Shown: in pieces, positions 1 through 61,986 of the stretch
How positions within the stretch are numbered: position 1 is the first letter of the stretch
Layout of the letters: each line of letters starts with the position of its first letter
Origin: Actinomycetota bacterium
Lineage (GTDB): Bacteria > Desulfobacterota > Deferrimicrobia > Deferrimicrobiales > Deferrimicrobiaceae
Reading direction: 5' to 3'
Assembly (NCBI GenBank): GCA_050258195.1
Contig: JBLMYI010000015.1
Location: 1 to 61,986 of the forward strand
DNA: 61,986 bases
The notes under the pieces: generated by a model
Seen by the model: only the letters and a program-made list of their open reading frames with translations
Database searches by the model: none
Told to the model about the DNA's origin: nothing
Made by a program: the position numbers and the translations under genes

Positions 1-35
1 ATCACGGTTAAGAATCTCCTCGGCGATCCTCCCTT

Positions 36-64
36 TTGAGGTCACAACTTGTGACCTTATAGAT
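36..64 (+). promoter_or_regulatory. candidate sigma70-type promoter (TTGAGG, 16-17 nt spacer, TATAGA) overlapped by a perfect 9+9 palindrome AGGTCACAA-c-TTGTGACCT (39..57)
   Basis: Read directly from the sequence. It lies 65-85 nt upstream of the ATG at 122. The operator sits over the promoter, as for a repressor site. Confidence 0.35.
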
Positions 65-121
65 CGAACAGGATATCGGATATAGTTGTTCATCGGCGAT
101 GCATCGCGGGGAGGAGAAGAT

Positions 122-1045
122 ATGGCGGCGGACGTGGGCTTCAAGGGGGTCTACCCCATCCTGGTGACACCGTTCGACGAGAAGGAGAACGTCGACCTCG
201 ATTCGTTCGTCCGCGTCGTCCGGTTCATGGCGGAGATCGGCGTGGACGGCGTGACCATCCTCGGGGTGCTGGGCGAATCGAACCGGATGGTCGATTCCGA
301 GCGGGAGGAGTTGATCATGGCGGCGGTGGCCGCGGCGGACGGGCGGATCCCCGTCATCGTCGGGACCAGCCACAAGGGGACCCAGGCGACCATTTACCTC
401 AGCCGGATGGCGGAATCCCTGGGAGCGGCCGCCGTTATGGTGACCCCGTCGAAGGAAGCGGTTCCCAACGAGGAGCGGGTCTTCGAATATTTCCGCACCG
501 TGGCCGAGGGGGTCGCCCTCCCCATCGTCCTGCAGGACCACCCCGGCTCGACGGAAGTCCACATGTCCGTGCCATCGATCCTGCGGATGGTGAGCGAGAT
601 CCCCCGGATCGCGTGCATCAAGGAGGAGGCGCCCCCGACCCCCACGAGGATCGCCGCGCTGATGGCGGGGATGAAGAGCCGGCAGGTGCCGGTTCTGACC
701 GGGCTCGGAGCCCTTTACGGTATGTTCGACCTGGAGTGGGGCAGCAGCGGTTACATGACGGGGTTCGCCTTCCCGGAGGTGTTGATCGCCATGGTGAAGG
801 CGGTCCGGGCGGGCCGGATGGAGGACGCGTGGGACCTGTACCGCCGCTTCCTCCCCCTGATCGTGTTCGAGCAGCAGCCGGGGATCGCCATCCGGAAGGA
901 GATCTACCGGCTCCGGGGACTTATACAGACCAGCCGGGTGCGTCACCCCGGGGCGCAGTTGGCTGCTTCCGCGGCGGAACAGCTTCGTTCGGTGATGGCA
1001 CGCATCCTCCCCGGCGTGGACATCACCGGGCCGCTGGCGCTTTGA
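122..1045 (+). CDS. DapA/N-acetylneuraminate-lyase family class I aldolase (dihydrodipicolinate synthase-like)
   Basis: ORF 86..1045. GVYPILVTPF...VDGVTILGVLGE...VIVGTS pattern is typical of DapA-family lyases. Start set at ATG 122, preceded by GGAGGAG. Confidence 0.8.
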   Translation: MAADVGFKGVYPILVTPFDEKENVDLDSFVRVVRFMAEIGVDGVTILGVLGESNRMVDSEREELIMAAVAAADGRIPVIVGTSHKGTQATIYLSRMAESLGAAAVMVTPSKEAVPNEERVFEYFRTVAEGVALPIVLQDHPGSTEVHMSVPSILRMVSEIPRIACIKEEAPPTPTRIAALMAGMKSRQVPVLTGLGALYGMFDLEWGSSGYMTGFAFPEVLIAMVKAVRAGRMEDAWDLYRRFLPLIVFEQQPGIAIRKEIYRLRGLIQTSRVRHPGAQLAASAAEQLRSVMARILPGVDITGPLAL

Positions 1046-1073
1046 GCCGAATGCATGTTCTGGAGGCTTCGAG

Positions 1074-2060
1074 ATGAAAGCGGTGCGGATGAGCGGGCTG
1101 GGCGGGATCGAGTTCCTCCACATCGGGGAGCACCCCGATCCCGTCATGAAGCAGGACGAGCTCCTCGTCCGGATCCGGGCGACGGCGCTCAACCGCGCGG
1201 ACCTGCTGCAGCGGCGGGGAAAGCATCCTCCGCCCGAGGGCGTCCCGAACATCCTCGGGCTCGAGATGGCCGGAGAGGTATCGGATGTCGGGGCAGCGTG
1301 CGAGGGATGGTCGCCGGGGGACCGGGTGTGCGCCCTGCTGCCGGGGGGCGGGTACTCAGAGCTCGTGTCCATCCCCGCGGGACTGGCGATGCGGATCCCC
1401 GAACGTCTCTCCTTCGAGCAGGCCGCGGCGATCCCCGAGGTGTTCCTGACGGCGTACCAGAACCTGTTCAACGTGGCGCGTCTCGCATTCGGGGAGACGG
1501 TTTTGATCCACGCCGGGGGAAGCGGCGTGGGGACGGCGGCGATCCAGCTGGTGCGCGAAGCGGGGGGGAACTCTTTCGTCACGGCGAGGTCTCCGGAAAA
1601 GATCGCGAGATGCGTGGCGCTGGGCGCGCGTGCCGGGTGGAATCCCAAGGGCGGACCGTTCGCCCCGTGGGTCGCGGAGCAGACCGGCGGTCGCGGGGTC
1701 GACATCGTCCTGGATTTCGTCGGTGCGCCGTATTTCGAGCAGAACCTGCAATCTCTCGCGGTCGACGGGAGGATGGTCGTCATCGGGACCCTTGGCGGGG
1801 CCGAGGTCGGGGCGTTCAGCCTGCGGACGCTCATGTCGAAGCGGCTGCAGCTCACGGGAGCGGGGCTCCGCTCGATGGACTCGGCGCGGAAGATCGCTCT
1901 CACGCGGGCCTTCTCGGAGTTCGCCCTCCCCCGGTTCGCCGATGGGAGGCTCGTGCCGATCGTCGATACCGTCTTCGACTGGCACGATGTCGGGAACGCC
2001 CACCTGCGGATGGAATCGAACGTCAACGTCGGGAAGATCGTCCTTCGGGTGACGGGGTAA
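1074..2060 (+). CDS. NAD(P)H:quinone oxidoreductase, medium-chain (zinc-type) dehydrogenase superfamily
   Basis: ORF 1074..2060. LLVRIRATALNRADLLQRRGKHPPP and HAGGSGVGTAAIQL nucleotide-binding motif resemble Qor/PIG3 enzymes. Confidence 0.8.
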   Translation: MKAVRMSGLGGIEFLHIGEHPDPVMKQDELLVRIRATALNRADLLQRRGKHPPPEGVPNILGLEMAGEVSDVGAACEGWSPGDRVCALLPGGGYSELVSIPAGLAMRIPERLSFEQAAAIPEVFLTAYQNLFNVARLAFGETVLIHAGGSGVGTAAIQLVREAGGNSFVTARSPEKIARCVALGARAGWNPKGGPFAPWVAEQTGGRGVDIVLDFVGAPYFEQNLQSLAVDGRMVVIGTLGGAEVGAFSLRTLMSKRLQLTGAGLRSMDSARKIALTRAFSEFALPRFADGRLVPIVDTVFDWHDVGNAHLRMESNVNVGKIVLRVTG

Positions 2061-2084
2061 GGGCGGACCGCCCCGACGAGGCGG

Positions 2085-3098
2085 CTACCGCTTCTTGAAC
2101 GGTACCCGGGGCTTCGGGGTGGATTTCTTCTTCCCGGGGTGTTTCGCTCCCCGTTTCCAGGCAGGCTTGGGTTGGCGCGGGCCCTTGCGCTCGGCGGATC
2201 CGGCCGCGTCCGCCTCCTTCTCCTTCTCGATCTCCTTTTTACGCGCCGCCTCGTAGATCGACTGCCGGATCACTTTCCGCTTTCCGCGGTCGGCGGGGGT
2301 CTCGAACCGCTTGGGGGGGCGCGGCACGTCGGCCGGGGGTTTCTGCCCGGCGACTTCCACCTCCCGGCGTTCCATGTAGGCGTTCATCTCCCGCACTTCC
2401 TTCGACGTCAGGTAGCGCCACTCCCCCGGCTCGACGCCGGAAAGCTCCAGCGGCCCGATCGCGACGCGCCGCAGCTTGGTCACCCGGTGGCCGATGGCGT
2501 CGAACATCTTGCGAACCTGGTGGTACCGGCCTTCCGCGATCCGCATCAATACCCACGCCTTGCCGCCCTTCTTCTCGATGAAGTTGATCTGGGCGGGTGT
2601 CGTCATCTTCCCCTCGATCGCGACGCCGCGCCGCAGAACGTTCAGCTCCGCCGGGCGGGGAACGGTCTGCAGCTTCGCGATATACGTCTTCTCAACGCCG
2701 AATCGCGGGTGCGTGAGCCGGTAGGCGAACTCGCCGTCGTTCGTGAGCAGGAGCAGCCCGGTGGTGTGGAAGTCGAGACGGCCGACGGGGAAGACGCGGG
2801 AGGAGAGCTCGCCGATCAGCGAGGGGGCGGTCTTGCGGCCCTCGCGATCCTTCATCGTGGTCACCACGTTGTCGGGCTTGTACAGCATGACGTAGATCTT
2901 CTCTTCCTGGACGGGGACGAGCGTGCGGCCGTCGAGGCGCACCTCCTGGGTGGAGGGGTCCCAAAACGTGCCGGGGTCCAGGACCGGGACGCCGCTGACG
3001 GTGACCCGGCCGTTGCGGACCATCTCGTCGGCTACGCGGCGCGAGACGCCGGCGGCCAGCGAGAGGTACCGGTTCAGGTGCTGAGTGTTCCTATTCAT
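2085..3098 (-). CDS. rluB: 23S rRNA pseudouridine synthase RluB family, with basic K/R-rich C-terminal tail
   Basis: C-terminal 337 codons of ORF 2085..3740. S4 domain (LNRYLSLAAGVSRR) and catalytic PVGRLDFHTTGLLLLTNDGE motif. Start is ATG 3098 (MNRNTQHLNRY). The upstream part of the ORF is Arg/Gly/Pro off-frame-like. Confidence 0.85.
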   Translation of the reverse strand: MNRNTQHLNRYLSLAAGVSRRVADEMVRNGRVTVSGVPVLDPGTFWDPSTQEVRLDGRTLVPVQEEKIYVMLYKPDNVVTTMKDREGRKTAPSLIGELSSRVFPVGRLDFHTTGLLLLTNDGEFAYRLTHPRFGVEKTYIAKLQTVPRPAELNVLRRGVAIEGKMTTPAQINFIEKKGGKAWVLMRIAEGRYHQVRKMFDAIGHRVTKLRRVAIGPLELSGVEPGEWRYLTSKEVREMNAYMERREVEVAGQKPPADVPRPPKRFETPADRGKRKVIRQSIYEAARKKEIEKEKEADAAGSAERKGPRQPKPAWKRGAKHPGKKKSTPKPRVPFKKR

Positions 3099-3316
3099 AA
3101 ATAGGGCGAAGCACCGAGAGCGTCGATGCGCCGCGCCGGCAAGGCGCGCGACTGAGACGTACTGAGAAAGTACGGCGCAAGGAGCGCCCCACTCCCGGAC
3201 GAAATCCTCTCCCCGGGGTACCCCAGACGGCCGATACCATGTACCTTGCTCGGCACGAGGGGCACAACGCAGCCGGAGCGGATGCAGCGGCGGTCGGATG
3301 CCGCCATATTTATGAA
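3094..3316. repeat. divergent copy of the repeat core with an internal L-type module, closed by AT-rich inverted arms 3094..3105 / 3304..3316
   Basis: Manual alignment to 41121..41262. Shared blocks are GCACCGAGAG.GTCGATGCGCCGC, the CGTAC..GTACG hairpin and the GCGGATGCAGCGG box (3278..3290). It also contains a GCGCCCC...GGGGTACCCC module (3185..3225). Confidence 0.6.
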
Positions 3317-3325
3317 TTGGGACAC

Positions 3326-4276
3326 TTAGTCCCCATTTCCGGGTTCGCTCCCCTCCCCCGCCGCCTTCGAGGCGGCGTCCGACAGCGCGGCCTCGGTCAC
3401 GTCGGGGGGGAGCTCCCCTTCCTTCGCGGAAGGGCCTTCCGCCGCCGGCCCGGCTTCCGCGAGGCTCGCGGCGAGCTCGTCCCCGCCCTGATCGATTGCG
3501 CCGTCGGGGATCGCCGGCAGGTGCATCGTCGGACGGCCTTCCTCGACCGGCGTGCCGGTGGAGGCGGCGAGGAAATCCTCGATATCCCGCATCGACGGCA
3601 GCTCGGAGAGGGAACCGAGGCTGAACGTCTCCATGAACTCCCGGGTGGTGCCGAAGAGGAACGGCTTGCCGGGGACGTCCTTCTTCCCCATCACCCTCAC
3701 GAGCCGCCGGTCCATCAGCGTCTTCAACGACCCGGCGCAATCCACGCCGCGGATCTGTTCGATCTCCTGCCGGGTCAGCGGCTGCTTGTAGGCGATGATC
3801 GCCAGCGTCTCCAGCGCGGCGCGGGAGAAGCGCGGCGGCTTCACGTCGAAGAGGCGGCGCACGTGCTCCTGGTTCGCCGGGCTGGTGCGGAACTGGAACC
3901 CCTTCGCCACTTCCTCCACGAGGATCCCCGAGGAGTCGACGGGATATTTCGCGCGGAGGAAGGCGAGCACCTCCCGCACCTGGGCGCGGTTGAGGCCGCC
4001 CAGCAGCTGGCGTGCCTTGTCGAGGGGGATCGGCTCGGTGGAAACGAGGAGGAGGCTCTCCAGGATCGAGGCGGCGCGCGGAAGATCGGCGTCGGGAATC
4101 GGAGGCTCCGCCTCCGCTTCGGAGGTCGAGCGCAGCAGTTCGTCGACACTGATCGGCTCCCCGGACGCCAGCGGCGCTTCCGGAGTGTCCCCGGACGCCG
4201 GCGGCGCCTCCGGCGTGTCCCCGGATGCCGGCGGCTCACTCTGCATCGGCGGATTCGGTTTCGGCGTCTCTTCCAT
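3326..4276 (-). CDS. scpB: segregation and condensation protein B, with long low-complexity N- and C-terminal extensions
   Basis: ORF 3326..4276. ILESLLLVSTEPIPLDK...ETLAIIAYKQPLTRQEIEQIRGVD...LMDRRLV is the ScpB double winged-helix pattern. Confidence 0.85.
   Translation of the reverse strand: MEETPKPNPPMQSEPPASGDTPEAPPASGDTPEAPLASGEPISVDELLRSTSEAEAEPPIPDADLPRAASILESLLLVSTEPIPLDKARQLLGGLNRAQVREVLAFLRAKYPVDSSGILVEEVAKGFQFRTSPANQEHVRRLFDVKPPRFSRAALETLAIIAYKQPLTRQEIEQIRGVDCAGSLKTLMDRRLVRVMGKKDVPGKPFLFGTTREFMETFSLGSLSELPSMRDIEDFLAASTGTPVEEGRPTMHLPAIPDGAIDQGGDELAASLAEAGPAAEGPSAKEGELPPDVTEAALSDAASKAAGEGSEPGNGD
4158..4237. repeat. in-frame 30-nt tandem repeat (about 2.7 units) inside the scpB 5' region
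   Basis: TCCCCGGA(C/T)GCC(A/G)GCGGCG..TCCGG.GTG is repeated. It encodes PPASGDTPEA PPASGDTPEA PLASGEP on the minus strand. Confidence 0.8.
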
Positions 4277-4985
4277 TTTCGGTCTCCCGGACGGCGGGCA
4301 CGATGCTGATCAGCCCCAGCGGGTTCGCCTGGTACACGCGAACCGTCTTGAGGCGGACCAGCTCGAGGATGCCCAGAAAGAAGGATACGATCTCGTTTCT
4401 CGACTGGCAATGCGCGACGATGTCCTCGAAGCGGATGGCCCCCTCTTCCTTCAGGCGGTCGAGGAGGAAGGCGATCGCGTCTGCGATGGTGATCCGCTCG
4501 ATGGAGAACTCCTGGGCGGCGTCGGCGGGCATCCGCGCCAGCGCGTCCTTGAAGGCCGTGATGAGGTCCGCCATCGACAGCTCGGTGATGACGAGCTCCT
4601 CGCCCGGGATCTCCTCCCCGAGGAAATCGCGGACGAAGACGTCCCGCCCGAGCACCGGCCGCTCGCCCAGGCGCGCCGCCGCCTCCTTGAACCGCTCGTA
4701 TTCGATCAGGCGCCGGGAGAGCTCCTGGCGCATCACCTCGGGATCCTCCTCTTCCTCCTCGTCCCCGTGGCGCGGCAGGAGCGACTTCGACTTGATGTGA
4801 ATGAGGGTGGAGGCCATCACCAGGAACTCGCCCGCGACCTCGAGGTTCATCGTCTGCATCAGGTCGAGGTACGCCAGGTACTGCTCCGTGATCTTCGCGA
4901 TGGGGATGTCGTTGATGTCGAGCTTCTGGTCGCGGACCAGGTGCAGCAGGATGTCGAGGGGGCCCTCGAAGACGTCGAGGCGCAG
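4236..4985 (-). CDS. scpA: segregation and condensation protein A (start codon uncertain and non-canonical)
   Basis: ORF track starts at ATG 4859. The in-frame upstream sequence encodes the conserved ScpA N-terminus LDVFEGPLDILLHLVRDQKLDINDIPIAKITEQYLAYLDL. There is no in-frame ATG/GTG/TTG between the trpS stop (5050) and 4859. CTG 4985 is preceded by GGGGA. Confidence 0.75.
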   Translation of the reverse strand: MRLDVFEGPLDILLHLVRDQKLDINDIPIAKITEQYLAYLDLMQTMNLEVAGEFLVMASTLIHIKSKSLLPRHGDEEEEEDPEVMRQELSRRLIEYERFKEAAARLGERPVLGRDVFVRDFLGEEIPGEELVITELSMADLITAFKDALARMPADAAQEFSIERITIADAIAFLLDRLKEEGAIRFEDIVAHCQSRNEIVSFFLGILELVRLKTVRVYQANPLGLISIVPAVRETENGRDAETESADAE

Positions 4986-5049
4986 CGGGACATCCCCGAC
5001 GGGACTTGCGGATGCGTCTCCGGGGGGCGGGGCAAGAACCTGCTTTTCG

Positions 5050-6030
5050 TCAGATCCGGACAGCTTCGCGGACCTCCGCCATCTTGGCGCCCGCCACTTC
5101 CCGCGCGCGGCGCGTGCCGTCCGCCAGGATGTCGCGAACGGAGACGCCGCTTTCCACGATCCGCCGGCGCTCTTCGCGGATCGGGGCGAGGACCTTTTCC
5201 ATCCCCTCGAACATCCACTTCTTGCACTCGATGCAGCCGATCCCCGCGGTCCGGCAGCCCGTGTCGACCTTCGCGATCGTCGCCTCGTCGGAAAAGATCT
5301 TGTGGTAGGAGAAGACGTTGCAGATCTCGGGGTTCCCCGGGTCGGTGCGCCGCTGTCTCGCCGGGTCGGTGACCATCGGCTTCACCTTGGCCCAGACCTC
5401 TTCCGACGTGTCGGAGAGGAGGATCGCGTTCCCGTAGCTCTTGCTCATCTTCCGGTTGTCCATCCCCATCAGCTTCGGCGTCTCGGTCAGGTACGCCTCG
5501 GGTATGGTGAGGCACTCCTTGTAGAGGAAGTTGAAGCGGCGGGCGATCTCGCGGGTCAGCTCCAGATGCGGAACCTGGTCGACGCCGACGGGGACCAGCG
5601 AGGCGTCGTACATCAGGATGTCCCCCGCCATGAGGACCGGGTAGCCCAGGAACCCGTACGTCTGCAGGTCACGGGTGGTCTGCTCCCGCAGCTGCTCCTT
5701 GTAGATCGGGTTGCGCTCCAGCCACGACAACGGCGTGATCATCGAGAGGAGGAGATGCAGCTCGGCGTGCTCGGGGACGTGGCTCTGGATGAACAGCGTC
5801 GCCTTCGAGGGGTCGATCCCCGAGGCCATCCAGTCGATGACCATGTCGTCGATGCTCTCGCGGATGACGGCGGAGCGATCGTACTCCGTGGTCAGCGCAT
5901 GCCAATCGGCGACGAAGAAGAAACAATCATTCTTCTCCTGGAGCGTCTTCCAGTTGACCAGGACCCCGAGGTAGTGCCCCAGGTGCAGTTGACCGCTCGG
6001 CCGCATGCCGCTCAAGACCCGTTTGCGCAA
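5050..6030 (-). CDS. trpS: tryptophan--tRNA ligase
   Basis: ORF 5050..6030. GQLHLGHY (HIGH-type) and KMSKS motifs, class I TrpRS pattern. TTG start follows GGAGG. Confidence 0.93.
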   Translation of the reverse strand: MRKRVLSGMRPSGQLHLGHYLGVLVNWKTLQEKNDCFFFVADWHALTTEYDRSAVIRESIDDMVIDWMASGIDPSKATLFIQSHVPEHAELHLLLSMITPLSWLERNPIYKEQLREQTTRDLQTYGFLGYPVLMAGDILMYDASLVPVGVDQVPHLELTREIARRFNFLYKECLTIPEAYLTETPKLMGMDNRKMSKSYGNAILLSDTSEEVWAKVKPMVTDPARQRRTDPGNPEICNVFSYHKIFSDEATIAKVDTGCRTAGIGCIECKKWMFEGMEKVLAPIREERRRIVESGVSVRDILADGTRRAREVAGAKMAEVREAVRI

Positions 6031-6054
6031 CGCCTCGCCTCCGTCGTTGATGGG

Positions 6055-6753
6055 TTATCCACCCAGGATGAATGTCGACAGCGTGTCGACGAACCGCCAG
6101 ATTATACCAAGCGGCCCGACCATGAGAAGCAGAAGGACGATCAGCATGCCGTACCGCTCCACGGACGCCAGGGCCATCGAGGGACGGGGCGGGAGCAGGC
6201 CGACGGCGATCCGCCCCCCGTCCAGGGGAGGGACCGGGATCAGGTTGAAGACGGCCAGGAGCACGTTGAACTGCACCGAGACGGCGCACATGAGCGTCAG
6301 CGGAACCAGTACGGCGCGCGCCGGGGTGGTCGTCAGGGGGGCGGTGCCATGCGTCATCGCCTCGAGCAGCAGGGCCGGGTCGATGGCGGTGAGGATGCGG
6401 AAGATGATCCCCGAGACCGCGGCCAGGGCGAGGTTCGTGATGACCCCCGCGGCCGCGACGTAGATCGGGTCGCGCTTCTGGTCGCGCAGCAGGCGGAAAT
6501 TGACGGGGACGGGCTTGGCCCACCCGAACACGATCCCCGTACCCAGCAGGAGCATCATGGCCGGGAGGAGGATCGTCCCGAACGGGTCGATATGCGGAAG
6601 CGGGTTCAGCGTCACCCGCCCCAGCATCTTCGCCGTTGGATCCCCCTTCTTGTACGCGACCCAGCCGTGCGCCGCCTCGTGGAAGGTGATCGCGATGATG
6701 ACCGGGATCGCATATACGGACAGCTTGTGAAGGAATTGCGCTATGTCGGGCAA
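6055..6753 (-). CDS. site-2 protease (peptidase M50) family membrane metalloprotease
   Basis: ORF 6055..6753. HEAAHG zinc motif within hydrophobic helices, and LNPLPHIDPFGT is typical of the short M50 family. Confidence 0.8.
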   Translation of the reverse strand: MPDIAQFLHKLSVYAIPVIIAITFHEAAHGWVAYKKGDPTAKMLGRVTLNPLPHIDPFGTILLPAMMLLLGTGIVFGWAKPVPVNFRLLRDQKRDPIYVAAAGVITNLALAAVSGIIFRILTAIDPALLLEAMTHGTAPLTTTPARAVLVPLTLMCAVSVQFNVLLAVFNLIPVPPLDGGRIAVGLLPPRPSMALASVERYGMLIVLLLLMVGPLGIIWRFVDTLSTFILGG

Positions 6754-6789
6754 CCGTTCATCCTCTCTGTTCGGGAAGGCATTATTCTA

Positions 6790-6958
6790 CCACCAAACCC
6801 CGAAACCCAAACCCCAGAACCGGGACGTTCCTAGAACTCCAACAAAAGAGGGACAGAGATGGAAAGTGGGTACATTTTGTAGAAACCATGTCTGTCCCGG
6901 ATCTGGGGGAGTTCTAGGAACGTCCCGGTTCAGGGGTTTTCGTTTTCGGGGTGGGGGG
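6790..6958. repeat. nested imperfect palindrome: outer arms 6812..6840 / 6908..6936 (28 of 29 matches) and inner arms 6850..6862 / 6886..6898 (12 of 13 matches)
   Basis: Read directly. CCCCAGAACCGGGACGTTCCTAGAACTCC pairs with GGAGTTCTAGGAACGTCCCGGTTCAGGGG, and GGGACAGAGATGG pairs with CCATGTCTGTCCC. The right arm covers the stop codon and last codons of the 6914..9580 gene. Confidence 0.85.
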
Positions 6959-9580
6959 GAAGCGGGAGAGGAGGAAGGCGATCTCTTCCTTCTTGTTGCG
7001 GAGCTCGCCGGCCAGCCTCCGCTCGAGGAGGAGGTCGAAGATCTCCTTGAAGCGCGGGCCGGGGGAATACCCGAGCTCGAGGAGGTCCTCTCCGTTCAGG
7101 TGGAGACGGACGTTTTTCAGCTGGGTGAAATAGAGAGAGATATACCTTTTTATATCGGGATGTTTCGAGCGTGCCATCAAGTAAAGGATCACTTCGGTCG
7201 GCAAGGGGGAGAAAACGTCGTGAATCATTTTCCGGGAGATGGAGGGCGTCGAGAGGAGCCGAAGGATCACGCTTTCCACCTCATCCTTGCTGATCCTGAC
7301 CCACTCGCGCACCCGGGAGCGCACGCCGAGGTCCTTCGCCAGCTTCTTCGCATCGGCCGGGGAAAGAGGGTCGAGCAGCGCGAGGAACGACACCGCCCAC
7401 CCTTCGACCTTCTCGTCCAGGAAGAGGAGGGAGAACCAGGCGAGCACCTCCTGGGCTTCCCCGAGGAGCGCCAGGTGCGGCTTGTCGAGCGTCAAGGCGG
7501 GATGAATCGACGTCCCGAGACCGAGCTCGGACAGGCGCCGGATGATCCAAACCGGGTCTTTTTCTTTAAGAATCAACTCCAACTCACTGTATAACCTTGG
7601 CTTCGGGATCCTGCTCAACAGGTCCAACCGGACCGCGTTCCGAATGAGGTTCAATGTGTGCCGTCCGACGGTGAAGCCGAAGCGCCGCTCGAAACGCATC
7701 GCGCGGAGGATCCGCGTAGGGTCCTCGACGAACGACAGGGAGTGGAGCACCCGGATGATTTTCTCCTTGATATCCCGCTGGGCGCCGAAGAAGTCGATCA
7801 CCTCCCCGAACCCCTCGGGGGAAAGCCTCACCGCCAGGGTGTTGATGACGAAATCACGCCGGTACATGTCCTGTTTGAGGGAGCTGTACTCCACCGTGGG
7901 AAGGGCCGCTGGCCTGAGGTAATACTCCACGCGGGCGGTGGCGACGTCGACCTTGAAGCCGTCCCGGAAGACGAGCACCGCGGTGCCGAACTTGTGGTGC
8001 GGCCGGACGCGGGCGCCCTGCTCCTCGGCGAACATCTCGGCGAAGCGGATGCCGTCCCCCTCGACCACGATGTCCACGTCGAGGTTCTCCCCCCGCATCA
8101 CGAGGTCGCGGACGAATCCCCCGACGACGAACGCCTTCATCGCCAGCCGCTCCGCGCACTCCCCCGCCGCCCGCAGCAGGTCGAGAACGCGGGCCGGGAG
8201 CCGATCCCTCATCAGGTTCGACACGTTCTTGCGGGGCGCCATCGCCCCTTCCGCGTCCACGTCCTCCTCGGCGTCGGGATGCTCCACGTCCCGCATGTCG
8301 TAGAGGAAGCGGAGCAGCCCTGTCCGGGTGATGACCCCGACGAGCTCCTTCCCACGCACCACCGGGACCAGCCTCTGGTTCTTGCCGATGATGATCTCCT
8401 GCACCCGCTCGATCTCCGTTTCGGGCGCAACCGTCTCGTAATCGGCGTTCATGTACTCCCCCGCCCGCTCCTTGCCCAGGCCGTGGTACACCGCCTTCTC
8501 CACGACCTGTCGGGTGAGGATCCCCACCGCCCCGCCGCCCCGCATCACCGGCACGGCGTTGATGTTGGACCGGGTGAGCGCCTGGTGCACTTCGAGGATC
8601 GTCTCCCCCGCGTCCACGGTGCGCGCCGGGGACGCCATCACGTCCGCCGCCGTCCGCCGGGGGATCACCTTCTCCTCCAGCACGCGCAGGATCCGCTCCC
8701 GGATCTGGAACGTCGTCGCATCTTTCACGGTGGCCGACGCGGCGTAGGCGTGCCCGCCTCCGCCGAACTCGCGCATGACCGCGGCGGCGTCCACCTCGGG
8801 CTTCCGGCTGCGGGCCACCAGCACCACCCGGTCCCCCATCTGGCAGATGACGAAGAGCACGCTCACCGCCTCCATGTCGCGCAGCTTGTGCACGAGGAGC
8901 GCGAGGTCCCCCACGTACTCCTCCCGCCGCGCCTCGGAGATCACCACCTCGACCCCCCGGATCGTGTACGTCCGGGTCCCCTGGATCAGGTCGTACAGCA
9001 GGGAGACCTGTCCGGAGGTCAGGTCCCTGGCGAGGATGTCGGACACCTGGGCGAGCTTTGCTCCGCAGGAGAGCAAGTGCGCCGCGGCAAGGTAGTCGTC
9101 CACCGTGGTCGACGGGAAGGCGAGCGATCCCGTGTCCTCGTAGATCCCCAGCATCATCAGCGTCGCCTCGTCCGGCAGGATGGGGATCCCGCGCTCCTTG
9201 AGAATCTGCACGAGGATCGTGGTGGTCGAGCCGACGCGCCGGATCACCTCGACGTCTCCCTTGACGTCGGCGTCCTCGTCGGGATGGTGATCGTAGACGT
9301 GGACCGGGACCCCCGGACGGCCGATCAGCTCCCCGAAGATCCCGATGCGGGAGCGATTGCGGATGTCGACCAGGATGAGGCGGGTCACCTTGTCGAGGTC
9401 GATCTCGCGGGGCTTGCGCATCGGCAGGTTGTAGAAGGCGGACTGGACGAGGAACCCCTTGACCGTCTCCTCCTGCGACCCGGGCAGGACGCAGACCGCC
9501 TCGGGATACAGCTTGCACGCCGCCAGCATCGACGCGATCGTGTCGAAGTCCGCGTTCAGGTGGGTCGTGATGATGTCCAT
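6914..9580 (-). CDS. multidomain DHH/DHHA1 phosphoesterase - tandem CBS - poly(A) polymerase/tRNA nucleotidyltransferase family protein
   Basis: ORF 6914..9580. N-terminal THLNADFDTIAS and DHH-type motifs, then central CBS pairs. FVVGGFVRDL...DVDIVVEG and RRDFVINTLA are nucleotidyltransferase head motifs. Confidence 0.85.
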   Translation of the reverse strand: MDIITTHLNADFDTIASMLAACKLYPEAVCVLPGSQEETVKGFLVQSAFYNLPMRKPREIDLDKVTRLILVDIRNRSRIGIFGELIGRPGVPVHVYDHHPDEDADVKGDVEVIRRVGSTTTILVQILKERGIPILPDEATLMMLGIYEDTGSLAFPSTTVDDYLAAAHLLSCGAKLAQVSDILARDLTSGQVSLLYDLIQGTRTYTIRGVEVVISEARREEYVGDLALLVHKLRDMEAVSVLFVICQMGDRVVLVARSRKPEVDAAAVMREFGGGGHAYAASATVKDATTFQIRERILRVLEEKVIPRRTAADVMASPARTVDAGETILEVHQALTRSNINAVPVMRGGGAVGILTRQVVEKAVYHGLGKERAGEYMNADYETVAPETEIERVQEIIIGKNQRLVPVVRGKELVGVITRTGLLRFLYDMRDVEHPDAEEDVDAEGAMAPRKNVSNLMRDRLPARVLDLLRAAGECAERLAMKAFVVGGFVRDLVMRGENLDVDIVVEGDGIRFAEMFAEEQGARVRPHHKFGTAVLVFRDGFKVDVATARVEYYLRPAALPTVEYSSLKQDMYRRDFVINTLAVRLSPEGFGEVIDFFGAQRDIKEKIIRVLHSLSFVEDPTRILRAMRFERRFGFTVGRHTLNLIRNAVRLDLLSRIPKPRLYSELELILKEKDPVWIIRRLSELGLGTSIHPALTLDKPHLALLGEAQEVLAWFSLLFLDEKVEGWAVSFLALLDPLSPADAKKLAKDLGVRSRVREWVRISKDEVESVILRLLSTPSISRKMIHDVFSPLPTEVILYLMARSKHPDIKRYISLYFTQLKNVRLHLNGEDLLELGYSPGPRFKEIFDLLLERRLAGELRNKKEEIAFLLSRFPPTPKTKTPEPGRS

Positions 9581-9592
9581 GGGGTGGCTACG

Positions 9593-10483
9593 CTACGCCC
9601 GGGGGTGGTGTTTGCGGTGGATGTCCCGCAGCCGCTCCGGTGCGACGTGCGTGTAGATCTGCGTGGTGGCGATATCGGCGTGGCCGAGCATCGCCTGGAC
9701 CGCGCGCAGGTCCGCGCCCCCCCCGAGCAGGTGGCTGGCGAAGGAATGGCGCAGCGTGTGGGGGGAGATCCGAGGCTCGATCCCGGCCGCCAGCGCCCAG
9801 CGCCGGATCCGGTTCCAGAGGGTCTGCCGGGTGATCGCCTTTCCGCGGCGCGAGAGGAACAGGTCGCTCGAAAACTTCTTCCCCAGGAACGCCTGCCGCG
9901 CGGTGGCGATGTACTCCCCGAGAACGGCCAGGGCGACATCCGCGACCGGCACTACCCGCTCCTTGCCGCCCTTGCCCAGCACGTACAGGAACCCGGCGTT
10001 CGCGTCGACGTTCTCGAGCCGGAGCGTCACCACCTCGGAGGCGCGAAGCCCGGAGGCGTACATGATCGTCAGCATCGCCCGGTCGCGGAGCCCCTCGGGG
10101 GTTCGCCCGTCCGGCGCGGCCAGGAGCCGCTCCACCTGCGTGAGCGTGAGATATTTCGGAAGGGGTCGCCCGACCCGCGGCGCCTTCACCTCGGTGACGG
10201 GGGACGCGGCGAGGACACCCTCGCGCACGAGGAACCGGAAGAAGGAGCGCAGCGTCGAGACGTGCCGGGCGGTCGAACGGGCCGAGAGCCCGCCGTCCCG
10301 GAGCACCGTAAGGTGGTCGAGGAGGTCGGCGCGTCGGAATTTCCTCGCGTCGATCCCGCGGTCGGCGAGAAAGACGGAGAAGCGGAGCAGGTCGGCGCCG
10401 TATGCCGACAGCGTGTTCTGCGAGAGGCGCCGCTCCGTCTTCAAGTGGAGCAGAAACGCGTCGAGAAGGGCGTCGTTGTCCAT
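9593..10483 (-). CDS. xerD: site-specific tyrosine recombinase XerD
   Basis: Start is ATG 10483 (MDNDALLDAFLLHL), sharing TGATG with the upstream stop. C-terminus HTLRHSFASHLL..GADLRAVQAMLGHADIATTQIYTHV...HHPRA matches the XerD signature. Confidence 0.88.
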   Translation of the reverse strand: MDNDALLDAFLLHLKTERRLSQNTLSAYGADLLRFSVFLADRGIDARKFRRADLLDHLTVLRDGGLSARSTARHVSTLRSFFRFLVREGVLAASPVTEVKAPRVGRPLPKYLTLTQVERLLAAPDGRTPEGLRDRAMLTIMYASGLRASEVVTLRLENVDANAGFLYVLGKGGKERVVPVADVALAVLGEYIATARQAFLGKKFSSDLFLSRRGKAITRQTLWNRIRRWALAAGIEPRISPHTLRHSFASHLLGGGADLRAVQAMLGHADIATTQIYTHVAPERLRDIHRKHHPRA

Positions 10484-10983
10484 CAGTCGTTTCCCGGGAG
10501 GGGGATCTCCACGATCCGCGGCTCCATCGTGGCCAGGTCGACGATCGCGCACGTGCTCTTTCCCCGTATGAGGCCGCACGACTCCCCCGGGTTCACCACC
10601 AGCGCCTTCCCCACCCGCATCGTGAGCGGCCGGTGCGTGTGGCCGAAGAGGACGAGGTCGAACCGCCCCTGCCTGGTAAGCTCCCCCCGCAGCTGGTCAT
10701 AGGAATGCGCCAGGAGGATCTTCCGCCCGTCCACCGTTTCGATGCGCGGACCCTGCCGGAACGCCCCGCCGGTCGCTTCCTGCAGCCCGTCACGGTCGGA
10801 GTCGTTGTTGCCGAAGACCCCGCGAAGGGGGATCGCCGGATCGGCGTACCCCGCGAGGACAGCCGGCGAGCAGACGTCCCCGAGATGGAAGACCACCCCC
10901 ACCCCCTCGGCGCGAAAAAGCTGGAGTGCGGCCCCCGCGGCGCCCATGTGGTCGTGGGAGTCGGAGAGGATCCCCACCTTCAC
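10483..10983 (-). CDS. YfcE/MJ0936-like metallophosphoesterase
   Basis: GTG start at 10983 (VKVGILSDSHDH). DSHDH, GDV, GNND and GHTH motifs belong to the calcineurin-like phosphoesterase fold. Confidence 0.8.
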   Translation of the reverse strand: MKVGILSDSHDHMGAAGAALQLFRAEGVGVVFHLGDVCSPAVLAGYADPAIPLRGVFGNNDSDRDGLQEATGGAFRQGPRIETVDGRKILLAHSYDQLRGELTRQGRFDLVLFGHTHRPLTMRVGKALVVNPGESCGLIRGKSTCAIVDLATMEPRIVEIPLPGND

Positions 10984-10994
10984 GGACGCACGCA

Positions 10995-13670
10995 CTATGC
11001 TCCGATCGCCGCGAGGAGCGCCTGACGGATCTCCTCCTGGCGTTCGGGGGTCGAGATCTTCCGTCCGTCCCGGTCGACGATGTAGAAGACGTCGGCCACC
11101 TGGTCCGCTTTCGTGGAGATCTTGGAGAGCGCGATGTCGATCCCCAGCGCCGTCAGGGTACTCGTGATGTCGTAGAGGAGCCCGATCCGGTCGTAGGTGA
11201 AGATATCCACCACGGTGCAGCGCGAGGAAACGGAGTTGTCGAAGACGACGCGGGTGGGCCGGTACCGGGGGACACGGTCCCGGACGTACTTCCCCGCCCG
11301 CGGCTCGGCCATGAGCGCCTCCACGGTGGTCTCCCCCCGGAGCACACGCGAAAGGTCGGCGATGACGCGCTCCTTCTTCGGATCTCCCCGGAGGGACTTG
11401 CCGAGGTAGTTGGCGTAGAACGTGTCCAGCGCCACGGCGTCGACGGTGGTGGCGATCGAGGCGTTGAGGATGTTCATGCTGTTCGCCGACAGCGTCCCCG
11501 CGATCTTCGCGAAGAGGCCGCGTTCGTCGGGGCAGACGACGAGGAACTCCGTGGTCCCCGACTCCGGCAGGTCGATCGCCACGATGGAGGGCGTCTTCCC
11601 GTCGAACGCCTCGAGGGTCCGGCAATGCTCGACGAACCGGCCGTCGGGAGTGGCGAGGAGATACCGGTCGTCCACGCGGGAGAGGAAGCGATCCACCGTC
11701 TCGCGGGGCTCCCCGCCCAGCATCTCTCGCACCTGCTGGCGCCGCCGGTGCGCCCGTTCCTCGAACGGGCGCTTGAGGGCCCCATGGTCCAGTACGTTGC
11801 GCCCCTTCTCGTACAGCTCGGCCAGGAGCATCGCCTTCCACTGGGTCCAGACCTCCGGAGCCACCTCCCTCATGTCCGCGTAGGTGAGCAGGTAGAGCTG
11901 GTCCAGCCGGGAGGCCGTCCCGACGGTATCGGCGAAGAAGAGGATCAGCTCGATGTCGTGCAGGTCGCGCCGCTGCGAAACGTTTGCCATCAGCAGGTGC
12001 TGCTCCACGAGGAAGACGAGGTCCGACACGTCCTGTTCCGGGAGCCCCCACCGGGCGCCGATGCGCGCCACGATCTCCGCCCCGATCCTGCTGTGGCCGT
12101 GCCCCTTCCCCTTCCCGATGTCGTGGAACAGGATCGCGAGGTTGAGCAGGCCGGGGTTTCTCACGGTGGCGTGGATCCGGTGAAACTCCTCCTCTTCCTT
12201 CGTGCGCGAAGCGGAGGTCTCGATCTCCGCCAGGACGCTCGCGCAGCGGATGGAGTGGATGTCGACCGTGTAGACGTGGTAGATGTCCCGCTGCACCTTG
12301 CAGTAGAGGGGGGCGAACTCGGGGATGTACCGGGCGAGGAAGCGGCTTTCGTTCATGGCGAGAAGCGTCTCCCGCAGGTGAACCGGGTCGGCGAGGATCT
12401 CGAGAAAGAGCTTCGCCGCTTCCCGGTCCTCGCGGAACGCGGCCCCCACCGCGGGCAACGCCAGCTGGATGTTCCTCCGTGCCTGCGGGGAAAGGGCCGA
12501 TTTCGTCCTCTGCATCGACCGGAAGAACTCAAGGATCCGGATCGGCTCCTTTTCGAAGGATGCGCTGTCCTTGACCTGCAGTTTCCCCTTGTAGAGGATC
12601 CCACCCTCGCCGACGAGCTTCCGCTTCAGGAAGAAGAACGGCTTCCGGCTCCCTTCCTCCGGCAGGAACCGTCCCACCTCCTCGAGGACCTCGTCGGAGA
12701 GCCGGGCCGCGGAGGCCGCGTGGAGATAGTACGCCCGCATGAACCGCTCGACGGCCTGGTTCGCCCCGACCTGGCGGTAGCGGAACCGCTCCGCCAGCCG
12801 CTCCTGCACTTCGAAGCCGAGGACATCGGATTTCTTCCCCTGCAGGTAGTGAAGCTCGTTCCGGATCCGGAGAAGGTAGTCGAGGACGTGCAGGATCGCC
12901 TCGACGGTCCGGGCTCCCACAACGCCCTTCTTCCGCAGCTCTGCGAGGCCGTCGCACTTGTACTTGATCCGCGCTCCCCAGACCGCGGTCTGCAGGTCGC
13001 GCAGCCCCCCGCGCCCCTCCTTGACGTTCGGCTCCAGCAGGTAGACCGTGGAACCGACCTTGGCGTGCCGCGCGCGCATCTCCCCGATCTTCTTCCCGAT
13101 GAACTTGTCGCCGCCCTGGTAGTAGAGGAACCGGTCCAGCTCCCGCGTCGACTCGCGGTACAGGGAGTCGTCCCCCGCGACGAGCCGGTGGTCGAGGAGC
13201 GCCGTCCGGATCGAGTCGTCCGCGGCCGCAAGCCGGATCGTCTCCTTGATGTTGCGGACGCTGTGCCCCACCTCGAGGCCCAGATCCCACAGCGGGTAGA
13301 GCATCCACTCGGTCATCGCCTCGACGAAGCGGTCGACCTTGTAGCCGTGAAGGAAAAGAAGGTCCACGTCGGAGTGGGGGCACAGCTCACGCCGCCCGTA
13401 GCCGCCCACCGCGACGACCGCCATCCGGTACGACATGTCCGGCGCCGAGGCGCGGAATCGCGCGCGCGCGCGGTCGTGGAGAACCGACAGTACGGCGTCC
13501 ATGGCGCCGGAGATCCTCCGGCACGCCTCGGCTCCGCCGCACAGGCATTGCCGCTGCCCCTCGCGCACCGCGGCGTGGGTGCCGGCGAGGAACTCCTTCA
13601 GGCTGTCGAGGAAGTCCCGGTCGGGGAGGTCGGTCCGGAGCAGATCCCGGGAAAGCGATGGGAGAGACAC
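10995..13670 (-). CDS. glnD: [protein-PII] uridylyltransferase/uridylyl-removing enzyme
   Basis: ORF 10995..13757. Nucleotidyltransferase GGYGRRELCPHSDVDLLFL, HD domain HDIGKGKGHGH and two C-terminal ACT-like regions. Start is probably GTG 13670, 2 nt after the amidase stop. Confidence 0.88.
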   Translation of the reverse strand: MSLPSLSRDLLRTDLPDRDFLDSLKEFLAGTHAAVREGQRQCLCGGAEACRRISGAMDAVLSVLHDRARARFRASAPDMSYRMAVVAVGGYGRRELCPHSDVDLLFLHGYKVDRFVEAMTEWMLYPLWDLGLEVGHSVRNIKETIRLAAADDSIRTALLDHRLVAGDDSLYRESTRELDRFLYYQGGDKFIGKKIGEMRARHAKVGSTVYLLEPNVKEGRGGLRDLQTAVWGARIKYKCDGLAELRKKGVVGARTVEAILHVLDYLLRIRNELHYLQGKKSDVLGFEVQERLAERFRYRQVGANQAVERFMRAYYLHAASAARLSDEVLEEVGRFLPEEGSRKPFFFLKRKLVGEGGILYKGKLQVKDSASFEKEPIRILEFFRSMQRTKSALSPQARRNIQLALPAVGAAFREDREAAKLFLEILADPVHLRETLLAMNESRFLARYIPEFAPLYCKVQRDIYHVYTVDIHSIRCASVLAEIETSASRTKEEEEFHRIHATVRNPGLLNLAILFHDIGKGKGHGHSRIGAEIVARIGARWGLPEQDVSDLVFLVEQHLLMANVSQRRDLHDIELILFFADTVGTASRLDQLYLLTYADMREVAPEVWTQWKAMLLAELYEKGRNVLDHGALKRPFEERAHRRRQQVREMLGGEPRETVDRFLSRVDDRYLLATPDGRFVEHCRTLEAFDGKTPSIVAIDLPESGTTEFLVVCPDERGLFAKIAGTLSANSMNILNASIATTVDAVALDTFYANYLGKSLRGDPKKERVIADLSRVLRGETTVEALMAEPRAGKYVRDRVPRYRPTRVVFDNSVSSRCTVVDIFTYDRIGLLYDITSTLTALGIDIALSKISTKADQVADVFYIVDRDGRKISTPERQEEIRQALLAAIGA

Positions 13671-13672
13671 TA

Positions 13673-14977
13673 TCAGTAATCCGAGTGGGCGAGAATCCCG
13701 TTCCGCCCGTAATAGCGTACCGCCTCCGCCACGCCGTCGGCGATCCCGGCGAGGCACGAGGGATCGCGCAGGCGGGACTCCTCCCGGGCGTTGCTGATGA
13801 AGGAGGCTTCCACAAGGACCGCGGTCATCCTCGCGCCCACGAGCACGTAGAATGGCGCCTGCTTCAGCCCGAGGCTCTGCGCCCCGGGATAGCGGGAGGA
13901 GACGTGGCGTACGATGGCGTCGTTCACCGTCTTCGCGAGGCGCAGCGACTCGTTCTTGCGCGCGCCGGTGAACATGTCGTCGATGATGAACTTGACCCCC
14001 TGAAGCTTGGCGATCGGCACGCCGTTCTCCCGTGCGGCCAGCTCGAGGTCCTCCCGGTTCGACGCGCCGCGGGAGAGGACATAGGTGGAGTATCCCTCCG
14101 CGCTCCGGTTCCGGCTGGCGTTGATGTGGATGGAGACGAAGACGTCGACGCCCCCCTTGTTCGCCATCGCCGTGCGCTCCTCCAGCGGGATGAATACATC
14201 CTCGTCCCGGGTCATCCGCACGTCGAACTCCCCGGAGCGGGACAGCAGGTCGCGGATCCTCCGGCCGATCGCCAGAACGACATCCTTCTCCATCAGGCCG
14301 GTCGGGCCGATCGCCCCCGAATCCTTTCCGCCGTGGCCCGGGTCGATCATCACCCGCAAGCGGGGCATCGGGATACCGGGGGGGCGCGGGGCGGCGCGAG
14401 GGGTTTCCGCCGCCGGCGGGATGGACGGCGGGATCGACGGCGGCGACGGGACCTCCGTGCCGGCGACGACGGGACCGGGGGAGACCGGGAGAGCGGGGAT
14501 CTCCCCTTCACCGTCGATGTCCACGATCACCCGGAACGGGTCCGGAAGCGCGAAGACCCGGTAGGTGCTCTCCCGCTCGAGGTCGATGACCACGCGCACC
14601 GTGTTCCGGTCGAACCGGCCCGCCCGGACCTGCCGAAGCAGGCCGTTGCGGATCTCGATCGGCTTGTGGAGGATCTCGTTCCGGATGCCGGCGCCGTGGA
14701 TGTCGATGAAGATCCGGGGAGGGAGGCCGCGCGCCGCGTCCGCGCGGACGGTGTTCGCCTGCCACGAGACTTCGTCGCCCGTGTAGATGGCGACGCGGGT
14801 GTAGATCTCGTTCGTCCAGGCCCGGATGTCGGAGACGCGCGAGACGCCGGGAGCGGCGGAGGCCTGCGGGACGGCGAGCAGGGAGCACGCGGCGCAGAGA
14901 AGGGGGACGAGGATGGACGCGCCGAGCTGTCGCCGCAGGTGTGTCACGTCGCCCCTTTCCCGAGCCTCCCCTTCCAT
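13673..14977 (-). CDS. N-acetylmuramoyl-L-alanine amidase (AMIN domain + Amidase_3), secreted
   Basis: ORF 13673..14977. Signal-like LVPLLCAACSLLAVPQASA, AMIN-type N-domain, then MIDPGHGGKDSGAIG...SIHINA amidase_3 motifs. An alternative GTG start at 14947 overlaps the mutS stop. Confidence 0.85.
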   Translation of the reverse strand: MEGEARERGDVTHLRRQLGASILVPLLCAACSLLAVPQASAAPGVSRVSDIRAWTNEIYTRVAIYTGDEVSWQANTVRADAARGLPPRIFIDIHGAGIRNEILHKPIEIRNGLLRQVRAGRFDRNTVRVVIDLERESTYRVFALPDPFRVIVDIDGEGEIPALPVSPGPVVAGTEVPSPPSIPPSIPPAAETPRAAPRPPGIPMPRLRVMIDPGHGGKDSGAIGPTGLMEKDVVLAIGRRIRDLLSRSGEFDVRMTRDEDVFIPLEERTAMANKGGVDVFVSIHINASRNRSAEGYSTYVLSRGASNREDLELAARENGVPIAKLQGVKFIIDDMFTGARKNESLRLAKTVNDAIVRHVSSRYPGAQSLGLKQAPFYVLVGARMTAVLVEASFISNAREESRLRDPSCLAGIADGVAEAVRYYGRNGILAHSDY

Positions 14978-17532
14978 TCCGCGAGTCGCATCAACGCGTC
15001 CAGCGGGGAGAGCCGCTCCGGATCGCTCCGGCGGATCTGTTCCAGGACCGCGTCCTCGTCCGCGCGGGCGCGCCGGGCGAACAGCTCCATCTGGGCGCTC
15101 CCGGATTCAGCCGCGGCCCGCGGTCCCGCCAGCGTCGGAAGCCCGTATTCATTATACTCGGCGGATTCCAGGTTTTTCAAAATATCCCGGGCACGGTCCA
15201 CCACGGAGGCCGGCAGGCCGGCCAGCCGCGCCACCTGGATCCCGTACGACTTGCTCGCGCTCCCCTCGTCGATCCGCCGCAGGAAGATGATCTCCCCCTG
15301 CCACTCGCGCACCGCCACGTGGAAATTGCGCGCGTTCGCGCACGTCGACACGATGTCGGTCAACTCGTGGAAGTGGGTTGCGAAGAGGACCTTGGGGCGG
15401 GCGGGGGAATCATGGAGGTGCTCCGCGACCGCCCAGGCGATGCTCAGCCCGTCGTAGGTGCTGGTTCCGCGCCCCACCTCGTCCAGGACGACGAGCGTCC
15501 GGTCGGTGACGCCGCCGAGGATCCGCGCCGTCTCCCGCATTTCCACCATGAAGGTGCTGTCCCCCCGGGAGAGGTCGTCGGAGGCTCCGATGCGCGTGAA
15601 GATCCGGTCCACGAGGCCGATCTCCGCGCGGTCCGCGGGGACGAAGGAGCCCGCGTGGGCGAGCAGCACGATGAGGGCCGCCTGGCGGATGTAGGTGGAT
15701 TTCCCCGCCATGTTCGGGCCGGTGAGGACGGCCAGGCGCGTCCCTTCGGGCGATAGCCGGCAGTCGTTCGGGACGAAGGCGTGCCGCCCGAGGATCTTTT
15801 CCACCACCGGATGGCGCCCGTTCTCGATGAGGATCTCCCTTCCGCCGTTCACCTGCGGCCGGCCGTAATCGTTTTCCGCCGCGAGGTCAGCGAACGAAAG
15901 GAGCGCGTCGATCTCCGCGATCCCCTCCGCCGCCGCGTAGACCGCGGGGAGGGTTTCCTTGAGCCCGTCCCGCAGGGCGAGGAAAAGCTCCTCCTCCCGC
16001 GCGGCGCGGCCCTCCTGCGCGCGCAGCACCCTCCCCTCGAAATCCTTGAGCTCGGGGGTGATGAACCGCTCCGCGTTGACCAGCGTCTGCTTGCGGATGT
16101 AGTCGGCGGGGACCTTGTCGAGGTGGGCCCGGGTCACTTCGATGTAGTAGCCGAAGACGCGGTTGTAGCCGACCTTGAGGCCGCCGATCCCGGTGCGCTG
16201 CCGCTCCCGCGCTTCCATCTCCGCGAGCATCCCCTTGCCGTGGGTCAGGAGATGGGTCAGCTCGTCGACCTGGGCATCGTATCCCGGACGGAAGACGCCG
16301 CCCTCCCTGTACCCGGCGGGCGGCGAATCGGCCAGCGCCGCGGAGATCCGGTCGACCACCGCGGCATGGTCCCCGAGAAGTTCCTTCACCGACCGGAGGC
16401 GCCTCGCGTACGTCTCTCCGATGGCGGCCTTGATCGAGGGAATCCGCGCGAGGATGTCACGGAGCGCCGCCACGTCCCGGGGGCCCGAGCGGTCCTGGGC
16501 AAGGCGGGAGGCGAGCCGGGAGAGGTCCCCCATCGCGTCGAACGTCGGGGACAGGGACTTGCGGATCGCGTGCGCCTCGAGGAGCTCCCCCACCGCCTCG
16601 TGCCGCTCCCCGATCCGTTCGACGTCGAGCAGCGGCGCGGCGAGCCAGGCGCGCAGCAGGCGCGCCCCCATCGGGGTCCGCGTGCGGTCCACCGCCCAGA
16701 GCAGGCTCCCCTTCCGCTCCCCCGACATGGTGGAGAAGATCTCCAGCGTCCGCACCGCGGTCTCGTCCATCGCCAGGTAGCGCCGCCCTACGCGCTCGGC
16801 CACCCGCCCGATCTCGGTGAGGGCCGCCGGCTGGTGCAGGGACAGGTAGTAGAGGGCCGCCCGGACGACGCTCCCCGACGGGTGGTCCGGGGGGGGGACC
16901 CCCCCGATCCCGGGCGGAACCGGGAACGCCGCGACGGCGGACGGGGAGAGCAGCGTGAGCAGCTTCCCCTCGAGGAGCCGTCTCCCGCGGGCGGTGGCCG
17001 GGTTCCCCTCCCCCTCGAGCGCGACGAACTCCGCGGGCGCGATCCGGTACAGGGCGTCCGCCAGCGCCTCCTCGGTATCGCACGCCTCGTGGAAAAACTC
17101 GCCGGTGGTGGCGTCGAGCGCCGCGCAGGCGAACGGGGAGACGAACCGGACGGCGGCGAGGAAGTTGTTCCCCCGGGCGTCGAGGCACTCCTCGCTGAAG
17201 ACAAGTCCCGGGGTGACCACCTCGGTCACCTCCCGGCGGAAGATCCCCTTCTGCCCGGGTTCCTCGACCTGCTCGCAGATGGCCACCTTGCACCCCTGCC
17301 GGATCAGCTTCGACAGGTAGGCGTTGCGCGCGTGGTGCGGCACCCCGCACATCGGGATGTTCGACTCCTTGTCGCGCGAGGTCAGGGCGATGTCCAGGAG
17401 GCGGGAAGCCCGCAGGGCGTCCTCGAAGAACATCTCGTAGAAATCGCCCATCCGGAAGAAGAGGATGCAGTCCCGGTAGCGGGACTTGATCTCCACGTAC
17501 TGCCGCATCGCGGGGGTCAGCGGAAGGGTCAT
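14944..17532 (-). CDS. mutS: DNA mismatch repair protein MutS
   Basis: ORF 14944..17532. TPAMRQYVEIK..FFRMGDFYEMF N-terminus, Walker A GPNMAGKST and STFMVEM motif. Confidence 0.95.
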   Translation of the reverse strand: MTLPLTPAMRQYVEIKSRYRDCILFFRMGDFYEMFFEDALRASRLLDIALTSRDKESNIPMCGVPHHARNAYLSKLIRQGCKVAICEQVEEPGQKGIFRREVTEVVTPGLVFSEECLDARGNNFLAAVRFVSPFACAALDATTGEFFHEACDTEEALADALYRIAPAEFVALEGEGNPATARGRRLLEGKLLTLLSPSAVAAFPVPPGIGGVPPPDHPSGSVVRAALYYLSLHQPAALTEIGRVAERVGRRYLAMDETAVRTLEIFSTMSGERKGSLLWAVDRTRTPMGARLLRAWLAAPLLDVERIGERHEAVGELLEAHAIRKSLSPTFDAMGDLSRLASRLAQDRSGPRDVAALRDILARIPSIKAAIGETYARRLRSVKELLGDHAAVVDRISAALADSPPAGYREGGVFRPGYDAQVDELTHLLTHGKGMLAEMEARERQRTGIGGLKVGYNRVFGYYIEVTRAHLDKVPADYIRKQTLVNAERFITPELKDFEGRVLRAQEGRAAREEELFLALRDGLKETLPAVYAAAEGIAEIDALLSFADLAAENDYGRPQVNGGREILIENGRHPVVEKILGRHAFVPNDCRLSPEGTRLAVLTGPNMAGKSTYIRQAALIVLLAHAGSFVPADRAEIGLVDRIFTRIGASDDLSRGDSTFMVEMRETARILGGVTDRTLVVLDEVGRGTSTYDGLSIAWAVAEHLHDSPARPKVLFATHFHELTDIVSTCANARNFHVAVREWQGEIIFLRRIDEGSASKSYGIQVARLAGLPASVVDRARDILKNLESAEYNEYGLPTLAGPRAAAESGSAQMELFARRARADEDAVLEQIRRSDPERLSPLDALMRLAEWKGRLGKGAT

Positions 17533-17578
17533 GTGGAAGCTAGCCGGCCTTCCATCGACGAATCCTCGACGCAGCTTT

Positions 17579-17657
17579 TGGTACGGCGAGGGAGCGAAAC
17601 GAAGACGGGGCGGATGCAGCGGCGCCCGAACGCGGCCGCTATCATGAAATGGAGCAC
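17579..17657. repeat. partial (3'-half) relative of the repeat core in the HIT-mutS spacer
   Basis: Manual alignment to 41178..41262 gives roughly three quarters identity by eye. It contains the GCGGATGCAGCGG box at 17610..17622 and the ending AAATGGAGC. Confidence 0.5.
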
Positions 17658-18157
17658 TACGGAGTCAAGGGTCCGAAGACCGCCGACAGGCGGCGACGGG
17701 ATTCCAGCAGCGACTCGGGCAGCACGCGGGTTTCCTGGACCGGCGTCATGAAATTGGTGTCGCCCGCCCAGCGGGGAACGAGGTGGACGTGGAGGTGGTC
17801 GGCGATCCCGGCGCCGGCGGCCTTCCCCAGGTTCATCCCGATGTTCATCCCTTCCGTTCTATATTCCTGTTCAAGTACCCGTGTGCCCAGGGAAACCAGA
17901 GAGAAAAGTTCGCGGAGCTCTTCGCCCGGCAGGTCCCACAGGTTCGCCACGTGTCGACGGGGGGCGACCAGCACGTGCCCGTTGTTGTAAGGGTAGCGGT
18001 TCAGGATCGCCGCGGTGTTCGGGTACAGTCCGACAAGGAGACGTTCGGGGTCTTCGAGGTCTCCGTCCCCGACACAGAAAACGCACTGCGCCGTCCCCCC
18101 GCCCCCGCCCGCCCGGCGGATGTATTCCATCCGCCAGGGGGAGAAGATCCGGTCCAT
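17657..18157 (-). CDS. HIT family nucleotide hydrolase/transferase (Ap4A phosphorylase-like)
   Basis: ORF 17657..18157. Histidine triad HLHVHLVPRW and the CVFC motif near the N-terminus. Confidence 0.85.
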   Translation of the reverse strand: MDRIFSPWRMEYIRRAGGGGGTAQCVFCVGDGDLEDPERLLVGLYPNTAAILNRYPYNNGHVLVAPRRHVANLWDLPGEELRELFSLVSLGTRVLEQEYRTEGMNIGMNLGKAAGAGIADHLHVHLVPRWAGDTNFMTPVQETRVLPESLLESRRRLSAVFGPLTP

Positions 18158-18167
18158 CGGGTACCTC

Positions 18168-18446
18168 TCAGCCGTTGACCATTTCCCGAAGTTCCTTGCC
18201 GACCTTGAAGAAGGGGATCCGCTTCTCGGGGATGGCGACCTTCTCGCCCGTCTTCGGGTTGCGGCCCTCCTTCGCGCGACGGGTCCGCACGGTGAAGCTC
18301 CCGAACCCGCGGATCTCGATCTTTTCGCCGCGGTGGAGGGCGTCCTTCATGTTGAGGAAAACGGTGTCGACGATGACCTCGCACTCCTTCTTGGTCAGGC
18401 TCGTCAGTGACTCGGACAGCTTCTCCACCAGGTCGCTCTTCGTCAT
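18168..18446 (-). CDS. ihfB: integration host factor subunit beta
   Basis: ORF 18168..18446. MTKSDL..., IEIRGFGSF and GRNPKTGEKV...FKVGKELR. It lies downstream of rpsA, as in the classical cmk-rpsA-ihfB synteny. Confidence 0.88.
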   Translation of the reverse strand: MTKSDLVEKLSESLTSLTKKECEVIVDTVFLNMKDALHRGEKIEIRGFGSFTVRTRRAKEGRNPKTGEKVAIPEKRIPFFKVGKELREMVNG

Positions 18447-18471
18447 TCCAGGGGTCCCTCCGAAAGATGGG

Positions 18472-19371
18472 TTATTGGGCGAGAAAATCGAGACGCAGAT
18501 GATTTCCGGAAAGCTTCTCGTCGATCAGGGTGCTCGTCTCCTCCCGGAGGAACTCCAGGAAGGAGATCTTCTTCTTCGGGGCGGTCACGACCTTCGGCTC
18601 GCCGACGATCTTCCCCAGCTTCCCGGCGTCGGAAATCGCGTCCTCGAGGTTTCCGAGGGCGTCGACGAGCCCCAGCCCCTTGGCCTGCTCCCCGGTGAAG
18701 ATCCGTCCGTCGGCGATCCGGAGGACATCTTCCCGCGCGAGGTTGCGGCCATCCGCCACCGCGTTTACGAACTGGAGGTGAACGTTGTCGACCACCCCCT
18801 GGAGAAGTTCGCGCTCCTGCGGCGTCATGTCGCGGAGGGGGGAGCCCATGTCCTTGAAGGCGCCGCTTTTCACCGTCATCCCCTTCACGCCGATCTTCTC
18901 GATGAGGTCCTTCACGTTCATGAACGGCATGATGACGCCGATGGAGCCGGTGATCGTCCCGGGGTTCGCATACACCCGCTGTGCCGCGCAGGCGATGTAG
19001 TAGCCACCGGAGGCGGCGAGCGCCCCCATGCTGGCGAGGACCGGCTTTTTCGCCCGCGCCTTCTTCACTTCCTCGTAGATCTCCTGGGACGGACCCACGC
19101 CGCCTCCCGGGGAATCGATCCGGAGAACGATCGCCTTGACCGAGTCGTCCTTCCCGAACTTCTTCAACTGCTCGATGGTCGGCGCGGAGTCGGCGATGAG
19201 CCCGGAGACCGCGATGACCGCCACCCTTTCCCCCCTGGCGAAGGGGAGCTCGTCCATGCGCGAGATGACCAGAAGGAGGGCGAAGAATCCCCCGAGGACC
19301 AGCAGAACGGTGAGGCACCCGCGCAGGAACGGTTTCCGGCGCGAAGGAGCGGAGAGGTAGGTGTCGGCCAT
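18472..19371 (-). CDS. sppA: signal peptide peptidase SppA (36K type)
   Basis: ORF 18472..19371. N-terminal TM helix, RIDSPGGG and AASGGYYIA serine-protease motifs. Confidence 0.88.
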   Translation of the reverse strand: MADTYLSAPSRRKPFLRGCLTVLLVLGGFFALLLVISRMDELPFARGERVAVIAVSGLIADSAPTIEQLKKFGKDDSVKAIVLRIDSPGGGVGPSQEIYEEVKKARAKKPVLASMGALAASGGYYIACAAQRVYANPGTITGSIGVIMPFMNVKDLIEKIGVKGMTVKSGAFKDMGSPLRDMTPQERELLQGVVDNVHLQFVNAVADGRNLAREDVLRIADGRIFTGEQAKGLGLVDALGNLEDAISDAGKLGKIVGEPKVVTAPKKKISFLEFLREETSTLIDEKLSGNHLRLDFLAQ

Positions 19372-19377
19372 CGCGGA

Positions 19378-21147
19378 TTAGTGGTTCTGCTCCCCGTTGG
19401 CCTTGAACTTCGCCAGGAGCGCTTCGCCCAGGGCCCCGATGTTCTCGGACGGGGCTTCGGCCTGTTTCCCGAGGTACGACTCCATGTTCTTCCGGTCGAG
19501 CTCGTCGGCGTGCCCCCGGATGCTGAGGGAGACTTTCTTGTTCGCCCGGTCCACGCCGAGGACGACCGCGCCCACCTCGTCGCCGACCTTGAGAACCGCC
19601 GCGGGGTTTTCGATCTTCTCGCGGGAGATCTCGGATACGTGGACCAGCCCCTCGACCCCGTCGGCGATCTCGACGAACGCCCCGAAGTCGGCGACGCGGG
19701 TCACCTTCCCCGTGACGATGTCGCCCTTCTTGAACCGCTTCTCGACTCCCGCCCACGGGTCCTCGACGAGCTGCTTGATGCCGAGGGAGAATTTCTGCGC
19801 CTCGGGATCGACCTTGAGGACCTTGGCCCGGACGCGATCCCCCTTCCGGAACAGCTCGGACGGATTCTTCACCCGGGTGTTCCAGGACAGGTCGGAGACG
19901 TGGACCAGGCCGTCGATGTCTTCCCCGACGTCCACGAAGACGCCGAAGTCCGCGACGTTTTTCACCACCCCCTCGAGGATCGAGCCTTCGGGGTGGCGCG
20001 CACGGAGCTCGTCCCACGGGTTCGAGAGGAGCTGCTTGTACCCTAGGGAGATCTTCTTGTTCGCCTTGTCGACCTTGAGGACGACCACCTCGACCGCGTC
20101 GCCCGCCTTCATCACCTCGGACGGGTCCTTCAACCGCTTGCTCCACGACATCTCGGAGATGTGGAGCAGCCCTTCCACCCCCTCCTCGATCTCGATGAAC
20201 GCCCCGTATTTCGTCGTGTTGGTGACCTTCCCGTGGACGCGCATCCCAGGCTGGTACTTCGCGTCGAGATCGAGCCACGGATCCGCTTTGGTCTGCTTGA
20301 GCCCCAGGGAGATGCGGCCGCGCTCGCGGTCGAAGCGGATGACCCTCACCTGGTAGACCTCGCCCACCTTGCACAGGTCGGAGGGGTGCCCCACTTTCCC
20401 GTAGCTCATGTCGGTCACGTGCATCAGGCCGTCGAGCCCACCGAGATCCATGAAGACGCCGTAGTCGGTGATGTTTTTCACCCGCGCCTCGACGACGTCC
20501 CCCTCCTTGATATGGTCGAGGAGCCCGGCGCGCTGGACCTCCCGCTCTTCTTCCATGAACGCGCGGCGGGAGACGACCACGTTCGCCTTCTTGCGGGAGA
20601 ATTTGAGGATCTTGAACTTCCCGGAGATGCCGATCACGGGGTCGGTGTCCCGCACCGGCCGGAGGTCCACCTGGCTGCCCGGCAGGAACGCCTTCACCCC
20701 GATGTCCACGGTGTAGCCGCCCTTGACCTTGGCGACGATCGCCCCCTGCACCGGCGTGCCGTCGTCGAACGCCTTCTGCAGGTCGTCCCACACCCGGATC
20801 TTCATCACCTTCGAGCGGGAAAGGCGGATGGCCCCGAGAGTCGTGTCGTACCCCTCGGTCATCACCTCGATCGGGTCGCCCGGTTTCAACGCCCCGCGCT
20901 CCTCCTCCGGAATGTCCTCGATCGGCAGCATCCCCTCGGATTTCTTGTTGATGTCGACAGCGACGAAATCCTTCAGCACCTTGATGACCTTGCCGTGGAT
21001 GACCTGCCCTTCCCCGGTGGACTGGAGGCTGGCGGCGAACATCCGCGCGAAATCCTCCTCCCCGGCGGGCGCGCCGGCGGCGGGGGATTCCGTGTCCGCT
21101 TCCCCGGGAAGGTCCGTCGGGTCGGGTTTGTTGTTGTCGTTGTCCAT
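19378..21147 (-). CDS. rpsA: 30S ribosomal protein S1
   Basis: ORF 19378..21189 has six S1-domain repeats (G.V..V...G.FV.L....G..H.S). Start set at ATG 21147 (MDNDNN), preceded by AGGAG. Confidence 0.93.
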   Translation of the reverse strand: MDNDNNKPDPTDLPGEADTESPAAGAPAGEEDFARMFAASLQSTGEGQVIHGKVIKVLKDFVAVDINKKSEGMLPIEDIPEEERGALKPGDPIEVMTEGYDTTLGAIRLSRSKVMKIRVWDDLQKAFDDGTPVQGAIVAKVKGGYTVDIGVKAFLPGSQVDLRPVRDTDPVIGISGKFKILKFSRKKANVVVSRRAFMEEEREVQRAGLLDHIKEGDVVEARVKNITDYGVFMDLGGLDGLMHVTDMSYGKVGHPSDLCKVGEVYQVRVIRFDRERGRISLGLKQTKADPWLDLDAKYQPGMRVHGKVTNTTKYGAFIEIEEGVEGLLHISEMSWSKRLKDPSEVMKAGDAVEVVVLKVDKANKKISLGYKQLLSNPWDELRARHPEGSILEGVVKNVADFGVFVDVGEDIDGLVHVSDLSWNTRVKNPSELFRKGDRVRAKVLKVDPEAQKFSLGIKQLVEDPWAGVEKRFKKGDIVTGKVTRVADFGAFVEIADGVEGLVHVSEISREKIENPAAVLKVGDEVGAVVLGVDRANKKVSLSIRGHADELDRKNMESYLGKQAEAPSENIGALGEALLAKFKANGEQNH

Positions 21148-21198
21148 TCCGCGCTCCTGTGGTTGGAATCCGAATTTTATACTATACACCGTAACCCG

Positions 21199-22092
21199 TT
21201 ACCGGTAAAAGGATACCTCAATCTTGTCGCACTTCCATAGTTCCTTCAGGCGTTCGAGGAACCCGGCGATGATCCACTGGGGGGTCGACGCCCCCGCGGT
21301 CACCCCGGCCACCGACGCCCCCTCGACCATCGCGGGGGTCAGCTCCCCACCCGTCTCGATGTGGTGGGTCCGGGCGTTGATCGCCTTGCAGATCTCCGCC
21401 AGGCGGCGCGTGTTGGCGCTGTTGTACCCTCCGAGGACGAACATCACGTCGGCCATCCCCGCGAGGCCGGTCGACTCCTGCTGCCGCAGGGCGGTGGCGT
21501 TGCAGATCGTGTTGAACACCCGGACTTCGGGGAACCGCTTCATCGCCGCGGCGACGAACGCCATCAGGTTTTCGAACGACTGCGTCGTCTGGGCCACGAT
21601 CCCGGCCTTGGGCACCCCTTTCGCGGCCGAGACTTCCGCGATCGACGTGAAGACGGGGACGCCCTTCTCGATGTAACTGATGATGCTTTTCACTTCCGGG
21701 TGGTTCGGGTCCCCCACGACGACGACGGCGTACCCGTTCCGGCTCAATGTCCTGGCGTGCTCCTGGGCCTTCGTCACGAAGGGGCAGGTGGCGTCGACGA
21801 TCGTAACCCCTTTCCCCTCGAGCGCCGCCCGGTCCGAGCGGGTCACCCCGTGGGAGCGGATGATCACCTTCCCGCAGGCGATCTCGTCCACCGTGTCGAC
21901 GACCCGCACTCCCTTCGCCTGGAGCCGCTCCACCGCCTGGGGGTTGTGGATGATCGGGCCGAGCGACTGGATCGGATCCTCTTTCCCGTCCCCCTCCGCG
22001 CGCCTGCCGGCCGTCTCGTCGGCGATGGAAATGGCCCGCTTCACGCCGAAGCAGAAGCCGGCGCTCCTGGCGATCAGGACCTTCTTCGTCAC
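21199..22092 (-). CDS. ispH: 4-hydroxy-3-methylbut-2-enyl diphosphate reductase
   Basis: ORF 21199..22092. GFCFGVKRAI, IHNP and conserved Cys pattern. GTG start overlaps the cmk stop (GTGA). Confidence 0.92.
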   Translation of the reverse strand: MTKKVLIARSAGFCFGVKRAISIADETAGRRAEGDGKEDPIQSLGPIIHNPQAVERLQAKGVRVVDTVDEIACGKVIIRSHGVTRSDRAALEGKGVTIVDATCPFVTKAQEHARTLSRNGYAVVVVGDPNHPEVKSIISYIEKGVPVFTSIAEVSAAKGVPKAGIVAQTTQSFENLMAFVAAAMKRFPEVRVFNTICNATALRQQESTGLAGMADVMFVLGGYNSANTRRLAEICKAINARTHHIETGGELTPAMVEGASVAGVTAGASTPQWIIAGFLERLKELWKCDKIEVSFYR

Positions 22093-22754
22093 CGCGGGAC
22101 CCCTGGCAGGCGCCGGAGCATCTCCCCCACCACCTCGTCGACCGTCATCGTCGTCGTGTCGATGTACACCGCGCCGTCGGCCACCCGGAGGGGGGAGTTC
22201 TCCCGTGTGCTGTCCTGGACGTCCCGCCGGAGGACGTCCCGCAGCACCTTCTCGAACGGCTGGGGAGGGGAGATCTCGAGATGGCGGCGCAGGGCGCGGA
22301 CGGCGGCCGCGGCGTCGAGGAAGAACTTCACCTCCGCGTCGGGAACGACGACCGTCCCGGTGTCGCGCCCTTCGAGGACGACGCCCCCCTCCCGCGTCAT
22401 CTCCCGCTGCTTCGCCACCAGCGCCTCGCGGACCGGGGCGTGGGCGGAGACCGCGGAGGCCCCCATGCTGATCTCCGGCGTGCGGATCGCATCGGTTGCG
22501 TCCTCTCCCGAAAGGAAGACGCGCGGCTCCCCGGCGACGGTCCGGAACGAAAGGTCCAGCGACCGGGCCACCCCCCCGAGGCGAACAGGATCGTCCCAGG
22601 GGATTCCCCCGCTTCGGGCCGCCAGCGCGACCGCCCGGTACATCGCGCCCGTGTCGACGCGGACCATTCCGGCAGCCTCCGCGAGACGTTTCGACACCGT
22701 GGTCTTCCCCGCCCCCGAGGGCCCGTCGATGGTGACGACCGGGCGGCTCCTCAT
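22089..22754 (-). CDS. cmk: cytidylate kinase
   Basis: C-terminal 221 codons of ORF 22089..24530. VVTIDGPSGAGKTTVSKRLA and DTGAMYR. The ATG at 22754 overlaps the aroA stop (ATGA). Confidence 0.92.
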   Translation of the reverse strand: MRSRPVVTIDGPSGAGKTTVSKRLAEAAGMVRVDTGAMYRAVALAARSGGIPWDDPVRLGGVARSLDLSFRTVAGEPRVFLSGEDATDAIRTPEISMGASAVSAHAPVREALVAKQREMTREGGVVLEGRDTGTVVVPDAEVKFFLDAAAAVRALRRHLEISPPQPFEKVLRDVLRRDVQDSTRENSPLRVADGAVYIDTTTMTVDEVVGEMLRRLPGVPR

Positions 22755-24028
22755 CGCGTCAATCCGTCCAGCAACGGTTGAAACCCCGGGAAGGACGTGT
22801 CGATGCACGCAACGTCCGTCACCTCGACCGGAACCCCCGCCGCCGCGCCGAGAATCCGCAGCGCCATCGCGATCCGGTGGTCCCCCCGGCTGTCGCACGG
22901 CCCGGTGGGGCGCACCGAGGCCGGCCCCTCCACCCACAGGCCGTCCGGGTACTCCCCGCAAGGAATCCCGAGCGATGAGAGAGAGGCGACCATCGACGCG
23001 ATCCGGTCCGACTCCTTGACGCGCAACTCTCCCGCGCCGAGGATCTCCGTCCGGCCCGCCGCGAAGGCCGCCGCCACGCAGAGGGCCGGGACCTCGTCGA
23101 TCAGGCCGGGGACCTCCTCCGGAGCCACGCGCGCGGCGATGAGCTCCGCACCACGGACGACCAGGTCCGCCACCGGCTCCCCCCCCTCGGATCGCTCTCC
23201 GACGGGACGGATGTCGGCCCCCATCCTGCGGAGGACGGCAAGCACGCCGGTGCGGAACGGGTTCACGCCGACGCCGCGAATGGTGAGCGAGGAGCCCGGG
23301 GTCACGGCGGCAAGGACGAGGAAGAAGGCGGCCGAGGAGAGGTCGCCGGGAACCGCGATCTCCAGCGGATCGAGCCGCCCGCAAGGGGCCACGGTGACCG
23401 CATTCCCGTCGCGGGAAACCTCCGCCCCCATCGCGGTGAGCATCCGCTCGGTGTGGTCGCGCGACCGGACCGGCTCCACCACCGTCACCGGAGAGTCGGC
23501 GTACAGCCCCGCGAGCAGCAGGGACGACTTCACCTGGGCCGAAGCCACCGGCATGTCGTACCGGATGCCCCGGAGCGCACCCCCGCGGATGCACAGGGGC
23601 GGGAGACGGTTCCCGTCCCGCCCGAGGATCGACGCCCCCATGCGCGTCAGCGGGTCGATCACCCGGCCCATCGGGCGGCGTCGGAGGTACCGGTCGCCCG
23701 TGACCACCGAGAGGAACGGCTGGGCGGCGAGGATCCCCGACCCGATCCGGATCGTGGTGCCGGAGTTCCCCGCGTCGATCACGTCGGCGGGCTCCGCAAG
23801 GGCGCGCAGCCCCTTCCCCTCGATCCGCAGCTCGGTGGGGGAAACCTCCTCGATCCGCGCGCCGAGGGCGCGCATCATCCCCGCCGTGGACAGCGTGTCC
23901 GCGGCGTGGAGGAACCCGCGGACGCGGCTCACGCCCGTCGCGAGCGAGGCGAACATGACGGCGCGGTGGCTGATCGACTTGTCGCCGGGGACGGAAAGCT
24001 CCCCGCGGACGGCCGTTTTCCCGCTCAT
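22751..24028 (-). CDS. aroA: 3-phosphoshikimate 1-carboxyvinyltransferase (EPSP synthase)
   Basis: ORF 22751..24193. Start is ATG 24028 (MSGKTAVRGELSVPGDKSISHRAVMFASLA), overlapping the tyrA stop (ATGA). Confidence 0.92.
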   Translation of the reverse strand: MSGKTAVRGELSVPGDKSISHRAVMFASLATGVSRVRGFLHAADTLSTAGMMRALGARIEEVSPTELRIEGKGLRALAEPADVIDAGNSGTTIRIGSGILAAQPFLSVVTGDRYLRRRPMGRVIDPLTRMGASILGRDGNRLPPLCIRGGALRGIRYDMPVASAQVKSSLLLAGLYADSPVTVVEPVRSRDHTERMLTAMGAEVSRDGNAVTVAPCGRLDPLEIAVPGDLSSAAFFLVLAAVTPGSSLTIRGVGVNPFRTGVLAVLRRMGADIRPVGERSEGGEPVADLVVRGAELIAARVAPEEVPGLIDEVPALCVAAAFAAGRTEILGAGELRVKESDRIASMVASLSSLGIPCGEYPDGLWVEGPASVRPTGPCDSRGDHRIAMALRILGAAAGVPVEVTDVACIDTSFPGFQPLLDGLTR

Positions 24029-24879
24029 GACGCCAGCAGCCCGTCCCGCGTCTTCTTCGCGCGGCCGAAATATTCGAGGAGGCCGTCCGCGTCGCCCGCG
24101 GCGATCCGACGCTCGAGGAGGCCGAGATTCCGGCGATAGTGGGAGAGCGCCCGAAGGAGCTCGACCCGGTTCTCGAGCACGATGTCCTTCCACATTTCCG
24201 GGTTGCTCGACGCGATCCGGGTGAAATCCCGGAACCCCCCCGCGGAGTACCCGAGCGGCACCCTGGAGGGCAAGGTCGCCACGGAGTGCACGAGGGCGTA
24301 CGCCACCGCGTGGGGAAGATGGGAGACGTAGGCGAAGACGTGGTCGTGGATTTTCGGATCCATCCGGAGCAGAACCGCGGAGCCGGCGCGTTTCCAGATC
24401 CGCTCAACGCGGAGGAGGGCGCCCGCGTCGGTCCGGGGGGTGGGGGTCGCGATGAACGAGCGCCCGTGGAAAAGGTCCGGGTCGGCGGAGGAAAATCCCG
24501 AGGCCTCCGTCCCTGCGATCGGGTGCCCACCGACGAAAAAGGCGCCCTTCGCCGCGGCCCGCTCCCCTTCCCGGACGATCCCGGACTTCACGCTCCCCGC
24601 GTCGGTGAGGACCGCCCCCGGCCGCATCCTCGGCCCGAGACGCCGGATCGCCTCCACGGCGCGGAGGACCGGGATGCACACGACGACCACGTCGCACGCG
24701 GAAAGCTGCGCCTCGGTGCATCCGCGCGCGATCGCGCCGGCGGACAGCGCCCGGCGGACGGTCTCCTTCCTGCGGTCGCACCCCCATACCTCCGGGGTGC
24801 CGCGCTTCCCCTTGAGCGCCAGCGCCAGGGAGCCGCCGATCAGCCCGAGGCCGAGGATGCCCACCCGCTCCCGCGCCAT
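24025..24879 (-). CDS. tyrA: prephenate (arogenate) dehydrogenase
   Basis: ORF 24025..24879. Rossmann GILGLGLIGGSLALAL, GGHPIAG and SHLPH motifs. Confidence 0.88.
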   Translation of the reverse strand: MARERVGILGLGLIGGSLALALKGKRGTPEVWGCDRRKETVRRALSAGAIARGCTEAQLSACDVVVVCIPVLRAVEAIRRLGPRMRPGAVLTDAGSVKSGIVREGERAAAKGAFFVGGHPIAGTEASGFSSADPDLFHGRSFIATPTPRTDAGALLRVERIWKRAGSAVLLRMDPKIHDHVFAYVSHLPHAVAYALVHSVATLPSRVPLGYSAGGFRDFTRIASSNPEMWKDIVLENRVELLRALSHYRRNLGLLERRIAAGDADGLLEYFGRAKKTRDGLLAS

Positions 24880-24883
24880 GGGG

Positions 24884-25897
24884 CTACAGCGTCCTCCCCA
24901 CGGCCTCGGCCACCTTCCGCAGCCGTACGACCATCTGCGCGAACGCGTCGGGCCGGAGCGACTGGGGGCCGTCGGAGAGCGCCTTCTCCGGCTGGTGGTG
25001 GACCTCGATCATCAGGCCGTCCGCCCCCGCAGCGATCGCGGCCGCGGCGAGCGGTTCCACCAGCGCCATCTTCCCTGCGGCGTGGCTGGGGTCGGCGATC
25101 ACGGGAAGGTGGGAGAGGGACTTGACCACCGGAATGGAGGAGACGTCGAAGGTGTTCCGGGTGGCCGTCTCGTAGGTGCGGATCCCGCGCTCGCACAGGA
25201 TGATCTTCTGGTTCCCCTCGGAGGCGATGTACTCCGCGGACATCAGCCACTCCTGGATCGTCGCGCTCATCCCGCGCTTGAGGATCACCGGCTTGTCGAG
25301 TTTCCCGACCTCGGTGAGGAGGCGGAAGTTCTGCATGTTCCGCGCCCCGATCTGGATGACGTCCGCGTACCTCGCCACGAGCTCGATGTCCCGGGGGTCC
25401 ATGAGCTCGGTGGCCACGGGCAGGCCGGTCCGGTCGCGGGCCTCGGCGAGGTATTTCAACCCCTCCTCCCCCAATCCCTGGAAGGCGTACGGGGAGGTGC
25501 GCGGCTTGAACGCCCCGCCGCGCAGGAACGTGGCCCCCGCCGAGACGACGCGCTCCCCGAGCCCCAGCATCATGTCCCGCCCTTCGACGGAGCAGGGGCC
25601 GGCGAACAGGGCGAGTGCCTTTCCCCCCACCGTCTTCCCGTTGACCGTGATGAGGGTGTCCTCTTTCCGGAATTCCCGGCTGACGAGCTTGAACGGGACG
25701 AGGATCCGCAGCACCTTCTCGACGACCGGCAGCCCCTCGAACGCGTCCGGGTTCAGATTCCGCTCGTCGCCGATCGCCCCGATGATCGTGCGCTCCACCC
25801 CGCGCGAGATGTGCGCGGTCAGCCCCTTTCCCTTGATCGCTTCCTCGATCTGCCGGACGTCCGCTTCGGTCGCGCCAGCGCGCAGAACGATGATCAT
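24884..25897 (-). CDS. aroF: 3-deoxy-7-phosphoheptulonate (DAHP) synthase, type I-beta with N-terminal ferredoxin-like regulatory domain
   Basis: ORF 24884..25897. The first ~70 aa form a small regulatory domain, followed by GPCSVE...[14 protein letters not shown] and DPSH motifs. Confidence 0.88.
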
Positions 25898-25985
25898 GTG
25901 CGGATTCCTTTCCCACTTCCGGGTGGAATGAAAAATTTAACGCTTCGTGGAACCCCCCGCTGCGTCACCCGCGCGGCACCGATTG

Positions 25986-27059
25986 TCATATCGCCCGTGG
26001 GTAGGAGCCGAGGATCTTGATGAACTGGGCCCGCTTCTTGAGATCCTCGAGCGCCTGGGCCACCGGCGGGTCGGTCAAGTGGCCCGACATGTCGAGGAAG
26101 AAAAGATACTCCCACGCCTTCGTCTTGACCGGGCGCGACTCGATCTTGGTCAGGTTCACGTTGTGCTTCGCGAACGGCTGCAGCATGAGGTAGAGCGCCC
26201 CGACCTCGTCCCGGCCGGAAAAGATGATCGAGGTCTTGTCGTCCCCCGTCGGGACCGACGCCTGCTTCCCGAGGATGATGAACCGGGTGAAGTTGTTCGC
26301 GTTGTCCTGGATCCGCTTCCGGATCGCCTTCAGCCCGTAGATCTTGGAGGCCGCCTCCCCCGCGATCGCCGCCGCCGCCGGGTCGTCCGACGCGAGCTCC
26401 GCCGCGCGCGCCGTGCTCTCGACGTCGAAGACGGGGACCTCGGGAAGGTTCCGTTCGAGCCAGCCGCGGCACTGGGCGATGGCGTGCGGATGGGAGTAGA
26501 TCTTCTTCACGTGATCGATGTCGCCCGTGACGTTCAGGAGGTCGTGGGCCACCTCGACGAGGATCTCCCCGCAGATGAGCAGGTTGTGGTCGATGAACAT
26601 GTCGAGGGTGTTGCTGACGATCCCCTCGCTGCTGTTCTCGATCGGCACCACCCCGAAGTCGGCCGCGTTCCGGTGAACCGCGTCGAACACCCCGGAGAGG
26701 TTGATCTGCGGGACGTATTCGGCGCTTTCGCCGAAATGCTTCAGGCACGCGAGGTGGGTGAAGGTGGCCTTGGGGCCCAGGAACGCCACGGAGAGCGGCT
26801 TTTCGAGGGAGAGGGACGCGGAGATGACCTCCCGGTAGATCGCCTTCAGGCCGTCGTTCGGAAAGGGCCCTTCGTTCACGGCGGTCAGGCGCCGGAGGAT
26901 CTCCACCTCCCGCTCGGGGACGTAGACGTTGAGCTTGCGGTCCTTCTTGATCGAGCCGACCTCGATGGCCGCCTTCGCGCGGCGGTTCAGCAGCTCGAGG
27001 ATCCGGTCGTCGATGGCGTCGATCTCGACGCGGAGCTCCTTCAGGCGGTCCTGCGTCAA
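25986..27059 (-). CDS. pheA: bifunctional chorismate mutase / prephenate dehydratase
   Basis: C-terminal 357 codons of ORF 25986..28034. Chorismate mutase LRVEIDAIDDRILELLNRRA, dehydratase FLGPKATFTH...IENSSEG and an ACT domain ESRP. TTG start at 27059 overlaps the accA stop (TTGA) after GGGGGAG. Confidence 0.88.
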   Translation of the reverse strand: MTQDRLKELRVEIDAIDDRILELLNRRAKAAIEVGSIKKDRKLNVYVPEREVEILRRLTAVNEGPFPNDGLKAIYREVISASLSLEKPLSVAFLGPKATFTHLACLKHFGESAEYVPQINLSGVFDAVHRNAADFGVVPIENSSEGIVSNTLDMFIDHNLLICGEILVEVAHDLLNVTGDIDHVKKIYSHPHAIAQCRGWLERNLPEVPVFDVESTARAAELASDDPAAAAIAGEAASKIYGLKAIRKRIQDNANNFTRFIILGKQASVPTGDDKTSIIFSGRDEVGALYLMLQPFAKHNVNLTKIESRPVKTKAWEYLFFLDMSGHLTDPPVAQALEDLKKRAQFIKILGSYPRAI

Positions 27060-28030
27060 GCCGCTCCCCCGGCCTTCCGCTTGATCGCCCCCATCTCCCG
27101 GAACTTCCGGTAGCGGCGCTCGAGGAGCTGCGGGATCGGCATGGACAGGAGCGGGGGGAGCGCCTCCAGCAGCGCCGCCTTGAGCGCGTCTCCGGCCGCC
27201 TTGTGGTCCCGGTGCGCGCCGCCCAGCGGCTCCGGGATGATCCGGTCGACGACCCCGAACTTCTTCAGGTCCGGGGCCGTGATCTTCATCATCTCCGCCG
27301 CCACCTCGGCCTTGGCCGTGTCGCGCCAGAGGATCGAGGCGCACCCCTCGGGGGAGATGACGGAGTAGACGGAATATTCCATCATCAGGATCTCGTCCCC
27401 CACGCCGATCGCCAGCGCCCCGCCGCTCCCCCCCTCGCCGATGACGGCCACGATGATCGGGGTCTTGAGGTGGGACATCTCCAGGAGGTTGCGGGCGATC
27501 GCCTCGGACTGGCCGCGCTCCTCGGCGCCGATCCCCGGGAAGGCCCCGGGGGTGTCGATGAAGGTGACGACGGGGAGGCGGAACTTCTCCGCCAGCTTCA
27601 TGATCCGGAGGGCCTTGCGATACCCCTCGGGATTCGCCATGCCGAAGTTGCGCTGGATCTTCTCGTTGGTGTTGCGCCCCTTCTGCTGGCCGATGAGGAC
27701 AACGCGCTGCCCCTCGAGCTCGGCGAAACCGCACACCAGGGGCGGATCGTCGCGGAACGCCCGGTCCCCGTGCAGTTCCACGAAATTCTTGAAGCAGAGG
27801 TTGACATAATCGAGAAGGTAGGGCCGGTTCGGGTGTCGCGCGAGCTGGGTGATCTGCCAGCGGGTGAGGTTGGAGAAGACCTCCTTGCGGATCTTGCCGA
27901 TCTTCCGTTCCAGCTTCCCGATCTCTTCCTTGATGCCCTTGTCCGTGCCGTCGTCGAGGCGCTTCAACTGTTCGAGGCGGTTTTCGAGGTCGACGATCGG
28001 CCGTTCGAAATCGAGGTATTGGAGGATCAT
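27056..28030 (-). CDS. accA: acetyl-CoA carboxylase carboxyltransferase subunit alpha
   Basis: ORF 27056..28030. MILQYLDFERPI..., ARHPNRPY and IDTPGAFPG...AEERGQSEAIA. Confidence 0.93.
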   Translation of the reverse strand: MILQYLDFERPIVDLENRLEQLKRLDDGTDKGIKEEIGKLERKIGKIRKEVFSNLTRWQITQLARHPNRPYLLDYVNLCFKNFVELHGDRAFRDDPPLVCGFAELEGQRVVLIGQQKGRNTNEKIQRNFGMANPEGYRKALRIMKLAEKFRLPVVTFIDTPGAFPGIGAEERGQSEAIARNLLEMSHLKTPIIVAVIGEGGSGGALAIGVGDEILMMEYSVYSVISPEGCASILWRDTAKAEVAAEMMKITAPDLKKFGVVDRIIPEPLGGAHRDHKAAGDALKAALLEALPPLLSMPIPQLLERRYRKFREMGAIKRKAGGAA

Positions 28031-28061
28031 CCATGCTCCTTCCCGAAATTCGTAATCCTAT

Positions 28062-28089
28062 ATTTTATGCGGAATTACGGTCAGGACAA
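28062..28089 (-). promoter_or_regulatory. candidate sigma70 promoter for accA (TTGTCC, 16 nt spacer, TAAAAT on the minus strand)
   Basis: Read on the reverse strand: TTGTCCtgaccgtaattccgcaTAAAAT. It sits about 30 nt upstream of the AAGGAG SD and ATG 28030. This is an AT-rich patch in a GC-rich context. Confidence 0.45.
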
Positions 28090-28989
28090 GTACATTCTGA
28101 CGATTTCCGAAGGGGGGCGGAACGCCCCCCCCGGGACGATGCGAACGAGATCCGGCTCCGAGGAGAGCCAGGTCATCTGCCGCTTCGCGTACCGCCGGGT
28201 GTCCCGCTTCACCGCTTCGATCGTCTCCTGGAGCGGGATCCCGTCCAGGAGATGCGCCGCTGCGTGGCGATACCCGAGGGCCATCATCGGCTTCAGGGTG
28301 CGGCCGCACCCCCCGGCGAGCAGTCCCCGGACCTCCTCCACCAATCCCCGCCGGAACATCTCCTCCGTCCTGGCATCGATCGCCCGGTAGAGCGTCTCCC
28401 GGTCGGGCCAAAGGGCGAGGAACAGGCAACCGCGCCTTGACCTCGCGGAGCTCCAGGCGGCGCGCGCCCGGCTGGGGGGGATGCCGGCGACCGCGGCGAT
28501 CTCGAGCGCCCGCAGGACCCGGTGCCGGTCGGAGGGGTGGACTTTCGCCGACGTTTCCGGGTCGATGCGCGCCAGCTCCGCATGGAGCGCCGCCCCCCCC
28601 TCCGCTTCCCAGCGACGGGAGAGCACCTCCCGGACCCGCAAGTCCGACGGGAGCGGATCCAGCCCCCGCAGAAGCGCGCGGATGTACATCCCGGTCCCGC
28701 CGACCACCATCGGGACCCTCCCCCGGAGACGGATCCCCCCGATCGCACGCTCCGCCTCCCGCACGTACCTTCCGGCGTCGTACGGCTCGTCGGGATCCGC
28801 CACGTCGATCAGGTGATGGGGGACCTCGCCCCGTTCCGCCACGGTAGGCTTCGCGGTGCCGATGTCGAAGCGCCGGTAGACCTGGAGGGAATCGGCGTTG
28901 ACGATCTCCACGGGGAATTCGCGCGCAAGGGCGAGGGCCAGGGCCGATTTCCCCGAGGCCGTCGGGCCGGAGAGTACGACGGTTTTCAT
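28081..28989 (-). CDS. miaA: tRNA dimethylallyltransferase
   Basis: C-terminal 302 codons of ORF 28081..29244. VVLSGPTASGKSALALALA...IVNADSLQVYR.FDIGTAKP. The ATG at 28989 overlaps the mutL stop (ATGA). Confidence 0.92.
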   Translation of the reverse strand: MKTVVLSGPTASGKSALALALAREFPVEIVNADSLQVYRRFDIGTAKPTVAERGEVPHHLIDVADPDEPYDAGRYVREAERAIGGIRLRGRVPMVVGGTGMYIRALLRGLDPLPSDLRVREVLSRRWEAEGGAALHAELARIDPETSAKVHPSDRHRVLRALEIAAVAGIPPSRARAAWSSARSRRGCLFLALWPDRETLYRAIDARTEEMFRRGLVEEVRGLLAGGCGRTLKPMMALGYRHAAAHLLDGIPLQETIEAVKRDTRRYAKRQMTWLSSEPDLVRIVPGGAFRPPSEIVRMYLS

Positions 28990-30758
28990 CCCGTGCGGTG
29001 GAAAAGAGCCTCGAGACGGGCCCGGGAGATGCGGATCCACACCGGGCGGCCGTGGGGGCAGCTGTGGGCGGCCATCGCCGCGTCCAGCTCCGCGAGGAGG
29101 AGGCGCGCGCGCTCCGTCGTCACCCGCTCGCCGCCGCGCACGGCCGTGTGGCACGCCATCCGCCACAGCTCGCGATCCGCGTCGAACAGGTCCTTGGGGA
29201 GGGTCTCCTGGGCGCGCAGCGATTCGCACAGCTCCTCCCACCATCGCCGCGCGTCGAATCCCGGCAGGGCCGCCGGGCCGCCGGTCAGGCGGATCCGCCC
29301 CCCTCCCGCCGGCTCGAAGGTGAACCCGGTCCGTGCGAGAAACGTCTCCACGGCCGGGCGCTCATCCGTTTCCGGCAGGACCCCGGGGAGGGCGACCTCG
29401 ACGGCGTCGAGCCATCGCTGCGTCGGCGCCTTCTTCCCGAGGTACCGTTCCTTCAGTCCCGAGAAGACGATCCGTTCGTCGGCGGCGTGCTGGTCGATCA
29501 GGACGATCCCATCGGCCTCCTCGCAGACCAGGTACGTCGCCAGCACCTGACCGATCGGGACAAGGGAGGAAAAGAACCGGCCCCTGGCCGCCTCCCCGCC
29601 CCGTTCGGCGAACGGCAGCTCCACCGCGCGCTCCGCGCCGGCCGCCGGAGGGGGAAAGGGGAAACCGGTGACCCCCTCGAGCGACATGTCCGGCGGCGAT
29701 CCCGCCGGCCGTAACCCTCCCCCCGTCTGGATCCGCTCCGCCCACCCCCGGGATGGGAATGCGGCGCGCGACGGCGCCTCCCCGATCGCCCCGCCGAGGA
29801 CGTGGCGCGCCAGCTCGTGAAGGTCTCGGGGATACCGGAAGCGGACCTCCGTCTTCGCCGGATGGACGTTGACGTCGACCTCCCGGGGGCTGCAGGTCAC
29901 GAACAGGTAGACGACGGGGAGACGGCCGCCGGGCAGGATCCCCCGGTACGCCTCGCGGACCGCCGCGTAGAGGCCGCGGTCGCGGAAGCGCCGCCCGTTG
30001 ACGAAGAACCAGAGGCCGTCCGCCCCCGCGCGGGAAACCTGGGGGAGCCCCGCCCAGCCGAAGATCCGGAAGAAGGCGGAGGAGACGTCGACGGGGACGA
30101 GGTATTGCGCGTCGTCCCCCGCGTGGCGCTTCGCGCGATCCAGGGCGGACTCGCGGCTCTCGTACGCGAACGCCCCGCGGGAATCGATGAACCGGAAGGA
30201 GATCCCCTCGCCGGGAATCGCGACCCCGTGGAACACCTCCCACAGGTGCGACATCTCGGTGCGCTCGCTTTTCAGGAACTTCCGGCGGGCGGGGACGTTC
30301 TCGAAGAGCCGCGACACGGTGACGGTCGTCCCCGGGGGAGCGCCCGCCTCGCGGACGGAGAGAATCGCCCCCCCCTCCATCAGCAGTTCCGTCCCGCTTC
30401 GCTCTCCCGCGGGCCTCGTGACGACCGAGACCCGCGCCACCGAGGCGATCGAAGGGAGCGCCTCGCCCCGGAACCCGAAGGAGCCGATCCGCTCGAGGTC
30501 GTCCGCCGAGGCGATCTTGCTCGTCGTGTGGCGGCGCACCGCGAGCTCCGCCTCCTCGCGGGACATGCCGCACCCGTCGTCGGTGACGCGGAGGGAGAAC
30601 GGGAAGGGGCCCGAGACGCCCGCCTCCACGCTCTCCGCGCCGGAGTCGACGGCGTTTTCGAGCAACTCCTTGAGGACCGACGCGGGGCGTTCGACCACCT
30701 CCCCGGCGGCGATCCGGTTGACGACGTCGTCCGGCAGCGGCCGGATGCGGGAGGGCAA
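28986..30758 (-). CDS. mutL: DNA mismatch repair protein MutL
   Basis: ORF 28986..30758. IRPLPDDVVNRIAAGEVVERPASVLKELLENAVDSGA, a GHKL ATPase N-terminus. TTG start lies directly after the pgi stop. Confidence 0.93.
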   Translation of the reverse strand: MPSRIRPLPDDVVNRIAAGEVVERPASVLKELLENAVDSGAESVEAGVSGPFPFSLRVTDDGCGMSREEAELAVRRHTTSKIASADDLERIGSFGFRGEALPSIASVARVSVVTRPAGERSGTELLMEGGAILSVREAGAPPGTTVTVSRLFENVPARRKFLKSERTEMSHLWEVFHGVAIPGEGISFRFIDSRGAFAYESRESALDRAKRHAGDDAQYLVPVDVSSAFFRIFGWAGLPQVSRAGADGLWFFVNGRRFRDRGLYAAVREAYRGILPGGRLPVVYLFVTCSPREVDVNVHPAKTEVRFRYPRDLHELARHVLGGAIGEAPSRAAFPSRGWAERIQTGGGLRPAGSPPDMSLEGVTGFPFPPPAAGAERAVELPFAERGGEAARGRFFSSLVPIGQVLATYLVCEEADGIVLIDQHAADERIVFSGLKERYLGKKAPTQRWLDAVEVALPGVLPETDERPAVETFLARTGFTFEPAGGGRIRLTGGPAALPGFDARRWWEELCESLRAQETLPKDLFDADRELWRMACHTAVRGGERVTTERARLLLAELDAAMAAHSCPHGRPVWIRISRARLEALFHRTG

Positions 30759-32186
30759 CTACTTCCCGCCTTCGCCGCGGGAGGAGCCGCCGGGAAGATC
30801 CTTCCCGATGCGGATCTCGGCGCGGCGGATCCCCGAGACCTTCTCTTCGAAGTCCGCGCGGAGCGCTTCCGTGCCTTTCTCCCCCATCAGCGCGCGCGCG
30901 ATCCGCTTCCCGTCCTCCACGCCGGGCTGGTCGAACGGGTCGACCCCGGCGCACGTGCCCGCGATCGCCGTCACCCATTCCCAGAAGTGGAGGAACGCGC
31001 CGACGTGCTCCTCGTCGCGCTTCCCGATCTCCATCCGGACGATGGGGCGCCCCGCGCCCCACAACGCGCCGATCGTCCCCTCGAACTCCGCGTCGAAGAG
31101 ATCCCGCAGCGGCCGGCCCCCGAGCATCGCCATGTCCGGGGCGAAGCCCGCCTTCGGCACGTTCCCCTTCTCCCGTCCGGTCATCCAGCGGACGAAGGTG
31201 AACACCTTGTCGGCGGGGCCGTCCTGGTAGAGCTGGAGCTGGGAGTGCTGGTCGGTGACGCCGACCGCGCGCGCGGGGGTCTGCCCGACGGGGGCGCGGC
31301 CCTCGCGCTCCTTCCCCAGGCTCTCCCCCCAGAGCTGCTGCCACCACTCCGCGATCCGCGAAAGCCCCTCCCCGTAGGTGAACCAGACCTGCGTCGCCTT
31401 CGGCTTCACCAGGAGGTAATACGCGTAGACGGCCGCGGCGAAACGGACCGGGTTGTCGGTCCCCTTCGTGTGCCGGAAGATCGCCTCCATCTGCGCGGCC
31501 CCCGCGAGAAGCCGCTCCACGCGTACCCCCGCGGCGGCGAGCGGGAAGAGCCCCACGGGCGAGAGGACGGAGAAGCGGCCCCCGACGTTCGGCGGCACGG
31601 CGTAGCTTCTCAATTCCTCCGCGTCCGCCATCCGGCGGAAGACCCCCTTCGAGGGATCGGTGACGAGGATCAGCCGCTCCCTCCACCCCTTCCCGACCGC
31701 TTTCTTCAACGCGGCGATCGCGATCGCGAGCTGGGCGTTCGTCTCCGCCGTCCCCCCCGATTTGCTGATGGCCACCACGGCGGTCTTCTTCATCGGGAGG
31801 TTCGCCAGGAGGGGGAAGAATGCGTCGGGGTCGACGTTGTCCCCCACGGAGAGCGCCATCCCGGGGCGTCCCGCCCCGCCGGCGACCGCCTCGTGCACCG
31901 CTTTCGTCCCCAGCGCAGAACCGCCGATGCCGAGGACGAGGACGTGGGTGCATTTCGCGCGAAGGGCCGCCGCGTCCCGGGAGATCGCCCGGGCCTCCTT
32001 CTCGAGGAACGGCAGGTCGGGAAAGCCGATCTCCCCGCGTCGATGCTTCCCCGCGAGCGTCTCCACGGCGTCGTCGACCAGCGCCATCATCTTCCGGAAA
32101 TCGGGCGCGGCGATCCCGTCCCCCCCCCGGAGATTGCTCTCTCCCACGAGGGAGAAATCGAATCGAAACCGGATCCCGTCGCCCAT
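30759..32186 (-). CDS. pgi: glucose-6-phosphate isomerase (short bacterial/archaeal-type PGI)
   Basis: ORF 30759..32204. GIGGSALG and ISKSGGTAET SIS-domain motifs. Start set at ATG 32186 after GAGGAGAGGGG. Confidence 0.85.
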   Translation of the reverse strand: MGDGIRFRFDFSLVGESNLRGGDGIAAPDFRKMMALVDDAVETLAGKHRRGEIGFPDLPFLEKEARAISRDAAALRAKCTHVLVLGIGGSALGTKAVHEAVAGGAGRPGMALSVGDNVDPDAFFPLLANLPMKKTAVVAISKSGGTAETNAQLAIAIAALKKAVGKGWRERLILVTDPSKGVFRRMADAEELRSYAVPPNVGGRFSVLSPVGLFPLAAAGVRVERLLAGAAQMEAIFRHTKGTDNPVRFAAAVYAYYLLVKPKATQVWFTYGEGLSRIAEWWQQLWGESLGKEREGRAPVGQTPARAVGVTDQHSQLQLYQDGPADKVFTFVRWMTGREKGNVPKAGFAPDMAMLGGRPLRDLFDAEFEGTIGALWGAGRPIVRMEIGKRDEEHVGAFLHFWEWVTAIAGTCAGVDPFDQPGVEDGKRIARALMGEKGTEALRADFEEKVSGIRRAEIRIGKDLPGGSSRGEGGK

Positions 32187-32274
32187 GTTGCCCCCTCTCC
32201 TCAATCAACGAACCTACAGATCGCGCCTTATTTATACGGCAACCTAAAACCAGATACTTTGACTCCGGGCTCGT

Positions 32275-32530
32275 TCCCCGTATTTCCGACTGCGGGGGTA
32301 CCCCAGCAGCGCGTAGCTCGTACTGGGGCGCCCTCTCCTTCTATAGATACTCAGACTCCGGCTGCGCCGCCTCGGAGGGCGGGGCTCCGTTTGAGGCTCG
32401 CCGTGCGGAGAACCTGCACGGCAGCCCACCAGCCTCACTGTGCCCCCCGTTCTTCCTACGGCGGGGGTACCCCGGCAGCGCGAACCTCGTACCGGGGCGC
32501 CCCCCTCCTGCGGCGACTCCGCCGGGCCCT
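32275..32530. repeat. composite repeat: a solitary L-module (32275..32335) followed by a short-form R+L element (32355..32530) without the core
   Basis: Reverse-complement alignment to 42800..43005 and 40971..41345. GGGGTACCCC...GGGGCGCCC hairpin modules, CCGTGC..GCACGG hairpin, CCTCACTGTGCCCCCCGTTCTTCCTACGGCGGGGG. Confidence 0.8.
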
Positions 32531-32591
32531 CCTGTCTCGTGCGCCTTCAGTGCTGTCTTCCCGGTACGTTTCAAAATTCATGAATGCCGTT

Positions 32592-33713
32592 CTACGCCTT
32601 GACGGGTTCCTTTTCGCCGAGTACCCGGAACTTCGGCTCCATCGCCTTCATCCGTTCCACGATCCCCCCGTATTCGAGCTCACTGTACGGGAGCATCGCG
32701 GGGCCGAAGAACCCCTGCCGGCGAAGATCCTCGGACTTGGCGGACACCCGCCCCCGGACGTACTCCCAGTACGGGTGGTCGAATGCGTCGGCCGGCTCGG
32801 TGAACCGCCCATCCTTTACGCAGAAGGCGAGGGCCGAGACGATCGGAGGCCCGTCGAAGAAGGAGATCCCCGTGTTCATCGGCACCGGCATGAGCGCCCC
32901 ATGGTGGCTTCCCCGCATGAAGCCGGCGACCAGGTGGCCGATGGTGTAGGGGGCGAGCACCTCCCCCGTGGCGGGAAAGTTCCCCTGCGTCCGCACCAGC
33001 ATCACCGGGTCGTCCTTCCCGGTGTACTTCCCTGCGATGTTGTGGAGCCGGGTGGTGCTGACCACGGCCGCGATCTCGCCGGTGGCGCGGGAGCGGATGG
33101 ACTCGACGACGAACCGCTCCTGGTCTCGCAGCAGCGCCGCGATGTCGTAGAGATCCTCGGGCGCCGAAAGGTCGATCACCTTGTCCCCTTCCGTGTTCGC
33201 GACGTCCATGATGCGGAAGGTGAACCCCTTCCCCACCTTCGGCGAGAGGATGAGGCCGGAGGAGAACATCGGGTCGGCGAAGCCGAGGTAGGACGGCAGG
33301 TTGTACGCGCCCGGGTCGGTCTTGTCCGCCGCGAAGAGGACGAACGGCTCGTTGGGGCGCTCCTCGAACTCCATCTCCGCCACCGCGGGCCCCATCCCCT
33401 TCACGTTGCCCGAGAACGAGTCCTTCAGGAGGTCCTGCCCCGCGCCGTAGAGCCCTTCGGATTTCGCCACCGCGGTTCCCGCGATGAAGGCGTCCCACGC
33501 CAGCTTGTGGACCTTCCCGTTTCCCGTCCCCCCGGTATGGGACATCAGGATCGCCACGTCGTCCCCGGTAAAACCGACGTAGGCGTCGATCAGCAGCCCT
33601 TTCCCGAGCTCGGCGACCTTCGACCGCACCATTTCGAGCAGCTTCGCGCTCGGACGGATGTGCCCCCCGATGGAACCGATGTCCGCCTTGATGACCGACA
33701 GCGTGACCTTCAT
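32592..33713 (-). CDS. fbp: class V fructose-1,6-bisphosphate aldolase/phosphatase (bifunctional, archaeal-type)
   Basis: ORF 32592..33713. The hallmark N-terminus MKVTLSVIKADIGSIGGH and a length of about 373 aa match the FBP aldolase/phosphatase family. Confidence 0.88.
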   Translation of the reverse strand: MKVTLSVIKADIGSIGGHIRPSAKLLEMVRSKVAELGKGLLIDAYVGFTGDDVAILMSHTGGTGNGKVHKLAWDAFIAGTAVAKSEGLYGAGQDLLKDSFSGNVKGMGPAVAEMEFEERPNEPFVLFAADKTDPGAYNLPSYLGFADPMFSSGLILSPKVGKGFTFRIMDVANTEGDKVIDLSAPEDLYDIAALLRDQERFVVESIRSRATGEIAAVVSTTRLHNIAGKYTGKDDPVMLVRTQGNFPATGEVLAPYTIGHLVAGFMRGSHHGALMPVPMNTGISFFDGPPIVSALAFCVKDGRFTEPADAFDHPYWEYVRGRVSAKSEDLRRQGFFGPAMLPYSELEYGGIVERMKAMEPKFRVLGEKEPVKA

Positions 33714-33725
33714 TGGAGCCTCCTT

Positions 33726-34694
33726 TCAGGTTGGTCTAGCGGTTTCCTCATGACGGTACCATTCGACGAAACGGGATACGCCGCGCTCGATCGGCGTGCG
33801 CGGGTCGTAGGCGATCTCTTTCCTTGCGCGGGAGATGTCCGCGTACGTCAGGGGAACGTCCCCGGGCTGCGGCGGTTTGAAGCGCCGCACGGCGGTTTTC
33901 CCGCACGCCCTCTCGATCAGCGCGACCAGGTCCGAAAGGGCGATCGTCGCCGACTCCCCGAGGTTGTAGACCCGGTATCCCGGGGGCGCGGTCAGCGCGC
34001 CGAGGACCCCGGAGACGACGTCCTCGATATAGGTGTAATCCCTCCTTGAGGAGCCGTCGCCGTACAGGTCGATCACCTTCCCGTCCAGGATCCGCCGGGT
34101 GAACTTGTGGATCGCCATCTCGGGGCGCTGCCGGGGGCCGTACACGGTGAAGAAGCGCAGGGCGGCGACGTTCATCCCGTACAGGTGGCAGTAGGTGTGG
34201 CAGAGAAGCTCCCCCGCCTTCTTCGTCGCCGCGTACGGGCTCACCGGGTGATCGACGAAGTCGTCCTCGGAGAAGGGAACCTTCGCGTTGCCCCCGTAGA
34301 CGGACGAGGAGGAGGCGAAGAGGACCTTCGGGACCCGGCGCTCCCGCGCCCACTCGAGCAACCGGATCGTGCCGAGGACGTTCACGTCCGCGTAGCCGAC
34401 GGGATCGGCGACCGACGGGCGCACCCCGGCCTTCGCGGCGAGGTGGATCAACGCGTCGGGAAGGATCCCCTCCCCCCAGCGGGCGAGGGCGGAGGCGTTG
34501 CGGATGTCCCCCTCCAGGAAGGAGAACGCCGGGTGCGCCGAAAGCGGCGCGAGGTTGCGCTCCTTGATACGGCGGTCGTAGAAGGGATCGAAGTTGTCGA
34601 ATCCGAAGACGCGGTCCCCCCGCCGCAGGAGGGCTTCCGAAACGTGCGAGCCGATGAAACCGGCGGCACCGGTGACGAAGACGGTGCGGGGCAA
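33726..34694 (-). CDS. NAD-dependent epimerase/dehydratase (extended SDR, UDP-glucuronate 4-epimerase-like)
   Basis: ORF 33726..34808. VTGAAGFIGSH Rossmann and SPYAATKKAGE (YxxxK) motifs. Start set at TTG 34694, 6 nt after GGAGG. The longer ORF would run into the tRNA-Cys gene. Confidence 0.85.
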   Translation of the reverse strand: MPRTVFVTGAAGFIGSHVSEALLRRGDRVFGFDNFDPFYDRRIKERNLAPLSAHPAFSFLEGDIRNASALARWGEGILPDALIHLAAKAGVRPSVADPVGYADVNVLGTIRLLEWARERRVPKVLFASSSSVYGGNAKVPFSEDDFVDHPVSPYAATKKAGELLCHTYCHLYGMNVAALRFFTVYGPRQRPEMAIHKFTRRILDGKVIDLYGDGSSRRDYTYIEDVVSGVLGALTAPPGYRVYNLGESATIALSDLVALIERACGKTAVRRFKPPQPGDVPLTYADISRARKEIAYDPRTPIERGVSRFVEWYRHEETARPT

Positions 34695-34755
34695 TGATAA
34701 CCTCCGTTGGTCCCTCTCCCGTGCTCCCAATAATAGTACCGCGAACCGGAATCCC

Positions 34756-34785
34756 TTGACAGGGAGTGGTGCTCCGGAAAAGAAT
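34756..34785 (+). promoter_or_regulatory. candidate sigma70 promoter for the tRNA-Cys/tRNA-Leu pair (TTGACA, 18 nt spacer, AAGAAT)
   Basis: Read directly. The -10 ends about 9 nt before the mature tRNA-Cys 5' end. Confidence 0.4.
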
Positions 34786-34794
34786 ACCTGCTGC

Positions 34795-34869
34795 GGCGGC
34801 ATAGCCAAGTGGTAAGGCAGAGGACTGCAAATCCTTTATCCCCCGGTTCGAATCCGGGTGCCGCCTCCA
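34795..34869 (+). tRNA. tRNA-Cys (anticodon GCA), CCA encoded
   Basis: Manual cloverleaf: acceptor GGCGGCA/TGCCGCC, anticodon loop CTGCAAA, T-arm CCCGG-TTCGAAT-CCGGG. Confidence 0.9.
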
Positions 34870-34919
34870 TTCCTCCCTCGTACCGGGATCCCCCGTTTTC
34901 TGGTATCTTCCCTGTGAGC

Positions 34920-35006
34920 GCCCGGGTGGCGGAACTGGCAGACGCACGGGACTTAAAATCCCGAGGCCGCGAGGCCGTGCGGGTTCGATTCCCCCCCCGG
35001 GCACCA
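34920..35006 (+). tRNA. tRNA-Leu (anticodon TAA), long variable arm, CCA encoded
   Basis: Manual cloverleaf: acceptor GCCCGGG/CCCGGGC, anticodon loop CTTAAAA, variable arm GGCCGCGAGGCC, T-loop TTCGATT. There is one T-stem mismatch by my folding. Confidence 0.85.
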
Positions 35007-35089
35007 GCTCATCCGTTCGATGCGCTGGCGCGAAACGAGGGAATCGGACGCGAGCCGCCGCCGGGCGGGCAGCGGGACGAGTCCCTTCC

Positions 35090-35118
35090 TTGACGTATTC
35101 CCTGCAGGCGAATAAAGT
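35090..35118 (+). promoter_or_regulatory. candidate sigma70 promoter for the liv operon (TTGACG, 17 nt spacer, TAAAGT)
   Basis: Read directly, about 35 nt upstream of ATG 35153. Confidence 0.4.
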
Positions 35119-35152
35119 TACAATTTATCCATACTTTCAAGGGGGGGGGTCC

Positions 35153-36295
35153 ATGAAGAGAAACGTGCGTCTGTTCGCCATCGTCGCGTGCGCTCTCTTC
35201 GCCTTCGTGTTCATGGGGGCGGAGAAGGCGGGCAAGGCCGTGAGGCCGAAGGCCGAGCCGATCCGGGCGAAGATCGGGGTCATCTCGATCATCACCGGCC
35301 AGGGGGCGGCATACGGCGAGGCGATCACGAACGGCATCAAGCTCGCGCGGGACGAGGTCAACGCGAAGGGCGAGGTCCTGGTCGACCTGAAGATCGAGGA
35401 CTCCTCCGGGAAGCAGGAGCAGGCCCTGGCGGCGGCGCAGAAGCTCATCAACTCCGACAAGGTCGTGGCGATCATCGGCCCCACGCTATCCAACGAGATG
35501 TTCGTCGCGGGCCCCGAGGCGAACGCGAGCGGCGTGCCGATCATGGGAACGTCGACCACGGCGAAGGGGATCACCCAGATCGGGAAGTTCGTCTTCCGGA
35601 ACTCGCTGCCCGAGTCCCAGGCGATCCCGGCGTCCGTCGGCAAGGCGGTGCAGAAGTACAACATCAGGAAAGTCGCCCTCCTCTATGGGAACGACGACGC
35701 CTTCACCAAGTCCGGCTTCGACACGATGAAAGCGGTCGCCGAGAAGCTCAAGCTGAAGATCCTGACGATCGAGGAGTTCCAGAAGGGGCAGGCGGACTAC
35801 AAGGCGCAGCTGACCAAGATCGCATCGCTTAAGCCCGACGCGGTCTTCTGCTCCGCCCTGTACAACGAGGGGGGGGTCATCCTCGCGCAGGCGCGGAAGA
35901 TGGGGTTGAAGGTCCCGTTCGTCGGCGGGAACGGCTTCAACTCGCCGAAGGTGATCGAGATCGCCAAGGACGCGGCGGAGGGGCTGATCGTCGCCACCCC
36001 CTGGTTCGCCGACAGGAACGACCCGAAGGTGAAGGCGTTCGTGGCGAAGTTCGAAAAGGCGTACGGGAAGAAGCCGGACCAGTTCGCGGCCCAGGCGTAC
36101 GACGCGTTCTACATCATGACGAACGCGCTGAAGGCGGCGGGGACAGCGGACCGGGCGAAGCTGCGCGATGCCCTTGCGGCGACGAGGAATTTCCAGGGGG
36201 TCCTCGGCAAGTTCTCCTTCGACGCGGAGCGCGACGTGGTCATGACGCCCAGCGTCCTGATCGTCAAGGGCGGAAAGTTCACGATCTTCAACTGA
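35153..36295 (+). CDS. branched-chain amino acid ABC transporter substrate-binding protein (LivJ/K family)
   Basis: ORF 35090..36295. Start is ATG 35153 (MKRNVRLFAIVACALFAFVFMG, a signal peptide). GVISIITGQGAAYGE...GPTLSNE periplasmic-binding type I pattern. Confidence 0.85.
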   Translation: MKRNVRLFAIVACALFAFVFMGAEKAGKAVRPKAEPIRAKIGVISIITGQGAAYGEAITNGIKLARDEVNAKGEVLVDLKIEDSSGKQEQALAAAQKLINSDKVVAIIGPTLSNEMFVAGPEANASGVPIMGTSTTAKGITQIGKFVFRNSLPESQAIPASVGKAVQKYNIRKVALLYGNDDAFTKSGFDTMKAVAEKLKLKILTIEEFQKGQADYKAQLTKIASLKPDAVFCSALYNEGGVILAQARKMGLKVPFVGGNGFNSPKVIEIAKDAAEGLIVATPWFADRNDPKVKAFVAKFEKAYGKKPDQFAAQAYDAFYIMTNALKAAGTADRAKLRDALAATRNFQGVLGKFSFDAERDVVMTPSVLIVKGGKFTIFN

Positions 36296-36320
36296 TCCGG
36301 GCGAAGCGGCGGAGGCGGGC

Positions 36321-37205
36321 GTGTTCCTCGAGCAACTGATCAACGGCATCACCCTTGGCAGCATCTACGCCATCGTGGCGCTTGGATACACGCTCGTCTT
36401 CGGCGTGCTCGACATCATCAACATGGCCCACGGGGAGATCTTCATGTTCGGGGCGTTCGTCGGCCTGCTCATCGTGAGCAAGGCGGGCGCCCCGCTTCCC
36501 GTGGCGTTCCTGGGGGCCATCGTCGTCACCGCGGCGATGGGGTTGCTGCTGGAGCGGTTCGCCCTTCGGCCGCTGCGGGGCCGGCCCGGGGCCTCGCATC
36601 TGGCCTCCCTGATCAGCACGATCGGCGTTTCCATCCTTCTGGAGAATGTGGCCCACAAGATCTTCGGGTCCGGGAACCACCTGTTCGAGACCACCTTCGC
36701 GGAGATCAGTTTCACGGTAGGTTCGGTTACGATCTACCTGGTCCAGGTGGTGATCCTGGTCATCTCCCTGTTCCTCATGGTGGGGCTCGCGCTCTGGCTG
36801 TCGCGCACGCGCGCGGGGAAGGCGCTGCGTGCCACCGCGGAGAACCTGGAGACGGCGGGCCTGCTCGGGGTCGACACGAACCGGATGATCACCGCCACGG
36901 TCGTCATCGCCTCGGCGATGGGCGGGGTCGCCGGGGTGCTGGTGGGGATGGCGTTCAACTACATCAACAACCAGATCGGCCTCTCCATGGGGCTCAAGGG
37001 GCTGGCGATCATCATCTTCGGCGGCATGGGGAGCGTCTACGGCGCCATGGCGGGGGGATTGATCCTTGGGCTCTCCGAAACGTTCGTGGTCGCGTACGGC
37101 TCCTCCGGGTACCGGGACGCTATCGCCTTCGTCGCGATCATCGTCATCCTCCTCATCAAGCCGCAGGGACTCTTCGGGCAGGCGCCCGCCGAAGCGAAGC
37201 GCTAA
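36321..37205 (+). CDS. livH: branched-chain amino acid ABC transporter permease (LivH type)
   Basis: ORF 36321..37205. FLEQLINGITLGSIYAIVALGYTLVFG is typical of the LivH N-terminus. Confidence 0.88.
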   Translation: MFLEQLINGITLGSIYAIVALGYTLVFGVLDIINMAHGEIFMFGAFVGLLIVSKAGAPLPVAFLGAIVVTAAMGLLLERFALRPLRGRPGASHLASLISTIGVSILLENVAHKIFGSGNHLFETTFAEISFTVGSVTIYLVQVVILVISLFLMVGLALWLSRTRAGKALRATAENLETAGLLGVDTNRMITATVVIASAMGGVAGVLVGMAFNYINNQIGLSMGLKGLAIIIFGGMGSVYGAMAGGLILGLSETFVVAYGSSGYRDAIAFVAIIVILLIKPQGLFGQAPAEAKR

Positions 37206-37208
37206 CCG

Positions 37209-38150
37209 ATGGAGTGGCTGAACCCGTACCACCTGCAAGTGGCGTCGTTCGTGCTGATCAACGCCATCCTCGGCGTGAGCATCTACGTCACCCTTGCCAC
37301 CGGGCAGCTCTCGCTCGGGAACGCCGGGTTCATGAGCATCGGGGCGTACACCGCCGCCCTCCTCTCCACGCAGCACCAGATCCCGATCCCGGTGGGGATC
37401 CTCGCCGGGAGCCTCCTCGCGGGGGTGTCCGGGATCCTGGTCGGTATCCCGTCCCTTCGGTTGTCCGGGGTCTACCTCGCCATCGCGACACTCGGGTTCG
37501 GCGAGGTCCTCCGGGCCGTCCTCATCAACTGGGAATCGCTGACCGGCGGGGCGGTGGGGATCGCGGCGATCCCGCAGATGGGCCGCGTGATCCTCTCCTG
37601 GGCGAGAGACAGGGGATTCTCGCCCGAAACGCTCGGCCTGGAAAGCAACCAGTTCATCAGCCTGACGGTGTTCCTGATCCTTCTCCTTTGCACGATCCTG
37701 ACGGTCGCCTTCTTCCTGCGCCTCTCCCGCTCCCGGGTCGGCCGCGCGTACGCCGCCATCCGGCTGGACGAAAGCGCGGCGGAGGCGGCGGGGATCCCCA
37801 TCACGTACTACAAGGTGCTGGCCTTCTCCCAGGGAGCGCTGCTCTCCGGGTTCGCCGGGGCGCTGTTCGCGCACTCGACGTCCTTCGTGAGCCCGGGGGA
37901 CTTCACCTACCACCGGGCCGTGGAGATCCTCGTCTTCGCCGTCTTCGGCGGGAGCGAGCACATCTTCGGCCCCGTCTTCGGCGCCGCCTTCCTCACCGTC
38001 GTCCCGGAAGCGCTTCGCTCGATCAGCGACTACCGGTACATCCTCTACGGGCTCGTGCTCGTGCTGATGATGGTCTACCGGCCGCAGGGGGTGATCGACC
38101 CTGCGCTGCTTCGACGGTTCCGTCGATCCGGCAAGGGGACGCGGGCATGA
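37209..38150 (+). CDS. livM: branched-chain amino acid ABC transporter permease (LivM type)
   Basis: ORF 37209..38150. Polytopic protein with GQLSLGNAGFMSIGAY motif. Confidence 0.88.
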   Translation: MEWLNPYHLQVASFVLINAILGVSIYVTLATGQLSLGNAGFMSIGAYTAALLSTQHQIPIPVGILAGSLLAGVSGILVGIPSLRLSGVYLAIATLGFGEVLRAVLINWESLTGGAVGIAAIPQMGRVILSWARDRGFSPETLGLESNQFISLTVFLILLLCTILTVAFFLRLSRSRVGRAYAAIRLDESAAEAAGIPITYYKVLAFSQGALLSGFAGALFAHSTSFVSPGDFTYHRAVEILVFAVFGGSEHIFGPVFGAAFLTVVPEALRSISDYRYILYGLVLVLMMVYRPQGVIDPALLRRFRRSGKGTRA

Positions 38151-38929
38151 GCAGCCTCCTCTCCCTCCGGAAGATCGGGAAATCGTTCGGTGGACTCTCC
38201 GCGCTCTCCGACATCTCGTTCGAGATCCAGCCGGGGGAGATCGTCGGCGTCATCGGCCCCAACGGCGCGGGAAAGACGACGCTCTTCAACGTCGTCACCG
38301 CCGTCTTCCCGCCGACCGCGGGCGAGGTGGCGTTCGACGGGGAGCGGATCAGCGGACTCCCTCCCCACGCCATCACGAAGCGGGGGATCACGCGGACGTT
38401 CCAGAGCATCCGCCTCTTCTCCACAATGACCGTCGAGGAAAACGTCATGGTGGGGAGACATTGCCGCACCGGAGCCGGCGTCTGGCGGGGCGTGCTGGGC
38501 ACCCCGGGGCAACGGCGGGAGGAACGGGGGATCCGCCGGAAGACGCGGGAACTGCTCGACCTCGTCGGACTTTCCGGGGTCGACCGGGACAAGGCCGCGG
38601 GGAGCCTCCCGTACGGCCACCAGCGCCGGCTCGAGATCGCCCGGGCGCTGGCGGCGGAGCCGCGCCTGCTCCTGCTCGACGAACCGGTGGCGGGGATGAA
38701 CGACGCGGAGACGCAGGAGGTATTCGACCTCATCAAGCGGGTACAGTCGTTGGGGGTGACGATCCTGCTGATCGAGCACGACATGTCGCTGGTGATGAAG
38801 GCGTGCAGCCGGCTGGTGGTGTTCAACTTCGGGAGGAAAATCGCGGAAGGGACGCCGGAGGAGATCCGGGACGACCCGCAGGTTGTCGAGGCGTACCTCG
38901 GCGCCGCCGAAGGGGACGCCGATGCTTGA
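38147..38929 (+). CDS. livG: branched-chain amino acid ABC transporter ATP-binding protein (LivG type)
   Basis: Within ORF 37214..38929. The ATG at 38147 overlaps the livM stop (ATGA). Walker A GPNGAGKTT, signature YGHQRRLEIARAL, Walker B LLLLDEP. Confidence 0.9.
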   Translation: MSSLLSLRKIGKSFGGLSALSDISFEIQPGEIVGVIGPNGAGKTTLFNVVTAVFPPTAGEVAFDGERISGLPPHAITKRGITRTFQSIRLFSTMTVEENVMVGRHCRTGAGVWRGVLGTPGQRREERGIRRKTRELLDLVGLSGVDRDKAAGSLPYGHQRRLEIARALAAEPRLLLLDEPVAGMNDAETQEVFDLIKRVQSLGVTILLIEHDMSLVMKACSRLVVFNFGRKIAEGTPEEIRDDPQVVEAYLGAAEGDADA

Positions 38930-39626
38930 GGTCCGAGGCATCGAGACGTATTACGGCAACATCCCCGCCCTGAGGGGGATCTCCATCGACGTCCCCGCGG
39001 GAAGCGTCGTCGCCATCATCGGGGCGAACGGGGCCGGAAAGACCACGCTGATGAAGACGATCGCGGGGGTCCTTCGGCCGCGCTCCGGCACGGTCTCCTT
39101 TCTCGGGAAGGAGATCACCGGCCTCCCCTCCCACAAGATCGTGCGGCGCGGCGTCGCGCTGGTCCCGGAGGGGCGGGCGATTCTCGGACGGATGACGGTC
39201 CGCGAGAACCTCGAGATGGGGGCCTTCACGGGACGCGACGCGGGGAAGACGGCGCAGGACATGGATCGCCTGATGGTGCGGTTCCCCCTCCTCGGGGAGC
39301 GGGCGCGGCAGCTCGGCGGGTCGCTCTCGGGCGGGGAGCAGCAGATGCTGGCGATCGCCCGGGCGCTGATGTCCGCCCCGAAGCTCCTGCTCCTGGACGA
39401 GCCCACCCTGGGCCTCGCCCCGCTCGTGGTGGCCGACATCTTCTCCATCATCCGCGAGATCAACGCGGCCGGCACCACCATCCTGCTCGTGGAGCAGAAC
39501 GTGAAGCAGGCGCTGAAGGTCTCTTCCTACGCCTACGTGCTCGAGACGGGCACGATCGCCCTCTCCGGGGCCTCCAAGGAACTGTTACAGGAACCGCGGA
39601 TCAAGGCGTCGTACCTGGGGCAGTGA
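38922..39626 (+). CDS. livF: branched-chain amino acid ABC transporter ATP-binding protein (LivF type)
   Basis: ORF 38883..39626. Start is ATG 38922 (MLEVRGIETYYG). GANGAGKTT, LSGGEQQMLAIARAL and LLLLDEP. Confidence 0.9.
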   Translation: MLEVRGIETYYGNIPALRGISIDVPAGSVVAIIGANGAGKTTLMKTIAGVLRPRSGTVSFLGKEITGLPSHKIVRRGVALVPEGRAILGRMTVRENLEMGAFTGRDAGKTAQDMDRLMVRFPLLGERARQLGGSLSGGEQQMLAIARALMSAPKLLLLDEPTLGLAPLVVADIFSIIREINAAGTTILLVEQNVKQALKVSSYAYVLETGTIALSGASKELLQEPRIKASYLGQ

Positions 39627-40962
39627 TCGCTTCCGCCTCGGCGCGGGCGACGTCCACGCGCAGGAGGAGGGCGAGCCCCGCGACGAAGAAGACCGCCAGC
39701 GAGAGGATCGCGACGCGGTAGCTTCCCGTGAACTGCAGCGCCAGCCCGAAAAAGAGGGGCCCCAGCCAGCTCGTCCCCCGCTCGCTCACCTCGTACAGGG
39801 AGAAGTACTCCGCCTCCCTCCCGACCGGGATCATCCGCGAGAACAGGGACCGGGAGAGGGCCTGGCTCCCGCCGAGGACGACGGCCACGCACGCCGCCAT
39901 CGCGTAGAACCCGGTCGCGTCCCGTAGCCCGGCGTAGGCGTAGACGAGCGTCCCCGTCCACAAAACGAGGCTGATCGCCACCGCCGTCTTTGCCCCCACC
40001 CGCTTCGCGAACGCGTTGAAGAGCAGGGCCCCGAAAAAGGCGACGAACTGGACCATGAGGATCGCCGTGGTCAGCGTCGAAACGGAGAGGCCCAGCTCCT
40101 CCTGGCCGAACTGGGACGAGAGGGCGATCACCGTCTGTATGCCGTCGTTATACAGCAGGTAGGCGCCAAGGAACAGCAGGAGCTGCCGGTGGCCCTTCGC
40201 CTCGGCGAACGTGCGCCGCAACTGTCGAAATCCGATGCCGAGGATCCCCTCCCCCGGGGGAAGCGGCCGCGCGGCCTCCCTGCGCCGCATCGTGGCGAGC
40301 GGCAGGAGGGAGAAGACGGCCCACCACGCCCCCGCCGATGCGAGGCTGATCCGGACCGCCTCGCCGCCCGTCAGCCCGAAGTCGCGCGCATGGGAGAAGA
40401 GGACCAGGTTCAGGAGGAGGAGGATCCCGCCCCCTAGGTACCCGAGCGCCCACCCCACGGAAGAAACGGCATCGCGGTCCTCCGAAGGCGCGATGTCGGG
40501 AAGCCAGGCGTTGTAGAAGACCACCGAGGCCCCGAAGCAGACGTTGGCCAGAAGGAAGAGCCCCCCGCCCAGCAGGTACCGCGTCCCTTCGAGAAAATAG
40601 AGCCCCACCGTCGCCGCCGATCCCGCGTAGGCGAAGAGGAACAGCATCGATTTCTTCCGGTGGGAGTAGTCGGCGAGCGCGCCGAGAAGCGGCAGGAGGA
40701 GGACCTGGAAGAAGACGGAGAGGGAAACGACGTACGGGAAGAACGACCCCGCGAGCACGGGGACGCCGAGAGGGTGCACGTACCCCGCGGGGTCGGCGGC
40801 GGCGCGGGCTACGGAGGTCAGGTACGGTCCCGTGAACACCGTGACCACCGTCGTGGAGAAGGCCGAGTTCGCGAAATCGTAAAAATACCAGCCGACCCGC
40901 TCGGGCCGGCCTTCCCTGGCTAGAGCGGCCATCTCCCCTCCCGGAGCCCCATTCTGCCACAA
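39601..40962 (-). CDS. MFS transporter, UMF1/Atg22-like family
   Basis: ORF 39601..40962. WYFYDFANSAFSTTV motif and about 12 hydrophobic segments. An alternative start is ATG 40932. The 3' end overlaps livF convergently by 26 nt. Confidence 0.75.
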   Translation of the reverse strand: MWQNGAPGGEMAALAREGRPERVGWYFYDFANSAFSTTVVTVFTGPYLTSVARAAADPAGYVHPLGVPVLAGSFFPYVVSLSVFFQVLLLPLLGALADYSHRKKSMLFLFAYAGSAATVGLYFLEGTRYLLGGGLFLLANVCFGASVVFYNAWLPDIAPSEDRDAVSSVGWALGYLGGGILLLLNLVLFSHARDFGLTGGEAVRISLASAGAWWAVFSLLPLATMRRREAARPLPPGEGILGIGFRQLRRTFAEAKGHRQLLLFLGAYLLYNDGIQTVIALSSQFGQEELGLSVSTLTTAILMVQFVAFFGALLFNAFAKRVGAKTAVAISLVLWTGTLVYAYAGLRDATGFYAMAACVAVVLGGSQALSRSLFSRMIPVGREAEYFSLYEVSERGTSWLGPLFFGLALQFTGSYRVAILSLAVFFVAGLALLLRVDVARAEAEAITAPGTTP

Positions 40963-40970
40963 TCACCACG

Positions 40971-41345
40971 GAAGGCGCACTTAACGTGAGGGTCCGGCGG
41001 AGTCGACGGAGGAGGCGGGGCGCCCCGGTACGAGCTTCGCGCTGCCGGGGTACCCCCGCAGCAGGAAAAACAGGGGGCACAGTGAGGCCGGCCTCCAGGG
41101 TTCCGTTCCCGAAGAGGCCGTGCACCGAGAGGGTCGATGCGCCGCCTCCGGCGAGGCGCCCGACCGAGGCGTACCCACGGCGGTACGGTGAGGGAGGGGA
41201 ACGATGCCGGGGCGGATGCAGCGGGCCTCGAATGCCGGGATCTGAGGGAATGGAGCCCTGGAGGCCGGTGCGCAGCCGTGCAGGTTCACCGCACGGCGAG
41301 CCACGAACGGAGCCCCGCCCTCCGAGGCGACGAAGCCGAATGGAG
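40971..41345. repeat. long-form mosaic repeat: L-module (40971..41087), TIR-bounded core (41088..41268) and R-module (41269..41345)
   Basis: Manual alignment to 61355..61715 (reverse complement), 42800..43005 and 32275..32530. See findings. Confidence 0.85.
41088..41268. repeat. 181-nt repeat core bounded by perfect 13-bp inverted termini CCGGCCTCCAGGG / CCCTGGAGGCCGG (MITE-like element or structured RNA)
   Basis: Read directly. A twin at 61432..61612 in opposite orientation differs by 7 substitutions and no indels in my hand alignment. Confidence 0.8.
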
Positions 41346-41414
41346 TGTCCCGGAGGCGTCGCGCCTTCCGGGAGCGCAGTTTGGACGTTGTCGTATTTGA
41401 TAAAAGGAGACCGC

Positions 41415-41834
41415 TTGGAGCATGTCGCCACCGTACGGGTGATCTTCGGCGATACGGACGCCGCCGGTATCGTCTATTACGGGAATTATCTTCGCTGGTT
41501 CGAGGTCGGCCGGGCGGAGTTGATGCGGCGGAGGGGGTTTTCGTACCTCGACACGATGGAACGGGGAGTGCTCCTCCCCGTCATCGAAACGGGCGCCAGC
41601 TATCACGCTTCCGCCCGGTACGACGACGTGCTCCGGATCCACGCGGAGATCCGTGACGTCCGGGGGGTGCGCCTGACGTTCGGGTACCGTATCGAGCGCG
41701 ACGACGGGGCCCTCCTGGTGACAGGGCATACCGTGCACGCGTTCACGGGGCGGGACGGGAGGCCGGTGCGGCCTCCCGTCGAGTTCCGCGCGCTGTCACT
41801 TACGAACGACATTTCCCGGGAAAAGGGGGCCTGA
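41415..41834 (+). CDS. YbgC/4HBT-family acyl-CoA thioesterase
   Basis: Within ORF 40986..41834. TTG start at 41415 follows AAGGAG. RVIFGDTDAAGIVYYGNYLRWFE is a hot-dog fold motif. Confidence 0.82.
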   Translation: MEHVATVRVIFGDTDAAGIVYYGNYLRWFEVGRAELMRRRGFSYLDTMERGVLLPVIETGASYHASARYDDVLRIHAEIRDVRGVRLTFGYRIERDDGALLVTGHTVHAFTGRDGRPVRPPVEFRALSLTNDISREKGA

Positions 41835-41836
41835 CG

Positions 41837-42793
41837 ATGGAGCGGAACCTGGCATTGGAGGTGGTCCGTGTGACCGAGGCGGCGGCGCTCGCCGCGGCGC
41901 GCTTGATGGGCCGCGGGGACAACATCGCGGCGGACCAGGCGGCGGTCACCGCGATGCGGAAAGCGCTGAGCTACGTCCAGTTCAAGGGACGTGTCGTCAT
42001 CGGCGAAGGGGAGAGGGACGAGGCTCCCATGCTCTACATCGGGGAGGAGGTCGGCGCGGCGGACTCACCAAAGGTCGACATCGCCGTCGACCCGCTCGAA
42101 GGGACGAACATCGTTTCCGCCGGGGGGTACAACGCCATCGCCGTGATCGCCATCTCGGAGGAGGGCGGGTTTCTTCACGCCCCCGACACGTACATGCAGA
42201 AGCTCGCGGTGGGGCCGAAGGCGCGCGGCGTGATCGACATCACCGCGACCCCGACGGAGAACCTCCGAAGGATCGCGAAGGCGCAGAAGGCGTACGTAGA
42301 GGACCTCTGCGTCGTGATCCTCGACCGGCCCAGGCACGAGGAGTTGATCCGGGAGGTCCGGGAAGCCGGCGCGCGGATCAAGCTCATCGGGGACGGGGAC
42401 GTGGCGGGTGCGATCGCTACGGCGAAAGAGGAGTCCGGGGTCGACGTCCTGATGGGGACGGGAGGGGCGCCGGAAGGGGTCCTGGCCGCCGCGGCGTTGA
42501 AATGCATGGGTGGAGACTTCCAGGGGATCCTGAAGTTCCGGAACAAGGAGGAGATCGAGCGCGCGAAGGGGATGGGGGTCACCGACCTGAACCGCGTCTA
42601 CGCCCTCGACGACCTGGCGAGGAGCGATGTGATGTTCGCCGCCACCGGCGTCACATTCGGCGATTTCCTGAAGGGAGTCCGCTTCTTCAGCGGCGGCGCG
42701 TACACCCAGTCCGTCGTCATGCGCTCCCGCTCCCGCACCACGCGAATCATCGACACGACCCACTACTTCGAGTTCAAGCCGAAGTACGAATAA
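41837..42793 (+). CDS. glpX: class II fructose-1,6-bisphosphatase
   Basis: ORF 41837..42793. LEVVRVTEAAALAAARLMGRGD, GEGERDEAPMLYIGE and DPLEGT motifs. Confidence 0.92.
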   Translation: MERNLALEVVRVTEAAALAAARLMGRGDNIAADQAAVTAMRKALSYVQFKGRVVIGEGERDEAPMLYIGEEVGAADSPKVDIAVDPLEGTNIVSAGGYNAIAVIAISEEGGFLHAPDTYMQKLAVGPKARGVIDITATPTENLRRIAKAQKAYVEDLCVVILDRPRHEELIREVREAGARIKLIGDGDVAGAIATAKEESGVDVLMGTGGAPEGVLAAAALKCMGGDFQGILKFRNKEEIERAKGMGVTDLNRVYALDDLARSDVMFAATGVTFGDFLKGVRFFSGGAYTQSVVMRSRSRTTRIIDTTHYFEFKPKYE

Positions 42794-42799
42794 AAACGG

Positions 42800-43005
42800 A
42801 GTGGGAAGGCAGCACGGAGGGGGTACGCAACAGGAGGCTCCGGCGGAGTAGCCGCAGGAGGGGGGCGCCCCGGTACGAGCTTCGCGCTGCCGGGGTACCC
42901 CCGCCGTAGGAAGAACGGGGGGCACAGTGAGGTAAAGCGCAGCCGTGCAGGTTCACCGCACGGCGAGCCACGAACGGAGCCGCCTCTCCGAGGCGGCGTA
43001 GCCGA
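42800..43005. repeat. short-form mosaic repeat (L+R modules, no core) in the glpX-oorD spacer
   Basis: Aligns with 40971..41087 plus 41269..41345. The junction CACAGTGAGG-taaa-GCGCAGCCGTGCAGG marks the empty core site. Confidence 0.8.
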
Positions 43006-43016
43006 AGGGGGAACGG

Positions 43017-43229
43017 ATTACGGCGACGGGGCGGATCGAGATCGATTTCGAGCGGTGCAAGGCGTGCGAACTGTGCGTTCCCGTCTGCCCGAAGGGGTGC
43101 ATCGGGATGGGAACGTCCGTCAACCGGCAGGGGTACGCGTCCGCCGTATTCGAGCGCCCCGACGTCTGCACGGGGTGCGCGATCTGCGCCGAGACTTGCC
43201 CCGACGCGTGCATCCTGGTGTGGCGATGA
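43017..43229 (+). CDS. 2x[4Fe-4S] ferredoxin-like delta subunit of 2-oxoacid:ferredoxin oxidoreductase (start codon uncertain, possibly ATT)
   Basis: Not in the ORF track. Frame is open from 43002 to TGA 43227..43229. It encodes [20 protein letters not shown]...[12 protein letters not shown], two CxxCxxCxxxCP motifs. The first motif precedes the only in-frame ATG. The stop overlaps the next gene (ATGA). Confidence 0.7.
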
Positions 43230-44305
43230 CCGCGCTGGCGACTTCTCCGTCGAAGCGGATCCTCACCAAGGGGAACGAGGCGATCTGCCTCGGAGCCGTC
43301 GCGGCCGGGTGCCGTCATTATTACGGCTACCCGATCACCCCCCAAAACGACATCCCCGAATACATGGCGGCGCACCTCCCTGCCCTCGGCGGAACCTTCC
43401 TGCAGGCCGAAAGCGAGGTGGCGACGATCAACATGATGCTCGGAACCGCCGCCTCCGGGAAGCGGGTGATGACGTCCTCCTCCGGTCCCGGGATCTCCTT
43501 GATGCAGGAAGGGCTCTCTTACATGGCGGGATCCGAGCTTCCCGCCGTGGTCGTCAACATCTCCAGGTCGGGTCCGGGCCTCGGCGGCATCGCCCCCTCC
43601 CAGGGAGACTACTTCCAGGCGGTAAAGGGAGGAGGCCACGGCGGGTACCGGCTGATCGTCCTCGCGCCGCACTCTGTCCAGGAGATGTACGCCCTGACCA
43701 TGCTCGCCTTCGACCTTTCGGACAAGTACCGCACTCCCGCCATGATCCTCGGGGACGCCATCGTGGGCCAGATGAAGGAACCGTTCGTCGCTTCCCCGTA
43801 CGATCCGGCGGCGACGGTGGAGAAACCGTGGGCGCTGACCGGGTGCGCCGGCCGCGAGCGTCGAAACGTGAAATCCCTTCACCTGAAGGACAACGCCATC
43901 GAGGTCCACAACTGGAAGCTGCACGAAAAATACGAGCGGATCCGCAGGGACGAGGCGAGGGCCGAGTCGTACATGCTCGACGGCGCGACGATCGCGATCG
44001 TCGCTTTCGGAACCGCGGCCCGCGTGAGCAAAACCGCCATCCAGTGGGCCCGCAAGGAAGGGATCGCCGCCGGGATGCTGCGCCCGATCACCCTCTTCCC
44101 TTTCCCGGAACGGGAGGTGTTCGAGCTGGCGAGGGCGGTGGACGTCCTGCTGGTCATCGAAATGAACACCGGGCAGATGGTGGAGGATGTGCGGCAGTCC
44201 ACGCCGCTCCACGACCGGGTCGCGTTTCTCGGCAAGCCGTGCGCCATGCCCACCCCCGAGGAGATCCTCGAACGGATACGACTGCTGGCAGGGAGGAAGG
44301 GATGA
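43226..44305 (+). CDS. 2-oxoacid:ferredoxin oxidoreductase subunit alpha (OorA/KorA type)
   Basis: Within ORF 43055..44305. Start is ATG 43226 ([38 protein letters not shown]). GPG and ESE motifs. Confidence 0.88.
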
Positions 44306-45081
44306 GCGCGCCCGCGAAGGCAGGGTTTTCGAAGGCGGTCTACACGCGGCCACGGAGCCTGGTCGACGTCCGGAGCCACTTCTGCCCCGGCTGCCACCAC
44401 GGGACGATCCACAAGATCGTCGCCGAATGCATCGATCGGTACGGTCTGCGGGAAAAGACGATCGGCGTCGCGTGCGTCGGGTGTGCCGTTTTCCTGTACG
44501 ACTACATCGACGTGGACGTGGTCGAGTCGCCTCACGGGCGCGCCCCGGCGGTAGCGACCGGCGTCAAGCGCGCGCAGCCGGACAAGTTCGTCTTCACCTA
44601 CCAGGGAGACGGCGATCTCGCGGCGATCGGAACGTCGGAGATCATCCACGCGGCAAACCGCGGGGAAAACCTCTCCGTGATCTTCGTGAACAACACGACG
44701 TACGGGATGACCGGGGGCCAGATGGCGCCCACGACCATGCTCGGGCAGAAGACCTCCACCACCCCGTACGGACGCGATTTCCGCGGCGACGGCTATCCGA
44801 TCCGGATGGCCGAACTTCTGGCCGGCCTCGAGGGGACGGCCTATTCCGCGCGTGTCGCGGTCTCCACCCCCGCACAGATCCGGAAGGCGAAGGAATCGGT
44901 CCGGAAGGCGTTCGAGATGCAGATCGGCGGGATGGGCCTCTCCATCGTCGAGTTCCTCTCGACCTGCCCGACGAACTGGGGGATGAAGCCGCTGGACGCG
45001 CAGAAACGGGTGCTCGGGGAGATGTCGGAATATTTTCCGCTGGGCGTTTTCAAGGAGCGGCAGCAGGCGGACTTCGCGTGA
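44302..45081 (+). CDS. 2-oxoacid:ferredoxin oxidoreductase subunit beta (TPP-binding)
   Basis: Within ORF 43309..45081. The ATG at 44302 overlaps the previous stop (ATGA). FCPGCHHG and GDGD...NN..YGMTGGQ TPP motifs. Confidence 0.9.
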
Positions 45082-45629
45082 CGGCCGACATCATCATGGC
45101 CGGCTTCGGCGGCCAGGGGATCCTGATGATCGGGAACCTGCTGGCTCTCACGGCGATGGAAGAGGGGAGGCACGTCACCTACTTCCCCGCATACGGGGTG
45201 GAGATGCGGGGCGGCACGGCGAACTGCACGGTGGTGGTCTCCGACGAGGAGATCGGCTCCCCCGTGGTCGGCCGCCCGAAGGGCCTTCTCATCATGAACG
45301 GCCCTTCGATGGAGAAGTTCCTTCCCATGCTCGCCCCGGGGGGGGACCTCGTCATCAACAGTTCTCTTGTGGAGGAGGGGCAAGTGACCCGGAACGACGT
45401 CCGTCTCCTCCCGGTCCCCGCGGACGACATCGCCCGCAACAGGATCGGCAGCCGGCAGATGGCATCGATGGTCGCCCTGGGGGCGTACGTCGCCCGGTCC
45501 GGCATCGTGAATCTCTCGACCGTGTTCGATTGTCTACCGAAGGTCATCTCGAAGAAGTACGAAAAGTTCATCCCCCTGAACATCAACGCCTTGAAGGAAG
45601 GAGCCGCCCTTGCCGGATTTCACGCGTGA
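45078..45629 (+). CDS. 2-oxoacid:ferredoxin oxidoreductase subunit gamma
   Basis: Within ORF 44187..45629. GTG at 45078 overlaps the previous stop (GTGA); an alternative start is ATG 45096. GFGGQGIL motif. Confidence 0.85.
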
Positions 45630-46266
45630 CGAGACGATGGACGACATCCTGTCCGAAATGGCCAGGGAGTCGGGGGAGCCGGAAGGTCCGGCGGGAGATC
45701 CCGAGATCCAGGTGGGGGAGCACGTGCGGACATTCCGGGAGAGCCTGGGCATGACCGTCCAGCAGTTCGCGGAGAAGACCGGATTCTCCGCCGCGCTTCT
45801 GACGCAGATCGAGAACCGGATGGTCTCTCCGTCCCTCGGGACGCTCGTGAAGATCGCCAACACCTTCGGAACCACCGTCTCCTCCTTCATCGGAGGGAAG
45901 GAGGAGCGTGAGTTCTCCATCGTCCGAAAGGAAGATCGCACCACCGTCTCCCGCGTCGGGCTCAAGGAGGGGGGGAAGTCCACGTACACCTACGAATCCC
46001 TCGGGGCCGGAAAAGCGGGGCGGAAGATGGAGCCCTTCCTCGTCCGGCTTCAGCCGCTCTCCGAACCTCCCGCGGCCCGGAGCGTCCACGACGGGGAGGA
46101 GTTCCTCTACGTCCTCTCCGGAAGGGTGACGGTGTGCCTCGGGAGCCTCTCCGACGTGCTCGAGGAAGGGGACAGCGTCTATTACAATTCCACGATCCCC
46201 CACCACGTCCATTCCGCGGACGAACGGGAGGCGCTCATCCTCGCGGTGATCCACGCGGGGTCGTGA
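45610..46266 (+). CDS. XRE-family HTH transcriptional regulator with C-terminal cupin domain
   Basis: ORF 45610..46266. HTH GMTVQQFAEKTGFSAALLTQIENR and cupin GEEFLYVLSGRV...GDSVYY. TTG 45610 follows AAGGAAGGAG; an alternative start is ATG 45637. Confidence 0.82.
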   Translation: MPDFTRDETMDDILSEMARESGEPEGPAGDPEIQVGEHVRTFRESLGMTVQQFAEKTGFSAALLTQIENRMVSPSLGTLVKIANTFGTTVSSFIGGKEEREFSIVRKEDRTTVSRVGLKEGGKSTYTYESLGAGKAGRKMEPFLVRLQPLSEPPAARSVHDGEEFLYVLSGRVTVCLGSLSDVLEEGDSVYYNSTIPHHVHSADEREALILAVIHAGS

Positions 46267-46285
46267 GGGACTGTCGGGCAGGACG

Positions 46286-46945
46286 ATGAACAGGAGCGTG
46301 CCGGTCCGCGGACAGGCCGTTCTCGAAGCGATCCGGTTCGCGGCGGATGTCGCATCCGATCCCTCCGGCGTCGTGACGCTCTGGAAGACCGCCACCGGCG
46401 GGAAAGCCGTCGGCTGTCTCCCTGCGACTCCCGTCCCCGAACTCCCGCACGCCGCCGGTCTGCTGCCGATCGCCCTCGAATCCCCGGAGGACCTTTCCCT
46501 GCTCTCCGATCGGATCGATGCGTGGATCGTCGGGACGGACCCCCTCCCGTTCCCCGACCCGGCGGGAAAGACACCGCGTTTCGACTTCCCGCGGCAACCG
46601 CCGGGTGCCCTCGAAGAGGCGCTGGATCGCCTCGAGGCGCTTGCGGAGTGGGCGTGCGCCGTGTCGGGCTCGCCGGCTTCCGAGGGGTCCCTCTGGAAAT
46701 CGATACGGGCGCACGCGATCCGGCGGTCGCTCCTGGCCGCGCTCGACGGACGCTGCGCCCGCGAGACCGGGTTCATGACGGCGGAGGAGCGCCGGACCAC
46801 CCTCCGCGCCGGGATCTTTCTCCCCCCCGAGGCGCACACCCGCCTCCTCTCGCAGATCCTCGGCGTCCATGCCGAATCCCTCCCCGTCCCAGCGGAAGGG
46901 GAGAGGGGAGACCCCCTGATCGTACTGGCGAAACGGCTGCTGTAA
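46286..46945 (+). CDS. hypothetical protein resembling only the N-terminal half of a 2-hydroxyacyl-CoA dehydratase beta (HgdB/BcrB-type) subunit
   Basis: ORF 46286..46945. GKAVGCLPATPVPELPHAAGLLPI resembles the family N-terminal motif (K.IGCLP.YVPEEL..AAGM.P). At 219 aa it is about half the usual length, and most cluster-ligand Cys residues are absent. Confidence 0.5.
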   Translation: MNRSVPVRGQAVLEAIRFAADVASDPSGVVTLWKTATGGKAVGCLPATPVPELPHAAGLLPIALESPEDLSLLSDRIDAWIVGTDPLPFPDPAGKTPRFDFPRQPPGALEEALDRLEALAEWACAVSGSPASEGSLWKSIRAHAIRRSLLAALDGRCARETGFMTAEERRTTLRAGIFLPPEAHTRLLSQILGVHAESLPVPAEGERGDPLIVLAKRLL

Positions 46946-46965
46946 TCCACAAGCCCGATTTTCTG

Positions 46966-46995
46966 TTGACACACTGTGCACTTGCCGGGTAACAT
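46966..46995 (+). promoter_or_regulatory. candidate promoter of the MerR-headed operon (TTGACA, 18 nt spacer, TAACAT)
   Basis: Read directly, about 30 nt upstream of ATG 47024. The over-long spacer is reminiscent of MerR-type promoters. Confidence 0.45.
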
Positions 46996-47023
46996 CTTGC
47001 CAGTTAACGTAAGGTGGTGAAGG

Positions 47024-47461
47024 ATGGCAAGGGTCACCGTGGGGACGTATGCGATCGGGGAGATCAGCCGCCTGGTCGATCTGTCGCAGCGCACGATCCG
47101 CTACTACGAAGAGATCGGCCTCCTTCACAGCGTCCGCCGGATCGAGAACGGCAAGCGCGTCTACACGGACGACGACGTCCGCCGGCTGAAATTCATCAAC
47201 CGCCTGAAGGTCCTCGGCCTCTCCCTCGCCGAGATGGTCGAACTCGAAAAAATCTACCGGAAGCAACGCAACAACCGGGAGATCCTGCCGAAACTTCTCG
47301 ATATCCTCGACCAGCGCGCCGCGCAGATCGACGAACGTGTCGCACAGCTCGCGGCGCTGAAGAAAGAGATCCGTGAATACCAGCAGCGACTGAGGAACAA
47401 GGTGCTGCTGGGCGCAACCCATGAAGAACCGGGACCGACCGGAAAGGAGATGCAGTCATGA
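47024..47461 (+). CDS. MerR-family transcriptional regulator (LiuR-like by context)
   Basis: ORF 47024..47461. YAIGEISRLVDLSQRTIRYYEEIGLL is the MerR HTH, followed by a coiled-coil C-terminus. The stop overlaps the thiolase ATG (ATGA). Confidence 0.85.
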   Translation: MARVTVGTYAIGEISRLVDLSQRTIRYYEEIGLLHSVRRIENGKRVYTDDDVRRLKFINRLKVLGLSLAEMVELEKIYRKQRNNREILPKLLDILDQRAAQIDERVAQLAALKKEIREYQQRLRNKVLLGATHEEPGPTGKEMQS

Positions 47462-48636
47462 AGGAAGCCGTCATCACCGGAGCCGCAAGGACCGCAATCG
47501 GGTCGCTGATGGGTGGATTGTCCGATATCCCGGCCCCCCGTCTCGGCGCCGTCGCGATCGCAGAGGCGGTATCCCGCAGCGGGATCCGCAAGGAGGACGT
47601 GGAACAGGTGATCATGGGGAACGTCCTCTCGGCGGGGATGGGGCAGGCGCCCGCCCGCCAGGCCGGCATCTACGCCGGCATCCCGGTGTCCGCCGGGGCG
47701 CTCACCATCAACAAGATGTGCGGCTCCGGTCTCAAGGCCGTCATGCTCGCCGCCCAGTCGGTGGTCACGGAAGAGTTCGATGTCCTGGTCGCCGGAGGGA
47801 TGGAGTCGATGAGCCAGGCGCCGTACCTGTTGAAGAAGGCCCGTTCCGGATACCGGATGGGCAACGACACCATCTACGACCACATGATCATCGACGGCCT
47901 TTGGGACGTCTACAACGACCTCCACATGGGGAATTGCGCCGAGACCCTGGCGAAGGAGCACAAGATCACGCGGGAGGATCAGGACGCGTACGCGGCCTCT
48001 TCGTACACGCGCGCCCTTTCCGCCATCAAGAGCGGGAAATTCACCGGGGAGATCGTTCCCGTGCAGGTGCCGCAGCGCAAGGGGGATCCGGTGCCGTTCC
48101 TCGTGGATGAGGAGCCCGGACGCGGAAACGTCCCGAAGCTGCCCACCCTCCGTACCGTTTTCGAGAAGAACGGCACCGTCACGGCCGGGAACTCCTCGAC
48201 GATCAACGACGGGGCGGCCGCCCTGGTGGTGATGTCGTCCGACGCCGCGAAACGCCTCGGGGCGAAGCCGATGGCGCGCATCGTCGGGTACGCGACCGCT
48301 TCCCTCGAGCCGGTATGGTTCACGATCGCGCCGGTGGACGCAATCCGGAAGCTTCTCCAGAAAACCGGCATCGCCAGGGAGAAGGTCGGGCTCTTCGAGA
48401 TCAATGAGGCGTTCGCGGGGGTGGCGATCGCCGCCATCCGGGGACTGTCCCTGGATCCGGAACGCGTCAACGTGCACGGCGGCGCGGTGGCGCTCGGGCA
48501 CCCCGTCGGCTGCTCGGGGGCGCGGATCCTCACCACCCTGCTGTACGCGATGGCGGACCGGGGGGAGCGGTATGGGGTCGCCTCCCTTTGCATCGGCGGG
48601 GGAGAAGCCGTCGCCGTGATGGTGGAGAGGCTGTAG
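47458..48636 (+). CDS. acetyl-CoA C-acetyltransferase (thiolase II)
   Basis: ORF 47458..48636. INKMCGSGLKAV (active-site Cys), NVHGGAVALGHPVGCSGARI and CIGGGEAVA. Confidence 0.92.
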   Translation: MKEAVITGAARTAIGSLMGGLSDIPAPRLGAVAIAEAVSRSGIRKEDVEQVIMGNVLSAGMGQAPARQAGIYAGIPVSAGALTINKMCGSGLKAVMLAAQSVVTEEFDVLVAGGMESMSQAPYLLKKARSGYRMGNDTIYDHMIIDGLWDVYNDLHMGNCAETLAKEHKITREDQDAYAASSYTRALSAIKSGKFTGEIVPVQVPQRKGDPVPFLVDEEPGRGNVPKLPTLRTVFEKNGTVTAGNSSTINDGAAALVVMSSDAAKRLGAKPMARIVGYATASLEPVWFTIAPVDAIRKLLQKTGIAREKVGLFEINEAFAGVAIAAIRGLSLDPERVNVHGGAVALGHPVGCSGARILTTLLYAMADRGERYGVASLCIGGGEAVAVMVERL

Positions 48637-48663
48637 TATAGCTTTATATATTGATTGATAATA

Positions 48664-48682
48664 TACCGTTAAATATACGGTA
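48664..48682. promoter_or_regulatory. inverted repeat TACCGT-N7-ACGGTA inside a ~60-nt AT-rich island (48637..48697)
   Basis: Read directly. It is the most AT-rich stretch I noticed in the window, between thiolase and hbd. Confidence 0.35.
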
Positions 48683-48697
48683 ATAATGGGGGATTCG

Positions 48698-49558
48698 ATG
48701 GGCGTATCGAAAATCGGCGTGATCGGGGCCGGCCAGATGGGAAGCGGGATAGCGCAGGTCTCCCTGATGACCGGTATGCAGGTCGTCCTGAACGATGTCT
48801 CAGAGGCGGTCCTTGCCCGGTCCCGCGCCGGAATCGGGAAGGGGCTCGACATCCTCGTCCGCAAGGAAAAAATCACGGCTCAGGAGAAGGAGCGGGCGCT
48901 CTCCGGCCTCCAGACGACGACCGATTTCGCCGCCTTCGCTTCCTGCGATTTCGTCGTGGAAGCGGCCACGGAACGGGAAGAGCTGAAACTTTCCCTCTTC
49001 CGGAAGCTCGACGAGGCGGTGCCGGCGGGGCGGATCCTCGCGACGAACACCTCCTCGATCTCGATCACGAAGATCGCCGCCTCGACGAAGCGCCCGGCGC
49101 AGGTGATCGGGATGCACTTCATGAACCCGGTTCCCCTCATGAAGCTCGTCGAGGTGATCCGGGGGCTGCAGACCTCGGCGGAGACGTTCGACGCGACGAT
49201 GGCGCTCGCCCGTGCGCTCGGGAAGGAACCGGTCCCCGCGAACGATTTCCCGGGGTTCATCGCGAACCGTATCCTCATGCCGATGATCAACGAAGCGGTC
49301 TACGCCCTGATGGAAGGCGTCGGGCAGGCCGCCGACATCGACGCGATCATGAAGATGGGGGCGAACCACCCGATGGGACCGCTGGCGCTGGCGGACCTCA
49401 TCGGGCTCGACACCTGCCTCGAGGTGATGAACGTCCTGCAGCAGGGGTTGGGGGATTCGAAGTACCGGCCGTGCCCGCTCCTGCGCAAGCATGTCGAGGC
49501 CGGCTACCTCGGGAAGAAGACGGGGCGCGGCTTCTACTCGTACGAAAAGGCAGTATAA
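48698..49558 (+). CDS. hbd: 3-hydroxybutyryl-CoA dehydrogenase
   Basis: ORF 48686..49558. Start is probably ATG 48698 (MGVSKIGVIGAGQMGSGIAQV) after GGGGGA. HFMNPVPLMKLVE motif. Confidence 0.9.
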   Translation: MGVSKIGVIGAGQMGSGIAQVSLMTGMQVVLNDVSEAVLARSRAGIGKGLDILVRKEKITAQEKERALSGLQTTTDFAAFASCDFVVEAATEREELKLSLFRKLDEAVPAGRILATNTSSISITKIAASTKRPAQVIGMHFMNPVPLMKLVEVIRGLQTSAETFDATMALARALGKEPVPANDFPGFIANRILMPMINEAVYALMEGVGQAADIDAIMKMGANHPMGPLALADLIGLDTCLEVMNVLQQGLGDSKYRPCPLLRKHVEAGYLGKKTGRGFYSYEKAV

Positions 49559-49568
49559 GGGGGACCCG

Positions 49569-50351
49569 ATGAATTTCGAAAACCTGCTGGTCGACGTTTC
49601 GGACCGGATCGCGACCGTCACCTTCAATCGCCCGAAATCCCTGAACGCCCTGAACCCCGCGACGGTGCGGGAGCTCGGGGCCGCCATGGACGAGCTCTCC
49701 AGACGCCCGGACGTGGGCGCGGTCCTTCTGACCGGCGCCGGGGAGAAAGCGTTCATCGCTGGAGCCGACATTTCCGTGATGAAAGGGTTCACGACGATCG
49801 AGGCGCTCGATTTCTCCCTCCTCGGCCAGCGTGTCCTCGCCTTCATCGAGTCGATGTCCCAACCGGTCATCGGCGTGATCAACGGCTTCGCGCTGGGCGG
49901 GGGATGCGAGGTGGCGATGGCGTGCGACCTGCTGGTCGCCGCGGACACGGCCCGCTTCGGCCAGCCGGAGGTGAACCTCGGGATCATCCCGGGATACGGG
50001 GGAACGCAGCGCCTGCCGCGCCTTGTCGGGCGAAATCTCGCGAAGGAGATGGTCCTCACGGGGGAGATGATCTCCGCGCAGAGGGCGTACGAGATCGGCC
50101 TGGTGAACAAGGTCGTCCCTGCCGCGGAGCTGATGGGTGCGGCGAGGGAGCTCGCGAACAAGATCCTCTCCCGGGGCCCGGTGGCCGTGCGCGCCGCGAA
50201 AATGGCGATGAACCGGGGGCTGGACCTCGACCTGGGAAACGCGTGCGCGCTCGAGTCGAGCCTGTTCGCCGCCGGGTTTTCCACCGCCGACAGGGAGGAA
50301 GGCATCACCGCGTTCCTCGAAAAGCGGAAGGCGAACTTCACGGGGAAGTGA
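49569..50351 (+). CDS. enoyl-CoA hydratase (crotonase family)
   Basis: Within ORF 49491..50351. Start is ATG 49569 (MNFENLLVDV...ATVTFNRPKSLNAL). GAGEKAFIAGADI and ALGGGCE motifs. Confidence 0.9.
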   Translation: MNFENLLVDVSDRIATVTFNRPKSLNALNPATVRELGAAMDELSRRPDVGAVLLTGAGEKAFIAGADISVMKGFTTIEALDFSLLGQRVLAFIESMSQPVIGVINGFALGGGCEVAMACDLLVAADTARFGQPEVNLGIIPGYGGTQRLPRLVGRNLAKEMVLTGEMISAQRAYEIGLVNKVVPAAELMGAARELANKILSRGPVAVRAAKMAMNRGLDLDLGNACALESSLFAAGFSTADREEGITAFLEKRKANFTGK

Positions 50352-50397
50352 CCCCGGGGGGTATCGCTCCACAATCAACGACAGGGGAGACGAAGCG

Positions 50398-51540
50398 ATG
50401 GTGTTCGAACTGACCGAAGAGCAGCGGATGATCCAGGAGACCGCGAGAGAGTTCGCCCGGAAGGAGGTCCTTCCGAAGGCGGCCGAGCTGGACGAGAACA
50501 GCCGCTTCCCCGAGGAGCTGATCCGGGAGATGGCCGGACTCGGCTTCATGGGGATCGCCGTCCCCGAGGAATACGGGGGCGCCGGGATGGACAACGTCTG
50601 CTATGCGATCGCCATGGAGGAGATCTCCCGGGCATGCGCCTCCACCGGCGTCATCATGTCCGTCAACAATTCCCTGGCGTGCGACCCGATCCTCAAGTTC
50701 GGATCCGAGGAGATCAAGCGGGAATACCTCGTCCCGATGGCCTCCGGGAAGAAGCTCGGCTGCTTCGGCCTCACGGAGCCCGGCGCAGGCTCCGACGCCG
50801 GCTCCCAGAAGACCACCGCGGTCCGGGACGGGGATTTCTACGTCGTCAACGGAACCAAGAACTTCATCACGAACGCGCCTCAGGCGGACACCTGCGTCCT
50901 CTTCACGATGACCGACAAGGCGAAGACGCACAAGGGGATCACCGCGTTCGTCGTCGACATGAAATGGAAGGGAGTCTCGCTCGGGAAGCACGAGAAGAAG
51001 ATGGGGATCCGGGCGTCGGCCACCTCCTCGATCATTTTCGAGGACGTCCGCGTCCCTGCCAGGAACCGGCTGGGGAACGAGGGGGACGGGTTCAAGGTCG
51101 CCATGAACACACTCGACGGGGGACGGATCGGGATCGCCTCCCAGGCGATCGGGATCGCCCGCGCCGCCTTCGAGGACGCACTCTCCTACTCGAAGGACCG
51201 GAAGCAGTTCGGCCAGGCGATCTGCGAATTCCAGGCGATCCAGTGGATGCTCGCGGATATCGCCACCGAAATCGACGCGGCGCGCCTGCTCACCTGGAGG
51301 GCCGCCTGGATGAAGGACCGCAAGATGCGCCACTCCAAGGAGTCCTCGATGGCGAAGCTGTACGCCTCGGAGGTCGCGATGCGCGCCGCGGTGAAGGGCG
51401 TCCAGATCCACGGCGGGTACGGGTACATCAATGAGTACCCCGCGGAGCGGCACTTCCGCGACGCGAAGATCACGGAGATCTACGAGGGGACCTCCGAGAT
51501 CCAGCGGCTGGTCATCTCGGCCGCGCTTCTGAAGGGATAG
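50398..51540 (+). CDS. acyl-CoA dehydrogenase (short-chain/butyryl-CoA dehydrogenase-like), paralog 1
   Basis: ORF 50398..51540. GLTEPGAGSDAG, DGGRIGIA and YEGTSEIQRLVI motifs. Confidence 0.9.
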   Translation: MVFELTEEQRMIQETAREFARKEVLPKAAELDENSRFPEELIREMAGLGFMGIAVPEEYGGAGMDNVCYAIAMEEISRACASTGVIMSVNNSLACDPILKFGSEEIKREYLVPMASGKKLGCFGLTEPGAGSDAGSQKTTAVRDGDFYVVNGTKNFITNAPQADTCVLFTMTDKAKTHKGITAFVVDMKWKGVSLGKHEKKMGIRASATSSIIFEDVRVPARNRLGNEGDGFKVAMNTLDGGRIGIASQAIGIARAAFEDALSYSKDRKQFGQAICEFQAIQWMLADIATEIDAARLLTWRAAWMKDRKMRHSKESSMAKLYASEVAMRAAVKGVQIHGGYGYINEYPAERHFRDAKITEIYEGTSEIQRLVISAALLKG

Positions 51541-51546
51541 GACGGG

Positions 51547-52677
51547 ATGGATTTCCGCCTCACCGACGAGCAGCTGCAGGTCGAGGAGATGGTGCGCGGC
51601 CTCTCCGGGAAAGAGTTCGCCCCGCGCGCCGCACAGATCGACGAGGAAAGCCGCTACCCCGCGGAGAACCACAGAATCCTGGCGGACCTGGGGCTGCTCG
51701 GAATGCTGTATCCTGCATCGTTCGGGGGATCGGAGGCGGGCCCCGTCTCCTACGCCATCGCCCTCAGGGAAGTCGCGGGAGCATGCGCCTCGACGGGGGT
51801 CGGCATGGCGGTCACCAACATGACGGGCGAGGCGATCTTCCGGTTCGGGAACGATGCGCAGCGCAGGCGCTACCTCCCGATGCTCTCGGGCGGGAAAGGC
51901 GCGGGCGCGTTCGCCCTCACCGAGCCCGGCGCCGGCTCCGACGCCGGGGGGCTTTCGACGTTCGCCCGGGAAGACGGCGACGGGTACGTCCTTGAAGGCT
52001 CAAAAGCCTTCATCACGAACGGCGCCCACGCCTGCGTCACGATCGTCATGGCGCTGACGCGGAAGTCGCCGCGGGAAATCAGCGCTTTCCTGGTGGATCC
52101 GGGGATTCCGGGGTTCTCCGTCGGGAAGAGCGAGCATAAGTTGGGCATCAGGGGGTCCGACACCGTCTCCCTGTCCTTCGAGGAGTGCCGGGTTCCGAAA
52201 TCGGCGATGCTGGGGCCGCCCGGGGAAGGGTTGAAGATCGCGCTCTCGGCGCTCGACGGAGGGCGGATCGCCATCGGATCGCAGGCGATCGGGATCGCGC
52301 GGTCGGCGCTTTCCACGGCGACGGAGTACGCGAAGGACCGGCGCCAGTTCGGGCAGGCGATCGGCGAATTCCAGGCGATCCAATGGAAGCTCGCGGACGC
52401 CGCGACCGAGCTCGACGCCGCCCAGATGCTCGTGTTCCGGGCAGCGTCGCTGAAGGAAAAGGGACTACGATACTCGAAGGAGGCCTCGATGGCCAAGCTC
52501 TTCGCCACGGAGGCGGGGAACAGGGCCTGCCACGCCGCGGTGCAGGTGCTGGGAGGGTACGGCTACATCCGGGAATATCCGGTCGAGCGCCACCTGCGCG
52601 ACATCCGGGTGACCACGATCTACGAGGGGACCTCCGAGATCCAGCGGATCGTGATCTCGCGGGCCCTCCTAGGGTAG
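51547..52677 (+). CDS. acyl-CoA dehydrogenase, paralog 2
   Basis: ORF 51547..52677. ALTEPGAGSDAG, DGGRIAIG and YEGTSEIQRIVI motifs. Confidence 0.9.
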   Translation: MDFRLTDEQLQVEEMVRGLSGKEFAPRAAQIDEESRYPAENHRILADLGLLGMLYPASFGGSEAGPVSYAIALREVAGACASTGVGMAVTNMTGEAIFRFGNDAQRRRYLPMLSGGKGAGAFALTEPGAGSDAGGLSTFAREDGDGYVLEGSKAFITNGAHACVTIVMALTRKSPREISAFLVDPGIPGFSVGKSEHKLGIRGSDTVSLSFEECRVPKSAMLGPPGEGLKIALSALDGGRIAIGSQAIGIARSALSTATEYAKDRRQFGQAIGEFQAIQWKLADAATELDAAQMLVFRAASLKEKGLRYSKEASMAKLFATEAGNRACHAAVQVLGGYGYIREYPVERHLRDIRVTTIYEGTSEIQRIVISRALLG

Positions 52678-52684
52678 GCGCCCG

Positions 52685-53224
52685 GTGCGCGACGGGGCGA
52701 TCGGAAAAGGGTACGTTCAGGTCTATACCGGGAACGGGAAGGGGAAAACCACCGCTTCCCTCGGGCTCGCCTTGAGGGCGGCGGGCCACGGGTTGAAGAC
52801 GGTCGTCATCCAGTTCATGAAGGGGTGGATCGACTACGGCGAACTTGCGGGAGTCCGGATGCTCGCCCCCCACGTCGAGATCCATCAGGCGGGTCGCGAC
52901 ACCTTCGTGAACCGGAGGAGGCCGGATCCCGAGGACATCCGGCTGGCGCGGGAAGGCTGGAAGCTGGCGAAGGAGATCATCTCCGGTCGGAAGGCGGACA
53001 TCGTGGTTCTCGACGAGGTCAATTGCGCGATGGATTTCGGCCTCCTGCCGGTAGGGGAAGTCCTCGAGGCGATCAAGGGGAAGCCCGACGGGATGGAACT
53101 CATCCTCACGGGCCGCGGGGCCCCGTCGGAGATCATCGATGCGGCGGACCTCGTCACCGAGATGCGGGAGATCCGGCACTATTACGCGAAGGGCGTGGAC
53201 GCCCGCGTGGGCGTGGAACGGTAG
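52685..53224 (+). CDS. cobO: cob(I)yrinic acid a,c-diamide (corrinoid) adenosyltransferase, CobO/BtuR family
   Basis: ORF 52685..53224 (GTG start). [30 protein letters not shown] and LDE motifs. Confidence 0.88.
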
Positions 53225-53225
53225 A

Positions 53226-53347
53226 GGGGCACCCCAGCACGAGCTTCGCGCTGCCGGGGTACCCCCACTGCAGGAAAAACGGGGGGCACCCCAGTACGAG
53301 CTTCGCGTTGCTGGGGTACCCCCACTGTAGGAAAAACGGGGGGCACC
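53226..53347. repeat. tandem 57-nt L-module hairpin units (2 full units plus an 8-nt start of a third) filling the cobO-mutase spacer
   Basis: GGGGCACCCCAG.ACGAGCTTCGCG.TGC.GGGGTACCCCCACTG.AGGAAAAACGG occurs at 53226..53282 and 53283..53339, then GGGGCACC and ATG 53348. Confidence 0.85.
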
Positions 53348-55030
<1,683 letters not shown>

Positions 55031-55053
55031 GAGCGAACGATCGAGGAGGAGGA

Positions 55054-55506
55054 ATGATGGCGACGGCAAAGGGAAAAAGCGCGGCGGCGGCCACCCCGAA
55101 GAAGGCGGCCCGGAAGATCCGTATTCTCGTCGGGAAACCGGGGCTCGACGGACACGACCGGGGGGCGAAGATCATCGCGCGCGCCCTTCGCGACGCCGGT
55201 GTGGAAGTCATCTACACGGGGCTGCACCAGACGCCCGAAATGATCGTCAGCGCCGCGGCGCAGGAGGACGTCGACGGCATCGGCCTGTCGATCCTCTCCG
55301 GGGCGCACAACTACCTGTTTCCGCGGATCCTCCAGCTGCTCCACGAGAAGAAGATGGGCGACGTGGTGCTCTTCGGAGGGGGGATCATCCCGGACGACGA
55401 CATCCCGAAGCTCTTGAAGAAGGGGGTCGACCGGATGTTCACGCCGGGGACCCCGATCCAGGAGATCGTCGACTACGTGAACGGACGGATCCGGCCGAGA
55501 AAGTGA
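55054..55506 (+). CDS. acyl-CoA mutase small subunit, cobalamin-binding domain
   Basis: Within ORF 52825..55506. ATG 55054 follows [29 protein letters not shown] contains the DxHxxG base-off/His-on motif. Confidence 0.9.
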
Positions 55507-55564
55507 GGCGGCGGACCCTGAGCGAGGAAGAGGAAGGCATTCCATCCGACAAGGGGGATCGAAC

Positions 55565-56851
55565 GTGAGACCGGTCTACATGGTATCCGGCGGCGTGAGC
55601 AAGTTCGCGAAGGCCCGCCCGGACGCGACGTTCCAGAAGATCGTGAAGGAGTCGTTCGACTACGCGATGAACGACGTTCCGAAGCTCAAGCATTCCATGA
55701 TCGACGGGTCGGTGGTCTCCTACTTCTCCGACCACTTCACCCGCCAGCTCATGGCGGGGATCATGGCGACCGACTACCTGGGCCTGTGCCCGAAGCCGAA
55801 CAAGCGGATCGAGGGCGGCGGCGCGACGGGCGGACTCTGTTTCCAGGCGGGGTGGGAAGCGGTCGCCTCGGGGCGGATGAACGTCTGCGCGGCGTTCGGC
55901 TTCGAGACGATGTCCCACGTCCCGACGTGGAAGGGGAACGAGTTCATCGCCCTTGCATCCGACGTCAACTTCGACTACCCGGTCGGCGGGTTCTACTCCG
56001 GGTACTACGCGATGATGGTGAACCGGCACATGCACGAGTTCGGCACCACGGTCGAGCAGCTCGCGATGGTTTCGGTGAAGAACCACATGAACGCCTACGG
56101 CAACCCGTACGCCCAGAAGCGGCGCAAGCTTACGATCGCCGACGTGCGGAACTCCGCCATGGTCGCCTACCCGCTGACCCTTCTCGACATCTGCGTGATG
56201 TCCGACGGTGCGGCCACCTGCATCCTCGCCGACGAGGAGACGGCGTTCAAGCTCACGGACCATCCCGTGAAGATCACCGGCGTGGGGACGGGCACCGACA
56301 TGATGCGCATGTCGGATCGGCCGCACGGCGAGGTGCTGCTGGCACCGAACGAGAAGAAGAGCGACTACAGGAAGCTGAAATATCCCGGCGTCCACTCCTT
56401 CCGGGCCGGCCGCAGCGCGGGGCTCCAGGCGTACCGGATGGCGGGGATCACCGACCCACTGAAACAGATCGACTTCGTCGAACTCCATGACGCCTATACC
56501 TCCTCCGAAATCCAGACGTACGAGGACCTGGCGCTGTGCAAGTACGGCGACGGCGGGAAGTTCGTCGAGGCGGGATACCCCTTCATGCCGCAGATCGACT
56601 ACGGGATGAAGCTCCCGATGAAGGGGACGCTTCCGGTGAACCCCTCGGGGGGGCTGATCGCCTGCGGCCACCCGGTGGGAGCGACGGGACTCATGCAGGC
56701 CGTCTTCGCCTTCTGGCAGATCCAGGGGAGCATCAAGAAGCATTACGGAAACGGGGAACTTCAACTGAAGAAAGCCGATCGCGGACTGATCCACAGCCAC
56801 GCGGGCACGGGGACCTACGTCACCGTGTCGATCATGGAACGGGGGTGGTGA
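55565..56851 (+). CDS. thiolase-like protein (SCP-x / nonspecific lipid-transfer type thiolase)
   Basis: ORF 55565..56851 (GTG start). GGGATGG, NPSGGLIACGHPVGATG and thiolase C-terminal motifs. It is paired with a DUF35 gene. Confidence 0.82.
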   Translation: MRPVYMVSGGVSKFAKARPDATFQKIVKESFDYAMNDVPKLKHSMIDGSVVSYFSDHFTRQLMAGIMATDYLGLCPKPNKRIEGGGATGGLCFQAGWEAVASGRMNVCAAFGFETMSHVPTWKGNEFIALASDVNFDYPVGGFYSGYYAMMVNRHMHEFGTTVEQLAMVSVKNHMNAYGNPYAQKRRKLTIADVRNSAMVAYPLTLLDICVMSDGAATCILADEETAFKLTDHPVKITGVGTGTDMMRMSDRPHGEVLLAPNEKKSDYRKLKYPGVHSFRAGRSAGLQAYRMAGITDPLKQIDFVELHDAYTSSEIQTYEDLALCKYGDGGKFVEAGYPFMPQIDYGMKLPMKGTLPVNPSGGLIACGHPVGATGLMQAVFAFWQIQGSIKKHYGNGELQLKKADRGLIHSHAGTGTYVTVSIMERGW

Positions 56852-56853
56852 CC

Positions 56854-57402
56854 ATGACGAAGAAGAATCCGACGAAGCGGCCCGCGGCCTCTTCGAAGTT
56901 CGAGGAACTGATGACCGGGACGACGGTGTTCAACGTGCCGTTGCCGTCGGACCTGAAGGCGCTGAAAGGGATGTCCCCGATCGTCATCCGGCAGCCGTAC
57001 AGCATCGACTACATCCACTCCTACGGGCAGGATTCCCCCTTCTTCGCGGGACTCTCCAACAAGAAGCTTCTCGGTACGAAATGCCCGAAGTGCGACTACA
57101 CCTGGGCCACGCCCCGGCTGGCGTGCACGCAATGCGGGCGGGAGACCAAATGGGTGGAACTCCCCCTGACGGGAAGGGTGCACACCTTCACCACCTGCTA
57201 TTTCGGCGGCGAGGAGTTCCTGAAGGAAACCCCCTTCCACCTCGTGCTGGTGGAGTTCGACGGGGTCGACACGCTTTTCCTGTCCCGTCTACTCGGACCG
57301 GAGCAGCCGGAGGACATCCGGATCGGAATGAAGGTGAAGGCGAAGTTCCGCCGCAATTCCCAGCTGAAGCCGACCGATGTCTATTTCGTGCCCGCCGAGT
57401 AG
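56854..57402 (+). CDS. DUF35 family OB-fold/zinc-ribbon protein (thiolase partner)
   Basis: Within ORF 56536..57402. Start is ATG 56854. CPKCDYTWATPRLACTQCG is a rubredoxin-like ribbon, followed by an OB-fold region. Confidence 0.8.
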   Translation: MTKKNPTKRPAASSKFEELMTGTTVFNVPLPSDLKALKGMSPIVIRQPYSIDYIHSYGQDSPFFAGLSNKKLLGTKCPKCDYTWATPRLACTQCGRETKWVELPLTGRVHTFTTCYFGGEEFLKETPFHLVLVEFDGVDTLFLSRLLGPEQPEDIRIGMKVKAKFRRNSQLKPTDVYFVPAE

Positions 57403-57406
57403 GGGT

Positions 57407-58552
57407 ATGGAGTTCGTCCTGAACGACGAGCAGCAGGCGCTGCGGGACATGCTGCGAACGTTTGTGGCGAAGGAGGTGCGGCCGAAGGCGGGGGAGTGGG
57501 ACGCGTCGGCGGAGTTCCCCCGGGAAACGGTCGCGAAACTCGGTGAGCTCGGACTCCTCGGAGCGATGGTCCCCGAGGAGTACGGGGGATCCGGGATGGA
57601 CACGGTGAGCTACGCCGTCGCCGTCGAGGAGATCTCCAAGGGGGACGGCTCTCTCGGCCTGACGGTGGCGTCCCACAACTCCCTGTGCACCGCGCACATC
57701 CTGGGCTTCGGGTCGGAGGCGGTGAAGAGGAAATACCTTCCCGACCTGGCGTCCGGAAAGTCCCTCGGGGCCTGGGGCCTGACGGAGCCCGGTTCCGGTT
57801 CGGACTCCCTCGGGATGCGGACGAAGGCGGAATGGAAGAAGGACCGTTGGGTGATCAACGGGAGCAAGATGTTCATCACCCAGGGAAACGTCGCCGGGGT
57901 ATACGTGGTCCTCGCCGTCACGGACAGGGACAAAGGGAAGGACGGCGTCACCGCCTTCGTCTTCCCGTCCGGCACGAAGGGTCTCTCGATCGGGAAAAAG
58001 CTCCACAAGCTCGGGATGCGCTCCTCGGACACGGCCGAACTGGTCTTCGAGGATCTCGAGGTGGGGCCCGACGCCGTGGTGGGACAGGTCAATTCCGGAT
58101 TCCGCGACACGATGAAAAACCTCGCCGGGGGGCGGATCTCGATCGCCGCCCTCTCGGTGGGGATCGGCCTCGGCGCGATGCGGGAGGCGCTGGCCTATTC
58201 CAGGGAGAGGACGCAGTTCGGGAAGGCGGTGTCGGAGTTCCAGGCGATCCAGTGGATGTTCGCGGATATGGGGACCGAGCTCGAGGCCGCGGAGTTGATG
58301 ACCTTCCGGGCGGCGTGGCTCAGGGACGCCCGGCGTCCCTACACCCGGGAAGCCGCGATGGCCAAGCTGTACGCCTCCGAGGCCGCGATGCGGGCGACGA
58401 TCAAGGCGGTCCAGGTGTTCGGCGGGTACGGATACACGCAGGAGTATCCCGCGGAGCGGTACATGCGGGACGCCAAGCTGTGCGAGATCGGGGAAGGGAC
58501 CTCCGAGGTGCAGCGGATCATCATCGCGCGCGACCTGATCCGGAGCCACTGA
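57407..58552 (+). CDS. acyl-CoA dehydrogenase, paralog 3
   Basis: ORF 57377..58552. Start is ATG 57407 (MEFVLNDEQQALRDM). GLTEPGSGSDS, GGRISIAA and GEGTSEVQRIII motifs. Confidence 0.9.
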   Translation: MEFVLNDEQQALRDMLRTFVAKEVRPKAGEWDASAEFPRETVAKLGELGLLGAMVPEEYGGSGMDTVSYAVAVEEISKGDGSLGLTVASHNSLCTAHILGFGSEAVKRKYLPDLASGKSLGAWGLTEPGSGSDSLGMRTKAEWKKDRWVINGSKMFITQGNVAGVYVVLAVTDRDKGKDGVTAFVFPSGTKGLSIGKKLHKLGMRSSDTAELVFEDLEVGPDAVVGQVNSGFRDTMKNLAGGRISIAALSVGIGLGAMREALAYSRERTQFGKAVSEFQAIQWMFADMGTELEAAELMTFRAAWLRDARRPYTREAAMAKLYASEAAMRATIKAVQVFGGYGYTQEYPAERYMRDAKLCEIGEGTSEVQRIIIARDLIRSH

Positions 58553-58554
58553 CC

Positions 58555-59556
58555 GTGAACGCCGCCGGAAGGGAGATCCTCGCCGGGAATACCCGCGCCG
58601 CGGCGCGGCTGATGCGGGACCTCGACGACGAGATCCCGGCGGCGATCCGGACCCTGAAGGAGCTGTACCGGCACACGGGGCGCGCCTACATCCTCGGGGT
58701 GACGGGGGCGCCGGGCGCCGGGAAATCGACCCTGGTCAACCGGATCACCACGCACCTCCGGAAGCGCGGGATGTCTGTCGGGATCGTCGCGATCGACCCG
58801 ACGAGCCCGTATTCCGGCGGCGCCATCCTCGGTGACCGGATCCGGATGCAGGAGCACGCGCTCGACGAGGGGGTGTTCATCAAGAGCCTCGCCACCCGGG
58901 GACACCTGGGAGGCCTTTCCCGGTCCACCATCGACATCGTGAACGTCATGGACGCCATGGGAAAGGACGTCATCCTCATCGAGACGGTCGGCGTGGGGCA
59001 GGACGAGGTGGAGATCGTCAAGGTGGCGCACACGAACCTCGTGCTCGTCGTCCCGGGGCTTGGGGACGACATCCAGGCGATCAAGGCGGGGATCCTCGAG
59101 ATCGCCGACATCTTCGTCATCAACAAGGCGGACCGGGACGGAGCCGACAAAGCGAAGCGCGAGATAGAGACGATGGTGTCGATGAGCAACTTTACGGAGG
59201 GAGAGTGGAAGCCTCCGGTCCTCTTCGCCGTCGCGGCGACCGACCAGGGGACGGTGGAACTCATGGAGGCCGTGGGCCGGCACAAGGAATACATCTACCA
59301 GGAGGGGAACCTCTTCCGGTACCGCCGTGAAAAGGCGCGTGTCGAGCTTGTGGAGGTCCTCAAGACCCGGCTGATCGAAAAAGCCGTCTCGGATCTGGAT
59401 GCCCACGGGCTCCTCGACCCGCTGCTGGCCGACATGGCGGAGAAGCGGAAGGACCCGTACTCCATTTCGGAGAAGGTGGTCGACCACAGCTTCGCGTTCC
59501 ATTTCCTGAACGGCGGAAAGAAGGAATCGATCAAGGGAAAGGGGAACCCCCGATGA
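58555..59556 (+). CDS. meaB: methylmalonyl-CoA-mutase-associated G-protein chaperone (MeaB/ArgK family)
   Basis: Within ORF 57685..59556. Start is GTG 58555. GVTGAPGAGKSTL, DPTSPYSGGAILGDRIRM, ETVGVGQ and NKAD motifs. Confidence 0.9.
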   Translation: MNAAGREILAGNTRAAARLMRDLDDEIPAAIRTLKELYRHTGRAYILGVTGAPGAGKSTLVNRITTHLRKRGMSVGIVAIDPTSPYSGGAILGDRIRMQEHALDEGVFIKSLATRGHLGGLSRSTIDIVNVMDAMGKDVILIETVGVGQDEVEIVKVAHTNLVLVVPGLGDDIQAIKAGILEIADIFVINKADRDGADKAKREIETMVSMSNFTEGEWKPPVLFAVAATDQGTVELMEAVGRHKEYIYQEGNLFRYRREKARVELVEVLKTRLIEKAVSDLDAHGLLDPLLADMAEKRKDPYSISEKVVDHSFAFHFLNGGKKESIKGKGNPR

Positions 59557-60530
59557 CGAGCGGCCGGATCCGGACGGAGGGGGACGTGGAGTACCGGTTC
59601 ACCCACCCGGACGATTTCCGGGAGCATGTCCGCGACCGGAAAGGCCGAAGCCCCGTCCCGAAGCTGATGACGGCGAAGGAGGCGGTGTCCACGTTCGTAT
59701 CGGACGGGGATTACATCGTCTACGATTTCTCCAGCCTCACCCGCGGCCCGCAATCGTTGATCCGGGAGGTCATCCGGCAACGGAAGAAGGAGCTCTGGAT
59801 CGGCGCCGAATTCACGCTCCACGAGTCCCCGCTGCTGGTGGGCGCCGGGTGCGCCACCCGGATCGACGTCGGCTTTCTCGGGTACGGGAATTACATCGGG
59901 CAGGCGGTCTGCGACGGGCGCGTCAAGGCGTACGAGTGGACGAACGGGGGTCTCGCCCTCCGCATCCTCGCGGGCGCGCGCGGAGTGCCGTTCCTCCCGA
60001 CCCGGGACCTCCTCGGCTCCGACAATCTGAAGGTCTCCGCGGCGAGGACGATCACGGATCCGTACACGGGGGATCCGGTCTGTCTCGTCCCCGCCTTGAA
60101 TCCTGACGTCTCGTTTCTGCACGTCCACCAGGCGGACGCGTTCGGGAACGCGAGGATCTTCGGCACGAACCTGTTCGCCCTCGAGGCGGCGCTCGCCTCC
60201 TTCCGCGTGATCGTTTCGGCCGAGGAGATCATCGAGACCGAGGAGTTCCGGAAGGACCCGATGCGGACCACGGTCCCGTATTTCCTGGTCGACGCGGTGG
60301 TCCATGCCCCCTTCGGGGCGTATCCGGGCGCGATGCCGGCGCGCTACGAGATCGATCTCGAACACGTGGACCGCCTGAACGCCATCCGCACGGATGAGCA
60401 GATGGGGAAATATCTCGAGGAAAACATCTATTCGGTCGCCGACCACGAGGAGTTCCTCGACCTCCGTGTCGGGGCGAAACGGATGCGGGAGCTGCGCCGC
60501 CGCGCCACCATAATAGAGGGGTACCGATAA
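59553..60530 (+). CDS. CoA-transferase subunit A (glutaconate CoA-transferase GctA-like, family I)
   Basis: ORF 59553..60530. The start overlaps the meaB stop (ATGA). Similarity is at family level only; no diagnostic motif was checked. Confidence 0.75.
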   Translation: MTSGRIRTEGDVEYRFTHPDDFREHVRDRKGRSPVPKLMTAKEAVSTFVSDGDYIVYDFSSLTRGPQSLIREVIRQRKKELWIGAEFTLHESPLLVGAGCATRIDVGFLGYGNYIGQAVCDGRVKAYEWTNGGLALRILAGARGVPFLPTRDLLGSDNLKVSAARTITDPYTGDPVCLVPALNPDVSFLHVHQADAFGNARIFGTNLFALEAALASFRVIVSAEEIIETEEFRKDPMRTTVPYFLVDAVVHAPFGAYPGAMPARYEIDLEHVDRLNAIRTDEQMGKYLEENIYSVADHEEFLDLRVGAKRMRELRRRATIIEGYR

Positions 60531-60535
60531 CGGCA

Positions 60536-61342
60536 ATGCCGCGCACAATCGATTTCACCGACACGGAGTTCATGATCGCCCAGGGGGCCCGCCTGATCGA
60601 GGACGGCAAGACGATCTTCGTCGGATGGGGCATTCCGCAGGTGGTCGCCATGCTGGCGCAAAGGCTGTACGTCCCCAACGTGACCCAGCTGTTCGAGTTC
60701 GGCGCGATCGGGCCGCAATCCATCCTCCCCTTCGTCCGCGGAACGATGGGGGGGCCCCAGAACACGTACCGGTCGCTGCAGTGGCTCAACATGAACTGGG
60801 CCTTCTCTTACTCCGCCACGGGCTACATGGATTACGGGATGTTGGGGGCGCTCCAGGTCGACCCGTACGGCAACATCAACTCGACCCACCTCGGGGGAAC
60901 CTTCGCCCGCCCATCGCGCCGGTTCGCCGGGAGCGGCGGAGGGAACCAGGTGGCCTCGCACTGCTGGAAGACGATCATCGTCATCAAGCACGAGGGACGC
61001 CGTTTCGTCCCGAAGCTCGATTTCCTCACCTCCCCCGGATACCTCGACGGTCCGGGGGCCCGCGAGAAAACCGGGCTGCCCCGCGGTACGGGACCGCACC
61101 GCGTGGTCACCTCGAAGGCCCTCTTCGGATTCGACGAGGGGACCCGGAAGATGACCCTCCTGTCGGTCCTCCGGGGGGTTTCCGTGGAGGAGGTCGTGAA
61201 GGATATGGCGTTCCGCCCTCTCCTGGCGCCCGAGATCGGGGAGATCCCGCCGCCGACGGACGATGAACTCCGCGTGCTGCGCGAGGAGATCGACCCCGAC
61301 CGGTTCATCATCCGCGGGGAGAAGATGTCCGCAACCGGCTGA
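60536..61342 (+). CDS. CoA-transferase subunit B (GctB-like)
   Basis: ORF 60536..61342. Called subunit B from position directly after subunit A and its size; no diagnostic motif was checked. Confidence 0.75.
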   Translation: MPRTIDFTDTEFMIAQGARLIEDGKTIFVGWGIPQVVAMLAQRLYVPNVTQLFEFGAIGPQSILPFVRGTMGGPQNTYRSLQWLNMNWAFSYSATGYMDYGMLGALQVDPYGNINSTHLGGTFARPSRRFAGSGGGNQVASHCWKTIIVIKHEGRRFVPKLDFLTSPGYLDGPGAREKTGLPRGTGPHRVVTSKALFGFDEGTRKMTLLSVLRGVSVEEVVKDMAFRPLLAPEIGEIPPPTDDELRVLREEIDPDRFIIRGEKMSATG

Positions 61343-61354
61343 CCCCCCGGGACT

Positions 61355-61715
61355 CCCCCTTCGGCTGCGTCTCCTCGGAGGGCGGGGCTCCGTTCGTGGC
61401 TCGCCGTGCGATGAACCTGCACGGCTGCGCTCCGGCCTCCAAGGCTCCATTCCCTCAGATCCCGGCATTCGAGGCCCGCTGCATCCGCCCCGGCGTCGTT
61501 CCCCTCCCTCACCGTACCGCAGTGGGTACGCCTCGGTTGGGCGCCTCGCCGGATGCGGCTCATCGACCCTCTCGGTGCACGGCCTCTGCGGGAACGGAAC
61601 CCTGGAGGCCGGCCTCACTGTGCCCCCCGTTCTTCCTACGGCGGGGGTACCCCAGGGAGTGTAGTTAGTCCGGGAGTGGGGCGCCCCCCCTCCTCCGGCG
61701 ACTCCGCCGGAATTC
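61355..61715. repeat. long-form mosaic repeat in inverted orientation: R-module, core 61432..61612, and L-module with a variant hairpin loop
   Basis: Its reverse complement aligns with 40971..41345. TIRs are CCGGCCTCCAAGG (61432..61444) and CCCTGGAGGCCGG (61600..61612). Confidence 0.85.
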
Positions 61716-61773
61716 CGTGTCGACGCAACTGACACTATGTACCCGGACCCGTGCAGCAGGTTCCCGCCATCGA

Positions 61774-61789
61774 TGTAGAATATAGGACA
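61774..61789 (+). promoter_or_regulatory. TGT-N10-ACA dyad in an AT-rich patch (possible enhancer-binding-protein site)
   Basis: TGTagaatataggACA read directly. It lies about 115-130 nt upstream of the sigma54-like element. The motif carries little information. Confidence 0.25.
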
Positions 61790-61901
61790 TTTTTGTAGCA
61801 TCCCCGGGCCGAGCTTCCCCCTCTCCCTCCGCAGCGCCGCACCCGAATATCCCCTTTCCTTTCAAACTATTGCAACAGTGCATCCGACGGTTTTCCCCCG
61901 A

Positions 61902-61916
61902 TGGCACGGCCGATGC
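61902..61916 (+). promoter_or_regulatory. candidate sigma54 (-24/-12) promoter TGGCACGgccgATGCT
   Basis: Compared with the consensus TGGCACG-N4-TTGCW there is one mismatch. It lies about 45 nt upstream of ATG 61962, which has a GGAGGG SD. Confidence 0.45.
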
Positions 61917-61961
61917 TCTCCCCCGGGACGACGCGACATTTCATCTTCCCTGGAGGGCACC

Positions 61962-61986
61962 ATGAAGAAGCACGGCAAGATCACCC
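61962..61986 (+). CDS. 5' end of an unidentified CDS (MKKHGKIT...), truncated by the window edge
   Basis: ATG follows CTGGAGGGCACC. Only 8 codons are visible. Confidence 0.3.

What the first reader, a model, noticed from the sequence alone, without database searches (positions are those of the whole stretch)
3094..3316. Divergent core relative forms the rluB leader; AT-rich arms 200 nt apart can bury the rluB start codon
The 227-nt scpB-rluB spacer aligns in two blocks with the core: 3111..3183 with 41121..41195, and 3268..3316 with the core 3' end. An L-type module (GCGCCCC...GGGGTACCCC, 3185..3225) is nested in the middle, which is the reverse nesting order of the 41-kb copy.

One hairpin shows a compensatory change. 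It is CGTACC/GGTACG in the core and CGTACT/AGTACG at 3158..3174, with unrelated loops.

The element is closed by TTCATAAATA(3094..3103)/TATTTATGAA(3307..3316), 10 perfect bp, plus GG/CC after a 1-nt bulge. On the minus-strand mRNA this helix contains the rluB ATG (3098..3096). No Shine-Dalgarno is visible upstream of that ATG. The start codon therefore lies inside the repeat terminus and could be structurally occluded.
Basis: partly seen in the sequence, partly recalled or inferred. Interest (0 to 1): 0.6.

Follow-up and report, generated by a model that had tools for sequence, protein, structure and literature searches.

The report
Mobile repeat supplies rluB's start codon
A small mobile DNA repeat (a MITE) landed exactly where the scpB stop and rluB start codons used to overlap, and rluB now begins at an ATG inside the repeat's end, which is a well-documented example of a known kind of event rather than a new regulator.

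Summary
The 227-nt scpB-rluB spacer is one copy of a multi-copy repeat carrying a nested 78-nt module, and its AT-rich arms are the middle of a 28-nt inverted repeat (24 of 28 paired).

These arms are the terminal inverted repeats of a MITE. Relatives with an empty site show the old arrangement, in which scpB and rluB overlap by 11 nt (ATGGCGACTGA). The element inserted at that stop codon and cut off rluB's first codons. rluB now starts at an outward-facing ATG in the repeat end (MNRNTQ... in place of MATE...).

- In three alleles no other in-frame start exists.
- rluB is still under purifying selection.
- A 26-nt relic in two relatives keeps this ATG.

Every filled allele also keeps an open frame running from the scpB stop to a TGA or TAG overlapping the new ATG.

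A regulatory "buried start" is not supported: the opening energy is ordinary for this GC-rich genome, there is no informative covariation, and one relative has a decayed distal arm. My best guess (about 40%) is that the helix and bridging frame keep rluB translationally coupled to scpB.

This scan has noted the same family at gene junctions in other genomes.

The parts
2085..3098 (-). rluB-type pseudouridine synthase gene. Its first 14 nt (3098..3085, ATGAATAGGAACAC) are MITE sequence.
   Evidence: Pfam PseudoU_synth_2 3.1e-22 plus S4. Translation. Divergence between filled genomes is 3-7% at codon positions 1+2 against 13-25% at position 3, which indicates purifying selection.
3096..3098 (-). 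Present rluB start codon, inside the terminal inverted repeat.
   Evidence: It is the only in-frame ATG/GTG/TTG between the scpB end and the S4 domain in the own genome, L004 and L005. L005 differs only by two synonymous changes, AAT>AAC and AGG>CGG.
3085..3325 (.). MITE copy (GTG...CAC, 241 nt including the nested module).
   Evidence: About 17-23 copies in the 2.3-Mb draft genome, with conserved ends. Empty orthologous sites exist in relatives.
3081..3108 (.). Left terminal inverted repeat plus flank. In the mRNA this is the 3' arm of the closing helix and holds the ATG.
   Evidence: Inverted repeat I1, 28 nt, 86% complementary.
3302..3329 (.). Right terminal inverted repeat plus flank. In the mRNA this is the 5' arm of the closing helix and begins at the scpB stop.
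   Evidence: predicted folds.
3326..3328 (-). scpB stop codon TAA, which is also the T(N)A flank of the element. It reads TGA, TAG or TAA in different filled alleles, always a stop.
3082..3084 (-). The other T(N)A flank (TCA on the mRNA strand), now part of rluB codons 5-6.
3334..3336 (-). Former rluB start codon, still present inside the scpB end. In this genome it opens only an 8-codon frame that ends at TAA 3312..3310.
   Evidence: Empty sites read ATGGCGACTGAGCGCCTGAAC, giving M A T E R L N. Frame analysis.
3095..3325 (-). Bridging open frame of 76 codons. Its GTG abuts the scpB TAA and its TGA overlaps the new rluB ATG (ATGA).
   Evidence: Listed. An equivalent frame is kept in all 8 structural alleles of the filled site.
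3188..3265 (.). Nested 78-nt L-type module inside the MITE.
   Evidence: Absent from orthologues L004, L005 and L121 and from most paralogues. Present at the same position in C20 and C39.
3158..3174 (.). Small conserved hairpin CGTACT-GAGAA-AGTACG of the element core.
   Evidence: (I5).
3326..4276 (-). scpB.
   Evidence: Pfam SMC_ScpB 7.6e-50.

Best explanation
**What happened (shown).**
- In the ancestor, scpB and rluB overlapped by 11 nt: ...AAT GGC GAC TGA for scpB, and ATG GCG ACT GAG for rluB.
- A MITE of about 160 nt from a family abundant in Deferrimicrobium genomes inserted at the T(N)A of the scpB stop codon.
- The flank copy on one side still provides a stop for scpB.
- The insertion separated rluB from its first three codons.
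- rluB was rescued by an outward-facing ATG that every copy of this family carries 14 nt from its end. Here that ATG is in frame, giving M-N-R-N-T-Q fused to the old ...L-N-R-Y-L.
- The 28-bp 'long-range helix' is simply the two terminal inverted repeats pairing in the transcript.

**How it probably works now (inferred, about 40%).**
- The new ATG has no Shine-Dalgarno sequence and is paired with the segment that begins at the scpB stop codon.
- rluB translation therefore most likely still depends on upstream translation.
- Ribosomes ending scpB would unwind the helix. So would ribosomes reading the frame that runs from the old ATG, or from the GTG next to the scpB stop, right through the element.
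- These ribosomes terminate at the TGA or TAG that overlaps the new ATG, and initiation follows there.
- In this reading the ancestral translational coupling is kept, but stretched over 227 nt.
For: **Empty, filled and relic sites**
- Eleven relatives have the uninterrupted overlap GGCGACTGAGCGCC. These include all outgroup species with 76-80% RluB identity.
- The own genome, L003, L004, L005 and L009 carry the element at this exact point. L010 keeps a 26-nt relic and L008 a 15-nt relic.
- Ten metagenome contigs add further filled alleles.

**The element is a MITE**
- It has 28-nt terminal inverted repeats.
- At least 17 full-length copies have the same ends.
- Four other copies have identical T-N-A flanks on both sides.
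- In 10 of 16 ends that abut a converging gene, the T-N-A is that gene's in-frame stop.
- A same-genus element with a DDE_3 transposase gene has similar ends.

**The repeat's ATG is the start**
- No other in-frame ATG/GTG/TTG lies between the scpB stop and the S4 domain in the own genome, L004 or L005.
- The S4 match begins at about residue 5.
- L005's two changes in these codons are both synonymous.
- rluB remains under purifying selection in filled genomes.
- The L010/L119 relic retains this ATG, while the old ATG there opens only an 8-codon frame ending at the overlapping TGA.

**Coupling**
- The closing helix is predicted in all five orthologues.
- Holding unpaired the segment that a ribosome covers at the scpB stop lowers the opening cost of the start region from 22.2 to 12.9 kcal/mol.
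- A bridging frame is present in 8 of 8 structural alleles despite different indels.
- The mRNA-strand interior has 0 stop triplets against 3.1 expected, p about 0.01.
- The leader diverges 1-4% in most pairs (up to 14% where L009's replaced hairpin enters the comparison), against 13-25% at rluB third codon positions.
- RNA-unfolding coupling over tens of nucleotides has precedent in rpmI-rplT (PMC12548453).
Against: - There is no expression, transcript-end or ribosome data.
- The opening cost of the start region (22 kcal/mol) is not exceptional against a rough set of 45 gene starts in the window.
- The helix shows no informative covariation, and L003 has three changes in the distal arm.
- The two flanks of this copy are not identical (TAA against TCA) and neither equals the TGA of empty sites. 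The size of the target duplication (2 or 3 nt) is therefore unresolved.
- The stop-free interior is not significant for the family consensus (0 against about 1.2 expected).
- Family copies between co-directional genes lie in both orientations, 6 to 5. The bridging frame may therefore be a by-product of GC-rich sequence.
- The low divergence of the leader is also seen in orthologous copies at another locus. It may reflect a constraint on the element core unrelated to rluB.
Confidence: 0.65

Rival explanations
1. Passive passenger. The element did replace the start codon, but the helix and the bridging frame have no role. Ribosomes bind the AU-rich, Shine-Dalgarno-less ATG directly whenever the imperfect helix breathes. 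The conservation of the leader belongs to the element's own core, whatever that does.
For: - The opening cost is ordinary for this genome.
- There is no covariation, and the distal arm has decayed in L003.
- Family copies show no orientation preference.
- The stop-free interior is not significant for the family consensus.
- Orthologous copies at the lipoprotein locus show similar core conservation.
Against: - The ATG has no ribosome-binding motif and lies in 24 of 28 paired positions.
- The ancestral pair was an overlapping, presumably coupled pair.
- All eight structural alleles keep a frame that ends on the ATG.
- The 5' arm has 0-3 differences in 28 nt between species that differ by 17-24% at codon position 3.
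Confidence: 0.3
2. The long-range helix is a dedicated regulatory switch that occludes the rluB start until a signal such as temperature, a protein or a small RNA opens it.
For: - The start codon is inside a predicted stable helix.
- The fold has z = -4.5.
- The leader is strongly conserved.
Against: - The helix is the generic terminal repeat pairing of every family copy.
- No Rfam family matches even at E = 5.
- There is no covariation.
- Closely related species manage without the element, or with only a 15-26-nt relic. rluB therefore does not need such control.
Confidence: 0.08
3. The hairpin acts at the level of RNA processing. The long imperfect duplex is cut by RNase III, or stabilises the 3' end of the scpB message, as reported for Correia elements in Neisseria. 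This would uncouple scpB and rluB transcript levels.
For: - A 28-bp duplex sits directly after the scpB stop.
- That Correia elements are RNase III substrates is from my own knowledge and was not checked in a paper here.
- A terminator-like hairpin followed by a T-run exists only on the opposite strand.
Against: - No transcript data are available.
- Cleavage in the helix would remove or truncate the region holding the rluB ATG, yet rluB remains under purifying selection.
Confidence: 0.1
4. rluB starts somewhere else. Either it is an N-terminally extended protein read through the element (in this genome the rluB frame is open upstream to 3740), or it starts at a downstream codon.
For: In the own genome the rluB frame has no stop across the whole element.
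Against: - That frame has no ATG/GTG/TTG from at least position 3500 (172 nt inside scpB) down to the repeat's ATG in the own genome. In L004 and L005 the scpB TAA itself is an in-frame stop.
- The next downstream ATG, at about codon 27, would remove the first part of the S4 domain.
Confidence: 0.05

Closest known systems
MITEAba12 of Acinetobacter (derived from ISAba12)
   Same: Nucleotides reading outward from its terminal inverted repeat supply the start codon and first four residues (MQQS) of neighbouring genes in several strains (PMC6382973).
   Different: - It belongs to a different transposon family and host, and has a 9-bp target duplication.
- No case is described of splitting an overlapping gene pair.
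- No empty, filled and relic series is described, and no bridging frame.
MIRU (mycobacterial interspersed repetitive units) in operon spacers
   Same: Repeats sit between genes of a polycistron and contain small open frames whose ends overlap the stop and start of the flanking genes (Supply et al. 1997, as summarised in PMC3184786). This is the same geometry as the 76-codon frame here.
   Different: - MIRUs are 40-100 bp tandem-type units with weak terminal repeats.
- Here a single hairpin MITE supplies the start codon itself, and the frame is probably not conserved as a peptide.
IS630-type bacterial MITEs (RUP of Streptococcus pneumoniae, Correia/NEMIS of Neisseria)
   Same: - Short, multi-copy and non-coding.
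- Long terminal inverted repeats that fold into hairpin RNAs.
- Insertion at T-A-containing palindromic targets next to genes.
- A same-genus element with a DDE_3 (IS630-type) transposase gene has similar ends.
   Different: - The empty rluB site has no TA dinucleotide (GACTGAGCG).
- The best-preserved copies have 3-nt T-N-A repeats rather than TA. A strict IS630 target rule is therefore not met here.
Neisseria REP2 repeats
   Same: A repeat that brings an ATG start codon, and 5' untranslated sequence, to the gene downstream (PMC3184786).
   Different: REP2 has no terminal inverted repeats and carries its own promoter and ribosome-binding site. Neither was found in this element.
Translational coupling by RNA unfolding (rpmI-rplT, phage MS2 coat-lysis, f1 genes VII-IX)
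   Same: The downstream start is held in a structure whose other strand lies in or next to the upstream reading frame. Upstream translation opens it (PMC12548453).
   Different: Here the structure was imported ready-made by a transposon, spans about 200 nt, and the coupling is untested.

Membership tests
Bacterial MITE | Short element with no room for a transposase gene | tested here: met
   241 nt including a 78-nt nested module. Canonical copies are 161-165 nt.
Bacterial MITE | Terminal inverted repeats | tested here: met
   28 nt, 86% complementary. The same ends occur on the other copies.
Bacterial MITE | Many dispersed copies in the genome | tested here: met
   18 aligned copies and 23 loci by BLAST in a 2.3-Mb draft genome.
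Bacterial MITE | Empty orthologous site and target-site duplication | tested here: inconclusive
   The empty site is clearly shown in 11 relatives. The flanks of this copy differ (TAA against TCA; the empty site reads TGA). Four other copies have identical T-N-A on both sides.
IS630-derived MITE | Ends match those of an autonomous IS630-family element | tested here: inconclusive
   Same-genus locus L090 has a DDE_3 open frame flanked by GTACTCCATTCCACAATTACGG at both ends. This matches about 17 of 22 positions of the MITE consensus end. No transposase gene was found in the own genome.
IS630-derived MITE | TA duplication at a (C)TA(G) target | tested here: not met
   The empty rluB site GGCGACTGAGCGCC has no TA. 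The central base of the flanks varies (T 8, A 5, C 4, G 2), as expected for T-N-A. L090 itself fits TA in CTAG.
Repeat-borne start codon (MITEAba12 / REP2 type) | The gene's first codons are repeat sequence and are in frame | tested here: met
   ATG AAT AGG AAC AC is repeat sequence and is followed in frame by the old rluB codons.
Repeat-borne start codon (MITEAba12 / REP2 type) | That codon is actually used for initiation | not testable with these tools
   Only indirect support is available: no alternative in-frame start, synonymous-only changes, and purifying selection on rluB.
Translationally coupled pair, RNA-unfolding type | Structure covering the downstream start region | tested here: met
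   Predicted in all five orthologues. The opening cost is 22 kcal/mol, though not unusual for this genome.
Translationally coupled pair, RNA-unfolding type | The partner strand of the structure is crossed or covered by upstream ribosomes | tested here: met
   The 5' arm starts at the scpB stop codon. The bridging frame 3325..3095 crosses both arms. A parked ribosome lowers the opening cost to 12.9 kcal/mol.
Translationally coupled pair, RNA-unfolding type | Downstream translation depends on upstream translation | not testable with these tools
   This needs reporter fusions or ribosome profiling.
   The 27 helix pairs are nearly invariant in five orthologues. L003 has three changes in its 5' arm, two giving non-pairs and one a G-U wobble. 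L005 has one double change at a mismatch position and one broken pair.
   No Rfam match up to E = 5 on either strand of 3000..3420.

The most novel reading that the evidence does not exclude
This MITE family is built so that it can land in operon junctions without killing either neighbour:
- The T(N)A target is often a stop codon, and the duplication regenerates it.
- Each end carries an outward ATG whose ATGA also provides an overlapping stop.
- The GC-rich interior lacks stop codons on one strand, so ribosomes can relay across it.

The element would then act as a ready-made 'coupling cassette' that can even split overlapping genes. This appears at rluB and again at a lipoprotein gene elsewhere in the genome.
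Probability: 0.15. Interest if true: 0.7.

Novelty: new member of a known kind. Interest (0 to 1): 0.45.

Why it matters
- **A complete natural series.** Related genomes show the ancestral overlap, the filled site in several structural variants, and two kinds of relic. Together they show how a transposon insertion into an overlapping stop/start junction of two housekeeping genes can be survived. The element's own end donates a start codon, and the duplicated target keeps the stop.
- **Annotation.** In these genomes rluB, and probably other genes, start inside a repeat. Gene callers that expect a ribosome-binding site may place the start wrongly.
- **A testable model.** If the coupling idea holds, this is a simple natural case of translational coupling stretched over about 200 nt by an imported hairpin.
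- **A wider question.** The repeat-derived leader evolves 5-10 times more slowly than neighbouring synonymous sites. This adds to the question, already raised in this scan, of what the conserved core of this family does.

Tried and rejected
- **Known RNA families.** Rfam gave only two tRNAs elsewhere in the window at gathering threshold. It gave nothing in 3000..3420 at E up to 5.
- **Promoter inside the element.** None was found in 2900..3500. Terminator-like hairpins are two overlapping calls of one site on the opposite strand and one weak site on the mRNA strand.
- **Exceptional occlusion of the start.** Rejected. The 22 kcal/mol opening cost falls within the window's rough distribution. 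That baseline uses crude start calls, which inflates it.
- **Covariation in the closing helix.** Uninformative with five orthologues.
- **Orientation bias between co-directional genes.** A first impression of 5-6 to 0 came from a subset. A fuller table gives 6 to 5, so I dropped it.
- **Outward ATG systematically in frame with downstream genes.** 7 of 13 against one third expected, not significant.
- **Element length conserved modulo 3, as a designed relay would need.** Not so. Lengths of 161-165 nt fall in all three classes.
- **IS5/IS1031-type parent, suggested by T-N-A flanks.** No DDE_Tnp_1 or DDE_3 gene was found in the own genome. The only element found with similar ends carries a DDE_3 gene.
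- **Single gain without loss.** Rejected by an AU test on the rluB tree, p = 1e-4.
- **First literature search.** The search on MITEs and overlapping genes returned nothing specific. The second was useful.
Full report
**The region.** The window is contig C15 of a 2.3-Mb, 181-contig draft genome with 66.5% G+C. Its closest named relatives are Candidatus Deferrimicrobium / Deferrimicrobiaceae metagenome-assembled genomes. On the minus strand, scpB is 3326..4276 (SMC_ScpB, 7.6e-50). It is followed by an rluB-type pseudouridine synthase gene at 2085..3098 (PseudoU_synth_2 plus S4). The 227-nt spacer between them is the finding.

**Checking the observation.** All the sequence statements hold.
- The spacer matches the 41-kb 'core' in two blocks, at 86.8% and 78.7%.
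- It contains a nested module and has the CGTACT/AGTACG hairpin.
- The ten perfect AT-rich pairs are the centre of a longer inverted repeat, 3081-3108 / 3302-3329, with 24 of 28 paired.
- This repeat runs from the scpB stop codon on one side to codon 6 of rluB on the other.
- The minus-strand leader folds with this closing helix at -127.6 kcal/mol, z = -4.5.
- No Shine-Dalgarno-like motif precedes ATG 3098.

**What the spacer is.**
- BLAST against the genome finds many copies of the same unit.
- An alignment of 18 copies shows sharp, shared ends: GTG(G/T)NCC..TTCATAAATACGGCG on the left and its complement on the right. These are flanked by T-N-A, and the internal core is highly conserved.
- Canonical copies are 161-165 nt.
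- The rluB copy and two others (C20, C39) carry an extra 78-nt module at the same internal point, here 3188..3265.
- This is a MITE, and the 'arms' are its terminal inverted repeats.
- Four other copies have identical T-N-A on both sides.
- Across all ends the middle base varies (T 8, A 5, C 4, G 2), which fits a 3-nt T-N-A duplication better than TA.
- The own genome has no DDE_3 or DDE_Tnp_1 transposase gene.
- A same-genus genome has a DDE_3 gene flanked by similar ends (L090). The IS630-type parent named by earlier notes of this scan is therefore plausible, but the TA rule is not met at this site.

**The comparative result.** I fetched the rluB locus from 17 related genomes and read the junction in each.
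- Eleven of them, including all the more distant ones, have no spacer at all. The sequence reads ...GGA AAT GGC GAC TGA GCG CCT GAA CCG...
- In these genomes scpB ends at GAC TGA and rluB starts at ATG GCG ACT GAG. This is an 11-nt overlap preceded by a GGGGAGGGGAG tract.
- The own genome and L003, L004, L005 and L009 have the element inserted exactly at that TGA.
- The left flank is now TAA, TAG or TGA (always a stop for scpB) and the right flank is TCA.
- The old rluB ATG is still there (3336..3334) but is cut off from the gene.
- rluB now reads ATG AAT AGG AAC AC|T CAG CAC CTG AAC..., where the first 14 nt are the element's end.

**Is the repeat's ATG really the start?**
- In L004 and L005 the scpB TAA is itself in the rluB frame, and no ATG, GTG or TTG lies between it and the repeat's ATG.
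- In the own genome there is none from 3500 down to 3098.
- The S4 domain match begins around residue 5, and the next downstream ATG would truncate it.
- L005 differs from the others in these codons by AAT>AAC and AGG>CGG, both synonymous.
- rluB evolves under purifying selection between filled genomes: 3-7% at codon positions 1+2 against 13-25% at position 3.
- L010 and metagenome contig L119 have lost all but 26 nt of the element yet keep this ATG. In them the old ATG opens only MATKCPYL-stop.
- L008 kept 15 nt in frame and so uses the old ATG again.

I regard the start-codon replacement as well supported (about 0.9), although it remains indirect.

**History.**
- On an rluB nucleotide tree, all filled and relic loci fall inside one well-supported clade (99/99), with filled L005 basal. 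Filled and empty loci are interleaved within it.
- An AU test rejects filled plus relic loci as one clade, p = 1e-4.
- The filled alleles share site-specific derived characters (TCAG flank, AATAGG, CCCTATTT), so there was one insertion.
- The empty sites inside the clade still read TGA, as in the outgroup. Both alleles have therefore probably persisted and been exchanged by recombination, with occasional internal deletions producing the relics.

**Does the helix regulate?**
- The helix is predicted in all five orthologous leaders.
- The energy to open -20..+13 around the ATG is 22.2 kcal/mol. It falls to 12.9 when the 27 nt that a ribosome would cover at the scpB stop are held unpaired.
- The same measure for 45 roughly called gene starts in the window has median 16.3, 90th percentile 24 and maximum 29. 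The start is therefore not unusually buried for this GC-rich genome. The crude start calls inflate that baseline.
- The 27 helix pairs are almost invariant among the orthologues and give no covariation signal.
- L003 has three changes in the distal arm and none in the ATG-side arm.
- No Rfam family matches, and no promoter-like site lies in the element.

A dedicated occlusion switch is therefore not supported.

- A 76-codon frame, 3325..3095 (listed), starts with the GTG that directly follows the scpB TAA. It ends at a TGA overlapping the new rluB ATG (ATGA).
- In alleles with one extra A after the stop (L004, L005, L113 and others), the same stretch is read from the old rluB ATG.
- In L003, L114 and L122 a 1-nt indel shifts the frame so that it ends at the TAG of ATGAATAG.
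- All eight structural alleles (spacers of 12, 149, 150, 227 and 266 nt, with or without the extra A) keep a frame running from the scpB stop or old ATG to within 8 nt of the new ATG.
- This works because the interior has no stop triplet in any frame on the mRNA strand: 0 against 3.1 expected, p about 0.01 for this copy.
- For the family consensus the depletion is not significant. Copy lengths fall in all three classes modulo 3, and copies between co-directional genes lie in both orientations, 6 to 5.
- I therefore do not claim a family-wide design.

The geometry is the one described for mycobacterial MIRUs (PMC3184786). It also fits the RNA-unfolding and reinitiation models of translational coupling (PMC12548453).

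**Conservation.**
- The 72 nt upstream of the ATG differ by 1-3 positions among the own genome, L003, L004 and L005. Comparisons with L009 give 9-10, because its replaced hairpin falls within these columns.
- The 5' half differs by 2-11 of 61.
- The same genomes differ by 13-25% at rluB third codon positions.
- Sequence just outside the element diverges at a higher rate (about 2 differences in the first 27 nt).
- Orthologues are closer to each other (about 97%) than paralogues within one genome (84-91%). Gene conversion among copies is therefore not the cause.
- The same holds for orthologous copies at a second locus. The constraint may therefore belong to the element's core rather than to rluB. 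Earlier notes of this scan remarked on the same thing.

**A second locus (outside the window).**
- On contig C137 a predicted lipoprotein gene now begins MKRNTRARRLLSLLLLVALLPTVPGC, with MKRNT coming from the same kind of repeat end.
- Genus relatives with an empty site start this gene at a GTG that overlaps the last eight codons of the upstream gene. The element sits at that gene's TAA.
- Details differ between alleles. In L096 the old GTG frame reads through the whole element in frame.
- In the own genome the upstream gene has been replaced by a divergent one.
- Across the genome, 10 of 16 ends next to a converging gene have the T-N-A in frame as that gene's stop codon.

That note reported that the family inserts at stop codons, gene overlaps and signal-peptide regions.

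**Comparison with known systems and verdict.**
- Repeat ends donating start codons are known from MITEAba12 (MQQS; PMC6382973) and Neisseria REP2.
- Repeats with small frames bridging operon genes are known from MIRUs.
- Hairpin MITEs of IS630 type are common.
- This is a new member of that kind in an uncultured lineage. It is unusually well documented by its empty, filled and relic series, and it has an untested but concrete coupling hypothesis.

Noticed in passing
G000 contig C137, 493..656 and gene ..506(-) (locus L093); relatives L094-L110: This is a second case of the same event. A predicted lipoprotein gene now starts at the outward ATG of a family copy (MKRNT + RRLLSLLLL...GC). Relatives with an empty site start it at a GTG overlapping the upstream gene's end, and the element sits at that gene's TAA. 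In the own genome the upstream gene has also been replaced by a divergent gene, so the element is the gene's whole 5' region.
   Followed up: partly
window 3099..3325 compared with L003, L004, L005, L009: The repeat-derived leader diverges 1-4% in the 72 nt before the ATG among the own genome, L003, L004 and L005. The same genomes differ by 13-25% at rluB third codon positions. Orthologues are more alike than paralogues, so this is constraint and not homogenisation among copies.
   Followed up: partly
whole genome G000, 32 family ends: In 10 of 16 ends that abut a converging gene, the T-N-A flank is that gene's in-frame stop codon. The family is therefore found preferentially exactly at stop codons.
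   Followed up: partly
L009 2715..3035 and L122 (metagenome contig): In these two alleles the small CGTACT/AGTACG hairpin of the element is replaced by a longer, unrelated hairpin (GGGGGGACACTCC...GGAGTGTCCCCC). The net change is +39 nt, a third layer of nesting that keeps the bridging frame open.
   Followed up: no
L008 2988..3035 and L010 2977..3035: Relics of the element keep only 8+7 nt (L008) or 7+19 nt (L010) of the two ends. They look like deletions at the base of the hairpin (3-nt CCC microhomology in L010) rather than transposase footprints.
   Followed up: no
L090 (G035:C31) 1224..3244: A 2-kb element in a same-genus genome has a 408-codon open frame with a DDE_3 domain. It has 22-nt ends similar to the MITE ends and is flanked as GGC-TA-A...T-TA-GCC. 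It is a candidate autonomous relative.
   Followed up: partly
L017 junction (CAWHIM010000037.1): This empty allele reads GGCGAACTGAGCGCC, with one extra A. That would put a stop (ATG GCG AAC TGA) in the old rluB start frame. It is possibly a long-read homopolymer error.
   Followed up: no

Follow-up and report, generated by a model that had tools for sequence, protein, structure and literature searches.

The intergenic spacers of this contig contain GC-rich sequence modules that recur in both orientations, and the locus at positions 40,971 to 41,345 raises the question of what kind of element they belong to and how this element spreads. By the window we mean the whole stretch of DNA analyzed here (61,986 nucleotides). 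The earlier note had described an L-module, a core and an R-module and had compared their behavior to BIME/REP-type mosaic elements or nested MITEs. We favor, with a probability of about three in four, that the repeats are the interiors of small transposon derivatives without coding capacity (MITEs), whose parent is an IS630-type insertion sequence; no such family had been described before from the uncultured Deferrimicrobium lineage.

Extent and composition of the repeat family

Self-BLAST of the window and a repeat finder located repeats at all five main sites of the earlier note, at its coordinates or slightly past them, and the repeat finder recovered the same families as BLAST. Using self-BLAST, 40993-41356 aligned to 61711-61344 over 369 nt (90.2% identity, E 4e-144) and 32356-32571 to 43007-42794 over 216 nt (87% identity, E 6e-71), and the 57-nt hairpin units showed a mutual identity of 84-94%. 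The divergent relatives suspected near 3094..3316 and 17579..17657 are present as well, since both 3111-3162 and 17580-17658 align with the core of 40964-41356 (E 1e-11). The repeats comprise in total ~1.87 kb or 3% of the window. That they fill most long spacers could be substantiated: they fill 7 of the ~11 spacers that are truly non-coding and 120 nt or longer, a count that rests on gene calls by a GC3 heuristic.

The modules are the inside of larger elements with terminal inverted repeats of ~35 bp, CTNAGTGCTNCNNTTCATAAATACGGYAACGTATC. The elements exceed the earlier description, in which the terminal repeats at their ends had been missed. The L-module exists, but it consists of two modules, P (~45 nt) and H (57-66 nt), and not of one. 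The core (K) is itself an element of this terminal-repeat family and is nested in the outer one. H contains the palindrome CCCCRG...CYGGGG and, ~5 nt beyond the 3' end of the hairpin (4 nt past GGGGTACCCC), an invariant GTAG. Of the hairpins ascribed to the R-module, GCCGCCTC-tcc-GAGGCGGC is found only in the copy at 42794-43012, and most copies carry CGGAG-loop-CTCCG instead. The modules had been said to occur singly, in tandem and on both strands. Single and tandem H units were indeed found, but the order is nearly always colinear, P-H(n)-(K)-R, and it is whole arrays that flip: among 169 arrays only entire ones were found on either strand. The seven copies of the window are composed as follows.

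Element F: 3081..3329, plus strand; complete 249-bp K-type element (putative MITE) with terminal inverted repeats CTGAGTGTTCCTATTCATAAATAGGG ... CCATATTTATGAATTGGGACACTTAG; an H-like hairpin is inserted at 3181-3229; at the right end, TTA 3326-3328 is the TAA stop of scpB (minus strand)
Element G: 17576..17659, plus strand; right half of a K-type element with a remnant of the right terminal repeat, TATCATGAAATGGAGCACTAC, at its end; overlaps the stop codon of a HIT-family gene, 17657..18157 (minus strand)
Element A: 32214..32597, minus strand; P-H-R-H with P 32505-32548, H 32440-32497, R 32358-32424 and a second H 32276-32328; degenerate terminal repeats at 32227-32244 and 32567-32584; neighbors are the fructose-1,6-bisphosphatase and glucose-6-phosphate isomerase genes, both on the minus strand
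Element B: 40964..41403, plus strand; the site of the original note; left terminal repeat lost, P 40970-41014, H 41017-41082, nested K 41083-41269, R 41270-41339, followed by a subterminal stretch and the degenerate right terminal repeat (core 41386-41403); the ATG of a thioesterase gene at 41424 lies just beyond the element
Element C: 42794..43012, plus strand; P 42818-42860, H 42862-42932, R 42936-43005; at the left end a terminal-repeat remnant, GAATAAAAACGG (42786-42797), overlaps the glpX stop codon
Element D: 53225..53347, plus strand; two tandem 57-nt H units only, 53226-53282 and 53283-53347; forms the entire spacer from the stop codon of a corrinoid adenosyltransferase gene to the ATG of a methylmalonyl-CoA mutase gene
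Element E: 61344..61711, minus strand; P-H2-K-R, 90% identical to B, with R 61361-61428, K 61432-61617, H (variant 2) 61620-61676 and P 61690-61711; degenerate terminal region to ~61750; located downstream of a CoA-transferase gene and oriented opposite to transcription

F retains both terminal repeats intact, and the repeats of A, B, C, E and G are degenerate.

A search with the pattern GGGGTACCCCN7GGAANAACNGGGGGCAC identified at least 116 related stretches in 18 species-representative assemblies, so the modules are no artefact of this contig. The pattern is the H tail, so that H-tail conservation is biased upward among these stretches, and the array and copy counts include orthologous copies and are not independent. 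The host assemblies are nearly all labelled Ca. Deferrimicrobium, Deferrimicrobiaceae or 'Deltaproteobacteria bacterium', and the family is present in at least 18 Deferrimicrobium-type genomes. To our knowledge, Deferrimicrobium and its relatives (candidate phylum MBNT15) are known from metagenomes only. We give practically no credence to the idea that the repeats reflect chance likeness of GC-rich spacers or faulty assembly. The one point in its favor is the high GC content of the window (66%). It is refuted by E-values down to 1e-144 within the window, by the recurrence of the modules across 18 independent assemblies and metagenome contigs of many samples, and by copies at orthologous sites of several species.

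It was also fair to state that the family is not recognized, as we obtained no match in Rfam, in plasmid, phage and viral collections or in the literature. Rfam 15 returned two tRNAs only for the whole window at gathering score, and noise with no relevant family for 40900-43100 at E<=5. The consensus element had no match in the plasmid collection, nor had the H pattern in viral contigs, and literature searches for Deferrimicrobium repeats and for sequence motifs yielded cloning primers only. The Deferrimicrobium genome paper lists five mobile-element genes and reports no repeats (PMC9386147). A repeat family that fills most spacers merits annotation, as it explains part of the non-coding DNA and marks the lineage; unannotated repeats can also mislead ORF and sRNA callers.

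Termini, target site and an IS630-type partner

In 81 ends, conservation sets in abruptly at the C of CTNAG, and F and other copies align end to end with insertion-sequence termini. With 165-490 bp the non-coding elements are of MITE size, and the window copies are located between called genes. According to our model, a full element would consist of the ~35-bp terminal inverted repeats, a short subterminal region and a GC-rich, hairpin-rich, non-coding cargo (P...R type or K type). The same termini were found on elements of 136-490 bp with unrelated interiors, on contigs of 37-70% GC, and P/H/R are nearly confined to contigs with at least 60% GC (28/39 vs 3/81).

The earlier statement that the window encodes no transposase held for every window ORF tested, and a cognate transposase was found neither in the window nor in 116 related 8-kb loci. 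An autonomous element with the same termini is located on the metagenome contig L223 (349-1636, 1288 bp) and contains an HTH orfA, which matches HTH_29, and a DDE_3 orfB. OrfB belongs to the IS630 family with 108.4 bits against NCBIfam NF033545 (cut-off 100) and reaches 54 bits against Pfam DDE_3 (cut-off 28.6). Homologous transposases adjoin the same terminus in L139, L149 and L190. None of these four contigs (0/4) is Deferrimicrobium-like; their GC content is 41-52%, and the four autonomous copies therefore come from other organisms. At least 8000 protein clusters match the transposase at E<=1e-20, mostly on ~1.3-kb contigs; in environmental metagenomes this IS630-type parent is highly abundant, and it disrupts assemblies.

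The IS630 family is usually described as duplicating TA. The elements with these termini depart from this and duplicate TNA in C|TNA|G: in metagenome relatives with CTNAG at both ends the central base was repeated directly in 21 cases, inverted in 3 and otherwise in 1 (one-sided binomial p ~1e-4). The single complete autonomous copy, in L223, has TAA and TTA as its two flanks, a combination also compatible with TA in CTAG. Neither the window nor the Deferrimicrobium copies contain a clean target duplication, presumably because they are too old, and the TNA duplication emerged only from the younger metagenome relatives. Insertion at C|TNA|G with TNA duplication is thus seen in the relatives, and we infer it for the window copies.

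TAA and TGA fit this target, and therefore many insertions sit on stop codons: 22 of 73 termini (30%) coincide with the stop of an ORF with 100 or more codons that reads into the element, compared with 1.9% at random positions. In the window, the stop codon of scpB serves as the TNA of element F. By inserting exactly there, the element would leave the gene closed. Such insertions offer a clean example of a transposon that colonizes a compact genome without gene breakage, and also of the rewriting of gene ends and ribosome-binding regions.

Since the termini are shared with IS630-family insertion sequences and with unrelated short elements, and since TNA is duplicated, the backbone can be assigned to a MITE family, and the repeats are probably lineage-specific non-autonomous transposons derived from an IS630-family insertion sequence. 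Of the two readings proposed at the outset, nested MITEs gained support from the ~35-bp termini, the 3-bp duplication in relatives, the IS630-family partner with the same termini and the nested core. An IS630-type DDE transposase, supplied in trans, would bind the terminal repeats, insert the element at C|TNA|G and duplicate TNA. Most window copies would be old, with decayed terminal repeats and duplications.

Similar relationships are known from other systems. The termini of RUP (repeat unit of pneumococcus), a MITE of S. pneumoniae, match an IS630-family insertion sequence (IS630-Spn1), which is thought to move RUP in trans (PMC2229807, PMC3049150). The window family is likewise short, non-coding and intergenic, and its termini match those of the four IS630-family copies described above. 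RUP, however, is a simple 107-bp AT-rich unit with TA insertion, whereas the window family is GC-rich, modular, nested and 165-490 bp long, its relatives duplicate TNA and not TA, and no cognate transposase was seen in the sampled host lineage. Tc4/Tc5 from C. elegans, members of the IS630-Tc1-mariner superfamily, use the target CTNAG and duplicate TNA. The same target and duplication were described for the eukaryotic NuwaII of the PIF/Harbinger-ISL2EU group (PMC4482050). The relatives of the window elements share both features with these transposons, but the latter are eukaryotic, NuwaII belongs to another transposase superfamily and the transposase of the partner falls, by its score, in the bacterial IS630 family. 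Bacterial MITEs, among them the Correia/NEMIS elements of Neisseria, carry terminal inverted repeats, duplicate a short target, are located near or in gene ends and may affect transcripts (PMC2229807). Terminal inverted repeats, a short duplication (in relatives), insertion at gene ends and a possible effect on transcripts are also properties of the window family; it differs from Correia in its termini and parent family, and it is modular where Correia is uniform (~107 or 155 bp).

Turnover of the arrays and the H unit

Comparison of orthologous sites revealed differences in K, H or P-R at 17 pairs, all from loci chosen as repeat carriers; because of this ascertainment no fully empty site is visible. 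K is present in only one of the loci L055 and L083, and H varies at two positions between element C and its orthologues in L019, L038 and L060. The site of element D holds two units in the window, one in L004, and P, H2, a truncated R with a terminal-repeat remnant and H1 in L002. We propose that a K-type element landed within a P-H-R element and that the composite then spread, which would account for copies B and E, and that arrays at fixed sites may be reshaped by deletions and by exchange between copies. A 6-bp direct repeat, GCCGGT, rather than TNA borders the nested K, which counts against the MITE model, as do the unequal TAA and TTA flanks of the autonomous copy in L223. Moreover, three quarters of the R-bearing arrays lack a recognizable terminal repeat, and P-H-R might therefore be a repeat in its own right, acquired by some MITEs along the way.

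The 5' flank of H is GGCG, GGCA, AGCG, CGCA or GACG in 115 of 156 units, and the 57-58-nt unit would be gained and lost directly 3' of a GCR motif. H itself ends in a motif of this kind, GGGGGGCA, and therefore builds tandem arrays and occurs alone. Deletion between flanking GGGGGGCR direct repeats explains the gain and loss of H equally well as insertion. A comparable architecture is known from BOX elements of S. pneumoniae and S. suis, boxA-boxB(n)-boxC, with fixed ends that pair, a variable tandem middle and length variation between strains (PMC3049150). The corresponding order in the window family is P-H(n)-R, orthologous sites carry 0-3 H, and P pairs with the 3' part of R. The two are unrelated in sequence and belong to different host phyla. 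In addition, H occurs solo and is not confined to one place, being found within P, behind R and also in elements of the K type, and the outer repeats are IS630-type, while BOX ends resemble ISSpn2.

In behavior H is REP-like: it is found as solo and as tandem units, and its insertions are tied to one short fixed motif. The REP and BIME sequences of enterobacteria and pseudomonads are GC-rich imperfect palindromes in spacers, single or clustered, which form mosaics and have conserved stems, and the window hairpins share all of these properties. We nevertheless consider it improbable that the hairpins, H above all and perhaps P and R, are REPs copied by a RAYT or another single-strand HUH enzyme, with the IS630 ends as unrelated neighbors. 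Such copying would explain why H stands alone in 31 arrays and as tandem HH in 14 with no terminal repeat nearby, and why terminal repeats are missing from most R cores. The position of H at a fixed GCR^ motif, together with its end in the same motif, resembles HUH-type cleavage beside a hairpin; the invariant GTAG after the hairpin and the sequence-invariant stems, as expected of a protein-recognized hairpin, point in the same direction. A REP of the RAYT type, however, is a 20-40-nt imperfect palindrome with a 5' GTAG/GTGG head. H has the palindrome, but its GTAG is located 3'. BIMEs consist of alternating REPs and defined linkers, and the modules found here are colinear; the units are direct, with an inverted H pair in only ~8 of 169 arrays. 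A phmmer search with RayT from E. coli K-12 (E<=10) against 6658 ORFs from ~0.8 Mb, that is the window and the 116 loci, gave no match, a small sample and a single query of limited reach, and a regular expression for the motif HUH...Y..NP returned two false positives only. Ten ORFs flanked by inverted H units were all housekeeping genes according to Pfam. Finally, complete elements with terminal repeat, P, (H), R and terminal repeat were found in several genomes and metagenomes with conserved junctions, and their terminal inverted repeats are of the DDE type. Assignment to BIME/REP elements was therefore not upheld. An integron attC array was rejected as well, because of the housekeeping flanking genes, both orientations, divergent spacers and, on reading the modules, no attC core motifs. 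A CRISPR was ruled out by gene content, orientation and missing defining motifs.

Conservation and possible function of the cargo

In 88 copies of the 40-nt R core we counted mismatches at 1 of 1232 stem positions, 56 of 792 loop positions (7%) and 8 of 1320 linker positions, and no copy (0/88) had 5-9 mismatches. A recognizable terminal repeat is kept by ~13-16 of 57 R cores. Invariant stems combined with mostly lost termini point to selection on the cargo or to spread without termini. The near-invariance of the stems is explained most simply, we infer, by selection that acts on the P-to-R strand in a folded single-stranded form, probably as a transcript.

Folding energies of elements and single units, calculated as RNA and DNA on both strands, were no better than those of shuffled sequences (z -0.3 to -1.5); support for the hairpins therefore comes from conservation patterns and not from thermodynamics. 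RNAalifold on 52 R and 34 H copies indicated no compensatory pairs, because the stems do not vary. A hand-specified H structure showed modest covariation, with 12 double changes vs 4.8 in shuffles. Two H pairs are dominated by G.U, and such pairs are limited to the P-to-R strand. Between the outer modules, a T/C position in P and an A/G position in R form a standard pair in 58 of 59 elements. Arrays run in the direction of transcription in 43 cases vs 21.

These data bear on the suggestion that P-H-R is primarily a structured RNA or ssDNA hairpin module used by the host, with mobility secondary and the MITE as one vehicle, a reading we regard as unlikely. It would account for invariant stems with variable loops in both R hairpins, for cargo preserved at sites where the terminal repeats are down to random level, for G.U pairs limited to one strand and for the 2:1 orientation bias. 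Consistent with it are also site-specific loop variants common to four orthologues with third codon positions 77-84% identical, and an H tail that adjoins the ATG of the mutase gene in three species. On the other side, there is no Rfam match even at E<=5, the folding energy is that of shuffled sequence, and compensatory changes are almost absent, as almost nothing varies. Arrays occur in every spacer type, including divergent ones (16/101), and in both orientations, and orthologous sites with 90-97% identical flanks differ in their modules, which is odd for a site-specific function. The host might use such a module, for example, to protect transcript ends, as a signal for processing or as an array that binds protein.

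The MITE backbone leaves room for a more tentative proposal about its cargo, which we consider possible but less probable than not: P/H/R would be no transposon filler in decay but an exapted module under purifying selection across a family-level clade, with H perhaps also a self-targeting hairpin replicator. The cargo may fold on the P-to-R strand, most likely in a transcript, and may serve as a transcript-end or processing signal, as a ribosome-binding region or as the binding site of a lineage-specific protein. H may spread beside GCR motifs with neither terminal repeats nor a known enzyme. Invariant stems set against decaying terminal repeats make this family a testable case for the domestication of MITE cargo.

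Modules and distribution of the repeat family

Reading of the sequence at each site confirmed that the repeat copies described in the earlier note carry the same motifs. In a self-BLAST of the window, positions 40993-41356 aligned with 61711-61344 (369 nt, 90.2% identity, E 4e-144) and 32356-32571 with 43007-42794 (216 nt, 87% identity, E 6e-71), and the hairpin units were 84-94% alike among themselves. The suspected divergent relatives were recovered as well, as 3111-3162 and 17580-17658 match the middle of 40964-41356, and an independent repeat finder agreed with the self-BLAST. Altogether the repeats sum to about 1.87 kb, or 3% of the window (GC 66%). Of the approximately 11 true non-coding spacers with a length of 120 nt or more, as defined by GC3-heuristic gene calls with several genes checked against Pfam, they occupy 7, in line with the claim that they fill most long spacers. 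One of the few long spacers without the family, at 34795-35006, contains tRNA-Cys(GCA) and tRNA-Leu(TAA), 50 nt apart.

Match coverage across element B (40964-41403), calculated with the window and 116 related loci (799 kb), revealed four sharp-edged blocks.

Modules of element B
P: about 45 nt
H, a short hairpin unit: 57-66 nt
K, the "core" of the earlier note: about 187 nt
R: about 67-89 nt

According to these edges the previously proposed L-module is real, but it consists of two modules, P and H, rather than one. Iterated nhmmer searches of the window and the 116 loci yielded 87 matches for P, 210 for H, 32 for K and 85 for R, counts which take in orthologous copies. The matches group into 169 arrays, most commonly H (31), PHR (23), HH (14), PH (10), HR (7), PR (7), K (7) and PHKR (5). 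Because the modules are colinear in almost all arrays, with an inverted H pair in only about 8 of the 169, the occurrence in both orientations applies to whole arrays and not to modules within one array. Two variants of H exist, H1 (...CCCCRGTACGAGCTTCGCGCTGCYGGGGTACCCC) and H2 (...CCCCACTCCCGGACGAAATGCGCTCCCTGGGGTACCCC), with different interiors and a common tail.

A scan of one genome per GTDB species with the pattern GGGGTACCCCN7GGAANAACNGGGGGCAC identified at least 116 stretches with the H pattern, from 18 assemblies among the matches listed; since this pattern is the H tail itself, the conservation of the tail is biased. Nearly all labels among these matches were Ca. Deferrimicrobium, Deferrimicrobiaceae or "Deltaproteobacteria bacterium", and the family is lineage-wide. 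The only match in a Thermoleophilia-labelled bin, among those listed, was JBBAAB010000195.1. The same sample also gave the positive bin SO_2017_GW3_32, so this is probably a mis-binned contig and not a second host lineage. The H pattern had no match in viral contigs, nor the consensus element in plasmids, and nothing in Rfam matched the family. The genome paper of Ca. Deferrimicrobium borealis reports five mobile-element genes and does not mention any repeats (PMC9386147). The family is undescribed.

Terminal repeats and the IS630-family partner

Alignment of PHR arrays together with their flanks showed AATACGGYAACG at the left and its complement at the right. With up to 4 mismatches allowed, 82 ends matched TTCATAAATACGGCAACG; in a profile of the 81 ends with sufficient flank, conservation sets in abruptly 13 nt outside TTCATAAATACGGCAACG, and the terminus reads CTNAGTGCTNCNNTTCATAAATACGGYAACGTATC. 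The P, H, K and R modules are the interior of larger elements bounded by terminal inverted repeats.

Termini of elements in the window
F, 3081-3329: complete element of 249 bp with both termini
A (32214-32597), B (40964-41403), C (42794-43012), E (61344-61711) and G (17576-17659): termini degenerate or partial only

The edges of the K block in B and E are degenerate forms of the same termini, and the block is related to F; K is therefore a nested element. At an orthologous site K is present in L055 (PHKR) and absent in L083 (PHR), and where present it is flanked by the 6-bp direct repeat GCCGGT. The suggestion of nested MITEs is supported by the terminal inverted repeats and by K inside B and E.

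Using the terminal-repeat core TTCATAAATACGGYAACG as query, a single metagenome scan found at least 120 loci, with a GC content of 37-70% among the matches listed (L118-L237). The listed loci contain short elements of 136-490 bp with unrelated interiors, all bounded by the same termini; one example of such a MITE derivative is a 184-bp family present in 8 of the listed loci. Locus L223 contains a 1288-bp element with the same termini and two overlapping ORFs. The first encodes a 100-aa HTH protein matching HTH_29, and the second a protein of 335 aa which matches DDE_3 and the NCBIfam model NF033545, "IS630 family transposase", with 108.4 bits (cut-off 100). In three further loci (L139, L149, L190) orfB transposases with 65-68% identity are located about 40 nt inside the same terminus. 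This protein family comprises at least 8000 clusters (E<=1e-20), and most of them lie on contigs of about 1.3 kb, which indicates that assemblies break at the IS630-type element. An alignment shows that CTWAGTR...TTCATAAATACGGTAACGTAT is common to the IS ends and to the ends of the elements from the window and other Deferrimicrobium genomes. The partner of the MITE is an IS630-family insertion sequence.

Where both ends of an element carry CTNAG, the two central bases were identical in 21 cases, complementary in 3 and in another relation in 1, so TNA is a direct duplication and not part of the inverted repeat. The duplicated TNA is mostly TAA or TTA; in the Deferrimicrobium copies target duplications are no longer recognisable. 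The target C|TNA|G is also that of Tc4/Tc5 from C. elegans. It is documented for the eukaryotic NuwaII group (PMC4482050). For members of the IS630 family, the duplication usually described is TA (PMC2229807).

The features of MITEs were found except for two: the window copies show no visible target duplication, and no fully empty site was seen. The backbone functions like RUP, the IS630-derived MITE from S. pneumoniae, and the modular layout like BOX (boxA-boxB(n)-boxC), whose middle units vary in number between strains. The BIME/REP alternative of the earlier note is not supported, as the defining features tested for it failed. No RAYT was found in the window, in agreement with that note: a phmmer search with E. 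coli RayT of 6658 ORFs from the window and 116 loci (<1 Mb drawn from 18 genomes) gave nothing at E<=10, and a search of the same sequences for HUH...Y..NP returned two false positives only. The ORFs between inverted H units are all housekeeping genes. An integron attC array was also considered, and its tested defining features failed.

Turnover of H units and conservation of the cargo

Upstream of the mutase gene, the orthologous spacer contains a single H unit in L004 and two in the window; in L002 it contains P, H2, a truncated R with a terminal-repeat remnant, and H1. The glpX spacers of the window, L019, L038 and L060 have the P...R backbone in common and vary in the presence of H at two positions. 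What distinguishes filled from empty sites is a stretch of 57-58 nt beginning with CCCC and ending with GGGGGGCA, and the insertion point lies directly after GGGGGGCG or GGAAGGCGCA. The base pair preceding H is almost always CR, and GGCG was found in 76 of 156 units. As H ends in the motif that precedes it, the formation of tandem arrays is to be expected. The behaviour of the H unit is that of a small element in its own right; deletion between the direct repeats would produce the same pattern, and the change at these sites may be either a gain or a loss. Seventeen orthologous site pairs with mostly 85-97% identical flanks differ in architecture (e.g. PHKR and PHR, HH and PHR, PRH and H), which indicates array turnover on the time scale of species divergence.

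Among 52 distinct R copies the stems are invariant and the loops vary. A search for the 40-nt R core with up to 9 mismatches allowed found 88 copies, every one with at most 4; the 7-bp stem differed at 1/1232 sites, its loop at 56/792, and the linker together with the next stem at 8/1320. The terminal repeat served as internal control: around 57 R cores it was recognisable (<=8-10 mismatches in 28 informative positions) on the left in only 13 cases and on the right in about 16, the remainder being at random level. Conservation is stricter in the cargo than in the transposon ends. Gene conversion over both stem halves would homogenise the loop too, so that the contrast between stem and loop speaks for selection acting on the stems. 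A loop variant of the second R hairpin specific to the glpX site is common to four orthologues, whose flanking genes have an identity of only 77-84% at third codon positions.

In H1, G.U predominates at two pairs when read on the P-to-R strand (26/34 and 25/34); the opposite strand would have C.A mismatches there. Double changes at three pairs occurred in 12 cells compared with 4.8 in shuffles, and 0 of 500 shuffles reached the observed value. P repeats the 3' part of R in inverted, imperfect form. The T/C position of P and the A/G position of R combine as U-A (24), U.G (25), C-G (8), G-C (1) and C.A (1), a standard pairing in 58 of 59 cases, with a weak association (p ~0.04) among copies which are not independent. 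Between co-directional genes 43 arrays are oriented with transcription and 21 against it. The G.U pairs, the P-R pairing and the array orientation speak for a structured P-to-R strand, with a transcript as the simplest case. Folding energies of the elements showed no difference from shuffles.

Position at gene ends and further observations

The stop codons TAA and TGA fit TNA, and TAG is contained in CT-TAG. In the GTDB set, with loci genes called by GC3, 22 of 73 termini lie on the stop codon of an ORF (>=100 codons, high GC3) reading into the element, compared with 1.9% at random positions; 13 of them are at TNA, 5 at TAG, and the other 4 at the TAA within CATAAAT. In the window, scpB ends in TAA at the right-hand TNA of F (3326-3328), the terminal-repeat remnant of C contains the glpX stop, and the end of G is overlapped by the stop of the HIT gene. 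All tested flanking genes in the window are housekeeping genes.

Tested flanking genes
MFS transporter, thioesterase, GlpX, 2-oxoacid:ferredoxin oxidoreductase subunits, corrinoid adenosyltransferase, methylmalonyl-CoA mutase
MeaB, CoA transferase, glucose-6-phosphate isomerase, fructose-bisphosphatase, ScpB, HIT

To the left of F, the ORF 2139..3101 (+) had no Pfam match; the real gene at 2085-3104 may be located on the minus strand, downstream of scpB, with its start just left of F.

In three species, 4 nt separate the end of the last H unit from the ATG of the methylmalonyl-CoA mutase gene (...GGAAAAACGGGGGGCACC ATG), so the repeat tail may serve as ribosome-binding region of this gene.

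H tail before the mutase ATG
Window: 53330-53350
L002: ~4000-4010
L004: ~1790-1800

In L027 (~5221-5251) and L116 (~130-160) the outer part of the terminal repeat is replaced by CAAGGAGGG followed by 6 nt and ATG, which suggests that old element ends were remodelled into Shine-Dalgarno sequences of the adjacent gene.

Three paralogous genes with about 70% DNA identity (50398-52677 and 57377-58552; repeat families D1-D3, D7, D19) are clustered with corrinoid adenosyltransferase, methylmalonyl-CoA mutase, MeaB and CoA transferase. Conserved motifs and this context indicate that they probably encode acyl-CoA dehydrogenases of an acyl-CoA pathway.

A different palindromic element is located at 6790-6958, with 73-nt arms which are 79% complementary and 23 nt apart.

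Core AGGAACGTCCCGGT of the palindromic element
6819-6832, minus strand
6916-6929, plus strand

In L087 the shorter core GGAACGTCCCGG forms an inverted pair (4462/4563), and L078 and L083 have one copy each. The element appears to be a second repeat family of the lineage, with a low copy number.

Follow-up and report, generated by a model that had tools for sequence, protein, structure and literature searches.

The window analysed here, a stretch of 61,986 nucleotides, carries a 181-nt unit twice, in opposite orientations and each time inside another repeat, which raises the question of what kind of element this unit is. A sequence-only reading of the locus had left two answers standing: a MITE-like unit nested in another repeat, or an optional RNA domain closed by a helix of 13 bp. 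The first answer is supported by the results below, whilst the second has found no direct support. We consider it probable that the 181-nt core is a non-autonomous MITE, the type B form of a family from Candidatus Deferrimicrobium / Deferrimicrobiaceae (MBNT15), which is nested in the central loop of a host repeat (H).

The two copies lie at 41088-41268 on the + strand (copy 1) and at 61432-61612 on the - strand (copy 2), exactly as first read, and an alignment by BLASTN agrees with the earlier hand count: 7 substitutions and 0 gaps, or 96.13% identity over 181/181 positions. Both are contained in a 310-nt inverted repeat (41047-41356 / 61344-61653; 94% identical). Motifs of 23-24 nt drawn from the unit and from its flanks recur in the window, with 3-4 occurrences where shuffles give an expectation of 0.00-0.01, and chance is thus excluded as the cause. 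The inverted termini of 13 bp, described as perfect, are so in copy 1 (CCGGCCTCCAGGG / CCCTGGAGGCCGG) but not in copy 2, which has one C>T change (CCTTGGAGGCCGG); they are only the outer end of a palindrome that runs the full length of the unit. The core had also been placed exactly between CACAGTGAGG and GCGCAGCCGTGCAGG. On the left this holds, with CACAGTGAGG directly preceding both copies, but on the right one base intervenes before GCGCAGCCGTGCAGG: copy 1 has a T there, at 41269, and copy 2 an A.

The surrounding repeat is itself a mosaic. At copy 1, the repeat analysis places the left arm of H (GGGTCCGGCGGAGTCG..GGGGCG) at 40990-41022 (+), where it pairs with the right end of H, and the right part at 41269-41356 (+), including a small hairpin, GCCGTGC-AGGTTCACC-GCACGGC, at 41275-41297. 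Between the left arm and the core lies a second optional insert in H, the L hairpin module (41023-41079, +; boundaries uncertain by a few nt). In the predicted fold of 40990-41356 (-226.1 kcal/mol, z = -8.7), pairing of the H arms encloses a multiloop containing the L, B and R hairpins. At copy 2 the right part of H spans 61344-61431 (-), and the junction CAGTGAGG, a variant L hairpin and the H left arm together span 61613-61709 (-). The L module is missing from the H copies at related loci L153, L207, L218, L219 and L244, in which H is contiguous without it.

Two further copies of H + L in the window have no core, and their short-form junctions are as first read. One, at 42794-43010 (+), lies between glpX and a ferredoxin gene and has the junction GTGAGG-TAAA-GCGCAG (TAAA at 42933-42936). 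The spacer between these two genes is just 17-60 nt in the relatives L239-L245, and this copy is a lineage-specific insertion. The other, at 32349-32571 (-) with a further L copy at 32276-32333, has the junction GTGAGG-CTGGTGG-GCTGCC (32432-32426, minus strand), which resembles the predicted empty site GTGAGG-CCGG-TGCGCAG. The host repeat H, in our reading another small palindromic mobile repeat, is itself a lineage-specific insertion. An intercistronic spacer at 53226-53346 (+) is filled by two L hairpins in tandem, which belong to the same mosaic system and again contain no core.

To place the unit in a wider context, we collected related elements from metagenomes and genomes. The metagenome scan, in which loci were recruited with a motif from the element interior, gave more than 120 loci among the matches listed. 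A scan of a genome collection with a loose 17-mer returned 118 matches, 110 of them chance and 8 true, the latter in MAGs titled Candidatus Deferrimicrobium sp., Candidatus Deferrimicrobiaceae and 'Deltaproteobacteria bacterium'. With nhmmer we then counted 169 hits, merging to 145 elements, in 803 kb of DNA selected for carrying the element. Element ends were set by anchored stem extension and a profile HMM; MFE folding with flanks over-extended into the adjoining repeats. The canonical length of one group, type A, is 166 nt (terminal consensus AGTG.....TTC.TAAATA; ends GTG...CAC), and that of the GC-rich type B is 181 nt. The type A profile matches type B over positions 6-157 (E = 7e-28 for copy 1 and E = 1e-26 for copy 2). 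By this homology, the 181-nt unit is the type B variant of a large type A family.

Type B exists well beyond the window, in 26 distinct full-length sequences from many metagenomes and MAGs. The core lies at GTGAGG|..|(T/A)GCGCAGCCGTGC in 20 distinct loci, and the short form GTGAGG-TAAA-GCGCAG is found in ~10. At L215 the core is reversed at the same H junction; elsewhere it is found in a second host repeat (H2), in both orientations, and in a third context, so that type B occupies at least three different host sequences. At 181 nt the element falls in the size range of bacterial MITEs (under ~500 bp, non-coding), its terminal inverted repeats are part of an imperfect palindrome that takes in the whole element, and the family is dispersed (145 merged elements) with both filled and empty orthologous sites.

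The clearest signs of movement come from type A. A site at 9490-9694 of the window is empty (GCG-TAG-CG), and is filled at L037, L142 and L172, where it reads GGC-TA|GTG..CAC|TA-GCG. Another, filled at L152 (GGC-TGA|GTG..CAC|TGA), is empty in the window and at L142. Conversely, the window copy at 3084-3326 is filled and the orthologous site at L172 is empty. In these comparisons the filled site has two copies of TA, TAA or TGA where the empty site has one. Across the family, the 3 nt to the left and right of the element are identical in 18 of 68 copies, where 7.1 were expected and none of 5000 shuffles reached 18. The flank classes GCTA|GTG..CAC|TAGC and CTAA|GTG..CAC|TAAG fit TA, TAA or CTAG/CTAAG, depending on the register chosen. 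By comparison of filled and empty sites, the type A relatives are demonstrably mobile. Duplication of TA is characteristic of IS630/Tc1 elements, and of TNA or YTAR of the IS5 groups and Harbinger, all of which use DDE transposases. Movement of the family would be catalysed in trans by a TA/TNA-targeting DDE-type transposase (IS630/Tc1-like or IS5/Harbinger-like).

No clean target duplication was seen for type B at the H and H2 sites examined, where the element replaces 4-8 nt of the host. In H these are TAAA or GTAAA, and in H2 an 8-mer, of which GCTCTGCG is one example. Just one empty form of a CCGG-like kind is seen, at 32426-32432 of the window.

The two window copies were also compared with their orthologous sites. 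One relative, whose GlpX is 95% identical, has H at the site of copy 1, with the junction GTGAGG-GTAAA-GCGAGCC and no core. Upstream of the thioesterase gene, five relatives (L240-L243 and L245) have no repeat at all; the H of L244 lacks both L and the core, and that of L239 has an internal deletion. At the site of copy 2, the window has 618 nt where four relatives have spacers of 22-70 nt and lack the whole composite. However, synteny in the window is lost at the edge of H for both copies that bear the core, and the core at copy 1 may therefore stem from recombination between H copies rather than from insertion in situ. A simple 20-kb inversion between the inverted window copies was considered and misfits the gene neighbours in the relatives. 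An exact look-up of the window GlpX protein returned nothing on record. Taken with the homology to an inserting family that duplicates TA/TNA and with the three or more hosts, the core-free relative at copy 1 favours a MITE-like unit nested in another repeat.

The position of the elements relative to genes was examined in the 57 copies that have 200 nt or more of flank to either side. The upstream stop codon overlaps nt 1-2 of the element, in one orientation, in 30, and in 19 of these 30 there is also a downstream start at -17 to +39. Type A elements often insert at a stop codon, which they regenerate, and in several cases the element also supplies the ATG of the next gene. Their orientation is biased with respect to the adjoining genes (~30 versus 10). 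If the element is co-transcribed, it would be predicted to fold into a rod-like hairpin of ~80 bp, at whose base the stop of the gene upstream would lie beside the start of the gene downstream, and such juxtaposition would explain its tolerance inside operons.

We examined the fold itself in both strands. The whole 181 nt forms a single end-to-end hairpin of ~80 bp. As RNA, the + strand of copy 1 has a folding energy of -130.5 kcal/mol compared with -85.6 +/- 3.9 for shuffles (z = -11.6), and its complement folds at -108.1 kcal/mol; with DNA energy parameters the values are -62.6 and -50.9 kcal/mol, respectively. The better-folding strand, which we call M, is the + strand at copy 1 and the - strand at copy 2. 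The sequence-only reading had assigned no functional strand. Structurally a strand can be assigned, as the one equivalent to copy 1 + folds better in every copy examined (65/65 of type A and 26/26 of type B), by 15-21 kcal/mol over its complement. In the M strand G.U pairs far exceed A.C mismatches and the unpaired residues are purine-rich, although a hand count of singletons (~20 G.U against 13 A.C) gave no significant difference. Compensatory changes are found at 16 of 48 consensus pairs across subfamilies, with covariation in the terminal stems and an interior of ~110 nt that is nearly invariant. The fold advantage of the M strand and its G.U excess are not predicted by double-strand cut-and-paste transposition, and count against the explanation that we prefer. 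The M strand is usually antisense to its neighbours; the strand that is usually sense for co-oriented genes is the worse-folding one.

The elements are also more conserved than we would have anticipated. In orthologous shared insertions only 25 of 820 positions differ (3.0%), compared with 11.1% in the flanks and 19.5% in the fastest codon phase, i.e. shared copies change ~6 times more slowly than fast codon positions. On these sequence comparisons, such divergence would not be expected for a neutral relic. The interior is more conserved than the termini, unlike in typical MITEs, but part of this reflects ascertainment, since the loci were fished with an interior motif.

Searches for an autonomous partner were negative. 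In the window and 128 related loci, no widely separated pair of terminal repeats encloses an ORF, and neither the window gene map nor these loci (~0.8 Mb of element-bearing DNA) contain a cognate IS with the same termini. No transposase-like recurrent ORF family was found in 740 kb around the elements, where the recurrent ORF clusters are housekeeping families (dehydrogenases, ABC ATPases and histidine kinases). A complete Ca. Deferrimicrobium genome reportedly has only five mobile-element genes (PMC9386147). We reject a small protein product of the M strand: the one ORF that recurs (ATGCGCCGC..., 41-44 aa) is broken or frame-shifted in about half the copies, being uninterrupted in only 29/56 of type A and 16/23 of type B, and its frame differs from one subfamily to another. 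The suggested comparison with 6S-like and other long-hairpin RNAs gave no matching family in Rfam 15: at gathering thresholds the whole window has two tRNAs only, and at E <= 10 the region 40900-41450 has two chance-level hits only, CRISPR-DR29 (E = 2.2) and HOTTIP (E = 4.2). We found no sigma-70-type promoter around copy 1. A terminator-like site is present at 40911-40890 on the - strand, outside the element.

How, then, do other explanations fare against a MITE? That the window copies are a mere local segmental duplication of one composite repeat, the core having no independent existence, is suggested by the 310-nt inverted repeat, in which the flanks are included in the 94% identity. This has already been refuted and we give it a negligible probability: the two window copies are far from the only ones, type B having 26 distinct full-length sequences, at least three flank contexts and both orientations, and core-free host repeats are common. 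A functional structured RNA or optional domain, with the 13-bp helix closing a conserved rod and the copies being selected genes or cis-regulatory elements, would account for the highly significant fold, the terminal covariation around a nearly invariant interior, the one-strand tolerance of G.U but not A.C with purine-rich unpaired residues, the slow change of shared copies and the precise placement, with the stop codon over nt 1-2 of the element and the following start at -15 to +9. Such an RNA would be, for example, a device by which termination at one cistron is coupled to initiation at the following one, or it would serve as an RNase III or antisense substrate. Yet it is absent from Rfam even at E = 10, and from orthologous sites in close relatives, so that no locus needs it; its host repeat is itself a lineage-specific insertion; it lies in both orientations relative to genes and hosts, with the better-folding strand usually antisense to the flanking genes; copy 1 has no promoter-like site around it; covariation of terminal repeats is expected of any palindromic transposon; and the singleton counts show no significant bias. 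We therefore regard a functional RNA as very unlikely.

A different kind of mobility is quite unlikely in our estimation, namely a REPIN-like system in which the long hairpin is copied on one folded DNA strand by a single-copy domesticated HUH/Y1 (RAYT-like) transposase and no DDE enzyme is involved. This would fit the strand asymmetry in every copy, seen also with DNA parameters, as well as the orientation bias, the strong conservation of shared copies, the few mobile-element genes in the complete genome and the fact that no transposase adjoins any copy. However, REP/REPIN and IS200/IS605-type elements make no target duplication, and here the flanking trinucleotides match above chance and TA or TGA is found once in empty and twice in filled sites. 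In addition, the arms do not consist of paired short REPs, the ~0.8 Mb of selected DNA revealed no RAYT-like gene, and co-oriented genes usually have the worse-folding strand on their sense side. It is also conceivable, though rather unlikely, that the ~110-nt rod is not junk between transposon ends but a structured nucleic acid that is functional and strand-specific and is kept by strong purifying selection. The rod may then be the recognition structure of an unconventional, structure-reading mobiliser, making the family a long-lived REPIN-like genomic symbiont that nevertheless duplicates TA/TNA; or it may be a host-exapted device that passes ribosomes from a stop to the next start across a 166-nt spacer via the base of the hairpin.

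We judge the family to be a new MITE family; we found no description of it in the searchable literature (where the motifs searched as text gave nothing), in Rfam, or in plasmid or E. coli collections; the 367-nt composite has no match in 72,556 plasmids or, at E <= 1e-5, in 5,426 E. coli genomes. The E. coli result separates it in sequence from ERIC, a repeat of another phylum for which we know of no cognate transposase. ERIC is also shorter (~127 nt, compared with 166-181 nt for the Deferrimicrobium family), and the Deferrimicrobium family differs in often overlapping a stop codon and being able to donate a start codon. The two nonetheless share an imperfect palindrome over the whole length, a location in transcribed intergenic spacers, TA at both termini, and longer variants made by inserts at fixed internal sites (PMC3184786, PMC10969869). 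Co-transcription of ERIC affects mRNA fate (PMC3184786, PMC10969869). The Correia / NEMIS elements of Neisseria likewise have terminal inverted repeats, are multi-copy and near genes, and had their mobility inferred by comparing related genomes. They have a TA target duplication, and the terminal repeats of Correia are 26 bp. Correia elements are inverted at their termini only and carry promoters and an IHF site, whereas the Deferrimicrobium family is a near-complete hairpin and no promoter-like site was found around copy 1. The RNA hairpin of Correia / NEMIS is a substrate of RNase III (PMC10969869).

Chunjie of Geobacter uraniireducens and Nezha of cyanobacteria are 130-235 bp long and are predicted to form hairpins of great stability; for Chunjie, a range of about -98 to -130 kcal/mol is quoted (PMC3184786). 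As here, their insertions in operons are non-destructive and their mobility was recognised from filled and empty sites (PMC3184786). Chunjie, an A+T-rich element, has terminal repeats of 21 bp and direct repeats of 9 bp (PMC3184786), whilst the Deferrimicrobium family is G+C-rich with TA-centred duplications of 2-3 nt (possibly 4-5). Nezha has a parent, ISNpu3; none was found for the Deferrimicrobium family. The nesting of small palindromic modules in intergenic DNA (here H, H2, L and the core) resembles REP / BIME / REPIN mosaics and pneumococcal BOX/SPRITE. REP units are linked to RAYT genes. They are 20-40 nt long without a target duplication, in contrast to a hairpin of 166-181 nt with a TA/TNA duplication and no RAYT seen.

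When genomes of the candidate phylum Deferrimicrobiota (MBNT15) are annotated, much of the structured DNA between genes is explained by the family together with the modules H, H2 and L. The family offers a clear case of a transposon relic fitted to operon stop/start junctions and conserved about six-fold more than fast codon positions, which makes it a test candidate for the persistence of bacterial MITEs through host-level function, gene conversion or re-insertion. The family also marks synteny breakpoints in the window, creates spurious ORFs and moves gene starts. The window also contains two diverged relatives of the 181-nt unit. One, at 17578-17658 (+), is a truncated half of a type A element (profile positions 86-166) between the stop of a HIT-family gene and the start of mutS, and is missing at the orthologous sites of L142 and L152. 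The other is the type A element at 3084-3326 (+), which has a nested L-like insert (~3188-3257) and lies between two minus-strand genes. An upstream stop (TAA) overlaps one of its ends and its own ATG starts an S4-domain/RluB-like gene (at 3097), the N-terminus of which reads MNRNTQHLNRYLS in the window and MATERLNRYLS at the empty site of L172.

The two 181-nt copies of the core described in the sequence-only reading, at 41088-41268 on the plus strand (copy 1) and inverted at 61432-61612 (copy 2), were both recovered, with 7 substitutions and zero gaps between them (96.13% identity, alignment 181/181 positions). The termini (CCGGCCTCCAGGG / CCCTGGAGGCCGG), described as perfectly inverted, are so in copy 1; copy 2 carries one C>T change. 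The claim that both copies sit exactly at the same junction holds for the left side, where CACAGTGAGG precedes each, but on the right one base (T or A) lies between the core and GCGCAGCCGTGCAGG. The short forms of this junction are as reported: GTGAGG-TAAA-GCGCAG (42933-42936) and GTGAGG-CTGGTGG-GCTGCC (32432-32426, minus strand). The window contains 23-24-nt motifs of the core and its flank in 3-4 copies, where shuffling predicts 0.00-0.01. The core is a hairpin over its full length, with an RNA fold of -130.5 kcal/mol (shuffles -85.6 +/- 3.9; z = -11.6). Both cores lie inside a 310-nt inverted repeat with arms 94% identical, and two diverged relatives of the core are also present in the window (3084-3326 and 17578-17658).

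No family matching the core was found in Rfam. Relatives were sought by sequence, using a conserved interior motif (CGGRGCGGATGCAGCGG). A scan of the genome collection gave 8 true matches out of 118, the remainder being chance; the true ones are MAGs titled Candidatus Deferrimicrobium sp., Candidatus Deferrimicrobiaceae and 'Deltaproteobacteria bacterium', whose lineage is MBNT15 / Deferrimicrobiota (PMC9386147). With a more specific pattern, metagenomes yielded at least 120 loci, and a profile of 166 positions, made from clean copies, produced 169 hits in the 803 kb searched, which merge into 145 elements. Two types were distinguished. The canonical type A is 162-167 nt long, ends in AGTG...CACT and has conserved TTCATAAATA / TATTTATGAA close to each end. 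Type B, which includes the core, is ~181 nt; its interior is that of type A (profile positions 6-157, E = 7e-28) and its termini are longer and GC-rich. We recovered 63 distinct full-length sequences of type A and 26 of type B.

To look for empty sites, we joined both flanks of each type A element and searched the same 803 kb. Three clean orthologous pairs of filled and empty sites were found. At the first, three related loci are filled (L037, L142 and L172: GGC-TA|GTG...CAC|TA-GCGCCGCCATG) and the window is empty (9490-9694: GCG-TAG-CG...ATG). At the second, L152 is filled (GGC-TGA|GTG...CAC|TGA-ATCCCATG); the window (18099-18268) and L142 are empty (GGC-TGA-G...). At the third, the window is filled (3084-3326: TGA|GTG...CAC|TTA) and L172 has a single TCA. 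Across 68 copies with differing flanks, the 3 nt left of GTG equal the 3 nt right of CAC in 18, where 7.1 are expected, a count reached by 0/5000 shuffles. The common flank classes are CTAA|GTG..CAC|TAAG and GCTA|GTG..CAC|TAGC, so that the duplication is TA or TAA (or CTAG/CTAAG if the element ends are set one base inward). Type A is thus mobile DNA, and its duplication is one that we take to be the signature of TA/TNA/YTAR-targeting DDE transposases (IS630/Tc1 and IS5/Harbinger groups).

The core itself is hosted by H, a small palindromic repeat whose arms (CGGCGGAGTCGCCGCAGGAGGGGGGGC / GCCCCGCCCTCCGAGGCGACGCAGCCG) pair around a centre containing the small hairpin GCCGTGC-AGGTTCACC-GCACGGC. 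In the predicted fold of the 367-nt composite (-226.1 kcal/mol, z = -8.7), a multibranch structure, the stem formed by H encloses the L hairpin module, the core and the small hairpin. The core occupies GTGAGG|...|(T/A)GCGCAGCCGTGC in 20 distinct loci, and the core-free junction GTGAGG-TAAA-GCGCAG is seen in ~10 loci (with TAGA once). L is a second optional insert of H, independent of the core. The core is not tied to H: it is reversed at the same H junction in L215; a second palindromic repeat, H2 (CGCTCCACAGGCC...GAACCCCCCGC), hosts it in one direction in L125, L162 and L167 and in the other in L188 and L210, core-free H2 copies having an 8-mer such as GCTCTGCG at that position; and L164, L173, L178 and L224 provide a third context. 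No clean target duplication was found for type B, 4-8 nt of host being replaced; the sole short form resembling a CCGG-type empty site is at 32426-32432 of the window (CTGG-TG). Type A elements in tandem and nested clusters (L148, 5459-5785 and 9874-10942), a type A element with two nested inserts (L172, 2469-2752) and a type A-like terminal-repeat pair around H2 plus a type B core (L167, 2920-3336) show that the modules nest in several combinations. Where L is inserted in H in the window (41023-41079), GGGGCG stands before it and GGGGCA at its end, which could be a 5-6-nt direct repeat from L's own insertion. Elsewhere, two tandem L hairpins (53226-53346) form the entire spacer from the stop codon at 53224 to the ATG at 53348 of a methylmalonyl-CoA-mutase-like gene, recognized by eye from its N-terminal sequence.

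Orthologous loci were retrieved via the neighbouring genes of each copy. For copy 1, all seven relatives (GlpX identity 89-95%) have the order PALP - apgM - thioesterase - glpX - ferredoxin - POR. The spacer upstream of the thioesterase gene is 10 nt in four of them and 50 nt, repeat-free, in one; at the same site L244 (95%) has a short-form H (2797-3000: ...CAGTGAGG-GTAAA-GCGAGCCGTGCAGG...) with neither L nor core, and L239 (95%) an H with an internal deletion (1953-2078). The H+L at 42794-43010, in the glpX/ferredoxin gap, is missing in 7/7 relatives. For copy 2, the distance from the CoA-transferase B gene to a MiaB-like gene is 22-70 nt in four relatives (88-96%); in the window the CoA-transferase B gene is followed by 618 nt and then a different gene, whose orthologue in L219 is preceded by an internally deleted H (reverse complement, ~6710-7040). 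The comparison of orthologous sites therefore indicates that H was inserted recently and that the core was added to it. At both window copies (40962-41423 and 61342-61960) gene order breaks exactly at one H edge: one flank matches relatives with H or an H remnant in place, whereas a different gene forms the other. Such breaks suggest rearrangement mediated by the repeats, and the core-bearing H may owe its position to recombination of one H copy with another instead of direct insertion. We rejected a simple inversion of the 20 kb that separate the two composites, which does not fit the gene neighbours in relatives. Two further observations concern these loci. In L239 (2501-3739) the glpX stop codon is altered (GAATATCGG), and the resulting 412-aa ORF continues into the region of the ferredoxin gene; a sequencing error or a pseudogene may explain this. 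Upstream of the window gene at ~61957 (MKKHGKIT...) lies a sigma-54-type promoter-like motif (TGGCAC-N5-ATGCT, ~61905-61920); in L219 the orthologue of this gene comes after an NtrC-like regulator gene.

Placement relative to genes was counted for the 57 type A copies flanked on both sides by 200 nt or more. In R orientation (R being the complement of the better-folding M strand, which is the plus strand at copy 1), the stop codon of a long high-GC3 ORF overlaps element nt 1-2 in 30/57 copies, and 19 of these 30 also have a co-directional ORF whose start lies -17 to +39 from the other end. Most of these starts are at +1 to +9; some, at -15, use the ATG within the TATTTATGAA of the element itself. 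The opposite orientation gave 10 stop overlaps, 5 with a downstream start. At the window element 3084-3326, which has a nested L-like insert, the upstream gene ends ...GNGD-TAA on the element's first base (3326), and the element supplies the ATG and first five codons (MNRNTQH...) of an S4-domain/RluB-like pseudouridine synthase gene (minus strand, start 3097, beginning MNRNTQHLNRYLS). In the element-free L172 this gene starts MATERLNRYLS, overlapping the upstream stop codon. The genome is 66% G+C. The rarity of TA outside stop codons, together with regeneration of the stop on insertion (TA+G, TAA, TGA), would account for the placement.

Of the two alternatives raised by the sequence-only reading, nesting of a MITE-like unit in another repeat and an optional RNA domain, the former is judged correct, the other repeat being itself mobile. 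Four observations fit a plain relic poorly: no transposase partner was found in the DNA searched, no clean duplication was found for type B, shared copies are strongly conserved, and the two strands fold unequally. In five insertions common to diverged genomes, the element differs at 25/820 positions (3.0%), against 11.1% for the flanks and 19.5% for the fastest codon phase (Fisher p ~1e-37); any one of three processes could lie behind this: purifying selection, gene conversion between copies, or one subfamily inserting repeatedly at hot spots. In every copy compared (65/65 of type A, 26/26 of type B) the fold of the M strand is more stable than that of its complement, by 15-21 kcal/mol, an advantage also seen with DNA parameters (-62.6 versus -50.9), and the sense side of neighbouring genes usually carries the worse-folding strand. 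By hand sum, the M-strand pair table holds ~263 G.U against ~20 A.C cells, or ~72 against ~20 without five family-wide G.U positions; singletons alone (~20 against ~13) are not significantly different, and most of the asymmetry is therefore inherited. Two-sided changes keep 16/48 consensus pairs paired (MAFFT/RNAalifold; 13 type A and 5 type B representatives), which proves that pairing is maintained. This covariation does not discriminate RNA from DNA, because palindromic transposon ends must co-vary anyway. The covarying pairs are mostly in the terminal third; the near-invariance of the interior is partly ascertainment, since loci were picked by an interior motif. The nested mobile unit is the reading we retain. 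The strong conservation of shared copies and the constant better-folding strand are not explained by the standard MITE model.

The core is a real feature and an ordinary kind of element, of a family not yet described among the sources searchable here; its motifs had no match in the searchable literature, and searches of E. coli genomes and of plasmids found nothing similar to the composite. The known elements closest in kind are ERIC (a co-transcribed imperfect palindrome over its full length, with TA at each end and variants that carry internal insertions), Correia/NEMIS (TA duplication; an RNA hairpin cleaved by RNase III) and Chunjie and Nezha (very stable hairpins, operon insertion, and mobility from filled and empty sites) (PMC10969869, PMC3184786). 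Unlike the present family, Chunjie is A+T-rich and has 9-bp duplications. REP/REPIN share the mosaic nesting, the strand asymmetry and the lack of a transposase alongside but, unlike type A, make no target duplication. In the window and related loci, no terminal-repeat pair enclosed an ORF, and ORF clustering of the DNA around the elements gave no recurrent transposase-like family. The window's gene content is that of an ordinary chromosome, and only five mobile-element genes are reported for a complete genome of the lineage (PMC9386147).

An unrelated long inverted repeat at 6790-6958, between two minus-strand genes (arms of 73 nt, 79% complementary, spacer 23 nt), may represent another hairpin repeat family. 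Called genes are all on the minus strand from 3.3 to 34.8 kb and all on the plus strand from 35.1 to 61.3 kb, and the cumulative GC skew has its minimum at ~33-34 kb, adjoining tRNA-Cys and tRNA-Leu (34795-35006); a replication origin or a major strand switch may lie in the region ~33000-35100.
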